A DNA stretch of 64,000 nucleotides from an uncultured Bacilli bacterium (lineage in GTDB: Bacteria > Bacillota_I > Bacilli_A > RF39 > UBA660), in contig CAKOXC010000002.1 of the NCBI GenBank assembly GCA_934129945.1, forward strand, positions 157,664-221,663. Reading direction: 5' to 3'. The stretch's first letter is position 1. Every line of letters starts with the position of its first letter. The position numbers and the translations under genes are program-made. The notes beneath the pieces were generated by a model that was not told the origin of the DNA, ran no database searches, and saw only the letters and a list, made by a program, of their open reading frames with translations. Positions 1 through 64,000 of this stretch are shown here, piece by piece.

Positions 1-69
1 TTAACTTCCACCAAACGTTAACTCTCTTTAATTTTGTATATAATACTCCTCTTTTTCTTCGTTTTTACA
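1..69 (-). promoter_or_regulatory. 5' portion (stem I) of a T-box leader, truncated by the left window edge; the regulated gene lies outside the window
   Basis: Minus strand reads GAAGAAAAAGAGGAGTA...AAAGAGAGTTAACGTTTGGTGGAAGTTAA. This is colinear with stem I of the ileS T-box at 21470-21530 (GA motif AGAGNAGTA, AGAGA bulge, GGTGNAA distal loop). It is preceded by TTGATA-17-TAATAT at 76-104. Confidence 0.55.
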
Positions 70-90
70 AATTATATATTATCTTATTTT

Positions 91-1032
91 TTATAAAATA
101 TCAATAGTTTGTTTAACTTCATTATCAATTTTAATTTCTAGCTTATTATCGCTATTAACAGTAGTTTCTATGACACTCTCATCATTAGTAGTAAATGTAT
201 TTGAAACTATACTAAGTGTATTACCATCCAAAATATAATAATTATTATTAATATCTTTTACTTCAATATATTTTGAAATATAGTTTAAATATTTATAACT
301 TCCATTTAATCTAAATGTACCATTATAATTATAAAGATTATAATTATCATTTTTGGTAATAAAAGTTTTAGTATCAAAAGCCACTATTGGGTTTAGCATT
401 TTTTCAGTAAAAATTGCTTCATTAACATCAGTTAAGAACCAAGTATTATCTTTTTTTACTATAAATGTATCTGATGAAATTTTATTAGTTTCTAAGTCAA
501 CATCATTTTGTAACCCTATAAAATCATAAGTGAATGGAAAAATTGTTTTAACCTCACTATTAGAAATTTCAATTACTCCATATTTTCCAGTTACGCCAGC
601 AACTATATAATAATTATTATTTATACCAACGCCATAATTTTTAACACTTTTATACATTGCAACTGATTTATTATCTTTTACATCATACAGATTTATTAAA
701 CTAACATTATCTTTATAATCTGCTATAAAAGCATATCTATTACTAATTAATTTAGTATCACTTATATCACTCTTATAATAATTAATACTATAATCTTCAT
801 CATCAATTGTCTGTTTTGCATAAGAGCAATTTTTAAAATTACATTCATAATTTCCTATTAAATCGCCCATTTCATTATAAAAATACAATTTATTGTCATA
901 ATGAAATAATTTAGAAGGATTATCTACATTTTTAATTTCTTTATTATAAATAATTCCCATTACAGTTAGAGGCAATGTTATTACTAAAAGTATTATTGAT
1001 ATTACAAGTGCACCCTTTTTATACTTATTCAT
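91..1032 (-). CDS. membrane-anchored repeat protein, WG/KWG-like beta-repeat suspected; carries one copy of the module found twice in the upstream gene
   Basis: The ORF track gives 91-1083. I prefer the ATG at 1032 (MNKYKKG), which has a GGAGG SD 5 nt upstream and overlaps the upstream stop. There is one N-terminal TM helix, then GKYGVIEISNSEVKTIFPFTYDFIG, which resembles the WG-repeat consensus. Confidence 0.75.
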   Translation of the reverse strand: MNKYKKGALVISIILLVITLPLTVMGIIYNKEIKNVDNPSKLFHYDNKLYFYNEMGDLIGNYECNFKNCSYAKQTIDDEDYSINYYKSDISDTKLISNRYAFIADYKDNVSLINLYDVKDNKSVAMYKSVKNYGVGINNNYYIVAGVTGKYGVIEISNSEVKTIFPFTYDFIGLQNDVDLETNKISSDTFIVKKDNTWFLTDVNEAIFTEKMLNPIVAFDTKTFITKNDNYNLYNYNGTFRLNGSYKYLNYISKYIEVKDINNNYYILDGNTLSIVSNTFTTNDESVIETTVNSDNKLEIKIDNEVKQTIDIL

Positions 1033-3223
1033 TATTGCCTCCTTCGTTAGCTGTATTTTCACTACTATTTTGTGGTGTTTCAACTAAAGAATATACGCTA
1101 CTCATATAATTTCCATCTTTTAAAATACTAACATTGGCAGAAGTTGATACAAAAGATATTCTAAATGCTAAAGCTCCTTCGCCATAGTATTTATCACTTG
1201 CAAGTTGTATAGAATCTTTTATTAAAGGTTTTGATGGATCAGAATAAGCATAAATATTCAATTTATTTGTTGCATCTACAGTAGCAAAATAATTATCATA
1301 AAGCTCTATATATTTACTACCAGCAGTATTAATTTTATTTCCATTATAATCATAAACATAATACATATTATTCTCTATTGCTTTAATATATTTAGTATTA
1401 TATCCTCTAATCTTAGCATTAATTTTTTTAGAAATTTCTTTACCAGTTTTATCAACTAAAATATAACCATCATTATTAACCAAATAATAATTTCCAATTA
1501 TTTCTAATGAAGAATAATTAAATGGTAAAACTGAAGACACTCCACTATCACTAATTTTTACAATACCATATTTATTCTTATTATTTTTAGCTATTATATT
1601 TATATTAGATTCAGTTTGTAATGAAGGTTCATTAATATTAGTATTTAATGTTGAATTAACACTTAAATATTTAGAAATTATTTTTTTAGTACTTAAATCA
1701 TATAAAACAATATTTGTATTGCCTTCACTTACAGCATTTGGATTATCTTTTATAAAGACAAAGCGATGATTTAAAATTGGAATCATACCACTACTTGTTG
1801 TAGAAGACATATCATTATCAGATTTTAAAGTACTATCACTAGCAATATAACAATTTTCAAAACTAGTTGAATTTTCACTCAAAATATTTTTATTAGTACA
1901 TTTATATTCACCAATTAAATTAGTCTTATCAGAGTTATCATAGATATATAATATTCCATCAAAATAATTAACATATTTTGATGCTGCTGATATTTTTCCT
2001 TCTATTTTACTTACTACATAATCTTTAGAATCAATTGTAAGAGTTATAGAAGTGGTATTATCTTTAACTGAAAATGCTTCATAAGTATCACTTAATTTAT
2101 TATCATCATCGTAAATATATAATTTTTGATAATATTTGTATTTATTGTTTATATCAAAACCATTTTCAGTAAGTTTAGCTCCATCACTAGTATTTAAAAA
2201 TACCTTTTTATCTTTAATAAACAAATTATAGTCACTAAATAATTTTATATAATCAAAACTATCATCATATACTAGATTATTTTTATAATCATATAAATAA
2301 TATTTACCTTCATTATCAACTGCTACTAAGAATTTATCATTATAATTAACAATATCCATTGATATAGCTTTTGTTAATATTTTTTCATTAATATCAATTA
2401 AATAATTACGTCCACTTTCATTTGCAATAATATTTACTTTATCATTATCACTTATAATAGCTAAATTATCATAATTAAATTGTATTTTAGTAAGTACTTC
2501 ATCATTTAATTCGATGATTCCATAAGAACCAGTATAATCTTTTACAATAGCATAATTATCTTTAATATATTTAATTGCATTATATTCTTCTAAAGTTTTA
2601 CCATCTTTTATATCATACAAATTAACTTTTTCATCGTCTTCTTTTTTAGAATCATGGATAAAAACATATTTATCATTAATTATCGCAGATCTTGTATCAA
2701 GAATATTACCTTCTTCATCAATTTTTTTAGGATTATCTATTTTTTCGTCTTTTTCATAATATGCGACATAACATAATTTTTCATCTTTGTTTTTACAGTT
2801 ATATTTACCTAGTTCTTTGTCTTTATCACCTAAAATAATTAATTTACCATTTTCATAACGATAATTATCAACTTCTAAAATAACATCTTCTTTTTTCTCT
2901 ACTTTATTATCTTTTTTATTATTTAGTATTAAAAAAGTTATTAAACCGATTATTGTAAGTAATATAATTATCACAATTACTATAATTCCTATTTTTTTCT
3001 TTTTACTAAATGATTGCCATTTTTCTTTTATTTTATCCTTTAATTTTTTCTTTACTTTAACATCTTCAATATTATCAGTAAGTTTTTCAATTCCATCAAT
3101 TGTTTCTCCAACTCGATCTAAATCTTCATTTATCGATTGAATTTCTGAAGTAAAATCAAGAACATTATTTTCAATTTTTGGTAAATCATTTAATGTTTCT
3201 AATTCTTTTGTATTTTCGTCCAT
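1025..3223 (-). CDS. bitopic membrane protein: acidic cytoplasmic N-terminus, one TM helix, two extracellular WG-like modules
   Basis: 732-aa ORF with an AAAGGAG SD and TM segment IGIIVIVIIILLTIIGLITFLIL. Repeated motifs are GSYGIIELNDEVLTKIQFNYDNL and NKYGIVKISDSGVSSVLPFNYSSL. The paired-Cys segment (YNCKNKDEKLCY / YKCTNKN...FENCY) occurs twice. Confidence 0.8.
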   Translation of the reverse strand: MDENTKELETLNDLPKIENNVLDFTSEIQSINEDLDRVGETIDGIEKLTDNIEDVKVKKKLKDKIKEKWQSFSKKKKIGIIVIVIIILLTIIGLITFLILNNKKDNKVEKKEDVILEVDNYRYENGKLIILGDKDKELGKYNCKNKDEKLCYVAYYEKDEKIDNPKKIDEEGNILDTRSAIINDKYVFIHDSKKEDDEKVNLYDIKDGKTLEEYNAIKYIKDNYAIVKDYTGSYGIIELNDEVLTKIQFNYDNLAIISDNDKVNIIANESGRNYLIDINEKILTKAISMDIVNYNDKFLVAVDNEGKYYLYDYKNNLVYDDSFDYIKLFSDYNLFIKDKKVFLNTSDGAKLTENGFDINNKYKYYQKLYIYDDDNKLSDTYEAFSVKDNTTSITLTIDSKDYVVSKIEGKISAASKYVNYFDGILYIYDNSDKTNLIGEYKCTNKNILSENSTSFENCYIASDSTLKSDNDMSSTTSSGMIPILNHRFVFIKDNPNAVSEGNTNIVLYDLSTKKIISKYLSVNSTLNTNINEPSLQTESNINIIAKNNKNKYGIVKISDSGVSSVLPFNYSSLEIIGNYYLVNNDGYILVDKTGKEISKKINAKIRGYNTKYIKAIENNMYYVYDYNGNKINTAGSKYIELYDNYFATVDATNKLNIYAYSDPSKPLIKDSIQLASDKYYGEGALAFRISFVSTSANVSILKDGNYMSSVYSLVETPQNSSENTANEGGNNE

Positions 3224-3301
3224 AATAAAAACTCCTTTATCTTAATAAGATTATAACATAATTATAAAAGTAAAAAAAGATTATTTTTTACATATATTCA
3301 T

Positions 3302-3330
3302 TTGACTTTAATATATTTTTATAGTAAAAT
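3302..3330 (+). promoter_or_regulatory. sigma-A type promoter of rpmB
   Basis: TTGACT (3302-3307), 17-nt spacer, TAAAAT (3325-3330), about 34 nt upstream of the rpmB ATG. Confidence 0.6.
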
Positions 3331-3363
3331 CTTTAAAGAAGAGCGAAAGTTGAGGTGACTGAA

Positions 3364-3525
3364 ATGGCAACAAAAATAACAAATAAAAAACCTTTGTCAG
3401 TTAATTTAAGAAGTAAAGCATGTAATGCTACTAAAAGCAGACAAAAACCAAATTTACAAAAGAAAACAATTGATGGTAAAAAAGTAATTATTAGTTCTAG
3501 AGAAGCAAGAACTTTATCTAAATAA
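3364..3525 (+). CDS. rpmB: 50S ribosomal protein L28 (below the ORF-track length cutoff)
   Basis: GAGGTGA SD, then MATKITNKKPLSVNLRSKACNATKSRQKPNLQKKTIDGKKVIISSREARTLSK. This matches the L28 pattern (N.RS.A.NATK.R..PNLQK...V..S.R). It lies opposite rpe, as in the Bacillus yloA-rpmB region. Confidence 0.85.
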   Translation: MATKITNKKPLSVNLRSKACNATKSRQKPNLQKKTIDGKKVIISSREARTLSK

Positions 3526-3547
3526 TAGACATTAGTCTATTTTTTTT
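3526..3547 (+). terminator. intrinsic terminator of rpmB
   Basis: TAGAC-atta-GTCTA hairpin followed by a T8 run, immediately after the stop codon. Confidence 0.7.
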
Positions 3548-3580
3548 CATCAAAAACTCCCACATTTTTGTGAGAGTTTT
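3548..3580 (-). terminator. intrinsic terminator of the rpe operon
   Basis: Minus strand has ACTCTCACA-aaaa-TGTGGGAGT followed by TTTTT. The hairpin overlaps the rpe stop codon by 2 nt. Confidence 0.65.
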
Positions 3581-4217
3581 ATTTTCTTAATAAGTTAATT
3601 CTTTCATTGTAGTTTTCATGACGGCAAACATAAGATCCACTAACTATTATATTTGCTCCACTATCGCGACACTTTATTGCTGTATATTCATTTAAACCAC
3701 CATCAACACTAATCATAAATTTATAACCTTTATTATATTTTAAATCATTTAAATCTTCTACTTTTTCTAACATATCGAAAATAAATCTTTGACCTCCGGC
3801 ACCAGGTTCAACAGACATTATAAGTATCAAATCTATATCATTATAATATGGTTCTAGATATGATATATCAGTATTAGGTTTAATAGAAATACCAACCTTT
3901 ATACCATAAGATTTAATTAATTTAATTGTTTCTTTTATATCCGTTTTACTTTCTAAATGAAAAGTAATATATTCAGGTTTTAAAGTACTTAAATCTTTAA
4001 TATATTTTTCTGGCTCATAGACCATTAAATGAATATCTAATGGTTTTTTTGTATCTTTTAAATCTTCTAATGTTTCTTCTATATAAAAATTTCTTTTAGG
4101 AACAAACATTCCATCCATTAAATCAACATGAATCATATCAGCATTAGAATTATCAATTAATCTTATTGTACTTTTTTTATCAAAAATACTACTTAAATAT
4201 GACACAGATATTTTCAT
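3579..4217 (-). CDS. rpe: ribulose-phosphate 3-epimerase
   Basis: 212 aa with HVDLMDGMFVP and SVEPGAGGQ motifs typical of Rpe. Position after rsgA matches the conserved Firmicute operon. Confidence 0.9.
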   Translation of the reverse strand: MKISVSYLSSIFDKKSTIRLIDNSNADMIHVDLMDGMFVPKRNFYIEETLEDLKDTKKPLDIHLMVYEPEKYIKDLSTLKPEYITFHLESKTDIKETIKLIKSYGIKVGISIKPNTDISYLEPYYNDIDLILIMSVEPGAGGQRFIFDMLEKVEDLNDLKYNKGYKFMISVDGGLNEYTAIKCRDSGANIIVSGSYVCRHENYNERINLLRK

Positions 4218-4226
4218 GAGCCCTCC

Positions 4227-5051
4227 TTATTTCTTAATAAAGTTTAAATAATTTTCATATCTTGATTTTAAAATTATTCCTCTATCTACCTTATCTTTTA
4301 TTTCACATTGTTTTTCATTAATATGAAAACAATCACTAAATTTACAATTATTATCTCTAAATTCGATAAAACTATTTTTTATTTCTTCTTTAGAATAATT
4401 ACTAATATCTAATGATGAAAATCCTGGGGTATCGGCTATATACATTTTTTTGATTTCAAATAATTCTACATGACGAGTAGTATGTTTCCCTCTACCTAGA
4501 CTTTCTGATATTTCACCTGTTTTAAGATTTAAAACAGGTGATATCTTATTTAATAAAGTAGATTTGCCAGCACCTGTTTGGCCAGTAAATACTACAATAT
4601 TATTTTTTAATTCATTCATTAATTTTCTTACTTTTTTATTAGTAAATACTTTAATACCAATAGTTTTATAGTATTTAATTAATTTTTTTAGATCTTTTAG
4701 TTCTTCTTTATTTAATAAGTCCAATTTAGTAAAACATATTACTGGAACTATTTTATTAATTGTAATTAAGCTTATTAATTTATCCAGTAGATTTAAAGAC
4801 AAATCTGGTTTTTTTACACTTGTAACTATTACTGCCATATCTATATTAGCAATAAGTGGTCTTTCTAAAAAGTTCTTACGAGGTAAAATATCAATAATGT
4901 AACAATTTTTACAGTCAATAATACATCTATCCCCTACTACTGGTGTTATTTTATCATTACGAAATTTACCTCGAGCTTTACATTCATATACTTCATTATT
5001 AATTTTAACACTATAAGTATTACTTATTATTTTTATTATTTGACCTTCCAT
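4227..5051 (-). CDS. rsgA: ribosome small-subunit biogenesis GTPase RsgA/CpgA
   Basis: GQTGAGKSTLLN P-loop, GRGKHTTRH motif and a C-terminal Cys/His zinc motif. The ORF-track start at 5075 is a GTG. I prefer the ATG at 5051 (MEGQIIKI, like B. subtilis CpgA MPEGKIIK), which lies 1 nt after the pknB stop. Confidence 0.88.
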   Translation of the reverse strand: MEGQIIKIISNTYSVKINNEVYECKARGKFRNDKITPVVGDRCIIDCKNCYIIDILPRKNFLERPLIANIDMAVIVTSVKKPDLSLNLLDKLISLITINKIVPVICFTKLDLLNKEELKDLKKLIKYYKTIGIKVFTNKKVRKLMNELKNNIVVFTGQTGAGKSTLLNKISPVLNLKTGEISESLGRGKHTTRHVELFEIKKMYIADTPGFSSLDISNYSKEEIKNSFIEFRDNNCKFSDCFHINEKQCEIKDKVDRGIILKSRYENYLNFIKK

Positions 5052-5052
5052 A

Positions 5053-6798
5053 TTAACATAATCCTGTTTCTTCACAATTATCTGATTCTATTTTTGAAGG
5101 TGTTTTTGCTACTCTAATTTTTAAAGTAACACCTTCAGCTATAGTATAACCTTCAGGTTTATTTTGATAATAGATTGCTCCATCTTGATAATCACTTGTT
5201 TCAACTTCTTCAACTTCTAGTTTAATATTATGTTCATCACAGAATTTTTGAACTTCTGATACAGAGTAACTTCCATCAGTAAAATTAGGGAATTTACTAA
5301 TAATATCAGGAATATAAAGAGTAATTGTTTCACCTACTGAAAGTTTTTCTCCTTCAGCTACAGACTGTTCAATTATTTGACCATCTTTTATATTAGAATT
5401 TTCATCAACTTCTTTTTTCTCAATAACAACTCTAAGTCCTAAAGCTTCTAAAGCACCTTTAATTTCTAAATAATTTTTATCTTTATAGTTTTCTATTGTT
5501 ATTTTAGTATCCCCAACTGAAACATATAATGTTATTAAAGTGCCTTTTGTTCTCTTGCTACCAGCAGCTGGATTAGTTTTTACAATATTTCCTTCATCTA
5601 TATCAGTAGAAGATATTTCTTGCTGTTCATCACTAACTTTAAATCCAGCATTTTGTAATTCATCAATTGCTTTTGTTACAGACATATTAGTTACATCGGG
5701 AACTTTCAATTCTTTTCCCCCAGTTATAAGCGGTATTAATACAACAATTGAAGTAATTACTACTATAAGTCCTGTGAATATTGCCGCGAGTAAAACTACT
5801 AATTTATTTTGTTTTTTCAATTCTTCTGGAGTAATTTGTTTTGCTATAACTTCTTCACTACCTTCTTTTTGTTTTTTTGCTTTTGCATCTGGTTCTTTTA
5901 TTATTTTAACCATTTTAGTATCATCATAATTATTTTCAGAGTACTTAAATTGATATGGTGGTTCATTTTTTCTTGAATCATCTAAACAAGTAAGCAAGTC
6001 TTCATGCATTTCTCTTGCATCAGCATATCTATTTTTAATATTTTTAGCAGTAGCTTTTTTTATAATATTTTCTATACTATTTGGAATATTAGGTATTTCT
6101 TCTCTAATACTCGGAAGTGGTTCTTTTAAATGTTTTAATGCTATTTCTACAGCATTTTCACCACGATATGGCAATTTTCCTGTTAGAAGTTCATACATTA
6201 AAATTCCCATAGAATAAATATCGCTTTGCAATGTTGCACCTTTACCATTAGCTTGTTCTGGCGGAAGATAATGAACACTACCCATTACAGAATTTGTTTG
6301 AGTAAGTTGGGTTGCATTCATGGCCATAGCTATACCAAAATCAGTAATTTTTACAAGACCATTTTCTAAAATCATTATATTTTGTGGTTTTATATCGCGA
6401 TGAATTATATAGGAATCATGAGCAACACTCATACCATCTGTTATTTGTAACATTATATCTACAACTTCAGTAATTGTTAAATGTCCACGTTTTTTTAGTA
6501 ACTCTTTTAAATGTTTACCTTCTATATATTCCATTACTATATAATATTGGCCATTATCCTCTCCTACATCATAAACTTCCACAATATTTGGATGGTTAAG
6601 ACTTGAAGCTGATAAAGCTTCTCTTTGAAAACGTCTTACAAATTTTTCATCAGTCGCAAGGTCACCGCGTAATACTTTTACTGCTACATTTCTATCTAAT
6701 ATAGTATCATATGCAAGGTAAACATTAGCCATTCCACCTTCACCGATTGACTTAATTATTTGATAACGATCACTAATCTTTTGCCCCTTCATAATCAT
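5053..6798 (-). CDS. pknB: Ser/Thr protein kinase with one TM helix and three extracellular PASTA domains
   Basis: Hanks kinase motifs GEGGMANVY, HRDIKPQN and DFGIA; TM segment LVVLLAAIFTGLIVVITSIVVLI; three PASTA-like repeats. The start shows an ATGA overlap with the stp stop. Confidence 0.92.
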   Translation of the reverse strand: MIMKGQKISDRYQIIKSIGEGGMANVYLAYDTILDRNVAVKVLRGDLATDEKFVRRFQREALSASSLNHPNIVEVYDVGEDNGQYYIVMEYIEGKHLKELLKKRGHLTITEVVDIMLQITDGMSVAHDSYIIHRDIKPQNIMILENGLVKITDFGIAMAMNATQLTQTNSVMGSVHYLPPEQANGKGATLQSDIYSMGILMYELLTGKLPYRGENAVEIALKHLKEPLPSIREEIPNIPNSIENIIKKATAKNIKNRYADAREMHEDLLTCLDDSRKNEPPYQFKYSENNYDDTKMVKIIKEPDAKAKKQKEGSEEVIAKQITPEELKKQNKLVVLLAAIFTGLIVVITSIVVLIPLITGGKELKVPDVTNMSVTKAIDELQNAGFKVSDEQQEISSTDIDEGNIVKTNPAAGSKRTKGTLITLYVSVGDTKITIENYKDKNYLEIKGALEALGLRVVIEKKEVDENSNIKDGQIIEQSVAEGEKLSVGETITLYIPDIISKFPNFTDGSYSVSEVQKFCDEHNIKLEVEEVETSDYQDGAIYYQNKPEGYTIAEGVTLKIRVAKTPSKIESDNCEETGLC

Positions 6799-7541
6799 TC
6801 TTTCTCACCGCTTTCTATTACTAAATATGCAATTGAAATATTATCATTTCCACCTCTAATATTGCATTTTCTTATTAATTTAGTTACCTTTTCTTCTATT
6901 GTTAATTCATTATCATTTAGAACATTTTCTATTTGATCATTACTTAACATTGAAGTTAATCCATCACTACAAAGCAAAATTGCTTCACTCTTAGTATCTA
7001 CATCGAAGATGTCAGGTTCAACTTTTTCTGCTCCACCAAGTGCTTTCATCAAAACATTTTTCTTAGGATGATATTTTGCTTCTTCTTCTGTAATATCACC
7101 AGATTGAACTAAAAGATTTACTAGTGTATGGTCTTTTGTCACCTTATGAATTTCATTATTTTTCATTATAAATCCAGAAGAATCGCCAACATTTGCAAAT
7201 ATTAAATATTCTTTTGTTAAAAGCGCCATTACAGCTGTTGTTCCTAGTCCTTTAGAATTAGGATTTTCTTCAGCATATTTTAAGATTTCTTCATTAACTT
7301 CATTTATATTATCACGAATCCAATTAACGGCATCTAATTTTGAACCCATGCTACTTATTCCCATAAACCTTTTACCAAAATGAGTTACTACCATAGAAGA
7401 AGCAACTTCACCTGCTCTATGTCCACCCATTCCATCAGCTACAATCATTAAATATTCACCTGTAGCATTTTTTAATATTGTTACACTATCTTCATTATGA
7501 CTTCTAACTCTTCCTGCATCTGTTAAATAAAAGGATTTCAT
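6795..7541 (-). CDS. stp: PP2C-family Ser/Thr phosphatase
   Basis: RSHNEDS, ADGMGGH and GGNDNIS motifs. It is the conserved partner upstream of pknB. Confidence 0.9.
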   Translation of the reverse strand: MKSFYLTDAGRVRSHNEDSVTILKNATGEYLMIVADGMGGHRAGEVASSMVVTHFGKRFMGISSMGSKLDAVNWIRDNINEVNEEILKYAEENPNSKGLGTTAVMALLTKEYLIFANVGDSSGFIMKNNEIHKVTKDHTLVNLLVQSGDITEEEAKYHPKKNVLMKALGGAEKVEPDIFDVDTKSEAILLCSDGLTSMLSNDQIENVLNDNELTIEEKVTKLIRKCNIRGGNDNISIAYLVIESGEKE

Positions 7542-8561
7542 TTATTTCACCTCTTTGCTTCTTAATTGCCCACAAGCAGCAGATATTTTACCACCAAATT
7601 CTTTTCTAATTGTTACATTAATCTTATTTTGCTTTAAAATATCATAAAATTTAAATATTCTATTTTTGCTACTTCTTTTAAATTCTAAATGATTAGTTTC
7701 ATTATAGGGAATTAAATTTACATAAACATTCATTCCTTTTAATAGTTCTGCTAACTCTAAAGCATTACTCTCATTATCATTTACATTATCTAGCATAACA
7801 TATTCTATGGTTACTCGTCTATTGGTATATTGTATATATTCCTTAATACACGCTATTAAATCATAAATATTATACGCTTTATTTACATTCATTATGCGAC
7901 TTCTTAACTCATTATTTGAAGCATGTAATGATATTGCTAAATTTACTTGTAATGGTAACTTCATAAACTCTTTAATCTTAGGTATTAAACCACAAGTAGA
8001 AATAGTTATGTGGCGTGCTCCAATTGCTATACCTTTAGCATCATTTATTATTTTTATAAAACTAATAACATTATCATAATTATCTAATGGTTCTCCAATT
8101 CCCATAATAACAACGCTATCAATCCTAACATTTGCATCTTTTTCAACTAACAATATTTGCTCAACCATCTCATGAGTTTCTAAGTTTCTAACTTTTTTAA
8201 GTCTACCACTTTCACAAAAAGCACATCCCATATTACATCCAACTTGACTTGAAACACATATGCTTGTTCCATAATCATGCATCATTAATACTGCTTCTAT
8301 TTTTTCAAAGTCATTTAATTTAAATAAATACTTCCTGGTCAAATCATCTTTTTCTACTTTAACGATTTCAATACTATCAAAAGAAAAATCCTTAAGTATT
8401 TTATCTCTAATATCTTTTTTAATATTAGACCAGGAGTTTACATCACTATTTCTCTTTTCATAAAGCCATTCATATACTTGTGTAGCCTTAAACTTCTTTT
8501 CATTTATACTAGCAAAATAATCTTCTAAAGATTCTCTTGGATAATCATATATATTCTTCAT
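7542..8561 (-). CDS. rlmN: 23S rRNA/tRNA A2503 C2-methyltransferase, radical SAM
   Basis: CNMGCAFCESG radical-SAM cluster motif and C-terminal AACGQL. The ORF track extends to 8609. The ATG at 8561 (MKNIYDY) follows an AGGTGAG SD. Confidence 0.88.
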   Translation of the reverse strand: MKNIYDYPRESLEDYFASINEKKFKATQVYEWLYEKRNSDVNSWSNIKKDIRDKILKDFSFDSIEIVKVEKDDLTRKYLFKLNDFEKIEAVLMMHDYGTSICVSSQVGCNMGCAFCESGRLKKVRNLETHEMVEQILLVEKDANVRIDSVVIMGIGEPLDNYDNVISFIKIINDAKGIAIGARHITISTCGLIPKIKEFMKLPLQVNLAISLHASNNELRSRIMNVNKAYNIYDLIACIKEYIQYTNRRVTIEYVMLDNVNDNESNALELAELLKGMNVYVNLIPYNETNHLEFKRSSKNRIFKFYDILKQNKINVTIRKEFGGKISAACGQLRSKEVK

Positions 8562-8613
8562 TATCTCACCTATATACATTCTATCAAAAAATGAGTAATT
8601 TTTAAACAATTAC

Positions 8614-9441
8614 TCATCGATATCCAAATTTTTTTATAAATTTTTCTACTTGACTTTCGCTTCTTTTAACCAACTTATTAGTATAAGTATTTTCAACTAT
8701 TGGTGTAAGATCTACAACAACTTCCATATCACAAACTTCTGATTCACATATTGGATACATTGTAATTATTTCATTGTTATCCCTTAAACAAATCACTTTT
8801 ATAAAATTTGCTTTTTTGCCTTCTTGATTAACTCCAATACCTTCATATCTAAATATATACTTTTTAAATATAAAATCTGTAAACCTTGCATTTTCATCAT
8901 TAATATTATCTTTAACAAAATAAAATAAATCATTAACATTACAGTTATCATTAAAAATACTAGTTTTATCGTTATTTTTTTGATGTCTATTAATAACATA
9001 ATTTAAAGCTATTTCTTCATTATAATCAGAAATTTGATTATAAATATATCTTTCTTCTCCATTAAATGGTATATTACATTTTTTTAATAAATAACATTCA
9101 ATCACATTTATTTTAGAAATACTTTTAGATAATACATAGTTTTCTTCTTTATATAAATTATAAGCTTCTTGATATTCTCCAAGATTTAGTAAAATACTAA
9201 ATTTTTTTATAATTAAATAATTACGTAAGTCCATATTAACTATACGTCTTTCAAGTCTTTCATTAACATAACTTTTATATTTTTCAAAATTATTAGTTCT
9301 TAAAAGTTTATTTAAATAGTATCTTGTAGTAATTATATCATTTGGATAATATTCTAAATACTCTTCTAATTTTTTTAGCAATAAATTATCATCCGTGTCG
9401 GTTATTATTTTTTTTGCTTCTTTATTATTGTATTGTTTCAT
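8614..9441 (-). CDS. hypothetical protein occupying the slot normally held by rsmB
   Basis: 275-aa ORF in operon context. I recognise no motif; the N-terminal half looks helical-repeat (TPR-like). Confidence 0.7.
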   Translation of the reverse strand: MKQYNNKEAKKIITDTDDNLLLKKLEEYLEYYPNDIITTRYYLNKLLRTNNFEKYKSYVNERLERRIVNMDLRNYLIIKKFSILLNLGEYQEAYNLYKEENYVLSKSISKINVIECYLLKKCNIPFNGEERYIYNQISDYNEEIALNYVINRHQKNNDKTSIFNDNCNVNDLFYFVKDNINDENARFTDFIFKKYIFRYEGIGVNQEGKKANFIKVICLRDNNEIITMYPICESEVCDMEVVVDLTPIVENTYTNKLVKRSESQVEKFIKKFGYR

Positions 9442-9455
9442 TAATATCTCCGTTT

Positions 9456-10094
9456 TTATATGATTAAATTAAATTTCATTTCGTAGCTTACATCATTATT
9501 TATTATATTTATTTTATCAATATTATTTTGGTTAGTTGATATTTTGATAACATAATTATCACTAATATTATAAATGTACTCATTATTTTCTTTTAAAGTT
9601 TCATTAGTCATTTCATAGTTTTTTATTATTTCTAAAATACTAGGCAAATCAATATTTTTACGATACTCTTCATTTAATATTTCATTGTTTAATACTTCAT
9701 TATTATCTATTATTTGATAATAATTTTGGTCATGATAACTGAATTTTAATATATTATTGTTATTTTCGTAATAACCTGTAGTTATTTTAGATTTTACTGT
9801 TCCAGAGATATTTTCTATAATATTTTGATTTATTATCTTTATTTCAAATCCATAATCACTATCTATTAGTTTTTCTAACATTTTGGTAATATTAGCTTCA
9901 ACTACTTCTGTTTTTTTATTATTATCACTAGTATCATTATTTTTACTATTATTATGATTAAATAAAGAAGCTACTGTTAAAAACAAAAAAACAAAAGCAA
10001 AAAAGAAAAACCATAATCCTAATTTAATTATTGCTTTCTTTTGGGGATCTTTCCACATTTCTTTTAATGATTTTTTATTATCATTTTCTTTCAT
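9456..10094 (-). CDS. hypothetical membrane-anchored protein
   Basis: 212-aa ORF with N-terminal TM segment LGLWFFFFAFVFLFLTVASLF, followed by an N/D/S-rich linker and an extracytoplasmic domain. Confidence 0.7.
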   Translation of the reverse strand: MKENDNKKSLKEMWKDPQKKAIIKLGLWFFFFAFVFLFLTVASLFNHNNSKNNDTSDNNKKTEVVEANITKMLEKLIDSDYGFEIKIINQNIIENISGTVKSKITTGYYENNNNILKFSYHDQNYYQIIDNNEVLNNEILNEEYRKNIDLPSILEIIKNYEMTNETLKENNEYIYNISDNYVIKISTNQNNIDKINIINNDVSYEMKFNLII

Positions 10095-10095
10095 A

Positions 10096-11031
10096 TTAAT
10101 TTACCTTTCTATTTTTATAATCTTCTTTATTTATACCATTTAAAAATGATTTTATATCCATTGCTTTTTTACCAAAAGGTTTAATATCAGTAATATAAAT
10201 AACTCCATCTTTACAAGATATTCCAAATTTATTTTTATTTATTTCGACAATTGTACTTATATTATCTACTTTTTTTTCTTCAAATTCAGCATTTAATATT
10301 TTATATTCAATCCCATCAATTTCCATGTTAGCAAGTGGCCAAGAATATAAGCCTCTGATTTTATTGATAATATTTACACCATAATCATCAAAATTAATTC
10401 TTTCGTCTTCTCTTTTAATATTATGTGCAATTGTTGCTTCACTGTCATTTTGTTTAATTCTTTTATTAGTTTTGCTAATAATACTTGGTAAAGTTTCTAT
10501 TAAAAGATTTGCTCCAAGAATAGAAAGTTTATCAAATAAACTTTCTGCAGTATCTTCATCCAATATAGGAATTTCTTTAAAAGAAATAATATCACCTGTA
10601 TCCATATTTTTATCCATATACATTATGGTCACACCAGTTTTTTTATCACCATTTATTTTAGCCCAGTGAATTGGAGCACCACCACGATATTTTGGTAATA
10701 ATGAAGCGTGAACATTAATACAACCAAGTCTTGGTAAATTAATTAATTCTTCTGGTATTATTTGACCGTATGCACAGGTAATAATTAAATCAGGATTAAT
10801 ATCTAATATTTTTTGATAGTCACTTCTAATTTTTTCTGGTTGAAATACTTCAATATTATTATCGATTGCTAATTGTTTAACTGGTGTATTTGTTAAAATA
10901 TGTTTTCTGCCAACATATTTATCAGGTTGACTAACAACTAAAGATACATTGTATTCATTATCTATTAAACTTTGTAAAACATTACAAGCAAAATCCGGAG
11001 TTCCCATAAACACTATTTTAATATTATTCAT
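10096..11031 (-). CDS. fmt: methionyl-tRNA formyltransferase
   Basis: IVFMGTPDFA N-terminus and HASLLPKYRGGAPI motif. The ATG at 11031 follows an AGGTGA SD; the ORF-track start at 11040 is a GTG inside that SD. Confidence 0.92.
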   Translation of the reverse strand: MNNIKIVFMGTPDFACNVLQSLIDNEYNVSLVVSQPDKYVGRKHILTNTPVKQLAIDNNIEVFQPEKIRSDYQKILDINPDLIITCAYGQIIPEELINLPRLGCINVHASLLPKYRGGAPIHWAKINGDKKTGVTIMYMDKNMDTGDIISFKEIPILDEDTAESLFDKLSILGANLLIETLPSIISKTNKRIKQNDSEATIAHNIKREDERINFDDYGVNIINKIRGLYSWPLANMEIDGIEYKILNAEFEEKKVDNISTIVEINKNKFGISCKDGVIYITDIKPFGKKAMDIKSFLNGINKEDYKNRKVN

Positions 11032-11104
11032 TATAATCACCTAAATTTATTGTAGCAAAAAAATAGAATTTTGAGAACAAAATCCTACTTAAATTATTAT
11101 TTTA

Positions 11105-11605
11105 TTATTTTTTTAAAACTTTTTTATTTTCATTTTCATATAGTTCTATTTGTTCATAACTTGCTAAAATTTCGTTTTCTTTATTTATTATTAATTCTTC
11201 ATTATTAATCGGAGAAATAACATTTAGTGGTTCGAAAAGCTTTACTGTAAAGTTTTTTATTTTATCAGTGCCAACGATTATTTTAGAAGTCACTTTATTA
11301 TTTTCATCATATTTAAGCATAACAACTATTTCTGGATGTGTAACACTTTGAAGTACATAACAATTGTCTTCTTTTCTTAAAATATTTAAATAAAGAACAC
11401 CACTTTCTTGAGTATTTGTAACATATTCCATCGCAGCTGACCAATCAAGAAAATAATTTTTATTTTTATAATCTGTATCGCTATAATTTCTATATAAAAT
11501 ATCAGAATTAAAAGCATTTCTTCTTGGCATAAAGGAACTAATAATTTCAGTAGCAAGACACAACCCTATTGCTAATTTAATTCTTTTTTCTTCATTTTTC
11601 ACCAT
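11105..11605 (-). CDS. hypothetical protein occupying the slot where def usually sits
   Basis: 166-aa ORF between priA and fmt, with a weakly hydrophobic N-terminus. No peptide deformylase motifs (no EGC or HEXXH). Confidence 0.65.
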   Translation of the reverse strand: MVKNEEKRIKLAIGLCLATEIISSFMPRRNAFNSDILYRNYSDTDYKNKNYFLDWSAAMEYVTNTQESGVLYLNILRKEDNCYVLQSVTHPEIVVMLKYDENNKVTSKIIVGTDKIKNFTVKLFEPLNVISPINNEELIINKENEILASYEQIELYENENKKVLKK

Positions 11606-11654
11606 TTAAAACCTCCATAAATTCCTAATATTCTAACATTTTTTTATTTATAAA

Positions 11655-13826
11655 TCAAATCCTACTAGGATTAATATCAATTTCTAAATTAACTTTTTGA
11701 TTTATTTTAAAAATATTTTGTAATTCTAGTAAAGACCTCATTAAATTATTATCTTTTCTATATTTAATTATTATTTGAAAGCGATATATATTATTAGTTT
11801 TAAAAACTGCTGCTGTAGTAGGTCCCAAAACAATTGTAGAACTATCTAAATTATTTCTTAAATAACTTGCAACATTGATAGCTTCCTTACTAGCATTTTC
11901 ATAAAATTTACTGGCTACTTTAAGATTTACCAAATAATAATATGGCGGATATTTTAATTTTCTTCTAATATCCATTTCATATTGGTAAAATTTTTCAAAA
12001 TTATTTTCTACAACACATTTAAGTGTATAGTTATCCGGATTAAAAGTTTGTAGAATTACCTCTCCTTTTTTATCGCTTCTGCCCGCTCTTCCACTAGTTT
12101 GATATAAAAGTTCAAAGGTTCTTTGATTAGCTTTAAAATCAGGAATATTTAATGTAGTATCTGCATTTATTACCCCAACTAAAGTAACAAGAGGGAAATC
12201 TAGTCCTTTACTTATCATTTGGGTACCAAGTAAAATATCATATTGATGATTTTGAAAATCTTCAATTATTTTTTCATGCATTCCTTTTCTAGATGTTGTA
12301 TCAGTATCCATTCTTATGATGGCAGCATTGGGGAATTTTTTTGCTATCTCGCGCTCTAATTTTTCGGTTCCAAGACCTAAAAAAGTTAAATCAGAATTAT
12401 TACAATTAGGGCACTTATCCTTTTTATAAATAGCATAATTACAATAATGACATCTTAACATATTAGAAGATTTATGATAAGTAAGAGTAATGTCACAGTG
12501 TGGGCATTTAAAAACATAACCACATTCAGAACAAGAAATAAATGTCGAAAAACCTCTTCTATTTAAGAGTAAAATAATTTGTTCTTTTTTATCTAATCGA
12601 TCTTGAATTTTTTCTTGTAATAATTCAGAAATCACCGGATTTCTTTTCTTCATTTCTTCTTTCATATCGACTATAAAGCAATCAGGCAAAGTTGCGTTTC
12701 CAACTCTATTTTTCATCTCTATTAATTTATAAATACCTTTTCTGGCTTTTGCAAGATCTATTAAATCAGGAGTTGCACTTCCAAGAACTAAAGGACAATT
12801 ATAATATTTACATCTAAAATCTGCTATATCTTTAGCATTATATCTTGGTACATTATCTTGTTTGTAGGTATCAGAATGTTCTTCATCAATTATGATAATT
12901 CCAATATTAGTAAATGGTGCAAAAATAGCACTTCTAGTACCTATAACAATACTTACTTCTTTTCTCTCTATTTTTCGCCATTCATCATATTTTTCACCAT
13001 TTGAAAGTCCACTATGTAAAATGGCTACTTTATTGCCAAATCTAGATATAAACTTATTAACAAATTGGGGTGTTAAACTAATTTCAGGAACTAACATTAT
13101 TGCTTCTTTATTATTGCTAATTACTTTATCAATTATTTGCATGTATACTTCTGTTTTACCACTTCCTGTAATTCCATGAAGAAGAATTGTATCATTAATA
13201 TTTAAAGATTTTTCTATTTTTTCGTAAGCATTTTGTTGTTCAACTGTTAAAGGCAATTTTTCTGATATTTCTTTTACATCTTTTGTATATCTATAACTTT
13301 CTAGAGCTATTTCTTTTATCAAATTATTTTTTAACAGTGTATTTGTAGAAGAACTAGATATCTCCATTGCCTCTTTTTTTTCTAATCTTTTACACTTTTC
13401 TATTAAATTAATAATATTTACTTGGCTATTATTTTTACAGTTTTGTAAAGCTTGTTCAAAAGGAATATTTAATTCTAAATATTTTACTTCTTTCTTATTA
13501 ATATTAGTACCATTTTTTGCTTTTAGTGCAGTTGGTAACATACATTCATAAGCACTTATTAAACTGCACAATGTTTTTGTAGATATATATTTTCCTAAAG
13601 CAAGTAATTCTTCATTTAATACTGGTTTTTCATCAATAACTTTTATAATATCTTTTACTTCATAATCATTAGCTTCATTAGTAATTTCTAAAACAAAGCC
13701 TTCTAATTTTTGATGGCCAAATTCAACTAATACTCTACACCCAACAAAACAAGGTTCAATTATTTTATACGTATATGTACCAGTAATATTCTTACTTTTT
13801 AATTCTACCAAGACATTTGCATACAT
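11655..13826 (-). CDS. priA: primosomal replication-restart helicase PriA
   Basis: GITGSGKTEVY Walker A, DEEH box, and Cys-rich zinc-binding insert (CSECG...CPHC...CHYC...CPNC). Confidence 0.93.
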   Translation of the reverse strand: MYANVLVELKSKNITGTYTYKIIEPCFVGCRVLVEFGHQKLEGFVLEITNEANDYEVKDIIKVIDEKPVLNEELLALGKYISTKTLCSLISAYECMLPTALKAKNGTNINKKEVKYLELNIPFEQALQNCKNNSQVNIINLIEKCKRLEKKEAMEISSSSTNTLLKNNLIKEIALESYRYTKDVKEISEKLPLTVEQQNAYEKIEKSLNINDTILLHGITGSGKTEVYMQIIDKVISNNKEAIMLVPEISLTPQFVNKFISRFGNKVAILHSGLSNGEKYDEWRKIERKEVSIVIGTRSAIFAPFTNIGIIIIDEEHSDTYKQDNVPRYNAKDIADFRCKYYNCPLVLGSATPDLIDLAKARKGIYKLIEMKNRVGNATLPDCFIVDMKEEMKKRNPVISELLQEKIQDRLDKKEQIILLLNRRGFSTFISCSECGYVFKCPHCDITLTYHKSSNMLRCHYCNYAIYKKDKCPNCNNSDLTFLGLGTEKLEREIAKKFPNAAIIRMDTDTTSRKGMHEKIIEDFQNHQYDILLGTQMISKGLDFPLVTLVGVINADTTLNIPDFKANQRTFELLYQTSGRAGRSDKKGEVILQTFNPDNYTLKCVVENNFEKFYQYEMDIRRKLKYPPYYYLVNLKVASKFYENASKEAINVASYLRNNLDSSTIVLGPTTAAVFKTNNIYRFQIIIKYRKDNNLMRSLLELQNIFKINQKVNLEIDINPSRI

Positions 13827-13922
13827 TAGAATCTTTCCTTTCTAAGGATATTATATCATTTATTTGCGTTTTTTCCATAATTATGGTATTCTATTCTAGC
13901 AATTTGAAAGAGGGTTTTAAAA

Positions 13923-14792
13923 ATGAATAAAAATATTTATGATGATTTCACAGCAAGTTATTACAATTGTAGTTCATTATTTTCATTTAATGATAAAGAA
14001 ATTTCAGATTATTTTGAAAGCATGGTTAACAATGACTTATTAATCAACGAAAAATATAATTTGGTAGTTACTTCTGAAAAAGAAAATAGTAAAAAATATT
14101 TAACATATGATGCTACAACCAAAACTTTTTTCTTTAATAGACGTATATTTCAAACCTTATTTTATATAGAAAATAAAGATTCAAGTAATATTATTTTTGC
14201 TTGTAACCACGCTATTATAGAAATCATTCATACAATTATTTCTAAAATTGAACTTGAAAGAAAAATTAAAAGTAAATCTTTTTACAAAAATAATCCTATT
14301 TTTTACAGATGCTTTCTTCAAGAAAGTGTATCAGGATATAAAAATGAATTAAAAGAAAATTTTATTATTGCTAAAAAGACTCAATTACTAAATAATTTTT
14401 ACAACACCTGTATTAAAGAATTTGGCTTAGACGAATGTTTAAAAAATGAACTTAATACTTGGCTAAGAAATTACTTATTAAACCACGAAAACAATGGTAT
14501 TTTAAATGTAATAAATAGCTATCAAAATTTAGCTGATATTTTCTGTATAAATTTAATTGATTATGGAAAAGAAATACAAGATAAATATGACATAGAAACT
14601 TTAGAAAAATACAATTATACTACATTGCAAAAGGAATTGAATAGAAAATCATTATTAGATTCAATCCTTTATAGTAAAAAATTTTCTAAACATGAAAAAG
14701 AAATTATTAAAGATAAAAATATCAATATTTTAGATTATGCAAATAATGAAGTTATTAATAATATGAATATTAAATTAGCTTTAAAAAGATAA
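13923..14792 (+). CDS. hypothetical protein
   Basis: 289-aa ORF with an AAAGAGGG SD and no recognisable motif. One of only four plus-strand genes. Confidence 0.65.
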   Translation: MNKNIYDDFTASYYNCSSLFSFNDKEISDYFESMVNNDLLINEKYNLVVTSEKENSKKYLTYDATTKTFFFNRRIFQTLFYIENKDSSNIIFACNHAIIEIIHTIISKIELERKIKSKSFYKNNPIFYRCFLQESVSGYKNELKENFIIAKKTQLLNNFYNTCIKEFGLDECLKNELNTWLRNYLLNHENNGILNVINSYQNLADIFCINLIDYGKEIQDKYDIETLEKYNYTTLQKELNRKSLLDSILYSKKFSKHEKEIIKDKNINILDYANNEVINNMNIKLALKR

Positions 14793-14795
14793 TAT

Positions 14796-14823
14796 AAAAT
14801 CCTACACTTTGTTGTAGGATTTT
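14796..14823. terminator. bidirectional intrinsic terminator
   Basis: AAAATCCTACA-ctttgt-TGTAGGATTTT with an A-run and a T-run on either side, located between convergent genes. Confidence 0.75.
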
Positions 14824-14828
14824 ATTAA

Positions 14829-15719
14829 TTATTTTTTATTATTTTTAGTTAATTCAGATAGAGTAATTCCTAGTGAAGCTATACCTTGTAAATCACTTGG
14901 AACTATTATTTTAGTAGCTTGTCCATTAGCCATATTTTGTAAAGCTTCAAAACTTTTTAGAGCAAGGACATTATTATCAGCTTTTGCTTCTTTTAATAGC
15001 TTTATACCATCGGCTTCTGCTTGTTTCATTTTTAATAATGCTTCTGCTTCACCTTCAGCAATTTTAATTTGTGATTCTTTTTGAGCTTCTGCTCTTAAAA
15101 TTGCACTTTCTTTTTCACCTTCAGCAATTAAAATACTAGATTTTTTTTCACCCTCAGCTTGAAGAATTTTTTCTCTTCTTTCACGTTCAGCACGCATTTG
15201 TTTTTCCATTGCTTCTTGAATATCTTTTGGAGGAATAATATTTTTTACTTCCACACGATTTACTTTAATTCCCCAAGGATCAGTAGCTTCGTCTAGTATT
15301 GAACGCATTTTAGAATTAATTATATCTCTTGATGTCAAAGTTTGGTCTAATTCAAGTTCTCCAATAATATTACGAAGAGTTGTAGCAGTTAAGTTTTCTA
15401 TAGCATTTATTGGTCTTTCAACACCATAAGTAAATAATCTTGGATCTGTAATTTGAAAATATACTACAGTATCAATTTGCATTGTAACATTATCTTTTGT
15501 AATAACAGGTTGAGGTGCAAAATCTTTTACTATTTCTTTTAAAGATACATTATTACTAATTCTATCGATAAAAGGTATTTTTACATGTAATCCATTTTTC
15601 CATGTTGTATAATAAGATCCTAATCTTTCAATAACATAGCTTCTAGCTTGTGGTACTACTTTAATATTTGGTATAACTAAAATAATTATAATAACTAAAA
15701 TTGCAATTAAAAATTCCAT
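14829..15719 (-). CDS. SPFH/band-7 (stomatin-like) membrane protein
   Basis: N-terminal TM helix, then SPFH-domain sequence (RLGSYYTTWKNGLHVKIPFIDR...) and a C-terminal AEGE/KE coiled-coil repeat. Paired with an NfeD gene. Confidence 0.88.
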   Translation of the reverse strand: MEFLIAILVIIIILVIPNIKVVPQARSYVIERLGSYYTTWKNGLHVKIPFIDRISNNVSLKEIVKDFAPQPVITKDNVTMQIDTVVYFQITDPRLFTYGVERPINAIENLTATTLRNIIGELELDQTLTSRDIINSKMRSILDEATDPWGIKVNRVEVKNIIPPKDIQEAMEKQMRAERERREKILQAEGEKKSSILIAEGEKESAILRAEAQKESQIKIAEGEAEALLKMKQAEADGIKLLKEAKADNNVLALKSFEALQNMANGQATKIIVPSDLQGIASLGITLSELTKNNKK

Positions 15720-16145
15720 TTATTTTCCTTCTTTCTCTACTATTAATTTTACTCCATCAATAGCTTTAATTATGACTTCTTGTCCTTTTTTTATTTCTGA
15801 CTTAGAAATTGCACTCCAATGTTTTCCATCAACTTTTACTTCACCAATACTATTCTTTTTAATATCTTCAGTTACAACACCGACTTCTCCGATAACTCGA
15901 TCTAAATTAGTTGAAACATGCTTTGTTTTTAATAATTTAGTAAGAATTGGTCTTGTTGTAATAAGAAGTATAATTCCTAGTAATACGAAAACAAAAAATT
16001 GTATATAGAAACTAGAAATAAAGAATGACAATATAAGTGAAACTATTGCACTAGCAATAAACCAAATTGAAACAAGCCCTATTGTACAAATTTCTAAAAT
16101 TGTCAAAAATAGAATAATTATTATCCATAAAACCCATAACTCCAT
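15720..16145 (-). CDS. NfeD-family membrane protein (short form)
   Basis: Three N-terminal TM helices plus a C-terminal OB-like GEVKVDGKHWSA motif. The stop abuts the SPFH start. Confidence 0.85.
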   Translation of the reverse strand: MELWVLWIIIILFLTILEICTIGLVSIWFIASAIVSLILSFFISSFYIQFFVFVLLGIILLITTRPILTKLLKTKHVSTNLDRVIGEVGVVTEDIKKNSIGEVKVDGKHWSAISKSEIKKGQEVIIKAIDGVKLIVEKEGK

Positions 16146-16295
16146 AATACTTCTCTCCTTAATCTAATTATACTAAATAGTATTTAAAAAGCAAGGAAAA
16201 AGAACTGAAAGCAACTAATTAAATTTTATCTAAAATAAATACTTTTTTAAACTTAAAATTTGACCTAGATATATTAAGTATGTTATTATTAATTT

Positions 16296-16390
16296 AGTGA
16301 GAAGCAAAAAGTCTTTTAGGGACTTGATGCTTGCCACATTTTGGTTTCAAGCACCTTTATTCAGGTTTTAAGAATAAAGATGCTTTTTTT
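16296..16390 (+). ncRNA. predicted ~95-nt small RNA of module copy 1
   Basis: TTGACC (16260-16265), 18-nt spacer, TGt-TATTAT (16284-16289). The transcript would start near GAGAAGC. It ends at hairpin AAGCAcCTTTATTC-loop-GAATAAAGaTGCTT plus T7 (16349-16390). Confidence 0.45.
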
Positions 16391-16391
16391 A

Positions 16392-16484
16392 TTATATTAA
16401 TATAAATACTAATTTATAAATTATATATAATAGTATGATTATTTAGATGTATAATCCGAAGATTAAAAAATCTTTTTTAGTCAT
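16392..16484 (-). pseudogene. nonsense-disrupted copy of the 30-codon hydrophobic ORF
   Basis: GAGGG SD 8 nt upstream of the ATG at 16484, then MTKKDFLIFGLYI, stop (TAA at 16443-16445), IIILLYIIYKLVFILI, stop. The frame and length are identical to the intact copy at 34910-35002. Confidence 0.4.
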
Positions 16485-16639
16485 ATGTACTACCCTCTTT
16501 CATAGTTTTACCAAAACCCCCTGAATTTTAGTCCCTAATTATGGTAGCAAGCATCTTCTTTTTGCTTCTCGATAGTGTATTATATAGTAATTTTTTTATA
16601 TTTTAAGGCTTTCGACAAATAGTGGCAAATGTTTTATAA

Positions 16640-16672
16640 AAAAAATACATTAAAGCTAAATTAATGTATTTT
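16640..16672 (-). terminator. intrinsic terminator after the 222-aa paralog gene
   Basis: ATACATTA-loop-TAATGTAT flanked by A8 and T6 runs, immediately after the stop at 16673. Confidence 0.75.
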
Positions 16673-17341
16673 TTAACCAATATTAATATTTCCATCTATA
16701 TCTATAAACATAGCATAACTTCCACCACCACTAGTTCCTTCTAAGATATTAACTATGTTTTTATAACCTTTATAATTATTTTCTATTTCTATTTTTTTAT
16801 CTAATGCTCCTAATTCAACATTTGCCATACCTACTGTGCCATCATTTTTAATAAAATATAAATTTCTAAAGCCACCATTTCCAGTATAAACCATTTCAAA
16901 ATTCCAAACATCTGTAGCTATTAAATATTCTTTACCAAATATGCTTTTCAATTCTTCACCTTTATAATTAACAGTCAATTTTCCATTTAAAAGAACAACG
17001 TCATAATCATTACCAAATTGATTACATGAATCACTAGCTGCATTAAATTCAGTCGCATCATCAGTTCTACATATAAAATATTTTGATATTGTTAAAGAAT
17101 CTGAAGCATTACCTGATCCTTCATTCCATTTGTCAATTTCTGTTTTTTCGTTGTTAATTTCATTTTTATAATTATCTATAAAAGCTTTATATCTCTCATC
17201 AAAAGTATCTTTATCTTTTGCTAAGTTTTTATCACTTTTTTCTACTTCTTTTTCTTCTTTAAAAAACTTATCATATGATAAATATCCACCTAATCCTATA
17301 ACACACAATAATAAAATTACTATACAAATATTTTTCTTCAT
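16673..17341 (-). CDS. signal-anchored secreted/surface protein, tandem paralog A1
   Basis: 222 aa. The N-terminal ~55 residues (MKKNICIVILLLCVIGLGGYLSYDKFFKEEKEVEKSDKNLAKDKDT...) are nearly identical to the next gene. No recognised domain. Confidence 0.8.
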   Translation of the reverse strand: MKKNICIVILLLCVIGLGGYLSYDKFFKEEKEVEKSDKNLAKDKDTFDERYKAFIDNYKNEINNEKTEIDKWNEGSGNASDSLTISKYFICRTDDATEFNAASDSCNQFGNDYDVVLLNGKLTVNYKGEELKSIFGKEYLIATDVWNFEMVYTGNGGFRNLYFIKNDGTVGMANVELGALDKKIEIENNYKGYKNIVNILEGTSGGGSYAMFIDIDGNINIG

Positions 17342-17350
17342 TTTTTCACC

Positions 17351-18082
17351 CTATTCTATTTCGTCATCATTTAATCCATAAACATTTCCATCTATATCAG
17401 TCGCTAACAAATGGCTTTTACCAGCATAACTTGCTTCTTTTATATCAATAATGTTCTTTAGATTATGATAATTATTTACGATTTTAAATTTTTCTGAATT
17501 AAAGCCAACTTCATTTTTTAAAATTACTCCATATTCAATTTCAGCATAGCCAACACTTCCGTCATTTTTAATAAAATATAAAGTTTTAAAACTACCTGCT
17601 TCAAAACCAATTTCAAAATTCCATACATCTTTTGCTATTAAATAATATCTACCATAAATTTTTTGAAGCTCTTCGTTATCATACGAAATTGTTAAATTTC
17701 CATCTTCTAAAATAACGTTGTAAGAAGATCCTATTTCACATACATTATTTGAAAATGTAAATTCATTGGTATCGTCTGATATTTCTTTACTTGAAATGCA
17801 AGAATAGGTTTTCCATATAGAAAGATTATCTACATACCCATCATTTTCATAAGCATCATTTTCATTACTTTTATCAATTTTTACTTTTTTATTATTAATT
17901 GCAGTTTTATAATTATCTATAAAAGCTTTATATCTCTCATCAACAGTATCTTTATCTTTTGCTAAGTTTTTATCACTTTTTTCTACTTCTTTTTCTTCTT
18001 TAAAAAACTTATCATATGATAAATATCCACCAAGTCCTAAAACACACAATAATAAAACTATTATACAAATATTTTTCTTCAT
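17351..18082 (-). CDS. signal-anchored secreted/surface protein, tandem paralog A2
   Basis: 243 aa. About 140 bp at the 5' end is near-identical to 17200-17341, and the C-terminal half is clearly homologous (LYFIKNDGSVGYAEIE versus LYFIKNDGTVGMANVE). Confidence 0.8.
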   Translation of the reverse strand: MKKNICIIVLLLCVLGLGGYLSYDKFFKEEKEVEKSDKNLAKDKDTVDERYKAFIDNYKTAINNKKVKIDKSNENDAYENDGYVDNLSIWKTYSCISSKEISDDTNEFTFSNNVCEIGSSYNVILEDGNLTISYDNEELQKIYGRYYLIAKDVWNFEIGFEAGSFKTLYFIKNDGSVGYAEIEYGVILKNEVGFNSEKFKIVNNYHNLKNIIDIKEASYAGKSHLLATDIDGNVYGLNDDEIE

Positions 18083-18177
18083 TTTTTACCTCTTTCTAAT
18101 CTTTATTATCTAGCTTAATAATATCTTGGATAGTTCTTTACGTCAACAATGAAGTCAAATATTTTTATGGCTTAGTA

Positions 18178-18209
18178 AAATAAAAAAGTTAAAACATTTA
18201 GTCTTAACT
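18178..18209 (-). terminator. intrinsic terminator of ileS
   Basis: Minus strand has AGTTAAGAC-taaatg-(T)TTTAACT followed by TTTTTT. The hairpin overlaps the ileS stop codon. Confidence 0.6.
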
Positions 18210-21200
18210 TTCAACTTTTTCAATTTTAATTAAAGTTTTATGTCCATTTAAATCTACTGATTCTTCTAGATTTTCATCCTTTATAACTTCTACAGAAAGA
18301 GTTTCCTTTTTAATAAAATCTGCAAAAGTTTCAATTGCTTTATTAACTCTATCATCACCAAAATAATATAATTTTATTCTATTTTCAATTTCAAGTCCAG
18401 AAGTTTTTCTTAAATTTTGAACTTTAGAGACTAATTCTCTTGCAAGTCCTTCTAAAATTAATTCTTCAGTTAATTCAGTATTTAAAATAATAAATTTATT
18501 ATTTTGCATTCCAACATTGAAACCTTCTTTAGATTCGATTCTAACATCTACCATATCTGGAGTAATATCAAGTCTTCCACCATCAAAATCTACAGTAACA
18601 GTTTCATTTTTTAATATTAAATCAATATCTTCATCAGTTAAATCTTTTAATACCTCTTGGTAATCTCTCATTTTAGCCCCAAACATGGCTCCACAAACTT
18701 TGAAATTAGGTTTAATTGTAAAATTCATATATTTAGATAAATCATCAACGAATGTTACTTTCTTAACATTTAACTCTTCAATAATCAAGTTAACTAAGTT
18801 ACCAAGAATACTTTCATATTTACCATCTATTAAACATTCACCAAGTGGTTGTCTAACTTTTACTTTATTTTCTTCACGAACAAAACGACCAGTAGATATT
18901 AAATCTCTTACTAAATCCATTTTTACTTCTATTTCTTCATTTACATGATTTTCATTATAAACTGGGAAATCACATAAATGAACTGATTCTTCTGAAGTTA
19001 AATCCTTGTAGATTTCTTCAGTAGTGTATGGAATAATTGGAGCACATAATTTACATAAACCACATAATACTTCATAAGTAGTAATATAAACTGATTTTTT
19101 AGAATTATCTAACTCGCTGCTCCAGAATCTATTTCTATTACGTCTTATGTACCAATTAGATAAGTCTTCTGAAACAAATGAAGTTATACTTTTTACGGCT
19201 TCATTTAAGTCATATTTATCATAACTTTCTGTAACACTTTTAACTAATTTATTATATTTAGATAATAACCATTTATCTATTTCTTCACGGTTTTCATAAT
19301 CTACAAAACATTTATCAGTATCTATTCCATCAATGTTAGCATACATTTGGAAGAATGAATAAGTATTTCTTAGTGGATTAAAGAATTTTGAATGAACCTC
19401 TTTTAAACCATCTTCATCAAATTTAAGTGGTGTCCAAGTTGGAGATACATATGCTAAATACCATCTAACTGTATCAGCGCCATATTTATGCATGATTGTA
19501 AATGGTTCAACAGCATTTCCTTTACTCTTATGCATTTTTTGACCATTCTTATCAAGTAATAACTCATTAACTAAAACATTTTTATATGGAGATTTTCCTG
19601 TTACGAATGTTCCAATTACTAAAAGTGAATAAAACCATCCACGAGTTTGATCTATACCTTCAGCTATAAAATCTGCTGGATATTGACTTTCCCATAATTC
19701 CTTATTTTCAAATGGATAATGGTATTGACTAAATGGCATAGAACCTGAATCAAACCAACAATCTATTACTTCTTTTGTTCTATTCATTGTTTTACCACAA
19801 CTTGGGCATTTAATATGAATATCATCAACAAATGGGCGATGTAAATCAATAGTTTTTTCATCAACTTCTTCAATAGCTTTTTCTTTTAATTCTTGACGTG
19901 ATCCAATCATTTCCATATGACCACATTCACATCTCCATAAAGGAAGTGGTGTTCCCCAATATCTATTTCTAGAAATAGCCCAATCATTCATATTTGAAAG
20001 CCAGTTTCCAAAACGTTTTTCACCAACAAAAGATGGATACCAATTTACTTTATTATTTTCTTCTATTATTTTATCTTTTAATTTAGTTACTTCAAGATAA
20101 TATGATGGTCTTGAATAGTAAACAAGCGGTGAATCACATCTCCAACAATGAGGATAATCATGTTTGATTTTTTGTTTTTTAAATAATTTGTCATTTTCTT
20201 TTAACCATTTAATTACATCTAAATCAGCATCAAATATATATTGTCCTTTCCATGGGCCTTCAGTATATCTTGCATCTTCACCAACTGGATTAACATATGG
20301 TAATTTATATTTTTTACCAACATTTGCATCATCTTCACCAAATGCTGGTGCAATATGAACTATACCAGTTCCATCAGTCATTGTTACATAAGTATCACAA
20401 GTAACAAAGAAAGCTTTACCATTAATATTAATATCACTTGGAATTAATTGTTCATATTCAACAAATTCTAAATCTTTACCCGTATATTTTTCAATTACTT
20501 TATAATCTTCACCTAATACTTTATCAGCTAGAGCGCTTGCTAAAATAAATTTATAACCTTTAGATTCAACTTTTATATATTCTTCATTTGGATTAACACA
20601 TAGTGCAACATTTGAAACAAGTGTCCATGGAGTTGTAGTCCATACGAGAAAATATTCGTCTTTATCTTTTAACTTAAATGGAACTATTACAGTATTTGCA
20701 TCAACACTTTTATATCCTTGAGCAACTTCATGAGAAGCAAGTCCTGTTCCACATCTTGGACACCAAGGCATAATTTTTACTCCTTCATAAAATAAATTTT
20801 CATCAAAGAATTTTTTTAAAATCCACCATTCTGTTTCAATATAATCATTATCATAAGTAATATATCTATTATCAAGATCTATAAATTGACCCATTTCATC
20901 AGTAAGATTTCTAAAAGCAGTCTCATTATCCCATACTGTTTCTTTACATAATTTATTAAATTCTTTTATACCATATTTTTCAATATCAGCTTTACCAGTA
21001 AATCCTAATTTTTTTTCAACATTAACCTCAACTGGAAGACCATGAGTATCCCAACCTACTTTTCTTAAGACCTTTTTACCTTTCATTGTTTGATATTTAC
21101 AAAAAGAATCTTTTAAAAATTTAGCTACCATGTGATGAAGTCCTGGCATTCCATTAGCTGTTGCTGGTCCATCATAAAATACCCAATTTTCATCATTTTT

Positions 21201-21308
21201 TCTATTATCAATAGTTTTATTTAAAATATCTTGTTTTTTCCACGTAGCTAAAATATCTTTTTCTACTTCATGAACATCTCTTTTGTCTAATTCTTTAAAA
21301 TTTTTCAT
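18204..21308 (-). CDS. ileS: isoleucyl-tRNA synthetase, long (type-2-like) form
   Basis: WDTHGLPVE, KMHKSKGN (KMSKS) and GPATANGMPGLHH (HIGH region). About 1034 aa from the ATG at 21308, which has a GAGGAGG SD. The ORF-track N-terminal extension to 21365 runs into the T-box terminator. Confidence 0.92.
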   Translation of the reverse strand: MKNFKELDKRDVHEVEKDILATWKKQDILNKTIDNRKNDENWVFYDGPATANGMPGLHHMVAKFLKDSFCKYQTMKGKKVLRKVGWDTHGLPVEVNVEKKLGFTGKADIEKYGIKEFNKLCKETVWDNETAFRNLTDEMGQFIDLDNRYITYDNDYIETEWWILKKFFDENLFYEGVKIMPWCPRCGTGLASHEVAQGYKSVDANTVIVPFKLKDKDEYFLVWTTTPWTLVSNVALCVNPNEEYIKVESKGYKFILASALADKVLGEDYKVIEKYTGKDLEFVEYEQLIPSDININGKAFFVTCDTYVTMTDGTGIVHIAPAFGEDDANVGKKYKLPYVNPVGEDARYTEGPWKGQYIFDADLDVIKWLKENDKLFKKQKIKHDYPHCWRCDSPLVYYSRPSYYLEVTKLKDKIIEENNKVNWYPSFVGEKRFGNWLSNMNDWAISRNRYWGTPLPLWRCECGHMEMIGSRQELKEKAIEEVDEKTIDLHRPFVDDIHIKCPSCGKTMNRTKEVIDCWFDSGSMPFSQYHYPFENKELWESQYPADFIAEGIDQTRGWFYSLLVIGTFVTGKSPYKNVLVNELLLDKNGQKMHKSKGNAVEPFTIMHKYGADTVRWYLAYVSPTWTPLKFDEDGLKEVHSKFFNPLRNTYSFFQMYANIDGIDTDKCFVDYENREEIDKWLLSKYNKLVKSVTESYDKYDLNEAVKSITSFVSEDLSNWYIRRNRNRFWSSELDNSKKSVYITTYEVLCGLCKLCAPIIPYTTEEIYKDLTSEESVHLCDFPVYNENHVNEEIEVKMDLVRDLISTGRFVREENKVKVRQPLGECLIDGKYESILGNLVNLIIEELNVKKVTFVDDLSKYMNFTIKPNFKVCGAMFGAKMRDYQEVLKDLTDEDIDLILKNETVTVDFDGGRLDITPDMVDVRIESKEGFNVGMQNNKFIILNTELTEELILEGLARELVSKVQNLRKTSGLEIENRIKLYYFGDDRVNKAIETFADFIKKETLSVEVIKDENLEESVDLNGHKTLIKIEKVES

Positions 21309-21534
21309 ACTTTCCTCCTCAAAATAAAACCACAAAACTGCTAAGGAGCAATTCTGCGGTACCATCCTTTATATTTCTTAATTACTTGTAACGTAAGTTA
21401 ACCGAGATTTTTTACTATTATTTCTAAAATCTAACTCCCAAGTGATTTTCATTAAACTGCATTTGTTAATTTTCACCAACCATTAACTCTCTTTAAAAAT
21501 TCATTTAATTACTCTCTTGTTCAACGTTTTTTCA
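21309..21534 (-). promoter_or_regulatory. T-box riboswitch leader, Ile specifier (AUC)
   Basis: The minus strand shows five expected elements:
- stem I GA motif AGAGAGTA
- AGAGA bulge
- GGTTGGTGAAA distal loop
- specifier GAAA-AUC-A (AUC at 21444-21446)
- T-box GGATGGTACCGCAG (21354-21367)
These are followed by terminator CCGCAGAA-loop-TTTTGTGG plus TTTTATTTT (21321-21359). Confidence 0.88.
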
Positions 21535-21540
21535 CTAATT

Positions 21541-21568
21541 ATTATAACTTAATTTAATTTTATGTCAA
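21541..21568 (-). promoter_or_regulatory. promoter of the T-box-ileS transcript
   Basis: TTGACA (21563-21568), 16-nt spacer, TATAAT (21541-21546). Confidence 0.7.
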
Positions 21569-21569
21569 G

Positions 21570-21776
21570 TTAATCCATATTATTTTGATATACTTTTAAA
21601 GCATATTTAAATTCTTCCACACTATCTAATTCTTTTAACTCTTCACGAGATTCATTAGTCTTTCTAATGCAAAAATCATTTACATCATTAACATTAGTTA
21701 AATAAACATAAACTACACTACCATCTTGGATTTCTTTAGTAATAAAATATTTAATATTATCTTCAAGTTCTATCAT
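21570..21776 (-). CDS. hypothetical small protein
   Basis: 68 aa from the ATG at 21776 (MIELEDNIKYF). That ATG lies 1 nt after the upstream stop and has a GGAAGGA SD. No motif recognised. Confidence 0.55.
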   Translation of the reverse strand: MIELEDNIKYFITKEIQDGSVVYVYLTNVNDVNDFCIRKTNESREELKELDSVEEFKYALKVYQNNMD

Positions 21777-21777
21777 A

Positions 21778-22314
21778 TTACATTGTCCTTCCATTATTAC
21801 TGCTTTTTAATATTTGATCTTTGCAATAATTTTTCCATTCATCAACTGAATTAAATCCACGATCAGTTATATATTCTTCTAAATTCTTGTAAGATTTGTC
21901 TTCTATGAATGCAAGTGATTGAAATAAATCAGAATTTTCAGAAGCTTTATGCGACATAATGAAAGATAATAATTTTGCATCTCTTTCATCACCGCTTTTT
22001 AAAATATCATTAGCTATATCAAAATAATCGATTGCATAATCACTATTATTATTAACACGATATATTTCTCCATTATCAGCCCAAGTTTTATTAATATCAC
22101 CTTGATATTCTACTACAGCTTTAGTTTCTTTAACATTTTCAATTAACTTAGAAGAAGCAATTCCAGCAATTATTAAGCTTGCAGTAACACCAAAAGAAGC
22201 AACAGCTACCTTAGCAGGATCTAACCTAACAATTTGTCCTTTATATTTTATAGGAATTCCTTTTCTTGTACTTTTTCTTTTTGCATTTTCTACTATTTCA
22301 TTAACATCTTTCAT
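21778..22314 (-). CDS. hypothetical single-pass membrane protein
   Basis: 178-aa ORF with a basic N-terminus and TM segment VAVASFGVTASLIIAGIASS. Confidence 0.65.
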   Translation of the reverse strand: MKDVNEIVENAKRKSTRKGIPIKYKGQIVRLDPAKVAVASFGVTASLIIAGIASSKLIENVKETKAVVEYQGDINKTWADNGEIYRVNNNSDYAIDYFDIANDILKSGDERDAKLLSFIMSHKASENSDLFQSLAFIEDKSYKNLEEYITDRGFNSVDEWKNYCKDQILKSSNNGRTM

Positions 22315-22448
22315 ACTCTCACCTATCTTATATACATTATACTATTAATAAAATTATTTTTCTACTATAAATTTGGTTTACACTTATTTTGAATAATTTT
22401 TTATAGTTTTAAATTTTAATGATATAATTATTAGTAGGATGTGATAAT

Positions 22449-23810
22449 ATGAATAAAATTATTTTTAGAGAATATGATATACGTGGTAAATACCCTGACG
22501 ATTTAGACGATAGTTCTGCTTACACTATTGGTAGAAGTTATGGAAGTTACATTCGCGAAAAATACAATATTGATACTTGTGTTGTTGGACATGATAATAG
22601 AATATCTTCTAATAGTTTAACAAAGAATTTAATTAAAGGAATTAAGGATTCTGGATCTAATGTTATGTATTATGGATTAATTACTACTCCAATGCATTAT
22701 TTTTCTAGAAAAATCAATAAATTTCCTGGTATTATGGTTACTGCAAGTCATAACCCTAAAGACGATAACGGTTTTAAATTCTCTTTTGATTATAACGTTA
22801 ATGCTCGTGGAGATATGATTCGTGATTTTAAAGATTATACTTTAAAAGGTGAATTTTTAAGTGGACATGGTGAAGAAGTTTTAATGGATGTTAAAGATGA
22901 ATATTTAGCATTTATGAAAAAAAATATCTTCATGGGAGAAAGAAAAATTAAAGTTATTTTTGATCCAGGAAATGGTACAACAGCAACTATCATTAAAGAT
23001 ATTATTGAATTATTTGATAATATAATTCCTATTTATATAAATGATATTAGTGATGGAACATTTCCAAATCATCACCCAGATCCAGCAGTTGAAGAAAATA
23101 TGGAACAACTAAAGAAAGCTGTAAAAGAAAACAAGGCTGATGTTGGTATTGCTTTTGATGGTGATGGTGATAGAATTGGTATCATTGATGAAAAAGGTAA
23201 TTACATTCCTACTGATAAGTTTATGATAATAATTATTAGGAGTTTAATTAAAACTAGTGAATGTAAAAAATATTTATATGATGTTAAATGTTCAAAATCT
23301 TTAGAAGATGAAATAAAAAAATTAGGTGGAGAACCTTTTTGTTACCGTACTGGTGCTAGTTTTACAGAATATGGAGTTTTGAGTAATAATCTTGAATTTG
23401 GTGGAGAATTTTCAGGACATGTTTTCTTTAATGATCGTGGTTTAGAATTTGGAAGTGCTATTTATGCTGCTCTAAGACTAATCGAAATATTATCTAATTG
23501 TAATTTATCAGTAAGTGATACTTTAAAAGGAATAAATATTTATCATTCAACTCCCGAAATCAAAGTTCCAATTGAAGAAGAAAAAAAAGAATATGTAGTT
23601 AACAAAATAAAAGAATATTGTATTAGTAATGACTATAATATAAATGATATTGATGGTGTAAGAGTTACATTTGACAATGGTTGGGCTTTAGTTCGTGCTA
23701 GCAATACTGGTCCTAACTTAACAATAAGATTTGAAGCAAAAGATACTTCTACGTTAAATAAAATACAAAGTGAATTTACTGATTTAATTGATAAATATAT
23801 AGCTGAATAA
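22449..23810 (+). CDS. alpha-D-phosphohexomutase (phosphomannomutase/phosphoglucomutase type)
   Basis: TASHNPKDDNGFKF catalytic Ser loop, FDGDGDR metal site and N-terminal FREYDIRG. These match the PMM/PGM pattern rather than the GlmM pattern. Confidence 0.88.
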   Translation: MNKIIFREYDIRGKYPDDLDDSSAYTIGRSYGSYIREKYNIDTCVVGHDNRISSNSLTKNLIKGIKDSGSNVMYYGLITTPMHYFSRKINKFPGIMVTASHNPKDDNGFKFSFDYNVNARGDMIRDFKDYTLKGEFLSGHGEEVLMDVKDEYLAFMKKNIFMGERKIKVIFDPGNGTTATIIKDIIELFDNIIPIYINDISDGTFPNHHPDPAVEENMEQLKKAVKENKADVGIAFDGDGDRIGIIDEKGNYIPTDKFMIIIIRSLIKTSECKKYLYDVKCSKSLEDEIKKLGGEPFCYRTGASFTEYGVLSNNLEFGGEFSGHVFFNDRGLEFGSAIYAALRLIEILSNCNLSVSDTLKGINIYHSTPEIKVPIEEEKKEYVVNKIKEYCISNDYNINDIDGVRVTFDNGWALVRASNTGPNLTIRFEAKDTSTLNKIQSEFTDLIDKYIAE

Positions 23811-23831
23811 GAGTTTTATAACTCTTTTTTT
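23810..23831 (+). terminator. intrinsic terminator of the phosphohexomutase gene
   Basis: AGAGTT-ttat-AACTCT followed by a T7 run, directly after the stop. Confidence 0.7.
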
Positions 23832-23838
23832 ATACATT

Positions 23839-23864
23839 AAAAAACCAAGATTAAATCCTGGCTT
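23839..23864 (-). terminator. intrinsic terminator after paralog B1
   Basis: Minus strand has CCAGGA-tttaa-TCTTGG (one G-U pair) followed by TTTTTT. Confidence 0.55.
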
Positions 23865-23879
23865 ATTGCTTACTTTTAA

Positions 23880-24752
23880 TTATTCAATATCTTTTAATTC
23901 ATTATTTTCTACTATGTATTCTCCGTCTCCATTAAGAGTAACAAAAACATGTAATTTTTCATTTTTATCAATATATGGAGAATGTATACTAGATAAATCA
24001 ATACCATCTTCTTCATCAACTTTTATATTAGATTTTAGATCGTTTATATTTTGATAATTATATTTTGCAAGTATATCATATTCACTTACTTCTAATCCAG
24101 TTTCTTTGTCTATATATTTTATTTTATCTATATTGTAACCACTACCAGCACAATTAGCTAAACTTAATTTTTTAAATATTACAGAAATATAGTTTGATGA
24201 TTCTATTGTTAAAACCTCATTCCAATAAAATCCCATATTATATTTTGGAGCATTATCTACTATTAATTTAATTCCATATAATGAATGGGAATTGTCACCT
24301 TTTTTTATATTTTCTTTTCCTTTATTTATATAATCTTTTATTTCTTTATTTAATTTATTAACAGTATCATTATCAATATTAATTGTTGGATAGTTTAAAA
24401 TTATGTTAGCGTTATTATCAATTATTGAAACATCCTTTTTATAACCTTCAATTTCAGTTTTACTATTTTCTGGATTTAATTTTATCCAATTTTCAAATTC
24501 TTCTATAGTTTCAAAACAATAATCTTCATTTACAACAGCAACTAATTTACCAATTGTTTCAGTATTTGAATAAATTAAGTCTTTGGAATCATCCAATTTT
24601 TTTAATTCATTTACAGAATTATTTTTATCATCATTTACTTTTTCTGTTGGTGTTTTATTTTCTTTTTTATATGTTAAATAATCATATCCTATATAGCCAC
24701 CTAACCCTATTACTAGTAAAAGTAAAACAACTATTATTACATTTTTTTTCAT
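23880..24752 (-). CDS. signal-anchored surface protein, tandem paralog B1; DUF4163/DUF3298 (RsiV/PdaC-like) fold suspected
   Basis: 290 aa with anchor MKKNVIIVVLLLLVIGLGGYIGYDY. NANIILNYPTINIDNDTVNKLNKEIKDYI resembles the DUF4163 signature. The termini are near-identical to the next gene. Confidence 0.8.
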   Translation of the reverse strand: MKKNVIIVVLLLLVIGLGGYIGYDYLTYKKENKTPTEKVNDDKNNSVNELKKLDDSKDLIYSNTETIGKLVAVVNEDYCFETIEEFENWIKLNPENSKTEIEGYKKDVSIIDNNANIILNYPTINIDNDTVNKLNKEIKDYINKGKENIKKGDNSHSLYGIKLIVDNAPKYNMGFYWNEVLTIESSNYISVIFKKLSLANCAGSGYNIDKIKYIDKETGLEVSEYDILAKYNYQNINDLKSNIKVDEEDGIDLSSIHSPYIDKNEKLHVFVTLNGDGEYIVENNELKDIE

Positions 24753-24770
24753 ATCACACTTTCCTCTTTT

Positions 24771-25649
24771 CTATCCTTCATACAATTCTATTTCATTATT
24801 TTCTACCATATATTCTTTGTCTCCATTAAGAGTAACAAAAACATGTAATTTTTCATTTTTATCAATATATGGAGAATGTATACTAGATAAATCAATACCA
24901 TCTTCTTCATCAACTTTTATATTAGATTTTAGATCGTTTATATTTTGATAATTATATTTTGCAAGTATATCATATTCACTTACTTCTAATCCAGTTATTT
25001 TATCAATGTATCGAACTTTCTCAATAGTGTTTCCACTAGAGCCACAAGGAAATAATGAAAAATTTTTAAAAATTATAGAAAGATATTTTTGAGATTCTAT
25101 TATAGAAACTTCGTTCCAATTGAAACTATCATTATATTTTATATTATTACCTACTGTATATTTTAATCCTAAAGCTTTTAAATATGTATTTTTTGCTTCA
25201 GTAATATTTTGTTTTCCTACATTTATATAATTCTTTATTTCATTATTTATTTTTTTTACACTATCATTGTTAATATTAATTGTCGGATAAATTAATTCAA
25301 TATTAGCATTTTCATTAATAAGTGACGATTTTTTATATTCATTAACCATCATTAAACTTTCATTAGTGTTTATATCATCTTTTAGCCAATTTTCAAAATC
25401 TTCCTTTGATTCTGCACATGATTCATCTTTTACGGCAAGCAATTTACCAATTGTTTCTGTATTTGAATAAATTAAGTCTTTCGAATCATCCAATTTTTTT
25501 AATTCATTTACAGAATTATTTTTATCATCATTTACTTTTTCTGTTGATGCTTTATTTTCTTTTTTATATGTTAAATAATCATATCCTATATAGCCGCCTA
25601 ACCCTATTACTAGTAAAAGTAAAACAACTATTATTATATTTTTTTTCAT
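24771..25649 (-). CDS. signal-anchored surface protein, tandem paralog B2
   Basis: 292 aa. The first ~70 and last ~65 residues are almost identical to B1 while the central part has diverged. Its own promoter is TTGAAA-17-TAATAT upstream. Confidence 0.8.
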   Translation of the reverse strand: MKKNIIIVVLLLLVIGLGGYIGYDYLTYKKENKASTEKVNDDKNNSVNELKKLDDSKDLIYSNTETIGKLLAVKDESCAESKEDFENWLKDDINTNESLMMVNEYKKSSLINENANIELIYPTININNDSVKKINNEIKNYINVGKQNITEAKNTYLKALGLKYTVGNNIKYNDSFNWNEVSIIESQKYLSIIFKNFSLFPCGSSGNTIEKVRYIDKITGLEVSEYDILAKYNYQNINDLKSNIKVDEEDGIDLSSIHSPYIDKNEKLHVFVTLNGDKEYMVENNEIELYEG

Positions 25650-25733
25650 ATCACACTTTCCTCTTTTCTTACTATCATATTACAATACAGAATTACTTTT
25701 TTCAAGTTTAGATAAAATTATTTTTTGTAAACT

Positions 25734-27320
25734 TTACAAATTATTATATTTATCAGCTATCTTTTCAAAAACTTTTATTCCATCAATAGCCGCTGATGTT
25801 ATGCCACCTGCATAACCAGCTCCTTCACCGCAAGGATAAATTCCTTTAATATTAGATTCTAAATTATCATCTCTAACTATTCTTACAGGTGATGATGTTC
25901 TTGATTCTACTGCAGCAATTATAGCATCATCATTATTAAAATTTTTGATTTTAGTGCCAAAATATTCAATTGCTTCAGTTAGTGATTCATTAATATATAC
26001 TGGAAATATTTTGTTAATATTAGCAAAGTTATAATTTCCTTTAAACACTGGTTTTACACTCTTAAAACCAGTAGATTTAACATTATCTTTATAATCTTTA
26101 TAAAGTTGAACAGGTATTAAGCCTTCACCTATTTTATAAGCATTTGATTCTAATTCTTCTTGAAATTTCAAACCACTAAATAACGCATCACCATAATCTT
26201 TTTCGGTCACTGTTACAATAATTGCACTATTAGCATTACTACTCTCTCTTTTAAAATTACTCATTCCATTTATAGCAAGCTTTTCATTTTCTGAAGAAGA
26301 GTTTACAACATATCCACCAGGGCACATGCAAAAAGAATAAACTCCTCTTTTATTTTTTGTTTGATAAGTTAATTTATAAGATGCTGGAGGTAATTTTTTA
26401 TAATTATCTTTGTATTGCAAATAACTAATATCTTTTTGATTATGTGAGATTCTTATTCCAACCGCAAATGGTTTATTTTGCATTTCTATTTTATTTTTAT
26501 TAAGCATTTTAAAAGTATCGCGAGCACTATGACCAATAGCTAAAATAGCAATATCACATTTTATTATTTCACTATTATTAAGTTCTAAAGCTTCTAGCTC
26601 ATTATTCTTTACAATAATATCTGTTACGGTTGTATCAAATTTAAATTCTCCACCCATTTTTATAATATTATTACGAATATTCTTAACCATTTTTCTTAAA
26701 ATATCTGTACCAATATGAGGATGAGAATCATATAAAATCTCTTCTGGCGCTCCATTTTCTACGAATGTTTCAAAAATAAATTTTTGGCGATAATATTTAT
26801 CTTTTACTAAAGTGTTTAACTTTCCATCAGAAAAAGTCCCGGCTCCACCTTCTCCAAATTGAACATTACTTTTAGGATTTAAAATGTTATCATTCCAAAA
26901 TTTTTCTACATCTGCAATTCTTTTATCAACCATACTACCCCTTTCGATAATAAGTGGTTTATATCCAAATTTTGCAAGCATATAACTACATATCATACCG
27001 GCTGGCCCAAAGCCAATCACTACTGGGCGGGAATTTAATTTCTTAGTTCCTGTAACTTTATAAGTATATTTTTCAAATGGAGTTTTAAATACATCGGAAT
27101 TACTAATTTTCTTTAAAATTTTTTCTTCATTATTAACTTTTACATCAAGTTCATAAACATATTCTATATCATCTTTTTTTCTAGCGTCTATTGATCTTTT
27201 AGAAATTTTATAATCAAGTACACAAGTTTCATTAATTCTTAACTTTTTAGCAATTTTTTTCGTAATCTCTAATTTGTTATCTTTATCGATATTTATTTTA
27301 ATTTGTCTTAGTCTTATCAT
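25734..27320 (-). CDS. FAD-dependent protein of the COG2509 family (uncharacterised dehydrogenase)
   Basis: GFGPAGM dinucleotide-binding motif, FGEGGAGTFSDGKL, and C-terminal CGEGAGYAGGI. Confidence 0.8.
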   Translation of the reverse strand: MIRLRQIKINIDKDNKLEITKKIAKKLRINETCVLDYKISKRSIDARKKDDIEYVYELDVKVNNEEKILKKISNSDVFKTPFEKYTYKVTGTKKLNSRPVVIGFGPAGMICSYMLAKFGYKPLIIERGSMVDKRIADVEKFWNDNILNPKSNVQFGEGGAGTFSDGKLNTLVKDKYYRQKFIFETFVENGAPEEILYDSHPHIGTDILRKMVKNIRNNIIKMGGEFKFDTTVTDIIVKNNELEALELNNSEIIKCDIAILAIGHSARDTFKMLNKNKIEMQNKPFAVGIRISHNQKDISYLQYKDNYKKLPPASYKLTYQTKNKRGVYSFCMCPGGYVVNSSSENEKLAINGMSNFKRESSNANSAIIVTVTEKDYGDALFSGLKFQEELESNAYKIGEGLIPVQLYKDYKDNVKSTGFKSVKPVFKGNYNFANINKIFPVYINESLTEAIEYFGTKIKNFNNDDAIIAAVESRTSSPVRIVRDDNLESNIKGIYPCGEGAGYAGGITSAAIDGIKVFEKIADKYNNL

Positions 27321-28509
27321 TTATATATTCTCCTACTCTAAGAGCACTAAGCCATGCAAACATTAAATTATATCCACCACAATCACCATTGACATCTAAA
27401 ATTTCTCCGGTAAAAAATAGATTATTTATAATTTTAGATTCAAAGTTTGAAGTAACATCTTGTAAAGAAATTCCTCCAACTGTAATTTGAGCACTGGAAA
27501 ATCCTTTAGTTTTAGTAATATTAACTTGATAATTTGTAATATTATCACATAGTTTTTTTATTCTTTCTTCTGTTAAGTCAGTTAAATATTCATTCTCTTC
27601 AATTTTAGACTTTCTTAGAATTAATTTAATTAGTTTATAATTTATTATTCCTTCAAGCAACTGGATAATATTTCTATTATTTAGTTTTTCACTTCTTTTT
27701 GTTAGCCAGTAGAATACATCACTTACTTCTGGTAAAAAGTTTATCCCTATTACTTCTTTTTTTCCATTATCAAGTCCTTTAGAAACAATTGAACTTAATT
27801 GCATTACACAAATTCCACTAATTCCATAATCTGTTATTTGAAGTTCACCAATCTCATTTTTAATTTTTATATTATCTTCATATAAAGTTAATTCTACTTT
27901 AGTACGAACTCCACTTGCATTTTTTATTTTATCATCTGATTCTAACTGAACAAGACCAGGAAGAGGTTTAATAATTTTATGACCTAATTTTTTGATTATT
28001 TCTAAGCATTTTCCATCACTTCCTGTATTTTCATAAGAACATCCACCTGTTGCTACTATAACATAATCAGCTTCATATTTAATACCATCAGAAGTATAAA
28101 CTTTAAATATTTCATTATCTTTTTTTATATCAATAACATTTGTATTATAAATTATATTTACTCCTCTTAAATCTGCTTCTAATTCTAAAATATTTCTAAA
28201 ACTTATAGCTTCTTTTGATTTTGGATAATAATATCCATCTTTAATTTCTGGCTCGATACCAATTGTATCAAAAAATACTTTTATATTATCAAAATCATTT
28301 TCTCTTATAAAACTATTTAAATTATCTGATGAACTATGATAATTTAAAATACTATGTTTATCATTAAAATAATTGCATCTGCCATTACCAGTTATTAATA
28401 ATTTTTTTCCACTTACATTATTTTTTTCAAGTATAGTAACTTCATTATTACTTAGCTTAATTGCTGCTAGAAGTCCACTTGCTCCAGCTCCAATTACGAT
28501 TATTTTCAT
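27298..28509 (-). CDS. HI0933/BaiN-like NAD(P)/FAD-dependent oxidoreductase
   Basis: IVIGAGASGLLAA, GNGRCNYFN, and C-terminal GEILDVNGDCGGYNL. Confidence 0.82.
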   Translation of the reverse strand: MKIIVIGAGASGLLAAIKLSNNEVTILEKNNVSGKKLLITGNGRCNYFNDKHSILNYHSSSDNLNSFIRENDFDNIKVFFDTIGIEPEIKDGYYYPKSKEAISFRNILELEADLRGVNIIYNTNVIDIKKDNEIFKVYTSDGIKYEADYVIVATGGCSYENTGSDGKCLEIIKKLGHKIIKPLPGLVQLESDDKIKNASGVRTKVELTLYEDNIKIKNEIGELQITDYGISGICVMQLSSIVSKGLDNGKKEVIGINFLPEVSDVFYWLTKRSEKLNNRNIIQLLEGIINYKLIKLILRKSKIEENEYLTDLTEERIKKLCDNITNYQVNITKTKGFSSAQITVGGISLQDVTSNFESKIINNLFFTGEILDVNGDCGGYNLMFAWLSALRVGEYINDKTKTN

Positions 28510-28874
28510 TTATTGTACCTACTTTCTATTTGGATATTTATCCATCTCATAATAACATTAACAATATATTTGATTTCTAATTCAGTTAATTCTTTATCTT
28601 TCTTAATATGATGCCATTTATAAAGACATGATCTGCAACAAGTAGCAGTTGCATGCTGAGCTATAAACACAGGATGTCCTTTCATTGGAGTTTGCTTACC
28701 ATCATTTTCAATATATTGTGGTTTTAATCTTTTATTAATAAATTCATAAGCGTGATTAGCTATTTCTTTTATACCAACTTTATCAATATAGACAAAATCT
28801 TTTTCCCTAAGCTTGAACGATGATCTAAACTTTGACTTTGATAACTTTTCTAAAATAATATCAATTGCATGCAT
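28506..28874 (-). CDS. DUF4186-family protein
   Basis: NDGKQTPMKGHPVFIAQHATATCCRSCLYKWH is the characteristic DUF4186 core. Confidence 0.75.
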   Translation of the reverse strand: MHAIDIILEKLSKSKFRSSFKLREKDFVYIDKVGIKEIANHAYEFINKRLKPQYIENDGKQTPMKGHPVFIAQHATATCCRSCLYKWHHIKKDKELTELEIKYIVNVIMRWINIQIESRYNK

Positions 28875-28979
28875 TCTAAACCACCTTACTTAAATTGTAT
28901 CAAAAATAATACTTTTATTAAAGTCACTATTTAACAAATAATTTATTCATTAAAATTAACAATCAAAAATAATATTATA

Positions 28980-30080
28980 GTGATGATGATAATGAAAAAA
29001 AATAAAGTTGATTATATTTTATTATTTGCCACTTTAATGTTAGCAATATTTGGAATAATAATGATTTATTCTGCTAGTTTTGTGTGGGCTGAATATAAAT
29101 TTCATGATCAATTTAAATTTGTTAAGGCACAAAGTATATTTTTTATAATAGGTTTAGTGTTAATATTTTTCTTTTCTAAATTGGATATTAAATTTTTAAA
29201 GAAAAAAGCAAATTTAATATTATTTTGTTGTTTTATTTTATTATTGTTAGTTTTAATACCCGGAATAGGAACAATTAGAAATGGTTCAAGAAGCTGGTTT
29301 GGAATTGGAGGACTTGGTATTCAACCTAGTGAATTTAGTAAAATTGGTCTTATAATATACGTTTCAAAATATCTTTCAAATAATAATAAATTAATGAAAA
29401 ACATAAAAAAAGGTGTCTTCCCCATATTACTTATAATTGGAATATTTTTTGCCCTTATTATGTTAGAACCTGACTTTGGTACAGCAATGGTTATAACATT
29501 AACTTTAATCGTAATTATTTTTACCTCAGGAGTAAAAATATCATTTTTTACAAATATTGGTTTAATTGGAATATTGGGTATAGTTTTGTTAATAATAATT
29601 GCTCCATACCGAATGGCAAGAATTGTTTCATTTTTAAACCCTTGGAGTGATCCGTTAGGTAGTGGGTTCCAAATAATTCAAAGTTTGTATGCCATTGGTC
29701 CGGGTGGTCTTTTAGGCCAAGGATTCTTACATAGTAGACAAAAAAGCTTTTACTTACCCGAACCCCAAACTGATTTTATTTTTTCTATTATCAGTGAAGA
29801 ATTTGGAATATTAGGAGTTATAATTGTTTGTAGTTTGTTTTTTATTATTTTTTATAGATGTATAAAAATTGCTTTAAGACAAACTGACTTATTTAAAAAA
29901 TATTTAACATTTGGTTTAGCTTTTGGAATTATTATTCAAGCAATTTTAAATTTATGTGTAGTTGTAGGTCTTATACCTGTAACTGGAGTTACGCTACCAT
30001 TTTTATCATATGGTGGTTCATCACTTCTTGTATCTATGACGAGTATTGGAATAGTTTTAAATATAAGTAAAAGAAGCTAG
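28980..30080 (+). CDS. SEDS-family peptidoglycan polymerase (FtsW/RodA/SpoVE)
   Basis: About 10 TM helices plus SEFSKI, PEPQTDFIF and LPFLSYGGSS motifs. The likely true start is the ATG at 28992 (MKKNKVDY). Confidence 0.9.
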   Translation: MMMIMKKNKVDYILLFATLMLAIFGIIMIYSASFVWAEYKFHDQFKFVKAQSIFFIIGLVLIFFFSKLDIKFLKKKANLILFCCFILLLLVLIPGIGTIRNGSRSWFGIGGLGIQPSEFSKIGLIIYVSKYLSNNNKLMKNIKKGVFPILLIIGIFFALIMLEPDFGTAMVITLTLIVIIFTSGVKISFFTNIGLIGILGIVLLIIIAPYRMARIVSFLNPWSDPLGSGFQIIQSLYAIGPGGLLGQGFLHSRQKSFYLPEPQTDFIFSIISEEFGILGVIIVCSLFFIIFYRCIKIALRQTDLFKKYLTFGLAFGIIIQAILNLCVVVGLIPVTGVTLPFLSYGGSSLLVSMTSIGIVLNISKRS

Positions 30081-31555
30081 ATTTTTCTAGCTTCTTCAAA
30101 CCCTGGAATAGCTGTTATATAAGCATTTAATAAATAATAATTTGTATTTAATTTTTCTTCTAATTCTTCTTTTGTTACTTTTTTTATATCATTTTCACTA
30201 ATTAGAAAGTAAAGATACTCATCATCTAGTTTATATGTAAATAACAAATATGGTACTCTTTTTTCTAATTCATTTTTCACACAAAATTTATAATTGATAT
30301 TTTCAAGTTCTTCTCTTGGAAATAATAATTCTGTATAATTCTCAAGGGCTTTTAACTTTTCAAGACCACTTAAATTCAAATTTTTAACTAGAGCAAAAAG
30401 TTTAGTCATATTATCTTTAAATATTCGTATTTTATCAGGAGTTTTTTCATCAACTGTATTATAAATATTTAAGAAATTACTCTTTAAATCTTCTAATGAC
30501 ATATTGGGATACCCATATTCTTTGTCAATATTTTTTATATTTACACTAACATCTTTATTTTTTTCTAAACATTTATATCCTTGTGTTTTAATACCTAATT
30601 GTACTCGCGTAAAATCACTCATGTAAATGCCTGTATACATATCTTTTACAGATTGGGTAGCATCTGCAGACATAAGTGTACCATCGCAATCAAATATTAC
30701 AAATTTGTGATAATCACCTCTAACTCTATTTTTAATTCCTACTTTATTTAGTAAACTTGCATATATTTTTGCCCAAGTTGAACAAATTACTTCATTATCA
30801 TCAAAAGTTATCTCTCTTATATTTTTATATCTTAAAGCATTAATTTTTTCGTTGACATTTACTCCTTCTTTAGATATATCTGAGGAATCATAAAAAAAAT
30901 AATCTAAGTCATAATTTAGAAATTTACAACTATTTAAATATAATTTTCTAGCAATGGTGAATTTTGAATCATTAGAATTTATTCCTTTAAACATTAAATT
31001 TTCTAATTTTTCATTTAATCTTTCATAAGTTATTTCACCATTCATTAAATGATTTCTTTTAATTTTTAAAGAATACTTTTGCATAAGCATATTAAATCTT
31101 CTTTGACATACACTGTCAATGACAGTAGTTTTATTAGAGTCAAAATAATCAAATAAGTCATACATAGTATTTAAGTAAGTTTCAATTGGTATGTTATTGA
31201 AAAATTCTTTGTTTTCTTCAAAATTATAAAATTTATCAAATATTTCTTCACTATTTAAAATCTTCAAAACATCATCAACTGTTATTTCATTTTTTTCTTT
31301 ATTCAATTTATATTTTTTCTTTATTTTAAATTTACTATTTAAATATTTGATTCTTTTTAATTCATCTTTTGTTAAATTTCCATTGTTTATTTCATACTGA
31401 ACGTACTCATTAATTGCATTAACATAGTATTTTTGGTCAACATCTGCAAACCCTTTATCTTTTTTTACAAAATCTACAAATGTATTACTATCAGTTATTA
31501 TTGCTTTAATTAAACTAATAGGAATTAGTTCTTGTGTTGGTATCATATCTTGCAT
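30077..31555 (-). CDS. hypothetical protein with a probable transglutaminase-like (papain-fold Cys-His-Asp) core
   Basis: 492-aa ORF with an AAGGTGA SD. VICSTWAKIYASLLNKVGIKNRVRGDYHKFVIFDCDGTLMSADAT matches the C...GI..R...G..H......D spacing of transglutaminase-like domains. Confidence 0.6.
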   Translation of the reverse strand: MQDMIPTQELIPISLIKAIITDSNTFVDFVKKDKGFADVDQKYYVNAINEYVQYEINNGNLTKDELKRIKYLNSKFKIKKKYKLNKEKNEITVDDVLKILNSEEIFDKFYNFEENKEFFNNIPIETYLNTMYDLFDYFDSNKTTVIDSVCQRRFNMLMQKYSLKIKRNHLMNGEITYERLNEKLENLMFKGINSNDSKFTIARKLYLNSCKFLNYDLDYFFYDSSDISKEGVNVNEKINALRYKNIREITFDDNEVICSTWAKIYASLLNKVGIKNRVRGDYHKFVIFDCDGTLMSADATQSVKDMYTGIYMSDFTRVQLGIKTQGYKCLEKNKDVSVNIKNIDKEYGYPNMSLEDLKSNFLNIYNTVDEKTPDKIRIFKDNMTKLFALVKNLNLSGLEKLKALENYTELLFPREELENINYKFCVKNELEKRVPYLLFTYKLDDEYLYFLISENDIKKVTKEELEEKLNTNYYLLNAYITAIPGFEEARKI

Positions 31556-31633
31556 TCTATCACCTTAATTTAATTATATTTACTAATTTATTTTTATACA
31601 AGAAAAAAGCGTTTTTTAAACGTTTTTTTGACA

Positions 31634-32059
31634 TTATTTTTTTATTTTTTCTAAGGCTTTTTTTATTCCTAGATAAGGAAGCAGCGCACAATGTTTACGA
31701 TTAGCTTGTTTATATATTGTATCATATACTATTGCTTCATTAAGTAAATCTTTATTATAATCTTTTTCATTTACCATATTATCAAATTCTTCCATGTATT
31801 TAATGGCTTCATCGATTGTTTTTCCAATTAAATTATGAATCATTATTGAAGTTGAAGAAGTTGAAATAGCACAAGCTTCACCATCAAATTTAATATCTTT
31901 TATCATATTATTTTCAACCAATAAATAAATATCTAAATTATCAATACAACTTTCATTATTAGTATTTACTTTAATATATCTTTCATCATCAATACTTTCT
32001 TTATTCATAGGATTTTGATAATTTTCTAAAATAATTTCTCTCTTTAAATTTTCATCCAT
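31634..32059 (-). CDS. sufU: Fe-S cluster assembly sulfur-transfer protein SufU
   Basis: NESCIDNLDIYL, FDGEACAISTSSTSIM and KHCALL Cys ligand pattern. Follows sufS. Confidence 0.88.
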   Translation of the reverse strand: MDENLKREIILENYQNPMNKESIDDERYIKVNTNNESCIDNLDIYLLVENNMIKDIKFDGEACAISTSSTSIMIHNLIGKTIDEAIKYMEEFDNMVNEKDYNKDLLNEAIVYDTIYKQANRKHCALLPYLGIKKALEKIKK

Positions 32060-32061
32060 TG

Positions 32062-33258
32062 TTATAACATCTCTCTTAATATCTTATTTTTATCACTTAG
32101 TAATTTTATTAATAAATCTATTTCTTCTTTTGTATTATAAAAATATAAACTTACTCTTAAAGTATTATTAACATTTGTAGCACTCTTTAAAACTTTAGCA
32201 CAATGATTTCCAGCTCTTACACAAATATGGTATTTATTTAAATAATAAGCAACATCTTGGGAAAATATTCCATCTATATTAAATGCTACTATTCCACTAT
32301 CACTTTCTATATTTATTATATCAATGTGAGGAATTGTTATTAAATTATCTACTAAATATTTTCGAAGTTCAACTTCATGTTTATGAATATTGTTTAGACC
32401 TATTTTTTTTAAGTATCTTACTGCTTCGCCAAGCCCAATTGCTCCAGCTATATTTGGTGTTCCAGCTTCTAGTCTATGAGGAAGTTGCTTTAAATAAACA
32501 TGATCTTCATCATCAAATGATTCATTCATTCCACCACCTAGATTTGTTGGTATCACTTTTTCTAATAATTCTTTTTTACCATAAAGTACTCCAATACCAG
32601 TAGGTCCACACATTTTATGCCCTGAAAAAGCAAGAAAATCTACATCACTATCTGTAACGTCAGTCTTTAAATGTGGAACACTTTGAGCACCATCTACAAC
32701 TACAAAAGCATTATTTTCATGAGCTAGTTTTGTTATTTCTTTAATTGGCCTTATATCACCAACTACGTTAGTAATTTCAGCCAGCGCTATTACTTTTGTA
32801 TTTTCATTTATTACCTTTTTTATATTATCCATAGTAACATAATAGTTTTCATCAAGGGGAACATAAACTATTTTACATCCTATTTCTTTAGCAAGCCTAA
32901 ACCAAGGCATTACGTTTGATGCATGTTCACTTTTGGTAATTACAATCTCATCATCCGCCTCAAGATATCTTCTAAAAAATCCTGTTGCTATCATATTCAA
33001 TGAATCAGTAGATCCGCTTGTAAATACAATTTCTTCTCTATATCTAGCATTGATAAATTCTTTAATTTCATCACGAGCATTTTCATATTCATAATCTACT
33101 TTTAAAGATAAGTCATAGTCACCTCTATGAGCATTTGCTGAATAATCTCTATAGTATTCTGTTATTTTATCAATAACACATTTAGGTTTTAAACTAGTTG
33201 CACCACTATCTAAATAAATTAAATTGTTTTGAAGAATAGGAAAATCTTCTCTATGCAT
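32062..33258 (-). CDS. sufS: cysteine desulfurase SufS
   Basis: SGHKMCGPTGIG PLP-lysine motif and RAGNHCA catalytic Cys loop. Confidence 0.92.
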   Translation of the reverse strand: MHREDFPILQNNLIYLDSGATSLKPKCVIDKITEYYRDYSANAHRGDYDLSLKVDYEYENARDEIKEFINARYREEIVFTSGSTDSLNMIATGFFRRYLEADDEIVITKSEHASNVMPWFRLAKEIGCKIVYVPLDENYYVTMDNIKKVINENTKVIALAEITNVVGDIRPIKEITKLAHENNAFVVVDGAQSVPHLKTDVTDSDVDFLAFSGHKMCGPTGIGVLYGKKELLEKVIPTNLGGGMNESFDDEDHVYLKQLPHRLEAGTPNIAGAIGLGEAVRYLKKIGLNNIHKHEVELRKYLVDNLITIPHIDIINIESDSGIVAFNIDGIFSQDVAYYLNKYHICVRAGNHCAKVLKSATNVNNTLRVSLYFYNTKEEIDLLIKLLSDKNKILREML

Positions 33259-33269
33259 AAATTCACCTC

Positions 33270-33938
33270 CTAATTATTTTTATCTATAATTTCATTCATA
33301 TCACTATTTAAAATACTTTTTAAAAAACCAGAAATAATAAGTTTTTTAGCATCATCATTTTCTATTCCTTTAGAATTTAAGTAGAATAAATAATCTTTAT
33401 TTATATTTCCAATAGTAGAATTATGATTTGCTATGACTTCATTAGAATCTATAAACATATTTGGATTAATTTTAATAAATCCATTTTCTAAATTTAACCC
33501 TCTTAAATCTTCATTAAATTCATTATTTAAAGTTTTCTCTGTTACTTTTCCATTGCTATCAATAATAGCAGTAGCATTTTCTAAAGCTACTCCTCTTACT
33601 CTTATATTACTTTTTATATTATTTTTAATAATATTATTATTTATTATAAGTTTACAGTTATCATTATTTATAAAGGAATAATTAAAATTAGTAATAGAAT
33701 TTTCATAATTATTTATCTCAATAATTTTATTTTTAAAATTATTATTAGAAAACATATAGTAATTTATACTGCTATTTTCTAAAACATCTATTTTTAATTT
33801 TAAGTTATCGCATTCATTAAAATCATAAATGGTAGAGTTACCATTTATTCTTAAATTTACTTCATCATTATTAATTATTATCTTGCAATTTTCATCATTT
33901 ATTTCAAAATCATTGGTATTTATATTTATAATATTCAT
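33270..33938 (-). CDS. short SufB/SufD-family protein (SufD-like, 222 aa)
   Basis: C-terminal IANHNSTIGNINKDYLFYLNSKGIENDDAKKLIISGFL matches the SufBD signature. It is much shorter than usual SufD or SufB. Confidence 0.75.
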   Translation of the reverse strand: MNIININTNDFEINDENCKIIINNDEVNLRINGNSTIYDFNECDNLKLKIDVLENSSINYYMFSNNNFKNKIIEINNYENSITNFNYSFINNDNCKLIINNNIIKNNIKSNIRVRGVALENATAIIDSNGKVTEKTLNNEFNEDLRGLNLENGFIKINPNMFIDSNEVIANHNSTIGNINKDYLFYLNSKGIENDDAKKLIISGFLKSILNSDMNEIIDKNN

Positions 33939-33966
33939 AAATTTATTTTATCGTAATAATATTAAC

Positions 33967-34686
33967 CTAAATATTATTAAATCCATTCTCTTCGACATAA
34001 TTTGCAAGACTATAATCGCCTGATTTTCTAATTGTTCCATCTTTTAAAATATGAACAAAGTCAGGTTTTATATATTCTAAGATTTTTTTATGATGAGTAA
34101 TAATTAAAATACTTGGTTTAAATTTTTTATAATATTTCATAATTGATTCAGACACTACTTTAAGAGCATCAACATCTAATCCAGAGTCAATTTCATCAAG
34201 TATTATAAAACTTGGTTCTAACATCCATAAGTGAATTAATTCGTTTTTCTTTTTTTCGCCACCAGACATTCCTAAGTTTATTTCTCGATGTAAAAAATTT
34301 TCTGGAATATTTAATTCATTACATATTTCTTTAGCTTTTTTACTAAATTCAAATATATTTAATTTTTTTCCTTGAGCATTAAGAGTTGTTCTTAGCATTT
34401 CTGCGTTGGTAATTCCTTCAAGTTCAATTGGATTTTGATTAAGTAAAAATACACCATCTTTTGCTATTTGATATGTTTCTTCATTAGTTATATCTTTATC
34501 ATTCAAAATAATAGTACCACTTTTTTTATAATTTTTATCATTAAGAATTACCTTACATAATGTTGATTTACCTACTCCGTTTGGCCCCATGATTGCATGG
34601 ATTTCACCATCATTTATATTTAAATTTAAATTATTTAATATTTTTTTATCTTCTGCATCTACAGATAAATTTTTAATATTTAACAT
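33967..34686 (-). CDS. sufC: Fe-S assembly ATPase SufC
   Basis: GPNGVGKST Walker A, MSGGEKKK signature and ILDEIDSGLD Walker B. I prefer the ATG at 34686 (MLNIKNLSV). Its own promoter ATGACA-17-TAAAAT lies upstream. Confidence 0.92.
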   Translation of the reverse strand: MLNIKNLSVDAEDKKILNNLNLNINDGEIHAIMGPNGVGKSTLCKVILNDKNYKKSGTIILNDKDITNEETYQIAKDGVFLLNQNPIELEGITNAEMLRTTLNAQGKKLNIFEFSKKAKEICNELNIPENFLHREINLGMSGGEKKKNELIHLWMLEPSFIILDEIDSGLDVDALKVVSESIMKYYKKFKPSILIITHHKKILEYIKPDFVHILKDGTIRKSGDYSLANYVEENGFNNI

Positions 34687-34816
34687 AAAAATCACCCAAG
34701 TGTATTTTATCAAATTTCTATTAAATTGTCATCTTTTCTTATAAAAAATGTATTTATGAAAAATATCTTTAATAAAAAAATTGTATCTATATAAAATCTA
34801 TGATATTATTAATTTA

Positions 34817-34908
34817 GGTGAGAAGCAAAAAGTCTTTTAGGGACTTGATGCTTGCCACGTATGTGTTAAGCACCTTTATTCAGGTTTTAAGAATAAAGAT
34901 GCTTTTTT
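34817..34908 (+). ncRNA. predicted ~90-nt small RNA of module copy 2 (candidate antitoxin or regulatory RNA)
   Basis: TTGTAT (34781-34786), 17-nt spacer, TGa-TATTAT (34804-34809), with a terminator hairpin plus T6 at 34868-34908. The internal hairpin GCTT..AAGC keeps its stem while the apical sequence differs from copy 1. Confidence 0.5.
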
Positions 34909-34909
34909 A

Positions 34910-35002
34910 TTATATTAATATAATTATCAATTTATATATTATATATAATAGTATGATTATTAAGATGTATAATCCGAAGATTAAAAAATCCTTTTTAGTC
35001 AT
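34910..35002 (-). CDS. 30-aa hydrophobic peptide MTKKDFLIFGLYILIIILLYIIYKLIIILI (candidate type I toxin or small membrane protein)
   Basis: Promoter TTGAAA (35120-35125), 16-nt spacer, TATAAT (35098-35103); GAAGG SD 8 nt before the ATG at 35002. Against copy 1 the ORF shows 6 substitutions (3 synonymous, 2 conservative, 1 nonsense in copy 1) and no indels, whereas nearby non-ORF segments do carry indels. Confidence 0.45.
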   Translation of the reverse strand: MTKKDFLIFGLYILIIILLYIIYKLIIILI

Positions 35003-35173
35003 ATGTACTACCTTCTTTCACAGTTTTGCCAAAACCCCCTGAATTTTAGTCCCTAAAGTAAGGTAGCAAGCATCTTCTTTTTGCTTCTCGAGACTGTATT
35101 ATATAGTAATTTTTTTATATTTCAAGACTTTCGACAAAACTAGAAAAAACTTCTTATTTTTTGACATTTTTTG

Positions 35174-35205
35174 CATAAAAAACATCTTATTTTCCATAAG
35201 ATGTT
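35174..35205 (-). terminator. intrinsic terminator of the 181-aa secreted-protein gene
   Basis: Minus strand has AACATCTTAT-ggaaa-ATAAGATGTT followed by TTTTTT. The hairpin includes the last codons of the gene. Confidence 0.7.
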
Positions 35206-35732
35206 ATTACTGTAATCTTTGTTTCTAAATTTTTATTAGAAGCACTTTCTACTGTTTCATTTTCATCTACCCACATTTTCAAATTATAAGTATGAGTTGT
35301 ATCTTTTTGAATTACGTCATTATGTAAATTAAAACTTATACTTGCATTATCAAGTGTCTTTGTAGTTTCTGTTAAAGTATTTAAAAATTGTGGTGGAAGA
35401 TCATTCAAACTATACTTTATTTGAGATGGATCAAAATTATTTGCACCATTAAGTATTTCTAAATTAATTTGAATATTTTGATCTAACTTACAATTGTTAG
35501 TTAGTGTAAAACTTAAAGGTGTTGTATTTAAGCCATCACTATCTTTCATAGGGTACGTATTTTCTAAATTAATATAACTATTTTCAGTCAATGTAGTCTC
35601 AAAACAAGAAACATTCAAAACATTAACTTCATTTTGTGCAAAACCTACTGACCACTTAGAATAAGTATACCCTATTACTCCAATTAAAGAAGTCAAAACG
35701 CAAACAAATATAAATAAATTTCTTTTTTTCAT
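35187..35732 (-). CDS. small secreted/anchored protein with a TasA/camelysin-like N-terminal module (family also at 51293-51922 and the N-terminus of the giant protein)
   Basis: GAGGTGA SD and signal-anchor LFIFVCVLTSLIGVIGYTYSKWS. Shared blocks with the 209-aa protein are PM..S.GL....SF.L.N and H...LK.W.DE. Confidence 0.75.
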   Translation of the reverse strand: MKKRNLFIFVCVLTSLIGVIGYTYSKWSVGFAQNEVNVLNVSCFETTLTENSYINLENTYPMKDSDGLNTTPLSFTLTNNCKLDQNIQINLEILNGANNFDPSQIKYSLNDLPPQFLNTLTETTKTLDNASISFNLHNDVIQKDTTHTYNLKMWVDENETVESASNKNLETKITVITSYGK

Positions 35733-35740
35733 GTTTCACC

Positions 35741-36499
35741 TCACAATTTAATATTTGATTCCAAATAATCTTTAGCTTTTATTTCTAATATTTTATATTT
35801 TTCATCATCATTCATAACTTTTTTTAATAATTCAAGTTTAATATCTACAACTTTCAAATCATAAATAATTTTAAAGCTTGTACGATAATTCATATCAAAT
35901 AAATACGATAAATAAAATATTATATCTTCACAAATATTAGTTACTTTATCTCTTGCTAACATTTTTTCATTTATAAAATTATCTATAATAAAACTATTTA
36001 AATTATATTTTTTATAATAATCTAAATTTAATGTTAAAGAATTTTCATTATATGGATTATACTGTGTATTTAAAATATCTAATTTATCTGCATCTCTTAC
36101 TACCTTTAGCATTTTCAAAGTAAAATCATCAAGTTCATCAGGAATTTCTAATTTGTTATGATATTTAACTGTGCTTAGCACAGTAGCTTTATATTCATCA
36201 CTCACAAATTTTAAAATATAATTTTTATTAGAAAGTATTTCGTATCCTAAATCACCATGATCAATTTCATTCCAAGAATGATACTTTGTCCATTCTTCAA
36301 ATCTAGCTATATCATGAAGCAAAGAACATATTAAAGCGATATTAGTTTCTTCTTCATTAAAATTTTCATTCTTACAAATTGTCTTTGTAAATTCAATCAC
36401 TCTTAATGTGTGATCATATTTATATTTGTTTTCTGTTATTTTCAAATCATAATTTGCAACATATTTATTAAATTCGTTTAAGCAACTATCAAAATCCAT
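35741..36499 (-). CDS. HD-domain phosphohydrolase
   Basis: H...LLHDIARFE (the HD motif) plus a downstream DADKLD. Confidence 0.8.
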   Translation of the reverse strand: MDFDSCLNEFNKYVANYDLKITENKYKYDHTLRVIEFTKTICKNENFNEEETNIALICSLLHDIARFEEWTKYHSWNEIDHGDLGYEILSNKNYILKFVSDEYKATVLSTVKYHNKLEIPDELDDFTLKMLKVVRDADKLDILNTQYNPYNENSLTLNLDYYKKYNLNSFIIDNFINEKMLARDKVTNICEDIIFYLSYLFDMNYRTSFKIIYDLKVVDIKLELLKKVMNDDEKYKILEIKAKDYLESNIKL

Positions 36500-36801
36500 T
36501 ATTTTCCTCCAGAGTAATCCTCTATGAAAAATGGTTTTAAAATATAAGTTTCAGTATCAGCATACTTGATAACTACAATTTTATATAAAGTGTAATTATA
36601 AACTGTTATATTACGACCATTCTTAGTATATTTTTTTAATTCTCTATAACCAGTAGGTTCATTACCATTTTTTACAGTATTATAATTTGTATTACTAAAA
36701 TAAATTAGACATATAAATAATATAACTGCTGAAAATGCTATAATATTAACAATTAAATTAAATATATTAAATTTTTTTTCTTTTTTACCCTCTTTACTCA
36801 T
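36499..36801 (-). CDS. hypothetical single-pass membrane protein
   Basis: 100-aa ORF with an AGGTGA SD and TM segment LIVNIIAFSAVILFICLIYF. Confidence 0.65.
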   Translation of the reverse strand: MSKEGKKEKKFNIFNLIVNIIAFSAVILFICLIYFSNTNYNTVKNGNEPTGYRELKKYTKNGRNITVYNYTLYKIVVIKYADTETYILKPFFIEDYSGGK

Positions 36802-36860
36802 TTATCTTATCACCTATGTTAATAATACCATTTTTTTACTCATAAAACAATCTTCTATTT

Positions 36861-37180
36861 TTATTTTTTCAATCCTGAATTATTTAAAAAATCTTTAAAT
36901 TCATTATATGATGCAAATCCAACCCATCCTTGAATCATTTTTCCAGATTTTAAAGTTAAAACCACTGGCGTTGAGCCGTATGTCTTTTCTAAAAATCCTT
37001 CTTTTTCATATTTCATTAAAATATTTTCGCATCTTCACTATCAAGCTCGCTTATATCTAAATAATTTGTTTTATAACCATAATCATTTTGAGCTTGCTTT
37101 AATATTGGTAAAAAATTAATACAATTTTGGTTAGAACTGTCACCAATAAAAACAACTTGGGTTTTTGAATTAAAATTCAT
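36861..37180 (-). pseudogene. thioredoxin-fold protein gene disrupted by a 1-nt frameshift in an A-run
   Basis: Frame 1 reads MNFNSKTQVVFIGDSSNQNCINFLPILKQAQNDYGYKTNYLDISELDSEDAKIF then stop. The next frame continues NILMKYEKEGFLEKTYGSTPVVLTLKSGKMIQGWVGFASYNEFKDFLNNSGLKK. The junction is at GCGAAAATATTTTAATG near 37020-37035. Neither half appears in the ORF track. Confidence 0.55.
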
Positions 37181-37237
37181 CTAATAAATTTAAAATTAAT
37201 GAAAAATAATGATTGTTTTAGTTATATTATTATTAAT

Positions 37238-37271
37238 AATACCTCGGCTTTTAAAGCGCGAGGTATTTTAT
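37238..37271 (-). terminator. hairpin terminator after the giant surface-protein gene
   Basis: AATACCTCG-loop-CGAGGTATT, a 9-bp perfect stem with a GC core, in AT-rich flanks 40 nt after the stop. Confidence 0.6.
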
Positions 37272-37310
37272 TAAAATTGATTATTAATTTGTCTCAATTC
37301 CTTACAAATT

Positions 37311-40300
37311 TTAATTTGTAGCTTTAATAGCTGTCGTAACTTTAATTGACCCTCTACAACCATTTCTAGTATGTTGACAAATCAGATTTAATTTAGTTTG
37401 TTTTTTTGCTGTTGCTGTAAGAGTATAAGAAATCGAATATGCCCCAGATTTCCATGTTCCCCATGCTGGTACTGTATAAGAATTTCCAGAAATTTTTACA
37501 TTACAGTTATTACTGCTAGCTGTTCCTGTTCCTAGACAAACTGAACAACTTACTCCATTTTCATATTGGCATCCTTTACTATCTCCAATTGTATATTTTC
37601 CAGTTATCTTTGTATATCCTGATAATGAAATACTTGCAGTTTTTACTATGTATGGAGTATTTACATTTGTATTTTCAGTCCAATTTCCAGTCGATAAAAG
37701 GTTTTTAGCACACGCTGCTGTTGCTGAACAACTTTTACTACATGAAACTGAAGAACTACCACAACTAGAGCCGTCTACAGTACTTTTATAATATACGGTT
37801 TGCGTTCCAGTTTTAGTTGATGCCGCATTACCGCAGGCAGTTGGGCAAGTAGCACTACACGAACTTCTTGAAGACTCAGTTTTTCCTCCACAACCTTGAC
37901 TGTAATGATTATTAACTGTTGCTGTTGCACTACCGCAATCTAAATTATTATATTTTGACGTATATTTATCAGTTCTAATAGCATTTTTATACTGTGTTCC
38001 ACCGCCACAAACATTATTACATGCTGTCCAATTTCCTGTTTGAGCATAGGTTGATGTTGTATTATAATTTCCAGCTGAACAATATCCTACATTATTAATA
38101 GAACTAACTGATGAACACGACGTATTTCCCGCATTACTAGTTATACATTTTTTCATATAATAAGTTGTTGCTGTTTTTGTTGCTGTTACTGTTGCTACAC
38201 AATTATTGCTAGATAATGTAGCGGCAGTTGATGGTGCATTTGTAGTTCCAAAATAACAATTTGTTGACTTAATACCACTTATAGCTGCTCCAGATGAATA
38301 TGCTCCTGTTATGGTAGCATATGAGCTAGATGATGATGATAAAGATGGTATTGTTAATGTTTTTTCTACATATACATTTGCCGTCCTTGCAGAACAACCT
38401 GTTGTATTTCCAGCATTATCTTTTATTGTGTATGCCGCTATTGATGCAGTTGATGTATTTGCATTAAAAGTTTTTGATGCCCCTGTATAACCACTCATAC
38501 ATCCTGATAATGCATCATTACATCCCCATGTTATCGTTCTATCAGCTTTTGTCCACGTTGTTGAATCTCCACTATTTGTACATGTTGGTGCCGTTTTATC
38601 TATTTTCAAATGAATAGTATTTGAAGCACTACTTGTAAGACCTGAATTACTTATTGCTTTGAAGAATACATAAGTTTCTCCTTCTTTTGATATATTTTGG
38701 GCATTTCTTAACCATGAAGAACTACTTATGGTTCTTCCTTCATTTTTACCACTGTTATTATAATGTGAAACTAGCTTTGTCACATTTCCATTAAATGCAT
38801 TTATTAAATCACTATAAGTTTGATGATAATATGCAACATCCATTCCACTTACTGAAACTCCGTCGGTATTATTATCTAAATCATTCCATGTACATCCAGA
38901 AGTTGTATTACTTGTATTTGTACAATATTGATATTTCTTTATTCCACTTGTCGCTGTACTATTTGTTGTATTCCATACAATCTGATTGTAATTTTGCCAT
39001 TCTCCTGATCCACCAGCTATAACAGGTGCTGTCGGAGCCACTGAATCGACTTTAGATACTGTTGCACTACAATTTTTAATTCTTCCAACTTTATCTTTTA
39101 CATAAGCTGTATATGTTCCATTTGCTGTTATTGTTTTGGTTTGCGTACTTCCATATGTTGTTCCATCCCACGAATAACTTGCTACTCCTGACTGACTATC
39201 TGTTCCACTTACTGTTAATATTGCACTTGTTGTCCAAGATGTTGGTAATCCTGTTATTGTACATGTTGGTTTTTCCGTATCTATTTTTGTTACATTTGCA
39301 CTACATGTATTTGTATTTCCAGCTTTATCCGTCACTGTTGCACTTACACTTCCATTTGATGTTACTGTTTTACTTGCTGATGTTGTTCCTGTAAATACTA
39401 CTGATGATACCCCACTATGACTATCTGATCCAGTTGCTTTTAATGTTGCACTTGTTGTCCAACTTGTTGGATTACCACTTATACTACATGTTGGGGCTAT
39501 ATTATCTAAATTAAATACATTACTTCTTGTTATTGTTTGATTTCCAGCATTATCTGTTGCTAGTATCCATAAATAATATGACCCTGTCCCATCAGATTTT
39601 GTTATTGTACTTCCGTTTGTAAATGAAGTTGTAAAAGTACTTGCAGTTGGAGCGGTTGTACTTGTTGTCCATTGATATTTTAAAATAGAAATACCAGATA
39701 GATTATCTGTTACTGTTACTTTTGTACTTTGACTCTTTGCATATGTACTATTTCCATTTGTTCCAAATGCCACTGTAGGTTTTGTTGTATCTATCTTATT
39801 TACATTTATTGTTGCAACCTTTTTATTTCCTACTGTATCTTCAGCATAAACTGTATATGTATTATTCTCTGTCACTTTTAATGTATCTGATGTTAATGTT
39901 ATTCCTCCTGTTGTAAAATAACTTTCTGTTTGATTTCCTGTTGCATATTTTACAGTCTTTATTTCCACATTATCTGATTTTGAAATATTTATATTATAGA
40001 AACTATTATTATATAATTGTCCCCATACTTTAAAGTTCCTTATCTTTACTGGCGGTTGTGAATAAGTATTACCAGTTGAAAAAGAAAATTTTAAATATTT
40101 AACATCACTTCCATATCCACTCCAACCGTCCCATGAAAGATTATTTTTCCATTCATTAAGTGTAAAGGAAGGTGCATTACCATTTGCACTATAACCATTT
40201 TGACTTTTTATACCATTTTTATTTACATCAAAATATGATGAATTTGACAAAATTCCGCCAGTTCCATCATCATTAGCTTTTGTTGTTGTATAAGCATCGT

Positions 40301-43300
40301 ATAAAACATGCCAGTACTCTCCATTTACCGCATAATAATTTGAAGTAGCTGATCCAGATTGACTTAATGTTAAAATACCATTGCCAACACTTCCTCCTGT
40401 TGGTAGACTCCAATTATCAAATCCTTCTTGATATGTTTCTTTTGTTAATGAAAGAGTTGGTGCTGTCTTATCAACATATACATTTGCTGTTCTTTGTTGG
40501 CATGTTGTTTCATTACCAGCATTATCTTTTATTGTATATGATGCTATTGTTACTGTTTTTGTACTTGTTGTATATGTTTGTGATCCTCCTGTGTATCCTG
40601 TTTTACATCCTGATAATGTATCACTACATCCCCATGTTATTGTTCTATTTCCACTTGTCCATGTTGTTGAGTCTCCACTATTTGTACATGTTGGTTTTGT
40701 CTTATCTATCTTTATAACTGCACTTGTTTCTTCTGATATATTTCCTGCTTTATCTATTGCTCTAAATCTTACTGTTTCATTTCTCTCTGCAGTATATGTT
40801 ATTGATGTTACACCACCAGTCGTTGTCATCGCTCTTGTTGTCCAACCACTTTCGTACCATTCATAGTGATCTATTCCACTTCCTGTATCTGTTGATGATA
40901 ACTCTACATATACACTATTATTCGTCCATGTTCCACTTGTATATGCACTTCCTGATGCATTATTTAATTTGAGTGTTATATTTGGTTTTGTTGGAGATGT
41001 ATTATCTACTCCACTTATTGTTAAGGAACTTCCTTGTTTATAGTTTATTCCATCTGCTGTTTTTGCTATTAATGTTCCATTACTTGTATATGTTAATGTC
41101 GGATTGTTTGCTGCTTTATACCATGTATTCTCTTTTAAGGTACTTCCTACTGGTAGTATTGTTGTACTACATGTATATTCTCCATTATTACTTACTGTTC
41201 CACAATCTATTAATTCTATATTGCTTGTTGCACTACCAGTTGTTTTTAATAAGTATGCTCCCTCTCCTTTATATGTTATTGTTGTTGTTTTACTCTTTGC
41301 ATATCCACTTGCTACTGTATATGTTGGTATTTCTAGTTCATTTGGTGTCTCTGTTCCACTTATCTCTTTTGTTAATGATGCATTATTTGTACACACTAGT
41401 TTATATGTATGATTTTTTGATTCTACATTTTCATATGTATAATCTTTTGTATTGTCTTTTATTTCATATGTTGCTTTTTTTGTTCCATCTAAATAGAATT
41501 CATATCTTTTTATTCCGGATTCATTATCTGTACATGTTCCAGTTACTGTTATACTTTTTGATGTTTTTGCTTTTGTTTTTATTGTTGCTATTGGTTCTGT
41601 TGTATCTATATTTGTTACTTCTTTACTACATTTTCCAATATTTCCTGCTTTATCTTTTATGTATGCTATATATGTATCATTATTATTTATTGTTTTAGTA
41701 TTTGTTGTAGTATAGTTTTCTCCATCAAAAGAATATGTACTTATTCCACTATGACCATCTGTTGCTGTTATTTTTAGTGTTGCACTTGATGTCCAACTTG
41801 TTGGTGTTACATCCATTATACATGTTGGATTTGTATTATCTAATTTGAATGCATTACTTTTTGTTATTATTTGGTTTCCAGCATTATCTATTGCTAGTAT
41901 CCATAAGTAATAATCCCCTGTTCCATCAGATTTTGTTAATGTATCACCACTTGCAAAAGTATTTGTAAAAGTACTTACAGCTGGTTGGTTTGTTGAGTTT
42001 GTCCATTGATATTTTAGTGTTGATATTCCTGATTGAGTATCTGTTACTGTTACTTTTGTGCTTTGACTCTTTGCATATGTGTTATTTCCATTTGTTTCAA
42101 ATGTAACAGTTGGTTTTGTTTTATCTATTTTATCAATATCTAGACTACAATTTGCAGTATTACCCAATTTATCTTTTGTATATGCTGTATATTTACCATT
42201 TGCAGTTATTTCTTTTGTTTGGTTACTTCCATATGTTGTTCCATCCCATGAATATGTTACTCCACCACTATGTTCATCTGTTCCCACTACTTTTAGTGTA
42301 ACATTACCATTTGTATAATTTGTTATATTCCCTTCTATATTACATGTTGGTGGAGTTGTATCTACATATACATTAATTGTTTTTGAACATGTTGTTGTAT
42401 TTCCTGCATTATCACTTATTGTATATGATACTTCATCCGTTACTTTTGTTTCTTTATAATTCCATGTTTTAGAGTTTGTTGTATTTAAACATCCACTTTC
42501 TTGATCTTTACATGTTACTGTTATATCGGCACTTGTTCTATATGTTGTTGACTCACCACTCCAGTTACAACTTGGAGCATTATTATCTAATTTAAATGTA
42601 TTACTTTTGATTATTATTTGGTTTCCTGCATTATCTATTGCTAGTATCCATAAGTAATAATCCCCTGTTCCATCAGATTTTGTTAATGTATCACCACTTG
42701 CAAAAGTATTTGTAAAAGTACTTACAGCTGGTTGGTTTGTTGAGTTTGTCCATTGATATTTTAAAGTAGAAACTCCTGATAAATTATCTGTTACTGTTAC
42801 TTTTGTACCTTGACTTTTTGCATATGTGTTATTTCCATTTGTTTCAAATGTTACAGTTGGTTTTTCATTATCAACATTTATTATTTCTATTTCTTCTGTT
42901 TCTTTTTCATTTATTGTATCATTTACTTTTGCTTTTATTGTTCCATTTGTTTTATATGTTAATTCTAGATCTTCTTCTGTTTTATGCCATGATGTTGTAT
43001 CTAATTTTGTTCCAGCTTTAATTAATTCTGTACATTTCATTTCTTCTGTACATTTATACAAATCTTTATTTGCTGTTACAGTTCCTGTTAATAATAAATA
43101 TTTATTTCCTTCACCAGGATATTTTACTATTACTTTCTTTTCTTGTTCATAGTTATCATTTTTCTCTATTGTTGGTATTACTAATACATTTGGTGTTTCT
43201 TTTATTTCACTATTGCTTATTACATCAAAGTTATTTGTACATACTAATTTTAATTCATATTCTTTTTCATTTAAGTTATCATATGTATATTTATAACTTT

Positions 43301-44354
43301 TTTCTTTTGTTTCTATTTCTTTTACTAATTCATTATTTTTATAGAAACTGTATTTCTTTATTCCAGATTCTTCGTCTATACAGCTTGCATTTACTGTTAT
43401 ACTCTTTGATGTCTTACTATCTACTGCTATTATTGCTTCTGGTTTTGTATCTTTTACCTCTTTTGTATTTATTTCTATTTTTGTTTTAAATTCTTTTTCA
43501 TTTTCACTTTCTTTATTTACTATTAATTTATAATTATCTGTTTCTCCACTTTTTAGACTTTGGTTATAGTATATATATGTTAATTCTCCAGTTTTTGGCA
43601 CTTCAGCTTCTTTTACTTTTTCACCATTTTTTTCTAATGTATAATTCAATTCATTTGCTTCATACGTATTAGTTAAATTACTTAAATTTATACTATAATT
43701 TATTGTTTTTTTTACATCAGCATTTCTTACTCTAAATTCTTTTATTACTTCATTATTTTTTATTTCTTCGTTTGTTATTTCTTCACTATCTTCATATGTT
43801 TTTATTAATGGTTCTTTTTCTTTTTCTAAATCTATTTCTACTGTTCCACTAAATGTATCATTTTTATCTACTATTTGTAATTCATTTTCTAAATTCTTAT
43901 ATGTTATTGTTAATATATATTCCCTTTTTTCTCCAGGGTTTATTTTTATATTTTCTAATATGTATTCTTCAATACTTGTTTTTGGTAATGGTGTTTCTTT
44001 TACTATTTCTTCTCCATTACATTTTAATGTATATACCATATCTTTTTTATATGTTTTTACTATATCTTTAAATTTTATATTATATGTTAATGTTTCATCG
44101 GCATCACTTGTTACTGTAAATGTTTTTTCTAAACTCTTTCCTGGTAACATATCTAATACATTTACTTCTTTTGTATCATCAAATACTAATGCTATTTTTT
44201 TTGACTTTAATATTGTTTCGGTTTCATTATTTTCTTTTGTTTTTCCACGGTAAAAAGAATGAGCATAATTTATACTTATTACTGATACTAAAATAAGTAA
44301 ACTAATAGCAATTATTATCTTAATTTTATTTAGTTTTGCTTTCATGCTCATCAT
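37311..44354 (-). CDS. 2347-aa N-terminally anchored surface protein: 2 TasA-like modules, many Ig-like repeats, a lectin/CBM-like insert and a Cys-rich C-terminal region
   Basis: Single uninterrupted ORF with signal-anchor IIIAISLLILVSVISINYAHSFY. Recurrent D-x-x-SG[IV]...Y and D-[NK]-AGN motifs are typical of bacterial Ig-like adhesin domains. No LPXTG or choline-binding tail. The C-terminal ~230 aa is rich in Cys. Confidence 0.9.
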   Translation of the reverse strand: MMSMKAKLNKIKIIIAISLLILVSVISINYAHSFYRGKTKENNETETILKSKKIALVFDDTKEVNVLDMLPGKSLEKTFTVTSDADETLTYNIKFKDIVKTYKKDMVYTLKCNGEEIVKETPLPKTSIEEYILENIKINPGEKREYILTITYKNLENELQIVDKNDTFSGTVEIDLEKEKEPLIKTYEDSEEITNEEIKNNEVIKEFRVRNADVKKTINYSINLSNLTNTYEANELNYTLEKNGEKVKEAEVPKTGELTYIYYNQSLKSGETDNYKLIVNKESENEKEFKTKIEINTKEVKDTKPEAIIAVDSKTSKSITVNASCIDEESGIKKYSFYKNNELVKEIETKEKSYKYTYDNLNEKEYELKLVCTNNFDVISNSEIKETPNVLVIPTIEKNDNYEQEKKVIVKYPGEGNKYLLLTGTVTANKDLYKCTEEMKCTELIKAGTKLDTTSWHKTEEDLELTYKTNGTIKAKVNDTINEKETEEIEIINVDNEKPTVTFETNGNNTYAKSQGTKVTVTDNLSGVSTLKYQWTNSTNQPAVSTFTNTFASGDTLTKSDGTGDYYLWILAIDNAGNQIIIKSNTFKLDNNAPSCNWSGESTTYRTSADITVTCKDQESGCLNTTNSKTWNYKETKVTDEVSYTISDNAGNTTTCSKTINVYVDTTPPTCNIEGNITNYTNGNVTLKVVGTDEHSGGVTYSWDGTTYGSNQTKEITANGKYTAYTKDKLGNTANCSLDIDKIDKTKPTVTFETNGNNTYAKSQSTKVTVTDTQSGISTLKYQWTNSTNQPAVSTFTNTFASGDTLTKSDGTGDYYLWILAIDNAGNQIITKSNAFKLDNTNPTCIMDVTPTSWTSSATLKITATDGHSGISTYSFDGENYTTTNTKTINNNDTYIAYIKDKAGNIGKCSKEVTNIDTTEPIATIKTKAKTSKSITVTGTCTDNESGIKRYEFYLDGTKKATYEIKDNTKDYTYENVESKNHTYKLVCTNNASLTKEISGTETPNELEIPTYTVASGYAKSKTTTITYKGEGAYLLKTTGSATSNIELIDCGTVSNNGEYTCSTTILPVGSTLKENTWYKAANNPTLTYTSNGTLIAKTADGINYKQGSSLTISGVDNTSPTKPNITLKLNNASGSAYTSGTWTNNSVYVELSSTDTGSGIDHYEWYESGWTTRAMTTTGGVTSITYTAERNETVRFRAIDKAGNISEETSAVIKIDKTKPTCTNSGDSTTWTSGNRTITWGCSDTLSGCKTGYTGGSQTYTTSTKTVTIASYTIKDNAGNETTCQQRTANVYVDKTAPTLSLTKETYQEGFDNWSLPTGGSVGNGILTLSQSGSATSNYYAVNGEYWHVLYDAYTTTKANDDGTGGILSNSSYFDVNKNGIKSQNGYSANGNAPSFTLNEWKNNLSWDGWSGYGSDVKYLKFSFSTGNTYSQPPVKIRNFKVWGQLYNNSFYNINISKSDNVEIKTVKYATGNQTESYFTTGGITLTSDTLKVTENNTYTVYAEDTVGNKKVATINVNKIDTTKPTVAFGTNGNSTYAKSQSTKVTVTDNLSGISILKYQWTTSTTAPTASTFTTSFTNGSTITKSDGTGSYYLWILATDNAGNQTITRSNVFNLDNIAPTCSISGNPTSWTTSATLKATGSDSHSGVSSVVFTGTTSASKTVTSNGSVSATVTDKAGNTNTCSANVTKIDTEKPTCTITGLPTSWTTSAILTVSGTDSQSGVASYSWDGTTYGSTQTKTITANGTYTAYVKDKVGRIKNCSATVSKVDSVAPTAPVIAGGSGEWQNYNQIVWNTTNSTATSGIKKYQYCTNTSNTTSGCTWNDLDNNTDGVSVSGMDVAYYHQTYSDLINAFNGNVTKLVSHYNNSGKNEGRTISSSSWLRNAQNISKEGETYVFFKAISNSGLTSSASNTIHLKIDKTAPTCTNSGDSTTWTKADRTITWGCNDALSGCMSGYTGASKTFNANTSTASIAAYTIKDNAGNTTGCSARTANVYVEKTLTIPSLSSSSSSYATITGAYSSGAAISGIKSTNCYFGTTNAPSTAATLSSNNCVATVTATKTATTYYMKKCITSNAGNTSCSSVSSINNVGYCSAGNYNTTSTYAQTGNWTACNNVCGGGTQYKNAIRTDKYTSKYNNLDCGSATATVNNHYSQGCGGKTESSRSSCSATCPTACGNAASTKTGTQTVYYKSTVDGSSCGSSSVSCSKSCSATAACAKNLLSTGNWTENTNVNTPYIVKTASISLSGYTKITGKYTIGDSKGCQYENGVSCSVCLGTGTASSNNCNVKISGNSYTVPAWGTWKSGAYSISYTLTATAKKQTKLNLICQHTRNGCRGSIKVTTAIKATN
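41820..42866 (-). repeat. two near-identical ~300-bp intragenic direct repeats, 747 bp apart (third diverged copy at about 39480-39785)
   Basis: Segment 41820-42119 versus 42567-42866 has long runs of perfect identity. They encode KPTVTFETNGNNTYAKSQ.TKVTVTD..SG[VI]STLKYQWTNSTNQPAVSTFTNTFASGDTLTKSDGTGDYYLWILAIDNAGNQII. Confidence 0.85.
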
Positions 44355-44381
44355 CTTCTACTTTCTATTTTCTCTGTATTA

Positions 44382-44410
44382 ATTATAACTTTTTTAATTA
44401 TTTAAATCAA
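44382..44410 (-). promoter_or_regulatory. promoter of the giant surface-protein gene
   Basis: TTGATT (44405-44410), 17-nt spacer, TATAAT (44382-44387). Confidence 0.65.
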
Positions 44411-44411
44411 T

Positions 44412-44438
44412 AAAAAAAGCATTGTTTAACCCAATACT
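44412..44438 (-). terminator. intrinsic terminator after pbpB
   Basis: Minus strand has AGTATTG-ggttaaa-CAATGCT followed by a T7 run, directly after the stop. Confidence 0.6.
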
Positions 44439-46559
44439 TTAATTACTTAATGTTATTTCTAATGTATTTTCAAAATTTATATTTTCACCAGGTTTTATAC
44501 TTACTTCACTTACATTTCCATAGCCATTAATATTATAGTTTAACTTAATTAATTTACAGAATGTTTTTATATCATTACTACTCCATCCCATTACATCTGG
44601 CATGGTAAAATTAGTTCCATCAGTAAGTAAGAAAACTTTAGTTCCATAAGTAACTGATTTATTTTTTAAAGGATATTGATTTATAATATGTTTACCATCT
44701 CCAAGAACTATTACTTTTAACCCTTTTTTATCTAATAAATCAGTAGTTAAAATAGTTTCTTTAGAAATATAATTAGACAATTTTATTATTTTAGTTTCAT
44801 CTATATCGCTCTTTGTTTCAACTAGATTTTTATATTTAGCAATCTCTTCAATTGAGTTAGAAATCATATCAGCAATATCTTTAGTTTCACCAACTAATTG
44901 TTTTACAGAAACATAGATAACATATTCTGGATTTTCGTAAGGAAATAATCCAGCAAAAGATTTAATATAGTCATAATTTCCGGTTAAATAACCACCATTA
45001 GGTGATGCTATTTGAGCGGTTCCTGTTTTACCAATAACTGTAACATTATCTGCGGCATAGTTTTTTGAAGAAGCAAGGCCATCGTAAACAACATTATACA
45101 TTAAATTTTTTACTTGATTAATTGTATCTGTACTTGCTACTGTATTCAATTCGGTTCTTTTTCCTTCATAAACTGTATTTCCTTTAGAATTAACAATTTT
45201 ACTAACTATATATGGTTTTAATACGGTTCCATTATTAGCAATCGAAGATAATGCTTGTAAATTTTGAATCGGAGTTGTTGTTACACCTTGCCCGAAAGAG
45301 GCATTTGCAAGTTCACTCTCATAATTAAAGTTTATTTTACCAGGTAATTCACCAGGAAGCTCAATTCCTGTATTTTTGCCAAATCCTAAATTTTCATAAA
45401 AAGTTTTTAATTTTTTTGTACCAAGTTTTTGAGCAAGTAATGTTGCAGCAACATTTGATGAATAAGCAAAACCTTTATTATAAGTAATTCTACCCCATCC
45501 AACATTATTAAAGTCTTTTATAACTGTTCCATCACTTAGCTTTATAGTACCTGAATCATATGTATCTTCACCATTATATAAGCCATTTTCTATAGCTGCC
45601 ATAAAAGAAAATATTTTCATAGTAGATCCTGGTTCATAAGTATAAGATGTTAAAGGATTTAAATAAGATTCAATATTATCCAGTGTATTTAAATTAAAAT
45701 TTGGTGTTGATGCTGATGCCACTATTGCACCAGTTTTTGCCTCCATTACACTGAAAGTTATCCACTTAAGATCATGTTTTTCTGCCAAACTATAAACTGC
45801 ATTTTCAGCTATTAATTGAATATTATTATCAATAGTTAAATAAATATCATTACCATCTTCTGCTTCTTCAATTAATACTGGATGTTTACTATTATCTGGA
45901 AGCTGATAACCATATGCATCTTGTTGATATGTCTTCTTACCATCTTTTCCTTTTAGTTTGTCATTATAATATTTTTCAATACCCATTTCACCAGTTATTT
46001 CTTCATTATCATTAGGTCTTGCATATCCAATTATATAAGATGCAAAATTACCCATTTTATAATATCTTTTAGTTGAAGCAACAAAATCAATACCTGGCAA
46101 ATTTAATTTTTCTATTTCTTTTTTAGTAAGTTCTGTTATTCCTCTACCACCAGGACCAAGTTCAACCTGGTACAAATCTTTATTTAAAAGATTTAATATT
46201 TGTTCTTTTGTCATATTTATTAAAGGAGCCAATTCTTCGGCAGTTTTATCTTTATCAACAACATGTTTCGGATTATTTTCATTAGTTGTTCTTGTACTAG
46301 ATAAGTATGCAATAACTGTATAAGAGTTTACGTTTTGAGCTAATACCTCACCATAGTAATCATAAATAGTACCTCTTTTTGCTGGCAGAGTTTCACTTAC
46401 TGTATTTCTACTATTAGCAAAAGCGGTTAAATCAGTACCATCGACATTTTTTGCAAGAACAACATAACAAAGTTTTCCAATAGCAACGCACAATAAAAGA
46501 GAAACACATAAAAGCGTAAATTTTAAATTTATTTTTGCTTTGTTTCTCCTTTTTTTCAT
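44439..46559 (-). CDS. pbpB: class B penicillin-binding protein (PBP2B/FtsI type) with two C-terminal PASTA domains
   Basis: N-terminal TM helix, STMK, SSN and KTGTA transpeptidase motifs. Position after ftsL in the dcw cluster. Confidence 0.92.
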   Translation of the reverse strand: MKKRRNKAKINLKFTLLCVSLLLCVAIGKLCYVVLAKNVDGTDLTAFANSRNTVSETLPAKRGTIYDYYGEVLAQNVNSYTVIAYLSSTRTTNENNPKHVVDKDKTAEELAPLINMTKEQILNLLNKDLYQVELGPGGRGITELTKKEIEKLNLPGIDFVASTKRYYKMGNFASYIIGYARPNDNEEITGEMGIEKYYNDKLKGKDGKKTYQQDAYGYQLPDNSKHPVLIEEAEDGNDIYLTIDNNIQLIAENAVYSLAEKHDLKWITFSVMEAKTGAIVASASTPNFNLNTLDNIESYLNPLTSYTYEPGSTMKIFSFMAAIENGLYNGEDTYDSGTIKLSDGTVIKDFNNVGWGRITYNKGFAYSSNVAATLLAQKLGTKKLKTFYENLGFGKNTGIELPGELPGKINFNYESELANASFGQGVTTTPIQNLQALSSIANNGTVLKPYIVSKIVNSKGNTVYEGKRTELNTVASTDTINQVKNLMYNVVYDGLASSKNYAADNVTVIGKTGTAQIASPNGGYLTGNYDYIKSFAGLFPYENPEYVIYVSVKQLVGETKDIADMISNSIEEIAKYKNLVETKSDIDETKIIKLSNYISKETILTTDLLDKKGLKVIVLGDGKHIINQYPLKNKSVTYGTKVFLLTDGTNFTMPDVMGWSSNDIKTFCKLIKLNYNINGYGNVSEVSIKPGENINFENTLEITLSN

Positions 46560-46571
46560 AATATCATTCCT

Positions 46572-46877
46572 TTATTCTGCTGTTATTAATTTAATATTAT
46601 CATTATTATAAGATAATCCTAGCTCATTTGCAACGGCTTGAATTTTATCTAATGAAGCAAGTTCATTAATTTGCATATTTAAACTATCATTGATTCCAAC
46701 TTGTTCATTTATTTTGTTTTCTAATTTTTCTACTTCAATATTTGATTCAGATAATAAAGCTTTAGAAAAAACATTTGCTATAGGTATTAAAACAGCTACA
46801 AATATTATTAATCCATATATTAATTTTTCTATTCTTAAAACCTTTACTTTTTTTTCTTTCTTTATCATTCTAATCAA
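46572..46877 (-). CDS. ftsL: cell division protein FtsL
   Basis: Small bitopic protein (TM segment LIYGLIIFVAVLIPIANVF plus a coiled coil) between rsmH and pbpB. The start may instead be the internal ATG at 46868. Confidence 0.75.
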   Translation of the reverse strand: MIRMIKKEKKVKVLRIEKLIYGLIIFVAVLIPIANVFSKALLSESNIEVEKLENKINEQVGINDSLNMQINELASLDKIQAVANELGLSYNNDNIKLITAE

Positions 46878-47797
46878 ATCCTTTCAATTATTCTTAATTT
46901 AGCACTTTTACTTCTAGAATTTTCTAAAAGTTCTTTTTCAGTTGCCACTAATGGATGCTTATTTATTAATTTTATTTTAGCTTGATATTCTAATGGTATT
47001 TCAGGAAGACCTTTAAAAATATCACTAACTTCACTATTTTCTTTAAATATTTTCTTTACAATTCTATCTTCTAAAGAATGGAATGTTATTACGCATATTC
47101 TTCCTTTAGAATTAAGTAAATTTATTGCATCAGGTAAAACACTTTCTAATACACTAAGTTCTTTATTTACTTCAATTCTTATAGCTTGAAATATATTTCT
47201 TTCAGGATGTTTTTCTTTAAAGTATTTTATACCTACTGCATTTTTTATTATTTCTACTAATTCTAATGTTGTAGAAATTTCTTTATCTTTACGATATTCA
47301 ACTATTTTTTTAGCTATAGCTTTAGATGTCTTTTCCTCACCATATCTAAAAAATATTTCTTTTAATTTTTCTTCACTGTACTCATTTACAACATTTTTGG
47401 CACTAAATGGATTGTCTAAATCCATTCGCATATCAAGTTTTCCATCTTTCATAAATGAAAAACCTCTTGTGGCATCATCAATTTGAGGTGAAGAAAAACC
47501 CAAATCAAATAAAATACCATCTACTTTTGTTACTCCATCTTCTAATAATTTTTCTTTCATATTTGAAAAATTACTATGATAAATTTTAAAATTATTGGAA
47601 ATTGCACTAAGAGTTTTTGTCGACTCTTTTATGGCAATTTCATCATTATCGAAGCAGTACAACTTCCCCGTAGTCAGTCTTTTTAATATTTCTTTGCTAT
47701 GCCCAGCATAACCAAGAGTTGCATCAACATAAATACCATCTTCTTTGATATTTAAATTTTCAATGCATTCATTTAATAATACACTATAATGTTTCAT
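46874..47797 (-). CDS. rsmH: 16S rRNA m4C1402 methyltransferase RsmH
   Basis: HYSVLLNE, DATLGYAGHS, DLGFSSPQID and FHSLEDR motifs. Confidence 0.93.
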   Translation of the reverse strand: MKHYSVLLNECIENLNIKEDGIYVDATLGYAGHSKEILKRLTTGKLYCFDNDEIAIKESTKTLSAISNNFKIYHSNFSNMKEKLLEDGVTKVDGILFDLGFSSPQIDDATRGFSFMKDGKLDMRMDLDNPFSAKNVVNEYSEEKLKEIFFRYGEEKTSKAIAKKIVEYRKDKEISTTLELVEIIKNAVGIKYFKEKHPERNIFQAIRIEVNKELSVLESVLPDAINLLNSKGRICVITFHSLEDRIVKKIFKENSEVSDIFKGLPEIPLEYQAKIKLINKHPLVATEKELLENSRSKSAKLRIIERI

Positions 47798-48225
47798 TAT
47801 TCCTCCAAGAATAGATTTTCAGCTATATCTTCAAGTTTTGAAGAATTAACATCCATAAAATCATTCCAGCCTTTATCTGACCAAATTTCTATACGGTCGT
47901 TGGCACCGATAATGACACATTCCTTATCAATACCGGCGTAACTAACCAGTGGGGAGGTAATGTTTATTCGACCCTGACGATCAAATTCACATTCAGTAGC
48001 ACCAGAAAAGAAGGATCTTATAAAAATACGGGCATCTTTTTTTGTAAAAGGTAGAGACTTTAACTTTGCTACTAAGCTATTCCATTCATTCATAGAATAA
48101 ACATACAAGCAATTTTCAAGGCCGCGAGTAATGATAAAATTATTACCTAATTCGCTGCGGAACTTATTAGGTATAACGAGACGACCTTTTTCATCAATAT
48201 TATGATGAAATTCACCCATGAACAT
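47797..48225 (-). CDS. mraZ: transcriptional regulator MraZ
   Basis: MFMGEFHHNIDEKGRL... with two SpoVT/AbrB-like halves. The ATG at 48225 follows a GGGGGA SD. The ORF-track extension to 48258 covers the operator repeats. Confidence 0.9.
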   Translation of the reverse strand: MFMGEFHHNIDEKGRLVIPNKFRSELGNNFIITRGLENCLYVYSMNEWNSLVAKLKSLPFTKKDARIFIRSFFSGATECEFDRQGRINITSPLVSYAGIDKECVIIGANDRIEIWSDKGWNDFMDVNSSKLEDIAENLFLEE

Positions 48226-48233
48226 TATAATCC

Positions 48234-48268
48234 CCCACTTTCTACCACAATGTACCACTGTCTACCAT
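48234..48268 (-). promoter_or_regulatory. MraZ operator: four GTGG[GT]/ATGGT direct repeats at exact 10-bp phasing, next to a TATAAT box
   Basis: Minus strand reads TATAATGGTAGACAGTGGTACATTGTGGTAGAAAGTGGGGG. Repeats start at 48268, 48258, 48248 and 48238, and TATAAT is at 48267-48272. Confidence 0.65.
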
Positions 48269-48278
48269 TATAATACAT

Positions 48279-48313
48279 TAAAAAATGGTTAAAGTAAATA
48301 CTTTAACCATTTG
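48279..48313 (-). terminator. strong intrinsic terminator after the 401-aa ORF
   Basis: AATGGTTAAAGTA-aat-TACTTTAACCATT (13-bp perfect stem) flanked by A6 and T6 runs. Confidence 0.8.
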
Positions 48314-48334
48314 TTTTTTATAATTTTTTCTATT

Positions 48335-49540
48335 TTACATTTTACTTGTCAAAACTTTTTTCTTTTCTTTATCAAAAGAAATATAATTATTTAATTCATC
48401 ATATTTTTCTTCTCTAGTATATATTTGATAATTATTTATATCTTCCACTGAAATATTCATAATTGCTGAAATTTCGTCTAAACTTATCATATTATTTTTA
48501 GCAAGAATCAAATAATAAATTAATTGTTTTTCTATTGGTGACAGTTTAATTAATAACTCATCAAAATAATTACTACTAAATATATTAATTAAATATTTTG
48601 GATTGTATTCCATTATTGTATTAATAACAAAACTTAAAGAATAATAATCTAAATTACTTATATATGATTTTAATATAAAATTAGTGTCCACATTAAGAAG
48701 CAAAGATATCTTTCCTAAGGAATATTTTAATTCTGTTAATTTATAAATAATTGTATCCGTATAATTAAGAGCACTAGGAATTATTTTAACCTCTTGAGAT
48801 TCTACTGCTTCTTTTTCTTCCTTTAATTTTTCATTATAAGAATGTTTAATTTTTGATGAATTTAATTTTAAGTTATTTTTATTTTTTAATTTTCTTCTTA
48901 TAGAAGATTTAAAATTTTCATATAAAGTACTTTCTTGTTTAGTAAATATCATATTCCTATTTAGGGTATCATAATTTTCGCCATATTTTCTTACTACTAA
49001 TTTATATGCTTGACTTTCTTTATTTTTATCAAGGAATTCGCTAACAAATATTTTCACTTCTTCTTTTTCTTTATCTGACATATTATCTTCATAAAACCAT
49101 TCAAAAAATGAAACTTTTTTTACTCGGATTGCCATATTACCAGTTTTAATTTTATTTTTTATAGCAACTTTAAAATTTTCATATAAAATGCTTTCTTGTC
49201 TATTAAAAGTTATATTTTCATTTAGTGTATCATAATTTTCGCCATATTTTCTCACAACTAATTCATATGCTTGACTTCCTTTAGTGTTATCAAGATACTT
49301 GATAACAAATGCTTTTACCTCTTCTTTTTCTTTATCCGTCATATTATCATCATAAAAATATTCAAAAAATGAATACTTTAATTTTGAATTATTTTTTCGA
49401 TTATTATTTACTCTTTTTCCTAATAATTCATAATAATCTTTAGCTTGATTAATTAACTCAGGCATCTTTTTTAACATAACATTTAAATAATTTTTATAAT
49501 TATCATAACTAATATTTAATATTTCACAAATTTTATCCAA
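48335..49540 (-). CDS. distal part of a multi-HTH (sigma-70 region-4-like repeat) protein; probably one gene with 49516-50454
   Basis: Only a TTG start with no SD. Contains two ~80-aa near-identical repeats (SFFE[YW]FY[DE]DNM[TS]DKEKEEVK.FV...L...K.SQAY[EK]LVVRKYGENYDTLN) and a C-terminal LSPIEKQLIYYLI...ISLDEISAIMNISVEDI HTH. Confidence 0.7.
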   Translation of the reverse strand: MDKICEILNISYDNYKNYLNVMLKKMPELINQAKDYYELLGKRVNNNRKNNSKLKYSFFEYFYDDNMTDKEKEEVKAFVIKYLDNTKGSQAYELVVRKYGENYDTLNENITFNRQESILYENFKVAIKNKIKTGNMAIRVKKVSFFEWFYEDNMSDKEKEEVKIFVSEFLDKNKESQAYKLVVRKYGENYDTLNRNMIFTKQESTLYENFKSSIRRKLKNKNNLKLNSSKIKHSYNEKLKEEKEAVESQEVKIIPSALNYTDTIIYKLTELKYSLGKISLLLNVDTNFILKSYISNLDYYSLSFVINTIMEYNPKYLINIFSSNYFDELLIKLSPIEKQLIYYLILAKNNMISLDEISAIMNISVEDINNYQIYTREEKYDELNNYISFDKEKKKVLTSKM

Positions 49541-50454
49541 ACTTTTTTTTCACATTCGAAACCATAAGTTAAGCAAAATACTTTCTTTTCAATAGTATCT
49601 TTTTCAAATCCAATAGCAATTTTTAATATTGCATCATTTACATGAAATTTATTTTTTAAATCTTCGATATCTTTTATAACTAAATATTTAGATTTACTCT
49701 CCTTCATTTTATTTATGGCTTCGATTATTTTTGTATCATTTGATTTTTCTAAAAAAATTCTTACTTTTTTTAATGCTTTACCCATGCTTACTTCATATTC
49801 TGCTAATTCTATTTTTTGTTCTAGCCTTACCAAGATATTATCAATTCTTGATTGCTCCATGTAACTAACTTTTTCAGAATTCATCCCATCAAAATTTTCA
49901 CCATATTTCTTTGTTAAAATAGAAAAAGAAATTGGTTCAGTTTTCTTTAATACTCCAAGAACCATTTCTACAATACTTTTATCGTATTTAGAAAATAATT
50001 CATAAATTGATTTAATTGTAATATCATATTTCATATCTAAAGCTTCTTTTTTATGCAATTGATTTTTATAGGCCAAATTAATATTCTGCACTAATTCCTT
50101 ATAAAATAGTTGGCCTTCTTCATAATTTTTTACTGTAAAATCAAATGCTTCATCATAATTTTCTTTTTGTTTTTCATGAGATATATTAACAATATCTTTT
50201 TTCCTCTTTCTTAAATAAAATTCATTATATTTTTCAAAATATATCGATAAAGCTTCATATATATCATGATTTTGATTTTTTGCTAACTTAATTAGCCTTA
50301 ATATAAATTCATATTCTAATTGAGCATTAAAATCTTCGGAACTATTATTACATGAAATTTCATACGATTCATTAAACAATTTTGTAATTTCTTCATCAAA
50401 ATTTAAATATTCAATTTTTTTCTTATATTTTTCTAAATATTCATTTTTGTCCAT
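49516..50454 (-). CDS. proximal part of the multi-HTH protein
   Basis: ATG at 50454 (MDKNEYLEKY), with promoter TTGATT-17-TATTAT upstream. Contains SIYELFSKYDKSIVEMVLGVLKKTEPISFSILTKKYGENFDG. It ends ...KKVFCLTYGFECEKK just before the A8 run. Confidence 0.7.
   Translation of the reverse strand: MDKNEYLEKYKKKIEYLNFDEEITKLFNESYEISCNNSSEDFNAQLEYEFILRLIKLAKNQNHDIYEALSIYFEKYNEFYLRKRKKDIVNISHEKQKENYDEAFDFTVKNYEEGQLFYKELVQNINLAYKNQLHKKEALDMKYDITIKSIYELFSKYDKSIVEMVLGVLKKTEPISFSILTKKYGENFDGMNSEKVSYMEQSRIDNILVRLEQKIELAEYEVSMGKALKKVRIFLEKSNDTKIIEAINKMKESKSKYLVIKDIEDLKNKFHVNDAILKIAIGFEKDTIEKKVFCLTYGFECEKKVWIKFVKY
49543..49550 (-). other. A8 homopolymer: A_AAA_AAA_G slippery site or indel hotspot joining the two ORFs
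   Basis: Minus strand reads GAA TGT GAA AAA AAA GTT in frame 0. A -1 slip or a 1-nt insertion reads on as AGT TTG GAT AAA ATT TGT, giving ...GFECEKK-SLDKICEILNISYDNY. Confidence 0.6.
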
Positions 50455-50569
50455 AATTAACACGCCCTATTAAAATTAATATAACTTTTGTTTTATTTAT
50501 TTTTTATAATATCAAAATAAATGTTATAAATCAAATTAAATATTTAAATTATTATTTTGTTATAAAAAA

Positions 50570-50594
50570 AAGAAAAAACATTCATTTTGAATGT
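50570..50594 (-). terminator. intrinsic terminator of rpmF
   Basis: Minus strand has ACATTCA-aaa-TGAATGT followed by TTTTTT, 3 nt after the stop. Confidence 0.7.
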
Positions 50595-50596
50595 CT

Positions 50597-50788
50597 TTAT
50601 TTTTCTTCTGTTGCTGTTGTTTTGATTACTTCGTTTCCTTTGTAATTTCCACATTTAGTACATGCACGATGAGGTCTTATGCTTGCACCACATTTTGAAC
50701 ATGTAGTTAAAGCTCCAACTTCTTTTTTTAAGTGAGTACGACGCATTCTTTTTTTAGTTTTACTTGTTCTTCTAAATGGAACTGCCAT
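50597..50788 (-). CDS. rpmF: 50S ribosomal protein L32 (zinc-ribbon form)
   Basis: [19 protein letters not shown]... with CSKCG...CTKCG. AAGGAG SD before the ATG at 50788. Confidence 0.92.
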
Positions 50789-50792
50789 AGTT

Positions 50793-51278
50793 TCACTCCT
50801 TCCCAGTATCATCAAGTAGCTCAGTTAACTTTGCTAGTCTTGGATCGATTTCTTTTTTCTTCTCATTTTTTATATCCCAACCATTACCAACATTCTTAAT
50901 TTTATCAATAGAACTGTTAGTAATTCTCATAGGGACTTCCAATACAATATTTTGCCATAAAATGCCCATAATATCAAGTGTATTTTTCAATTTTTCGTAA
51001 TATTCTTTGATTTCTTCATTATTTTCGTCAATTATATAGTCAATTTCAAATGAAAATGGATATTCTACATCTTCTAAAGTAATTGAATCTGGTAATATCA
51101 TTGTTCCACTACAAATGCCTTCTATTTTTAAATTATCATCAAAGTCAAAATATATTTTACCATTAAAACTTACATTTTCTAATTTTCTTATATCAGTATT
51201 TTTTAAATAACTATCATCATAATTATATTTTTCGTTTATAAAATATTCATTTTTTACTTTATTCAAATCTATAATCAT
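50793..51278 (-). CDS. yceD: YceD/DUF177 family protein (large-subunit rRNA accumulation factor)
   Basis: 161 aa immediately upstream of rpmF, as is conserved across bacteria. Acidic, with the typical length and layout. Confidence 0.75.
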
Positions 51279-51292
51279 ATATAAGCTCCTAA

Positions 51293-51922
51293 CTAAGTCT
51301 CTTGACCTGTAATATAACTTGAAACTTCTAATTTCAAATAAATATATTTACCTATATTTGTCTCATCCAAATCTTCATCAAGCCACAATTTTAAAACATG
51401 ACTATTAATACTATTATTTTCATTAACCGTTCCAGTATAAATTTCATACTTATCTATTCCAGAATCATTTTTCATATTTATATCACTAATTTTAGAAATA
51501 GTATTATTCCCATCTTTATTAGTTTGAATATTAAACTTTATTAAACTTAAATCTTTAAACAATTCACCACTAATTTTTTTATTAGCAACATCATTATTAT
51601 AGTCAGATTCATTAACATACATATAAACTTTATATGTTACAGGAAGACTACCTGTATTTTTTACACTAAAACTATATCCTGTTTGTTCAAGCCCTTTGTT
51701 ATTACTCATTGGTAATAATTCTTTATAAGAATTGTTTGTTATATACCCATTACTACTAGCATATTCTACTTGCAATGTTCCTGTTGTTACAACTTGATTA
51801 TTAGAGTTATCAGTAACTTGCATGAATAAGGCATAAGATACACCTAGAACTATAACTATCATAACAAGTACAACCATTATCATTATTTTAGTTTCTCTTT
51901 TTACTATTTTTGTATATTTCAT
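51293..51922 (-). CDS. small secreted/anchored protein with a TasA/camelysin-like N-terminal module
   Basis: AGGTGA SD before the ATG at 51922. LGVSYALFMQVTDNSNNQVVTTGTLQVEY resembles the SipW-type TasA/CalY N-terminus (A.F.d...s.NN.f..GtL.l). Homologous to 35187-35732. Confidence 0.75.
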   Translation of the reverse strand: MKYTKIVKRETKIMIMVVLVMIVIVLGVSYALFMQVTDNSNNQVVTTGTLQVEYASSNGYITNNSYKELLPMSNNKGLEQTGYSFSVKNTGSLPVTYKVYMYVNESDYNNDVANKKISGELFKDLSLIKFNIQTNKDGNNTISKISDINMKNDSGIDKYEIYTGTVNENNSINSHVLKLWLDEDLDETNIGKYIYLKLEVSSYITGQET

Positions 51923-51973
51923 ATAATCACCTAGTATCAACACTATTTTATCAAATTTTTATTATTTAAACAA

Positions 51974-52984
51974 TCATTTTTGAAAATAATATTTCTTTGT
52001 TACAATTAAAATTATAAATAACAATATTATCAAAGGAAAATAAAATGATAAAGTTCTACATATAACCATTGCAGATGTAAAATAAATTCCAAAGCATGTT
52101 TTAAATAAATATTTAGAAATAAATTCTGATACTCCAACTCCTCCAGGTAATATGATACTTTCACATGCTATTTGGACAAATATTTGTAATAATAATATTT
52201 CAAAATAATTTAATGTATTAAATCTAAAACTTCTATAAATTACATATGTAATTGAAAATAACAATATTCTTTGAATAAATGTAATAATTATAGATATTAC
52301 AATTGTTTTTTTATTTTCATTTATAAATTTAGCTTCATCTACATATTTTTCTAAAATTTCTACAATGGTATTATTATAATCTTTTTTATTTTTAGATAAC
52401 CTATTTTTTAATTTATAAAATATTTTTAAAATTACAGCGATAATTCTTTGATTATACATTAAAAGTAAGCATCCAATTATCATTAAAATATCAATTAATA
52501 AACCTAAAAAGAATAACATTTCAATTAAAAGACCATTATTAAAAACTAATTCTTTAGAAAAGATTAGAATTAAAATTCCTCCAACTACAAAAAATAATTT
52601 AAAAATCATTGTATTAAGAATTAAAGCAATTATTGATTTTCTCATAGGGATTTTATCTTTAGTCATATAATAAAGTTGGATTGGTTGACCACCAGTAGAA
52701 CTCGGTGTTATTGCACTAAAGAAAAACTCTACTATTGAATAATATATGCCTTGAAAAAGCGTGATATCTTCATTTTCACTTTTTAAAATCAATTTAAAAT
52801 ATGTACCTTGGCATATAAAGTATAATATAATTAATATTAAGCAAATTAATATAAATACTAATGAAACATTTTTTATATTATTATAAATTGTACTAAAACT
52901 ATAGTTATGAAATATTATAAAAAATGTTATAAATATTAAAAAAATAAATATAATCCCTGAAATTATTATGTTTTTCTTTTTCAT
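51974..52984 (-). CDS. polytopic membrane protein of the flippase-like / lysyl-PG synthase TM-domain family (UPF0104)
   Basis: About 8 TM helices. PSSTGGQPIQLYYM resembles the conserved loop of that family. Confidence 0.6.
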   Translation of the reverse strand: MKKKNIIISGIIFIFLIFITFFIIFHNYSFSTIYNNIKNVSLVFILICLILIILYFICQGTYFKLILKSENEDITLFQGIYYSIVEFFFSAITPSSTGGQPIQLYYMTKDKIPMRKSIIALILNTMIFKLFFVVGGILILIFSKELVFNNGLLIEMLFFLGLLIDILMIIGCLLLMYNQRIIAVILKIFYKLKNRLSKNKKDYNNTIVEILEKYVDEAKFINENKKTIVISIIITFIQRILLFSITYVIYRSFRFNTLNYFEILLLQIFVQIACESIILPGGVGVSEFISKYLFKTCFGIYFTSAMVICRTLSFYFPLIILLFIILIVTKKYYFQK

Positions 52985-53004
52985 AAAACCACTCTTATCT
53001 TTTC

Positions 53005-53301
53005 TTAGTTAAAAGGTTCTAAATACATTATTTCTTTACCTAATTTTTTAGCAAATTCAATTTCCTTAGCTGTAGACTCTCCAATATAACCATTTATATT
53101 TATTACATAGATAGCATCACTAATTTTTATTTTATCATAATGTAACTTTGCTAAAGTTTGTTTTTCTTTTTCATTAAATTTAACATTACTATATATACAT
53201 TGAATAACAACATATTTATTTTTTATTTCTAATTTTTCAGCTACTTCCATCATTTTTTCTTTAAATTTCATACTTCCACATATAGTAACAACTTTATTCA
53301 T
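53005..53301 (-). CDS. small hypothetical protein; nucleoside 2-deoxyribosyltransferase-like Rossmann fold suspected (weak)
   Basis: AAGGAG SD. VTICGSMKF...AIYVININGYIGESTAKEIEFAKKLGKEIMYLE fits the pattern of that superfamily. Confidence 0.6.
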   Translation of the reverse strand: MNKVVTICGSMKFKEKMMEVAEKLEIKNKYVVIQCIYSNVKFNEKEKQTLAKLHYDKIKISDAIYVININGYIGESTAKEIEFAKKLGKEIMYLEPFN

Positions 53302-53328
53302 TCTTACACTCCTTAAATATTGTAAAAA

Positions 53329-54162
53329 TCACTCTAGATTATCTCCTATTTTTACAATTGTTTCAATATCATTTTTAGAATTATTTAAAATTATTTCATT
53401 CAAGTTAATCTTATCTTTTTTAAATAAATAAATTATTGTTGAACCGCCGAATTCAAAATGCCCTTTTTCATCACCTTTTTTAAAATTATCATATTTATTA
53501 TTTACTATTTTACCAATCATCATTGCACCAACTTCAATAATATAAACTTCTTCATATTTTTTATTTTTAACCAGAGTTATTTCTCGATCATTTTCTTTAA
53601 AAACTTTATATTTTTTTTGTGCTATTGGTTGAACTGTATGTAATTTACCTAAAATATGTTTAGTTTTTATAACACTACCATCAAAAGGATAAATATATCT
53701 ATGATAATCATCAACACATAAACGATATACCAAACAATACCCACCTTTAAAATCATCAACATTTTCTTCTACTAGTTCGTCTAACGTATAAATAGAATTT
53801 TTTATGTTAAGAGATAAATTTTCATCGATTTTATAAACTGATAATTTTGCATCGCAAGGACTTATAAAACCCTTATCTAAATTCTTTTTTTCTTGTTTAA
53901 TTTTTCTTGTAAAAAAATCATTAAATGATTTATAAGAAACATTTTCATATCTAGAAATATCTATATTATTCTTCTGTATAAACCTTTTTATTTTTAATTT
54001 AGATAGTGATGATGTGATATAGAATCTATAAATATTAGCTACTGTTTTAGTTGTTAAGAGTTTTAATAAAACTCTGCCAATAAAACAGTTGTATAAAAGA
54101 CTTAAAGTCTTACTTTCTTTAGCCGGTATCAACTTTTTACTATTATAATCAAAATATTTCAT
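53329..54162 (-). CDS. psd: phosphatidylserine decarboxylase proenzyme
   Basis: FEFGGSTII self-cleavage (GST) motif and DYHRY motif. The ATG at 54162 overlaps the pssA stop (TAATG). Confidence 0.88.
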   Translation of the reverse strand: MKYFDYNSKKLIPAKESKTLSLLYNCFIGRVLLKLLTTKTVANIYRFYITSSLSKLKIKRFIQKNNIDISRYENVSYKSFNDFFTRKIKQEKKNLDKGFISPCDAKLSVYKIDENLSLNIKNSIYTLDELVEENVDDFKGGYCLVYRLCVDDYHRYIYPFDGSVIKTKHILGKLHTVQPIAQKKYKVFKENDREITLVKNKKYEEVYIIEVGAMMIGKIVNNKYDNFKKGDEKGHFEFGGSTIIYLFKKDKINLNEIILNNSKNDIETIVKIGDNLE

Positions 54163-54788
54163 TAAATCACCATAAGAAGTGTTATTAATATAACTGCTAA
54201 AACAGGAATAATTATGTACCAAGCTCCTTTTAGTTTAGGAACTTTTATATTTACAACCATCAAAATAGAAGTTAACAATGTAAGTATGATATAAAGTAAT
54301 TTAAATATATGTGCTGGAACTATAGTATGAAAAAGTCCAAGTAATGGATATGTTATAGCAGTTGATGTTACTGGAAGACCACGATATGTATTAATTGCTT
54401 TTTCTTTATCACTAGAAACAACATTAAATGATGCAAGTCTATTAATACCACATAACATAAAGATGGCATAAACAACTATTTCAAATGGTCTTATCATTCC
54501 AAGACTCATCATAAAAACTACAGGTACAGCTAAAAAACAAAAAGTATCACATAAACTATCAAGTTGGACACCTATTTCTTTTTGTTCTTCTGTTCTTTTA
54601 AACATCCTCGCAAATTTTCCGTCAAGCATATCACATACTCCAGAAAATACTAAACAAGCTAATGAAAATCTTACATATTCACCACTAGCAAAAGCCATTT
54701 TAGAAAATGAATAAAATAAAGCCATTATTCCTGATACTAATCCCATATAAGTTACTAAATTTGATTTGTGAAATTTTGCAAAAAACAT
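54162..54788 (-). CDS. pssA: CDP-diacylglycerol-serine O-phosphatidyltransferase
   Basis: CDP-alcohol phosphatidyltransferase motif DMLDGKFAR...G..LDSLCD, polytopic, followed by psd. Confidence 0.88.
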   Translation of the reverse strand: MFFAKFHKSNLVTYMGLVSGIMALFYSFSKMAFASGEYVRFSLACLVFSGVCDMLDGKFARMFKRTEEQKEIGVQLDSLCDTFCFLAVPVVFMMSLGMIRPFEIVVYAIFMLCGINRLASFNVVSSDKEKAINTYRGLPVTSTAITYPLLGLFHTIVPAHIFKLLYIILTLLTSILMVVNIKVPKLKGAWYIIIPVLAVILITLLMVI

Positions 54789-54894
54789 AATACTACTCTA
54801 CTCCTTTAAATATAAAATCAAATTGTTTAAGATTTTAATATTTTTTTATCTTTATATAGTATACCTCATATTTAACTAAAAGCCTAGAAAAATT

Positions 54895-57789
54895 TCAATA
54901 TCTATTAGTAATATTTACCTGATACTTGTCAATTCTTTTAACTACTCTACCTTTAATTATAACAACCTCATTCTTTTTATATTCATCAATAGTATTAAAT
55001 AAATTTGCAAATAAGATAAAAGACATTTTACCAGTTTCATCTGATGCATCAATAAATGCCATATCCTTTTGTTCTTTAGTTTTTATGATTTTTACTTTAT
55101 CAATTAAAACAGCAAATTTAACAACACGATTATAATATTTTGCTATATCTTTTATTTTAACTATCGAAGGTTCATTATACTTACTTGCTGGATGATTAGT
55201 TATATAAAAGCCATAATTCTCTAACTCATAAATTCTTTTCTCCTCATCACTAAAATCAGGATAATCTTTTAAAACTGGTTTTTCTACTAGACTTTCGTCT
55301 AAGTCATTAATTAACGACACATAATTTACTACAATTTCTAAATTATTTAATAAAGTATTTGCATTTTTTTCTATATTTTTAAAAGCATCAGCACAAATTA
55401 AAGTTTTAATATTTTCATTATCAATTTCATTATAATTCTTTTTTACAAAATCTATAAAATCAACATATCCATCTTTTCTATTTTTTATAATTGCCTCAAT
55501 TACATTTTTATTTAATTTTTTTAAAACTCCAAAAGGCATAACTAATTCATTATTTTCTATTATATATTTATCTTGACTTTTATTAATATCGACAGTAGTT
55601 ACTTTACAATCAAAAGCTTTAGAAAAAGAAATTAATTCCTTAGTTTTATTAGCTATTCCAATTACATCATTTAAAAGTTCACTATAAAAATAATTAGGAT
55701 AATAAGTTTTTAAGTAAGCCATTTGATAAGCAATTAATGCATAAGCTACAGAATGAGATTTATTAAAACCATAATCAGCAAATTTTAATATTAATTCATA
55801 AATTTTTATAGCAAGTTCTAATTTATAACCTCTATCAACTGCTCTTTTAAGAAAAACTTCTTTTTCTTTCTCAATGATTTCTTTTTTCTTTTTACTCATA
55901 GCTCTTCTGATATTATCAGACTCTGCATAAGTATATCCACCAATTTTAACAAGTATTTGCATTATTTGTTCTTGATAAACAATTATACCAAAAGTCTCAT
56001 TTAAAATACTTTTTAAATCTTCATGAAGATATTCTATTTTTTCTTGATTATGTTTTCTTCTAATAAATGAATCAATATTTTGCATTGGCCCAGGTCTATA
56101 AAGTGCAATAGCACTTGTTAAATCTAAAAAATTATTAGGTTTTAGTTTTTTTAAAAATTGACGCATTCCATAACTTTCAAATTGAAATATTCCATCAGTA
56201 TTTCCCATTGAAAATACTTGAAATACTTTTTCATCGTTAAAATTTATTTTATTTAAATTTATTTTATTTAAATTTATTTTAATTTCTTTATCTTTTTTTA
56301 TAGTTTCTAATATATTAGCAATAGTTGTAAGATTTTTAACTGCTAAAAAATCCATTTTTAAAAATCCCATATTTTCTAGGTAATCTTTAGTTACACCAGT
56401 AAACATTTCATCATTTAAAGTACACATAGGTATTAATGTTTCGAGGCTTTGACTACAAATTACTACTCCTGCAGCATTTGCTGAAATATTTCTTTTTAAA
56501 TTTTCTAGTTTCATACTTATCTTATAAGCTTTTGTAATTTCTTGATATCTTTTAACATACTCTAACACAGTAGGATTTTCTAGATTCTCTTTCAAGGTCT
56601 TTTTAGCATCTATAAAAGACATAAATTTTTCCAGTAAACTATTATCAATTTCTAAACATTTTGCAATACTTCTAAGTACTAATCTTGATTTTAATGATCC
56701 AAAAGTCATAATACCTGCTACTTTATCTTTACCATATTTATTTTTTACATAATTGATAACTAAGTCTCTCTTGTTATTTTCAAAGTCTATATCTATATCT
56801 GGCATTGTAACACGTTCAGGATTTAAAAATCTTTCAAATAGTAAATTATATTTAATCGGGTCAATATCTGTTATACCTAATGTATAACTTACTAAACTAC
56901 CCGCAGCACTGCCTCTTCCTACACCAACTAAAATACCATTTTTTTTAGCATATAAAACATAATCATAAACTATTAAAAAATAGTCAACAAAGCCCATTTT
57001 TTTTATTACGCTTAACTCATAATCTAGTCTTTCTTGATATTCTTTGGTAATATTACCATCTAATCTTTTGTTTAACCCTTTTTGAGTTAAATTCTTTAAA
57101 TGAGCATAAGAATCTTCACAATCGTATTTGGGAATATAATTTTTATCATTATGTATTTCAATATTTATTTCATCAACAAAATCTTTAGTATCGTCTTTAT
57201 CAGAAGTATTATAAGCATTTGTTTGATAATCAATAAATTGAAAATTAGATATACTAGTATTATTTTTAATCATATTTAAATAATTTAAATACTTAGCATC
57301 TTCTACATTCAATGATTTTATATCTCTTAAAAAAATAACTTTGTCATTAATTAATGAAGCATTTTTATATTCTATTTCATTTTTATATCCAATATAAATT
57401 GTTTTAAAAATATTTTTTACTTCTTTAAATAATTCTATACTGTTATAAGGAATAATTAAAATAAGATTGTCACTAAGATTTTCTAAATCAAACAAAGAAA
57501 TTTCTCTTTGTTGCGCTATAGTATTTAATTTTATTAAATTTTGATAACCACTATAATTTTTGGCATATAAATATAATTTTAAATTTGTTACTTTTATTTC
57601 TAAACCAATTAAAGGTTTTATATTATTCTTAAGGCATTTTTCATAAAATTCTATTACTCCAAAAAGATTATTATCACACATTCCACATGCTGAAATATTA
57701 TTTTCTTTACAAAAGCTCATTAATTCATCTATTTTTATCATACTTTCTAAAAGAGAATATTCTGTAGTAACTTTAATTAATGATTTCAT
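54895..57789 (-). CDS. dnaE: DNA polymerase III alpha subunit, DnaE type (short, about 964 aa)
   Basis: MPDIDIDF, GRGSAAGS, GIFQFES, ALYRPGP and FNKSHS motifs. The ATG at 57789 follows an AAGGTGA SD. Confidence 0.92.
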   Translation of the reverse strand: MKSLIKVTTEYSLLESMIKIDELMSFCKENNISACGMCDNNLFGVIEFYEKCLKNNIKPLIGLEIKVTNLKLYLYAKNYSGYQNLIKLNTIAQQREISLFDLENLSDNLILIIPYNSIELFKEVKNIFKTIYIGYKNEIEYKNASLINDKVIFLRDIKSLNVEDAKYLNYLNMIKNNTSISNFQFIDYQTNAYNTSDKDDTKDFVDEINIEIHNDKNYIPKYDCEDSYAHLKNLTQKGLNKRLDGNITKEYQERLDYELSVIKKMGFVDYFLIVYDYVLYAKKNGILVGVGRGSAAGSLVSYTLGITDIDPIKYNLLFERFLNPERVTMPDIDIDFENNKRDLVINYVKNKYGKDKVAGIMTFGSLKSRLVLRSIAKCLEIDNSLLEKFMSFIDAKKTLKENLENPTVLEYVKRYQEITKAYKISMKLENLKRNISANAAGVVICSQSLETLIPMCTLNDEMFTGVTKDYLENMGFLKMDFLAVKNLTTIANILETIKKDKEIKINLNKINLNKINFNDEKVFQVFSMGNTDGIFQFESYGMRQFLKKLKPNNFLDLTSAIALYRPGPMQNIDSFIRRKHNQEKIEYLHEDLKSILNETFGIIVYQEQIMQILVKIGGYTYAESDNIRRAMSKKKKEIIEKEKEVFLKRAVDRGYKLELAIKIYELILKFADYGFNKSHSVAYALIAYQMAYLKTYYPNYFYSELLNDVIGIANKTKELISFSKAFDCKVTTVDINKSQDKYIIENNELVMPFGVLKKLNKNVIEAIIKNRKDGYVDFIDFVKKNYNEIDNENIKTLICADAFKNIEKNANTLLNNLEIVVNYVSLINDLDESLVEKPVLKDYPDFSDEEKRIYELENYGFYITNHPASKYNEPSIVKIKDIAKYYNRVVKFAVLIDKVKIIKTKEQKDMAFIDASDETGKMSFILFANLFNTIDEYKKNEVVIIKGRVVKRIDKYQVNITNRY
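56241..56285 (-). repeat. 3 x 15-bp perfect/near-perfect tandem repeat inside dnaE
   Basis: AATTTATTTTATTTA occurs twice, then AATTTATTTTAATTT. This encodes INLNK-INLNK-INFND just before the conserved GIFQFES block. Confidence 0.85.
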
Positions 57790-57914
57790 GATTTTCACCT
57801 TCATTCTTTAATATAAATTTAATTTTTTCTTACTTTCATTTTATCACAAAAACTTTATGTATTCATAATTATTACGTATATCTATGAAAAAAACTGGCTA
57901 TTGTTAGTCAGTAA

Positions 57915-58520
57915 TTATATTTTATCATTTTTAGCATACATGCATCCACAATAATCTTGACGATATAAATTATATTCTTTGGCAAGTTCGATACTTCTTT
58001 TGTAACCTTCTTCTTTTTTAAAATCAGAATATAAAAAATTGATATTATGAATTTTACTAATTTTTTCACCAATTTCATTAATTGTTTTACTATGTTTATA
58101 AGGACTTACAGTTAAAGTTGTTCCAAAGAAATCATATCCTAGTTTTTTTGCTAGTGTTGCAGTATGTTCCATTCTTAAAAAGTAACAGACATTACACCTA
58201 GCTCCGCCTTCTTTTTCATGTTCTAATCCCTTTACTTTTTCATGATAAATATCATTATCATAATCACAATCTAAAAAATCTAATTTATTAATTGATTTAT
58301 ATTTTTTGATAAAATCTATTTGATTTTGCTTTCTTTTTTCATACTCTTCTTTTGGTTCTATATTGGGATTATAATATAATACAGTAATATCAAAGTATGG
58401 AGTTAGTCTTTCAATGCAACTGGTAGAACATGGACCACAACAACTATGGAGTAAAATCTTTTTTCTACCAGTAAGATTATTAATAATTTCTTTCATTTTT
58501 TTATTATAATTTTCATTCAT
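57915..58520 (-). CDS. queH: epoxyqueuosine reductase QueH (DUF208)
   Basis: LLHSCCGPCS and CNVCYFLR...YCGC Cys motifs. The ATG at 58520 overlaps the divIB stop (ATGAATGA). Confidence 0.85.
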   Translation of the reverse strand: MNENYNKKMKEIINNLTGRKKILLHSCCGPCSTSCIERLTPYFDITVLYYNPNIEPKEEYEKRKQNQIDFIKKYKSINKLDFLDCDYDNDIYHEKVKGLEHEKEGGARCNVCYFLRMEHTATLAKKLGYDFFGTTLTVSPYKHSKTINEIGEKISKIHNINFLYSDFKKEEGYKRSIELAKEYNLYRQDYCGCMYAKNDKI

Positions 58521-59256
58521 TGCTATCACTATTTTCTTTTTCTTTATTTAATGATTCATAAGATTTAAAGTAAATATTTTCATTACTTGAAGAATCTAGG
58601 TATATTATACCAGCAACATTATTTAATGTTGCATAAATAGACTGGTATTTATTTAAATTTTTAATATTTATTAAATTAATATATACTGTATTTCCGTCAT
58701 TCATTCTTAATATAAATCTTGTATCATCAATTATTTTATCATTACTTTTACTAATCGAGTACTCTATTTCACTAATACTTTTTAAAATATCATCATCAAT
58801 TTTATCTAAAGATGTTATTAATTTTTTATAAATATTTTTAGGAACATAATTAATAAGTGAAGCATAACCATAAGAATTATCTTCAGCTATCTCTTTGCCA
58901 TTAGATAAAACCAATTTGTTGTTATTTCTATTATAAAATAAAATATTAGCTTCTTTAATATCAATTGTTAACTTTCCGAAAATATTTCTTTTTATTTTTA
59001 CATCATCAACGTAATTTAATTTTTTTATATTTTTTTTCATTTTACTAGAATTTAATTTTATTATTGAAGGATAATTTTTTATTCCAGCGGCATGAATTAT
59101 TTCATTATCGCTTAAATTAGTTGTACCCGTTATATAAATATTTTTTATTGGCATAGATAAAAAGTAATAAATAACCATGCAAAATAAGTATATTATTAAA
59201 ATACACACAATTAATGCTTTAATATTTAATTTCCTTTTTATCTTTTTTTTTGCCAT
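58513..59256 (-). CDS. divIB: cell division protein DivIB/FtsQ
   Basis: Basic N-terminus, one TM helix, then a POTRA-like segment (IKNIYITGTTNLSDNEIIHAAGI). Position after murB. Confidence 0.8.
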   Translation of the reverse strand: MAKKKIKRKLNIKALIVCILIIYLFCMVIYYFLSMPIKNIYITGTTNLSDNEIIHAAGIKNYPSIIKLNSSKMKKNIKKLNYVDDVKIKRNIFGKLTIDIKEANILFYNRNNNKLVLSNGKEIAEDNSYGYASLINYVPKNIYKKLITSLDKIDDDILKSISEIEYSISKSNDKIIDDTRFILRMNDGNTVYINLINIKNLNKYQSIYATLNNVAGIIYLDSSSNENIYFKSYESLNKEKENSDSNE

Positions 59257-59259
59257 AAA

Positions 59260-60126
59260 TTACTCCCATGTTATAATTTCTTGTTCTAATATAAGATCAA
59301 TATTATAATTATTTAAAACTTGTTCGTGAATTAATTTTATCAAATTTTTAATATCATTACTAGTGGCATTATTTTCATTAATGATAAAATTAGCATGTTT
59401 ATCACTTACTTTAGCTCCACCAATTGTTTTTCCTTTTAAATTAAGGTTTTCAATTAAAGCACCAGCATAATTATTTAAAGGATTTCTAAAAACACTTCCT
59501 GCGGAAGGATATTCAAGTGGTTGGGTAAGTTTTCTTTTCTCACATCTTTTATCAATAATTTTTAATAGTTCTTCTTTATTACCGTTTTCTAGTTCAAATA
59601 CACAAGAAATAATTACATATTTTTTAGTATGTTTAAAAATAGAATCTCGATACTTAAAATCACAATCTTGTTTTTGTAGAGTTGCAATTTCACCATCTTC
59701 ATTTAAAGCTCTTATTTCTTTTAAGTAATTACTAATTTCTGCATTATAAGCTCCGGCATTATTATAAATAGATCCACCAATAGTACCAGGAATACTAATT
59801 AAACTTTCAAGTCCTTTTAACGATGATTTTATAGTCATATTTGCAATTAAAGGTAACATTACCCCACATTCACAGTAGACTTCATTATCCTTAATATTAT
59901 ATTTATTTAACCTTTTTAAATTAATTATTGCTCCATCAAAATAATTATCATCAACTATGATATTAGAACCATTACCAATTATAAAATATTTAATATTTTC
60001 TTTTTTTAATTTTTTTAATAAATCTATTAATTCGATTTCATTTTCAGGAAAATACATAGTTTTCACTATACCACCAGTTTTATAAGTAGTATAATTTTTC
60101 ATACTAACATCATTTAAAATTTTCAT
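59260..60126 (-). CDS. murB: UDP-N-acetylenolpyruvoylglucosamine reductase
   Basis: YTTYKTGG, IIGNGSNI and GAKVSDKHANFIIN motifs. Confidence 0.92.
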   Translation of the reverse strand: MKILNDVSMKNYTTYKTGGIVKTMYFPENEIELIDLLKKLKKENIKYFIIGNGSNIIVDDNYFDGAIINLKRLNKYNIKDNEVYCECGVMLPLIANMTIKSSLKGLESLISIPGTIGGSIYNNAGAYNAEISNYLKEIRALNEDGEIATLQKQDCDFKYRDSIFKHTKKYVIISCVFELENGNKEELLKIIDKRCEKRKLTQPLEYPSAGSVFRNPLNNYAGALIENLNLKGKTIGGAKVSDKHANFIINENNATSNDIKNLIKLIHEQVLNNYNIDLILEQEIITWE

Positions 60127-61202
60127 TAAATTATTTCCTTAATTGCTTTATAAATTTTATCAGTGCTATTATTTACATCAAATTTTTCTAAATTTTTAAT
60201 CATATCATTTCTATATTTAGAGTCATTTAATAATTTATCAACATTTTCACTTAAAATATCCCCGGTTAAATTATTTTCTTCAAGCATTATACAAGCTTTT
60301 TTTTCATATATATCTTTAGCATTATAATATTGATGATTATTTGCTACATTTGGTGATGGTATTATTATAGATGGAATTTTTAGTGCTATTATTTCATTTA
60401 AAGAACCAGATCCAGCTCTTGAAATAACAACATCAGTATTTTTTAAAAGTCCAATTAAATTGTCATAAAACGGTAAGATTTTAACATTACTAGGTAGTGA
60501 TTTTTGATCAACTCTATCATAAACTCTCTTACCAGTTATATATAATAATTGATAGTTTTTATTATTTACTTTATTTGCATAATCTATTATTTTAGAATTT
60601 AAAGATGTACTTCCAAGACTTCCTAAAACTACTAAAACTAGTTTTTTCTTCGGATCAAGTCCAAGAGATTCTAAAGAAACACTTTTCGCAAGTTTTGCTT
60701 CATCACTTCGAGGATGTCCTGTAAATATAACGTTATCTTTATTTTTAAAATATTCTTTCGTTTTTTCAAAAGTTACACCTACTATATCAGCATATCTAGC
60801 TAAAATTTTATTAGACTTACCAGGTATACTGTTTTGTTCATGAATAAATGTTTTTATTTTTAATTTATGTGCAGCTTTAATAACGGGAAATGTTACATAC
60901 CCGCCAAATCCAATGACTACATCTGGTTTAAAGTCTTTCATTATTTTAAGGCACTTTTTATAAGATTTTCTAATCAAAATAATATCTTCAATGTCTTTTT
61001 TGATGTTTTTAGTTAAGCCATAAATTTCTAATGCTTCGTATTTAATACCTCGATTTGGTACTATATCTTTTTCCATTCTATTATGGGTTCCAATATATAA
61101 TACTTCTAAGTTTTTTTCTTCTTTCTTAAATTTTTCAATTATACTTAATGCTGGATAAATATGTCCTCCAGTACCCCCAGCTGTTACTATTATTCTCATC
61201 AT
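60126..61202 (-). CDS. murG: undecaprenyl-PP-MurNAc-pentapeptide GlcNAc transferase
   Basis: GGTGGHIYPAL N-terminus, SRAGSGSLNE and NHQYYNA motifs. The stop overlaps the murB start (TAATG). Confidence 0.92.
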   Translation of the reverse strand: MMRIIVTAGGTGGHIYPALSIIEKFKKEEKNLEVLYIGTHNRMEKDIVPNRGIKYEALEIYGLTKNIKKDIEDIILIRKSYKKCLKIMKDFKPDVVIGFGGYVTFPVIKAAHKLKIKTFIHEQNSIPGKSNKILARYADIVGVTFEKTKEYFKNKDNVIFTGHPRSDEAKLAKSVSLESLGLDPKKKLVLVVLGSLGSTSLNSKIIDYANKVNNKNYQLLYITGKRVYDRVDQKSLPSNVKILPFYDNLIGLLKNTDVVISRAGSGSLNEIIALKIPSIIIPSPNVANNHQYYNAKDIYEKKACIMLEENNLTGDILSENVDKLLNDSKYRNDMIKNLEKFDVNNSTDKIYKAIKEII

Positions 61203-61286
61203 ATCACCTACTACAATTATACTATAAAAATTATAATATATATTATTTTTTTAAAATTTTACGTAAAGAAAAAGCCCTTTTAAGGC

Positions 61287-62066
61287 TTACATATCTTTAT
61301 AATTTATTGTCTTTTCAATTACTGATTTTATGTCTCTTTCATTAAATGGTTTAGCAAGTAAATCTACGATATCATAAGTAAATGCTCTATCAATAGTTTC
61401 TTTTTCTTCCGCACCACTAATAATTGATACAGGTACTTTTTTAAATAAATTATTTTGTTTAAAATATTCAAGTACATCAAATCCATTAACATTTGGCATA
61501 TTTAAATCAAGTAACATCGCAGCAATATCATCTGTATTTTCATTTATAATATTTAAAGCTACTTGACCGTCTGTTGCCATAACAACTTCATAGCTATCAG
61601 CAAATATTTTTTCAATAAAATTACGAATTAAATTTGAATCATCAACAACTAATATTTTTTTATCTTTAATAATTTTAGGCCTTTCAGCCACTACTGATTG
61701 AACATAATCTTTACCTAAATATTGTTTTACTACATTGATAATTCTGTTAGCTTCTTTTATTAAAGCTTCATAATTATTAGCAACAAAATAAATATTATTA
61801 GCTTTTCCTTCCATTTCATGTTGGTAAGCTAAATCGGCAAGTCTTGTAAATCCTAAATATCTTGCATCACTTTTTATTGAGTGAGCAAAAACGGCATAAT
61901 TAGCCATATCACCAACTTCTTTGTAGCTTTTTAAATCAGCTAATTTACCATAAATACCAGCTAAAAAATCTTCTAATGTTGCATCATAAGTTTCCATGTC
62001 CCCTAAAAGTTCTAAAGATTTTTGAACATCTATTCCATTTCCATAAAGCAATGAAACATCTTTCAT
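61287..62066 (-). CDS. HPt-receiver hybrid two-component protein
   Basis: N-terminal HPt motif FAHSIKSDARYLGF. C-terminal receiver with ILVVDDS, LLDLNMPNVNG and AKPF. Confidence 0.82.
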   Translation of the reverse strand: MKDVSLLYGNGIDVQKSLELLGDMETYDATLEDFLAGIYGKLADLKSYKEVGDMANYAVFAHSIKSDARYLGFTRLADLAYQHEMEGKANNIYFVANNYEALIKEANRIINVVKQYLGKDYVQSVVAERPKIIKDKKILVVDDSNLIRNFIEKIFADSYEVVMATDGQVALNIINENTDDIAAMLLDLNMPNVNGFDVLEYFKQNNLFKKVPVSIISGAEEKETIDRAFTYDIVDLLAKPFNERDIKSVIEKTINYKDM

Positions 62067-62153
62067 ATTTCCACATCCTATTCTTAACTATATTCTATCA
62101 CAATAAAATATTATTTAGTTAAAAATTTGATTTTTTGACACTTTGTTTACTAT

Positions 62154-62894
62154 TTACTTTAATAATCTTTTTTTCATTACATCTAAATTTTCATAAGCCT
62201 CTTCAAAATTAACTGGGCAATTATATCTTACATCACTTCCAAGTAATGAATTAATTAAATTAAACATAAATGTAATTCTTTCAAAGATCAAATTATTATA
62301 ACTAGGATCATCAAATTTTATTTGATAATACTCAAAATCAATTAATTTTACATCGTTGTTATTAACCATAAAATTCTTAGGATGAATATCAGCATAATAT
62401 ATTCCATTTTGACATAGTTCTTCAATTATTTGTAAACATTTATTATAAATATCTACTAAATGACTAACATTTGCTATATTTTCTCTGAAATTATATAAAG
62501 TTTCATAGTCATCATAAAAAGGTATTTCTTGTCCAAATATATAATTTTCGCGAGTAAGAACACCAGTTGGAAACTCAGTTAATTTTATGTTACTTTGTCT
62601 ATCTTGTAATTTACTTATAAGAATTTCATCCTTTTCACCATTAAATTTATATTCCGCATATTTTCTATAAACTCTAAGTGCTTTATTTTTATCGTAATGT
62701 GATTGATAAATATAAAATCCATCTGTATCAAAATCCATATCATCACCTTCAAAAAAATTACATTGCTCTCCTCTTGATGTTTCAGTAATATACTTTCCTA
62801 AATTTGTTGCCATTTCTTCTTTTGTAAAAATAACTTCTCTTACATTTGGATAAATGATGCCAGATTTATCTTTATAATAATTTTCTATTTTCAT
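62154..62894 (-). CDS. atypical protein-kinase-like fold protein (APH/Kdo-kinase-like)
   Basis: YYADIHPKNFMVNNNDVKLIDFEY carries the HxDxxxxN catalytic loop and DFx metal loop. No Gly-rich loop recognised. Confidence 0.6.
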   Translation of the reverse strand: MKIENYYKDKSGIIYPNVREVIFTKEEMATNLGKYITETSRGEQCNFFEGDDMDFDTDGFYIYQSHYDKNKALRVYRKYAEYKFNGEKDEILISKLQDRQSNIKLTEFPTGVLTRENYIFGQEIPFYDDYETLYNFRENIANVSHLVDIYNKCLQIIEELCQNGIYYADIHPKNFMVNNNDVKLIDFEYYQIKFDDPSYNNLIFERITFMFNLINSLLGSDVRYNCPVNFEEAYENLDVMKKRLLK

Positions 62895-62952
62895 TAAATT
62901 TTCCCCCTAAATCTTGGAATATCCTATCACATATATATTTAAAAGTCAAAAT

Positions 62953-62986
62953 AAAAAAAAGCATTTACTATGCTTCGTAAATGCTT
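62953..62986 (-). terminator. intrinsic terminator of the rplU-prp-rpmA operon
   Basis: AAGCATTTAC-loop-GTAAATGCTT (10-bp stem) followed on the minus strand by T8. The hairpin includes the last codons of rpmA. Confidence 0.75.
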
Positions 62987-63252
62987 ACTTTCTTTTTATC
63001 TCTGCCTAATCTTTCGAATTTAACAACTCCATCGATTTTAGCAAATAATGTATGATCTTTTCCCATTCCAACATTTGTTCCAGGATAAATTTTTGTTCCT
63101 CTTTGACGATATAAAATAGAACCAGCACTAACAAATTGTCCGTCAGCTGCTTTAGCACCTAATCTACGTCCAGCTGAATCTCTACCATTACGTGTAGAAC
63201 CTTGAGCTTTAACGTGAGCAAATAATTGGATGTTAAGTAACATATTCTTCAT
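62968..63252 (-). CDS. rpmA: 50S ribosomal protein L27 with a cleavable N-terminal extension
   Basis: [26 protein letters not shown]. The Firmicute-type pro-sequence ends in F-A, and the cognate Prp protease gene is directly upstream. Confidence 0.93.
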
Positions 63253-63254
63253 AT

Positions 63255-63551
63255 TTATTCATCCTCTCTTACTTTAATATTTTTAGGATAATTATTACTC
63301 AATTCTTTTAATAAATTAATCATATTGTTTATAAGTTTTATAATTATCTCATCTTGTTTTAATAATTCTATAGTTAAAATATCTTTTTCTTCTTTATATA
63401 TTACAGCATCTCTATCAATTTCTAATATTGCATTTACTGTAGTTATAACTATTGAAGATACACTTGCACAAACTATATCTTTTCCATAATCATCATAATC
63501 TGCATGACCTTTAATGATTATTTTATTTTGTTCTCTATATACTTTAATCAT
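63255..63551 (-). CDS. prp: ribosomal-processing cysteine protease Prp
   Basis: 98 aa located between rplU and rpmA. GHADYD...DIVCASVSS carries the His/Cys dyad. Confidence 0.85.
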
Positions 63552-63553
63552 AA

Positions 63554-63856
63554 TTATTTAACTTCAATTTTTTTAATAGTTAATTTAGTATATGGTTGTC
63601 TGTGTCCTTGTTTTAAACGATATTTCTTTTTAGGTTTATATTTGAAAACAATTATCTTCTTTTGTTTTCCGTGTTTTTCAACAGTAGCTACAACTTTAGC
63701 TCCTTTTACAGTTGGTTCTCCAACTTTTCCATCAACCATTAAAACATCAGTAAATTCAACATCACTTCCAGCTTCTTTATCTAATTTTTCAACATAGATA
63801 ACATCGCCTTCTTGAACATAATATTGTTTTCCACCAGTTACAAATATAGCTTTCAT
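63554..63856 (-). CDS. rplU: 50S ribosomal protein L21
   Basis: [25 protein letters not shown]...[21 protein letters not shown]. Confidence 0.95.
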
Positions 63857-63991
63857 TTCTTTACCTCCTTTAAAATTTTAAGACTCGCCTATAAAGGTAC
63901 TAATAAATAGATTTTTAACCTGTTAAGTGCGGTTTGAAAAGAAAGCCCTTTCAAACGTTAAAATCATATCAAAAATATGTACTTTTGTCAA
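63857..63991 (-). promoter_or_regulatory. rplU promoter plus ~100-nt structured leader (position of the Firmicute L21 leader)
   Basis: TTGACA (63986-63991), 17-nt spacer, TATGAT (63963-63968). The leader contains hairpin GTTTGAAA-loop-TTTCAAAC (63932-63956) and ends at an AAAGGAGG SD. Confidence 0.5.
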
Positions 63992-64000
63992 ATTTTTTCC

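Follow-up and report, generated by a model that had tools for sequence, protein, structure and literature searches.

The intergenic region between sufC and a gene for an exported-looking protein in this uncultured Bacilli bacterium probably holds a chromosomal cassette that resembles type I toxin-antitoxin systems and belongs to a previously undescribed family, with a small hydrophobic peptide as the candidate toxin. The region lies in a stretch of 64,000 nucleotides, referred to here as the window. The original prediction, a candidate type I toxin-antitoxin of an unrecognized family, is strengthened by coding constraint on the peptide gene, by covariation between the Shine-Dalgarno (SD) sequence and an upstream anti-SD, and by the lack of a match to the known families searched, and the case for the module as a candidate new type I family is well supported. 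To our knowledge, the peptides of type I systems fall below the size at which gene callers operate, and sequence is not shared between families. A full-text literature search found no report of a type I system in Erysipelotrichia.

Location, copies and insertion sites

The module is flanked by sufC (33967-34686, minus strand) and by the gene for a 181-aa exported-looking protein (35187-35732, minus strand), in agreement with its initial description as intergenic between sufC and a secreted-protein gene. That description also gave an intact module of ~350 bp; all of the elements listed for it are present, but the unit that is repeated and inserted is larger, at about 34734-35176 (about 443 nt), and its site is empty in close relatives. 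Homology common to all copies covers ~34799-35140, to which subfamily-specific ends are added. The right-end segment (35126-35176, minus strand) runs from the U-run of the upstream gene's terminator to the -35 of the ORF promoter and contains a conserved TTTGTCGAAAG element.

The core of the unit recurs within the window at 16279-16619, as part of a second copy (16205-16639) that is 93% identical to the first over 340 nt. In this second copy an intact plus-strand RNA gene (about 16295-16390) is retained, whereas the ORF survives as a minus-strand remnant (16392-16484) with a TTA>TAA change at codon 14, and its promoter has a weakened -35, TTAAAA (16601-16606). The rumen Erysipelotrichaceae MAG RUG14121 and two metagenome assemblies provided 36 further copies or fragments, and the loci number 2 in the window, at least 13 in RUG14121 and 10 in each of the two metagenome assemblies. 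Between copies, identity is 91-97% for the minus promoter, the hairpins of the plus RNA, and the 5' leader, and only ~70% for the ORF. Judged from these sequences, the module is a repeated cassette, with at least 10-13 copies per genome, of a narrow lineage of gut and rumen Erysipelotrichaceae. The family looks either lineage-restricted or diverged beyond recognition, since none of the 12 contigs (120 kb) searched by nhmmer with a module profile, all from relatives whose SufC is at most 95% identical, yielded a copy. A side observation is that copies of the module break contigs.

The positions of the copies are strikingly regular. In 28 of 29 cases the copy begins right where the terminator U-run of another gene ends, and the right end takes one of two variants, R1 or R2, each at a fixed distance from that U-run (likewise 28 of 29). 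Relatives whose SufC is 95%, 88%, or 78% identical have a gap of 48-57 nt here, the sufC promoter coming directly after the terminator T-run of the 181-aa gene, and the position of the second window copy is empty in a 97% relative (L156). The module is dispensable, because relatives with 95-97% identical neighboring proteins lack it. A target-site duplication sought at two filled/empty site pairs gave an ambiguous picture, with no clean duplication. The inverted blocks described below lie 40-90 nt inside the unit and not at its ends, which themselves occur in two or more variants. Assignment to the MITEs or other non-autonomous transposons was rejected for want of terminal inverted repeats and a clean target-site duplication.

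Peptide gene, with the predicted SD-occluding helix and convergent RNA

The candidate membrane toxin is encoded by a 30-codon ORF, MTKKDFLIFGLYILIIILLYIIYKLIIILI (34910-35002, minus strand), with its stop codon at 34910-34912. This stop had been described as abutting the plus-strand terminator, and a distance of 1 nt from the terminator T-run is indeed found in all peptide types. An open homologous ORF, 26-35 codons long, is found in 16 of 20 copies; the products fall into three peptide types, which are 40-47% identical in amino acid sequence (30-60% of residues differ) and have the N-terminus M-x-K-x-D/E-Y/F-L/I-I/V-x-R/G-L-F/Y in common. Stops number 0.11 per copy in the coding frame versus 1.2-8.1 in the other five, and differences in ORF length are multiples of 3. 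Within types, changes are mostly synonymous and replacements conservative, with 4 synonymous and 0 non-synonymous changes between winA and L063, and 2 and 0, respectively, between L131 and L078; between T2 and T3, pN/pS is 0.44. By a conservative count, 16.5 of 44 substitution events are synonymous versus 20% expected (p = 0.009). A correctly spaced SD is found in all peptide types.

The G+C content of the ORF region is 14%, and the original prediction had cautioned that a 30-codon ORF can arise by chance in DNA this AT-rich. That worry is removed by the comparative data, namely the frame kept open in three peptide types, the excess of synonymous and conservative changes, the maintained SD spacing, and the covarying anti-SD, from which we conclude that the ORF is a real, selectively maintained membrane-peptide gene and not a chance product. 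Copies with a broken frame and conserved helices had been named beforehand as a sign of a purely structural RNA, and 4 of the 20 copies are broken, two by nonsense changes, one by a deletion, and one by truncation. The plus-RNA gene is retained in the broken-ORF copies winB, L001, and L026 and in the truncated L114, and as sequences the four fit decaying toxin genes better than a purely structural RNA. The peptides have GRAVY values of 1.5-2.2, charged residues at the N-terminus (MxKxD/E), 0-2 Lys at the C-terminus, and no proline in any type, and are best read as a single predicted transmembrane helix preceded by a few charged N-terminal residues, 26-35 residues in all. In size and hydrophobicity they agree with type I toxins, which are hydrophobic peptides of under 60 aa.

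The promoter of the ORF mRNA (35098-35125, minus strand) consists of TTGAAA (35125-35120), a 16-nt spacer, and TATAAT (35103-35098), just as claimed at the outset. It matches the consensus at 11 of 12 positions, and no other segment of the module is as well conserved (identity 0.97). A leader of ~90 nt follows (~87 nt in the first reading), with the SD region at 35007-35015 on the minus strand; the GAAGG at 35015-35011 lies 8 nt before the ATG at 35002-35000, as had been noted. The suggestion that CUACCUU in the leader could occlude the SD at AAGGUAG is supported by the centroid fold, by RNAalifold, and by covariation. In the centroid fold, CUACCUU, within the anti-SD arm GCUACCUU (35060-35067, minus strand), pairs with AAGGUAG in the 3' arm AAGGUAGU (35014-35007, minus strand), and the AAGG of the SD is predicted to be >97% paired in every transcript length tried. 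RNAalifold independently predicts the same helix, in which one pair is UA in 7 and CG in 8 distinct leaders and broken in none. Among copies with both arms readable, CUACC always occurs with GGUAG and CCACC with GGUGG, the sole departure being a point change in L079 (SD GGCAG), and this match holds although ORF types and right ends re-assort around the helix. The predicted occlusion is constitutive, unaffected by binding of the plus RNA or by the clamp described below.

On the plus strand, the promoter predicted as TTGTAT-17-TGaTATTAT is present at 34781-34809, with TTGTAT at 34781-34786, a 17-nt spacer, TG at 34801-34802, and TATTAT at 34804-34809, forming an extended -10 with a TRTG motif. 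Its -35 agrees with only 3 of 6 consensus positions, which is why this promoter is missing from the promoter-scanner list. The identity of this segment across copies is 0.66; the TRTG-n-TATTAT element, including the TG, is kept in all copies, and a TTGnnn lies 17 nt from the -10 in nearly all, in the variants TTGTAT, TTGACC, TTGTCA, TTGAAA, and TTGTTT. As a side observation, of the two predicted promoters that of the toxin looks the stronger, whereas it is usually that of the antitoxin.

From this promoter, a plus RNA of ~93 nt (34816-34908), the candidate antitoxin, is predicted by fold and conservation, close to the ~90 nt initially estimated and ending, as expected, in a hairpin with T6. 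It comprises a 5' hairpin (34818-34858), a hypervariable linker (34859-34867, identity 0.44) whose length changes by non-multiples of 3 between copies, and the terminator (34868-34908) with 14-nt arms. The fold has an energy of -28.7 kcal/mol (z = -3.7), with 0 of 200 shuffles as stable, and the two hairpins have identities of 0.91 and 0.94 across 16 full copies. Covariation was looked for in the plus-RNA helices, which are invariant and none of them informative; the same invariance applies to every RNA helix besides the SD helix, and covariation support comes from the latter. A 74-aa ORF on the plus strand (34818-35042) was rejected, as it amounts to only 25 aa in winB and spans the length-variable linker.

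The 5' part of the minus leader (35048-35089, minus strand; identity 0.92 across copies) stands in inverted orientation to 34820-34858 (inverted repeats I11, I20, and I25). Three minus-strand blocks within it, A (GAGAAGCAAAAAG, 35089-35077), C (GAUGCUUGC, 35074-35066), and B (UUUAGGGACU, 35057-35048), are identical to blocks in the 5' hairpin of the plus RNA, although the conservation of A and C is partly built in because the copies were gathered with an exact pattern from the module. As the same three blocks open both RNAs, a minus RNA crossing the plus-RNA gene would clamp its own 5' and 3' ends. For a minus RNA that reaches 34820, and only for such a transcript, A and C are predicted to pair with its 3' end (-78.8 kcal/mol, z = -7.2). 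Variants in the clamp-paired blocks keep pairing as G.U in 3 cases and break it in 1.

Between the stop codon and the plus promoter, most copies contain no intrinsic terminator for the minus RNA; L037 is an exception, with an AU hairpin and U8, and the plus terminator is without a U-run on the minus side. The plus RNA lies outside the ORF, so that its complementarity to the mRNA requires a transcript extending past the stop codon, and its predicted duplex with the leader and SD is no better than those of shuffles. With neither ORF overlap nor leader/SD complementarity, control by the plus RNA would rest on the 3' UTR alone.

Proposed mechanism and alternative readings

We infer that both strands are transcribed and propose the following scheme. 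The near-consensus sigma-70 promoter would produce an mRNA in which the anti-SD CUACCUU of the ~90-nt leader covers the ribosome binding site, and this mRNA would thus be untranslated as transcribed. The convergent plus promoter would yield the ~93-nt terminated RNA, whose gene begins 1 nt past the ORF stop codon, and a minus transcript continuing past its stop would be perfectly complementary to the plus RNA over about 90 nt. The plus RNA could then act as an antitoxin by forming a long duplex with the toxin mRNA, which, by analogy with RatA and SR4, would be a substrate for RNase III, with the peptide as the putative toxin. The 5' end of the mRNA, in which the first 40 nt of the plus RNA recur, may pair with the same 3' region as a 5'-3' clamp. 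Since the plus RNAs are 91-94% identical between copies, they could act on the mRNAs of other copies, which would explain copies with a dead ORF and an intact plus-RNA gene.

A different account of the same genes, which we regard as possible yet doubtful, is that a cis-antisense RNA accompanies a genuine small membrane-protein gene whose product is non-toxic, for example a small membrane regulator, and that the cassette owes its many copies to a repeated or mobile segment. The coding and regulatory evidence is equally compatible with this account, as is the lack of homology to any known toxin. However, at least 10 copies in a small genome, each with an antisense RNA and an occluded SD, constitute a type I toxin signature, as does the recurrent inactivation of the ORF with the antisense gene kept, and the module is also dispensable.

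An extension of the toxin-antitoxin reading, which we put forward as speculative and on balance unlikely, is a selfish, recently expanded cassette placed after terminators, in which the mRNA 5' end competes with the antitoxin, the antitoxin pool is shared, and genome rearrangement is driven by the copies. If it were true, the cassette would be delivered to, or tolerated at, the post-terminator position only, which insulates the toxin promoter; the mRNA could switch between the 5'-3' clamp and the antisense duplex at the same 3' target; and pooled, near-identical antitoxin genes would let individual copies lose their toxin.

We consider it improbable that the module is a dispersed repeat without coding function, whether MITE-like or a structural RNA element, with the ORF as a by-product of AT-richness. 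Such a repeat would be consistent with the many contig-breaking copies, the internal inverted repeats, the insertion polymorphism at so regular a post-terminator position, the low G+C content of the ORF region, and its 4 broken copies, but not with a frame that stays open in three types this divergent, with the synonymous excess, conservative replacements and in-frame indels, or with a covarying SD/anti-SD pair, and the internal placement of the inverted repeats and the lack of a clean target-site duplication also argue against it. Mobility and coding are in any case not mutually exclusive. A suf-operon leader or regulatory region, with the ORF as a leader peptide or the promoter feeding sufC, was rejected as effectively refuted by the distribution of copies: the minus RNA is co-directional with sufC with no visible terminator before it, but copies lie upstream of unrelated genes (nfeD and many others), sometimes facing a convergent gene, sufC retains its own promoter (ATGACA-17-TAAAAT), and close relatives have an identical operon layout without the module.

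Relation to known type I systems

For the toxin-antitoxin reading, which we favor, the available reference families offer partial parallels. The peptides had been judged unlike Fst, TxpA, BsrG, PepA, and Lpt, and they match no known toxin family in Pfam or NCBIfam (E <= 10), nor any entry in PHROGs or PADLOC. None of six peptide variants had an exact counterpart among 15 billion proteins, and phmmer with the 30-aa peptide returned no match among 1.84 billion protein representatives. Rfam 15 was searched with the gathering threshold across the whole window and with E <= 10 across 34600-35300, and its matches in the region were chance ones only; no plasmid or phage sequence was matched by the module in blastn, and a scan of viral contigs gave chance matches only.

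The geometry had been equated with that of txpA/RatA and bsrG/SR4, a comparison that stands for the convergent 3' layout but not for the sequence, the ORF overlap, or the genomic setting. As in those pairs, convergent genes place the antisense RNA 3' of an mRNA for a small hydrophobic peptide, the SD lies within a double-stranded region of the mRNA (here predicted), and RNase III cleavage of the duplex would be expected. For bsrG/SR4, first contact involves the antitoxin terminator loop (PMC3834814, PMC8594479, PMC8309996). The rule for TxpA/RatA-type systems is that the antisense RNA overlaps the mRNA 3' end including part of the ORF (PMC8594479), and this ORF overlap is present in TxpA/RatA, BsrG/SR4, BsrE/SR5, and YonT/SR6, whereas the plus RNA here stops 1 nt short of the ORF; none of these four has a match here in Rfam, Pfam, or NCBIfam. 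In contrast to txpA/RatA and bsrG/SR4, the module peptide is shorter and without a charged C-terminal tail, the module occupies core intergenic regions in at least 10 copies rather than a prophage, and the 5' end of its mRNA is a repeat of that of the antitoxin.

Fst/RNAII (par of pAD1) and SprA1/SprA1as are also Firmicute systems with convergent RNAs, and they resemble the module in an SD sequestered by an intramolecular 5'-leader helix (here predicted), a single-helix peptide of ~30 residues with charged residues at positions 2-5, and repeats common to both RNA 5' ends (PMC8309996). However, par has direct DNA repeats (DRa, DRb) and complementary 5' ends, whereas the repeats of the module are inverted, and its RNA 5' ends are therefore identical, with no 5'-5' complementarity. 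The terminator of par is shared and bidirectional, that of the module is not bidirectional. The transmembrane helix of Fst carries the motif APxxxG/PxxxGC (PMC8309996), which characterizes Fst/Ldr, while the module peptides have neither this motif nor a proline and no match to Pfam Fst.

A long-distance 5'-3' helix, if the minus RNA spans the plus-RNA gene, would be shared with hok/Sok and aapA1/IsoA1, in which the fold-back keeps the full-length hok and aapA1 mRNAs inert (PMC6733600, PMC8594479). [quoted passage not shown] The C. difficile CD2517.1/RCd8 pairs likewise have convergent overlapping genes, multiple paralogous copies per genome, and toxins that are unannotated and without homology to other families (PMC6563280). 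These toxins are hydrophobic at the N-terminus and rich in lysine at the C-terminus, and their genes are found in prophages or adjacent to CRISPR arrays (PMC6563280). The charge of the module peptide is instead N-terminal, with at most 1-2 Lys at the C-terminus, and the module has no phage or plasmid match.

Type I systems that take the form of repeated intergenic sequences also include Ibs/Sib and Ldr/Rdl (SIB/QUAD, LDR). These E. coli families first came to attention as intergenic repeats with several copies per chromosome. They are proteobacterial, have 4-5 copies that are often in tandem, and are without the terminator-adjacent dispersal of the module. Both are among the families listed in PMC8594479. 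Two features of the module have not been described for the known Gram-positive families, namely a toxin mRNA whose 5' end duplicates that of the antitoxin and a near-invariable position right after the terminators of other genes. If confirmed, the module would add a new family with a new regulatory layout, and it would explain both the fragmentation of gut and rumen assemblies at module sites and strain differences in gene order at these positions. The dozens of copies in intact, decaying, and toxin-less states, together with their matched empty sites, already form a natural data set.

Architecture, copies and genomic sites of the module

The module lies between sufC (33967-34686, minus strand) and a gene for a 181-aa exported-looking protein (35187-35732, minus strand), and its promoters, hairpin with T6, Shine-Dalgarno (SD) sequence, ORF and flanking genes all match the description in the original prediction. 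The plus-strand promoter consists of TTGTAT (34781-34786) and, past a 17-nt spacer, TATTAT (34804-34809), with a TG two bases upstream of the latter; ~93 nt further on, the transcript would end in the terminator (34868-34908), a T6-tailed hairpin whose arms are 14 nt long. The top promoter match of the region (11/12) is TTGAAA-16-TATAAT (35125-35098) on the minus strand; a GAAGG SD can be read 8 nt before the ATG at 35002, and the 30-codon ORF runs to 34910, within 1 nt of the plus terminator. Conservation across 16 full copies is uneven, with identities of 0.97 for the minus promoter, 0.94 for the plus terminator, 0.92 for the 5' leader, 0.91 for the plus 5' hairpin, 0.70 for the ORF, 0.64 for the SD region, 0.44 for the plus-RNA linker and 0.30 for the flanks. 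The extended -10 of the plus promoter, TRTG-n-TATTAT, is present in every copy, and TTGnnn occurs 17 nt upstream of it in nearly all, with no sequence homology between subfamilies. A conserved TTTGTCGAAAG just upstream of the ORF-promoter -35 (35126-35140, minus strand), found also in the copies L027 and L031 and in other copies of right-end variant 2, forms a 10-nt direct repeat in that variant (TTTGTCACTA / TTTGTCGAAA) and could be an operator or UP-like element.

A search for the module elsewhere, as proposed with the original prediction, showed the module to be repeated. Three strings, the most distinctive in the flagged region, each recur at 16299-16570, alignment of the window's two copies gives 93% over ~340 nt, and a module profile detected these two copies in the window and no more. 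When one genome per species was scanned for an exact pattern from the module, a single MAG, that of uncultured Erysipelotrichaceae RUG14121, gave many matches. These often fell at contig ends, as is typical of an assembly-breaking repeat, and a metagenome scan found further copies in two assemblies, ERZ857922 and OJMO01. Altogether, 38 copies or fragments were gathered, including at least 13 separate minus arms in RUG14121 and 10 loci in ERZ857922. Exact-pattern matches in other taxa were rejected as chance, their sequences not matching the module, and the viral scan returned chance matches only.

Of the 29 copies whose right flank can be read, 28 start directly after the U-run of another gene's intrinsic terminator; this gene is on the same strand as the ORF, at a distance that is constant within each right-end variant, of which there are two. 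Relatives with 95%, 88% and 78% identical SufC carry the same terminator with the sufC promoter immediately behind it, and these empty sites indicate that the flagged copy is a 443-nt insertion (35176 to 34734). The second window copy is missing from a relative with 97% identical NfeD, and no module copy was found in 120 kb from close relatives. Neither a clean target-site duplication nor a transposase was seen for the module. The second window copy and the copy L109 share a left flank but differ in their right flanks, and leader, ORF and end types occur in mosaic combinations, which shows that the copies recombine with one another.

Several other features were observed at such sites. Upstream of sufC in a relative with 84% identical SufC (L144), a 667-nt gap holds a 27-nt direct repeat, AAAAGTAGTTGTTGTAAAAAATTGATT, at 6466-6492 and 6724-6750, surrounding a G+C-richer stretch of ~230 nt; here a different insertion occupies a site of the same type. 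Directly upstream of nfeD in two 97% relatives (L156, 3-638; L157, 1-95), the C-terminus of an IS3-like transposase (..YYNYDRIKVKLKGLSPVKYRLQSSN) intrudes into the terminator adjoining the second window copy. Directly upstream of that copy are tandem paralogous lipoprotein-like genes (16673-17341 and 17351-18082, minus strand), both starting MKKNICI..LLLCV.GLGGYLSYDKFFKEEKEVEKSDKNLAKDKD.

Coding evidence for the small peptide

Three peptide types are encoded: T1 (MTKKDFLIFGLYILIIILLYIIYKLIIILI, with a 26-residue variant), T2 (MNKREYLVSRLFNLIIIQLFIIIALFIVIILIICK) and T3 (MNKNDYIISRLFIIIFIQLFIIIALFVKILVITYK). T2 and T3 are only 40-47% identical to T1, and the length difference from T1 is 15 nt, yet all follow the pattern M-x-K-x-D/E-Y/F-L/I-I/V-x-R/G-L-F/Y, then ~20 hydrophobic residues. 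With a G+C content of 25% in the window and only 14% in the ORF, the caveat that such an ORF may arise by chance was reasonable, but the copies show that the ORF is a gene. It is open in 16 of the 20 copies with a fully sequenced ORF region, the exceptions being nonsense changes in the second window copy (codon 14) and L001 (codon 7), an internal deletion in L026 and a truncation in L114, and stops per copy number 0.11 in the coding frame versus 1.2-8.1 in the other five. Most changes within a type are silent: four synonymous and no non-synonymous between the flagged copy and L063, and two and none between L131 and L078. T2 versus T3 gives pN/pS = 0.44, and by event count 16.5 of 44 changes are synonymous versus 20% expected (p = 0.009), a count to which a misaligned tail adds spurious non-synonymous events. 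Amino-acid replacements are conservative (T/S, L/I, F/L, Y/F, I/V, K/R, Q/E), and these substitution patterns point to selection on the peptide. A 74-codon plus-strand ORF of the flagged copy is not conserved and was rejected.

The truncated copy L114 (10815-10993), at the sufC locus of another strain, retains the plus-RNA gene together with the final codons of a T3-like ORF, beyond which the sequence is unrelated, and would effectively be an orphan antitoxin gene.

Leader pairing and the two RNAs

The original prediction had proposed that CUACCUU in the leader occludes the SD by pairing with AAGGUAG, and folding agrees: GCUACCUU (35067-35060) pairs with AAGGUAGU (35014-35007) in the predicted centroid structure, the SD AAGG is >97% paired at every transcript length tried, and RNAalifold finds the same helix across 15 distinct leaders. 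One pair of this helix is U-A in seven leaders, C-G in eight and broken in none. Throughout the copies, a CUACC leader accompanies a GGUAG SD and a CCAC leader a GGUGG SD, except in L079, where a point change makes the SD read GGCAG. T3 ORFs occur with both leader types, as do both right-end variants, and the co-variation amounts to one compensatory event, not many, that survived visible re-assortment on both sides. An 8-codon upstream ORF (35003-35029, minus strand; AUG AAA GAA GGU AGU ACA UAU GAC UAA, MKEGSTYD) includes the SD and, in a different frame, overlaps the main AUG. It is clearer at 16485-16511 (minus strand) and in most type-1 leaders, its start being GUG in the flagged copy, and is probably not essential, since type-2 leaders lack it.

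Folded alone, the plus RNA forms a 5' hairpin and the terminator (-28.7 kcal/mol, z = -3.7; 0 of 200 shuffles as good). Both hairpins are near-invariant and thus allow no co-variation test. Between them, the linker varies freely in both its sequence and its length, so no reading frame can run through it. AAGCA...UGCUU occurs twice in the plus RNA, forming arms of the 5' hairpin (34824-34828/34850-34854) and again of the terminator (34868-34872/34900-34904); an attenuator-like 2:3 pairing can be drawn, but the minimum free energy prefers 1:2 plus 3:4.

Complementarity of the plus RNA to the leader and SD is no better than that of shuffled sequences, and it can pair with the ORF mRNA solely 3' of the stop codon. 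What the original prediction missed is that the two RNAs have identical 5' ends. Three blocks, GAGAAGCAAAAAG, GAUGCUUGC and UUUAGGGACU, are common to the plus RNA (34820-34858) and the minus RNA (35089-35048), in different order; as they are inverted in the DNA, the two RNAs start alike rather than being complementary. It follows that a minus RNA reading across the plus-RNA gene would pair its own 5' end with its own 3' end, and its predicted fold reaches -78.8 kcal/mol (z = -7.2). If this clamp forms, the plus RNA would compete with the 5' end of the mRNA for one target. Among variants within the shared blocks, three retain pairing as G.U and one disrupts it, and the predicted SD occlusion is independent of the clamp. 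The minus side of the plus terminator has no U-run, and most copies lack another terminator for the minus RNA. L037 alone carries, over the plus promoter (~3995-4030, minus strand), a terminator-like hairpin for that RNA, AUAGAUUUUACAUAAAAUCUAU then U8, ~50 nt past the plus-RNA start.

Relation to known systems and other features of the window

That the module belongs to no recognised family was borne out: it has no match in Rfam, which holds antitoxin RNAs of 13 type I families (PMC8594479), and its peptides have none in Pfam, NCBIfam, PHROGs or PADLOC. [quoted passage not shown] The likeness drawn to the geometry of TxpA/RatA and BsrG/SR4, Gram-positive 3'-side families (PMC8594479, PMC3834814), stands, but the antisense RNA here abuts the ORF instead of overlapping it, and the module lies outside any prophage. 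The identical 5' ends are the opposite of what the DRa/DRb repeats give in par (PMC8309996); compared with the Fst family, the module is without par-type 5' complementarity and a bidirectional terminator, and its peptides, containing no proline, lack the APxxxG motif. Missing as well is the lysine-rich C-terminal tail of C. difficile toxins (PMC6563280). The predicted clamp resembles the fold-back of the hok and aapA1 mRNAs (PMC6733600).

The observation is confirmed, and its interpretation is supported at the level reachable by sequence analysis: the module is a selectively maintained small membrane-peptide gene whose SD is predicted to be occluded and which faces a conserved, putative small RNA. 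Many copies exist, and some have kept the RNA gene without the peptide. On balance, we favor a type I toxin-antitoxin module of a new family as the reading that these features fit, the main alternative being that the peptide is not toxic. As a candidate type I family, the module would be more than a routine addition, given its identical 5' ends and terminator-adjacent dispersal.

Elsewhere in the window, the sole Rfam matches above the gathering score are a T-box leader (21341-21533, minus strand, 103.7 bits) upstream of the isoleucyl-tRNA synthetase gene (18204-21365) and a ribosomal protein L21 leader (63871-63945, minus strand, 47.9 bits). The gene at 37311-44354 (minus strand) encodes a repeat-rich protein of 2347 aa that has a hydrophobic segment at its N-terminus, and large genes adjoining sufC in relatives encode a prepilin-type N_methyl domain (PF07963).
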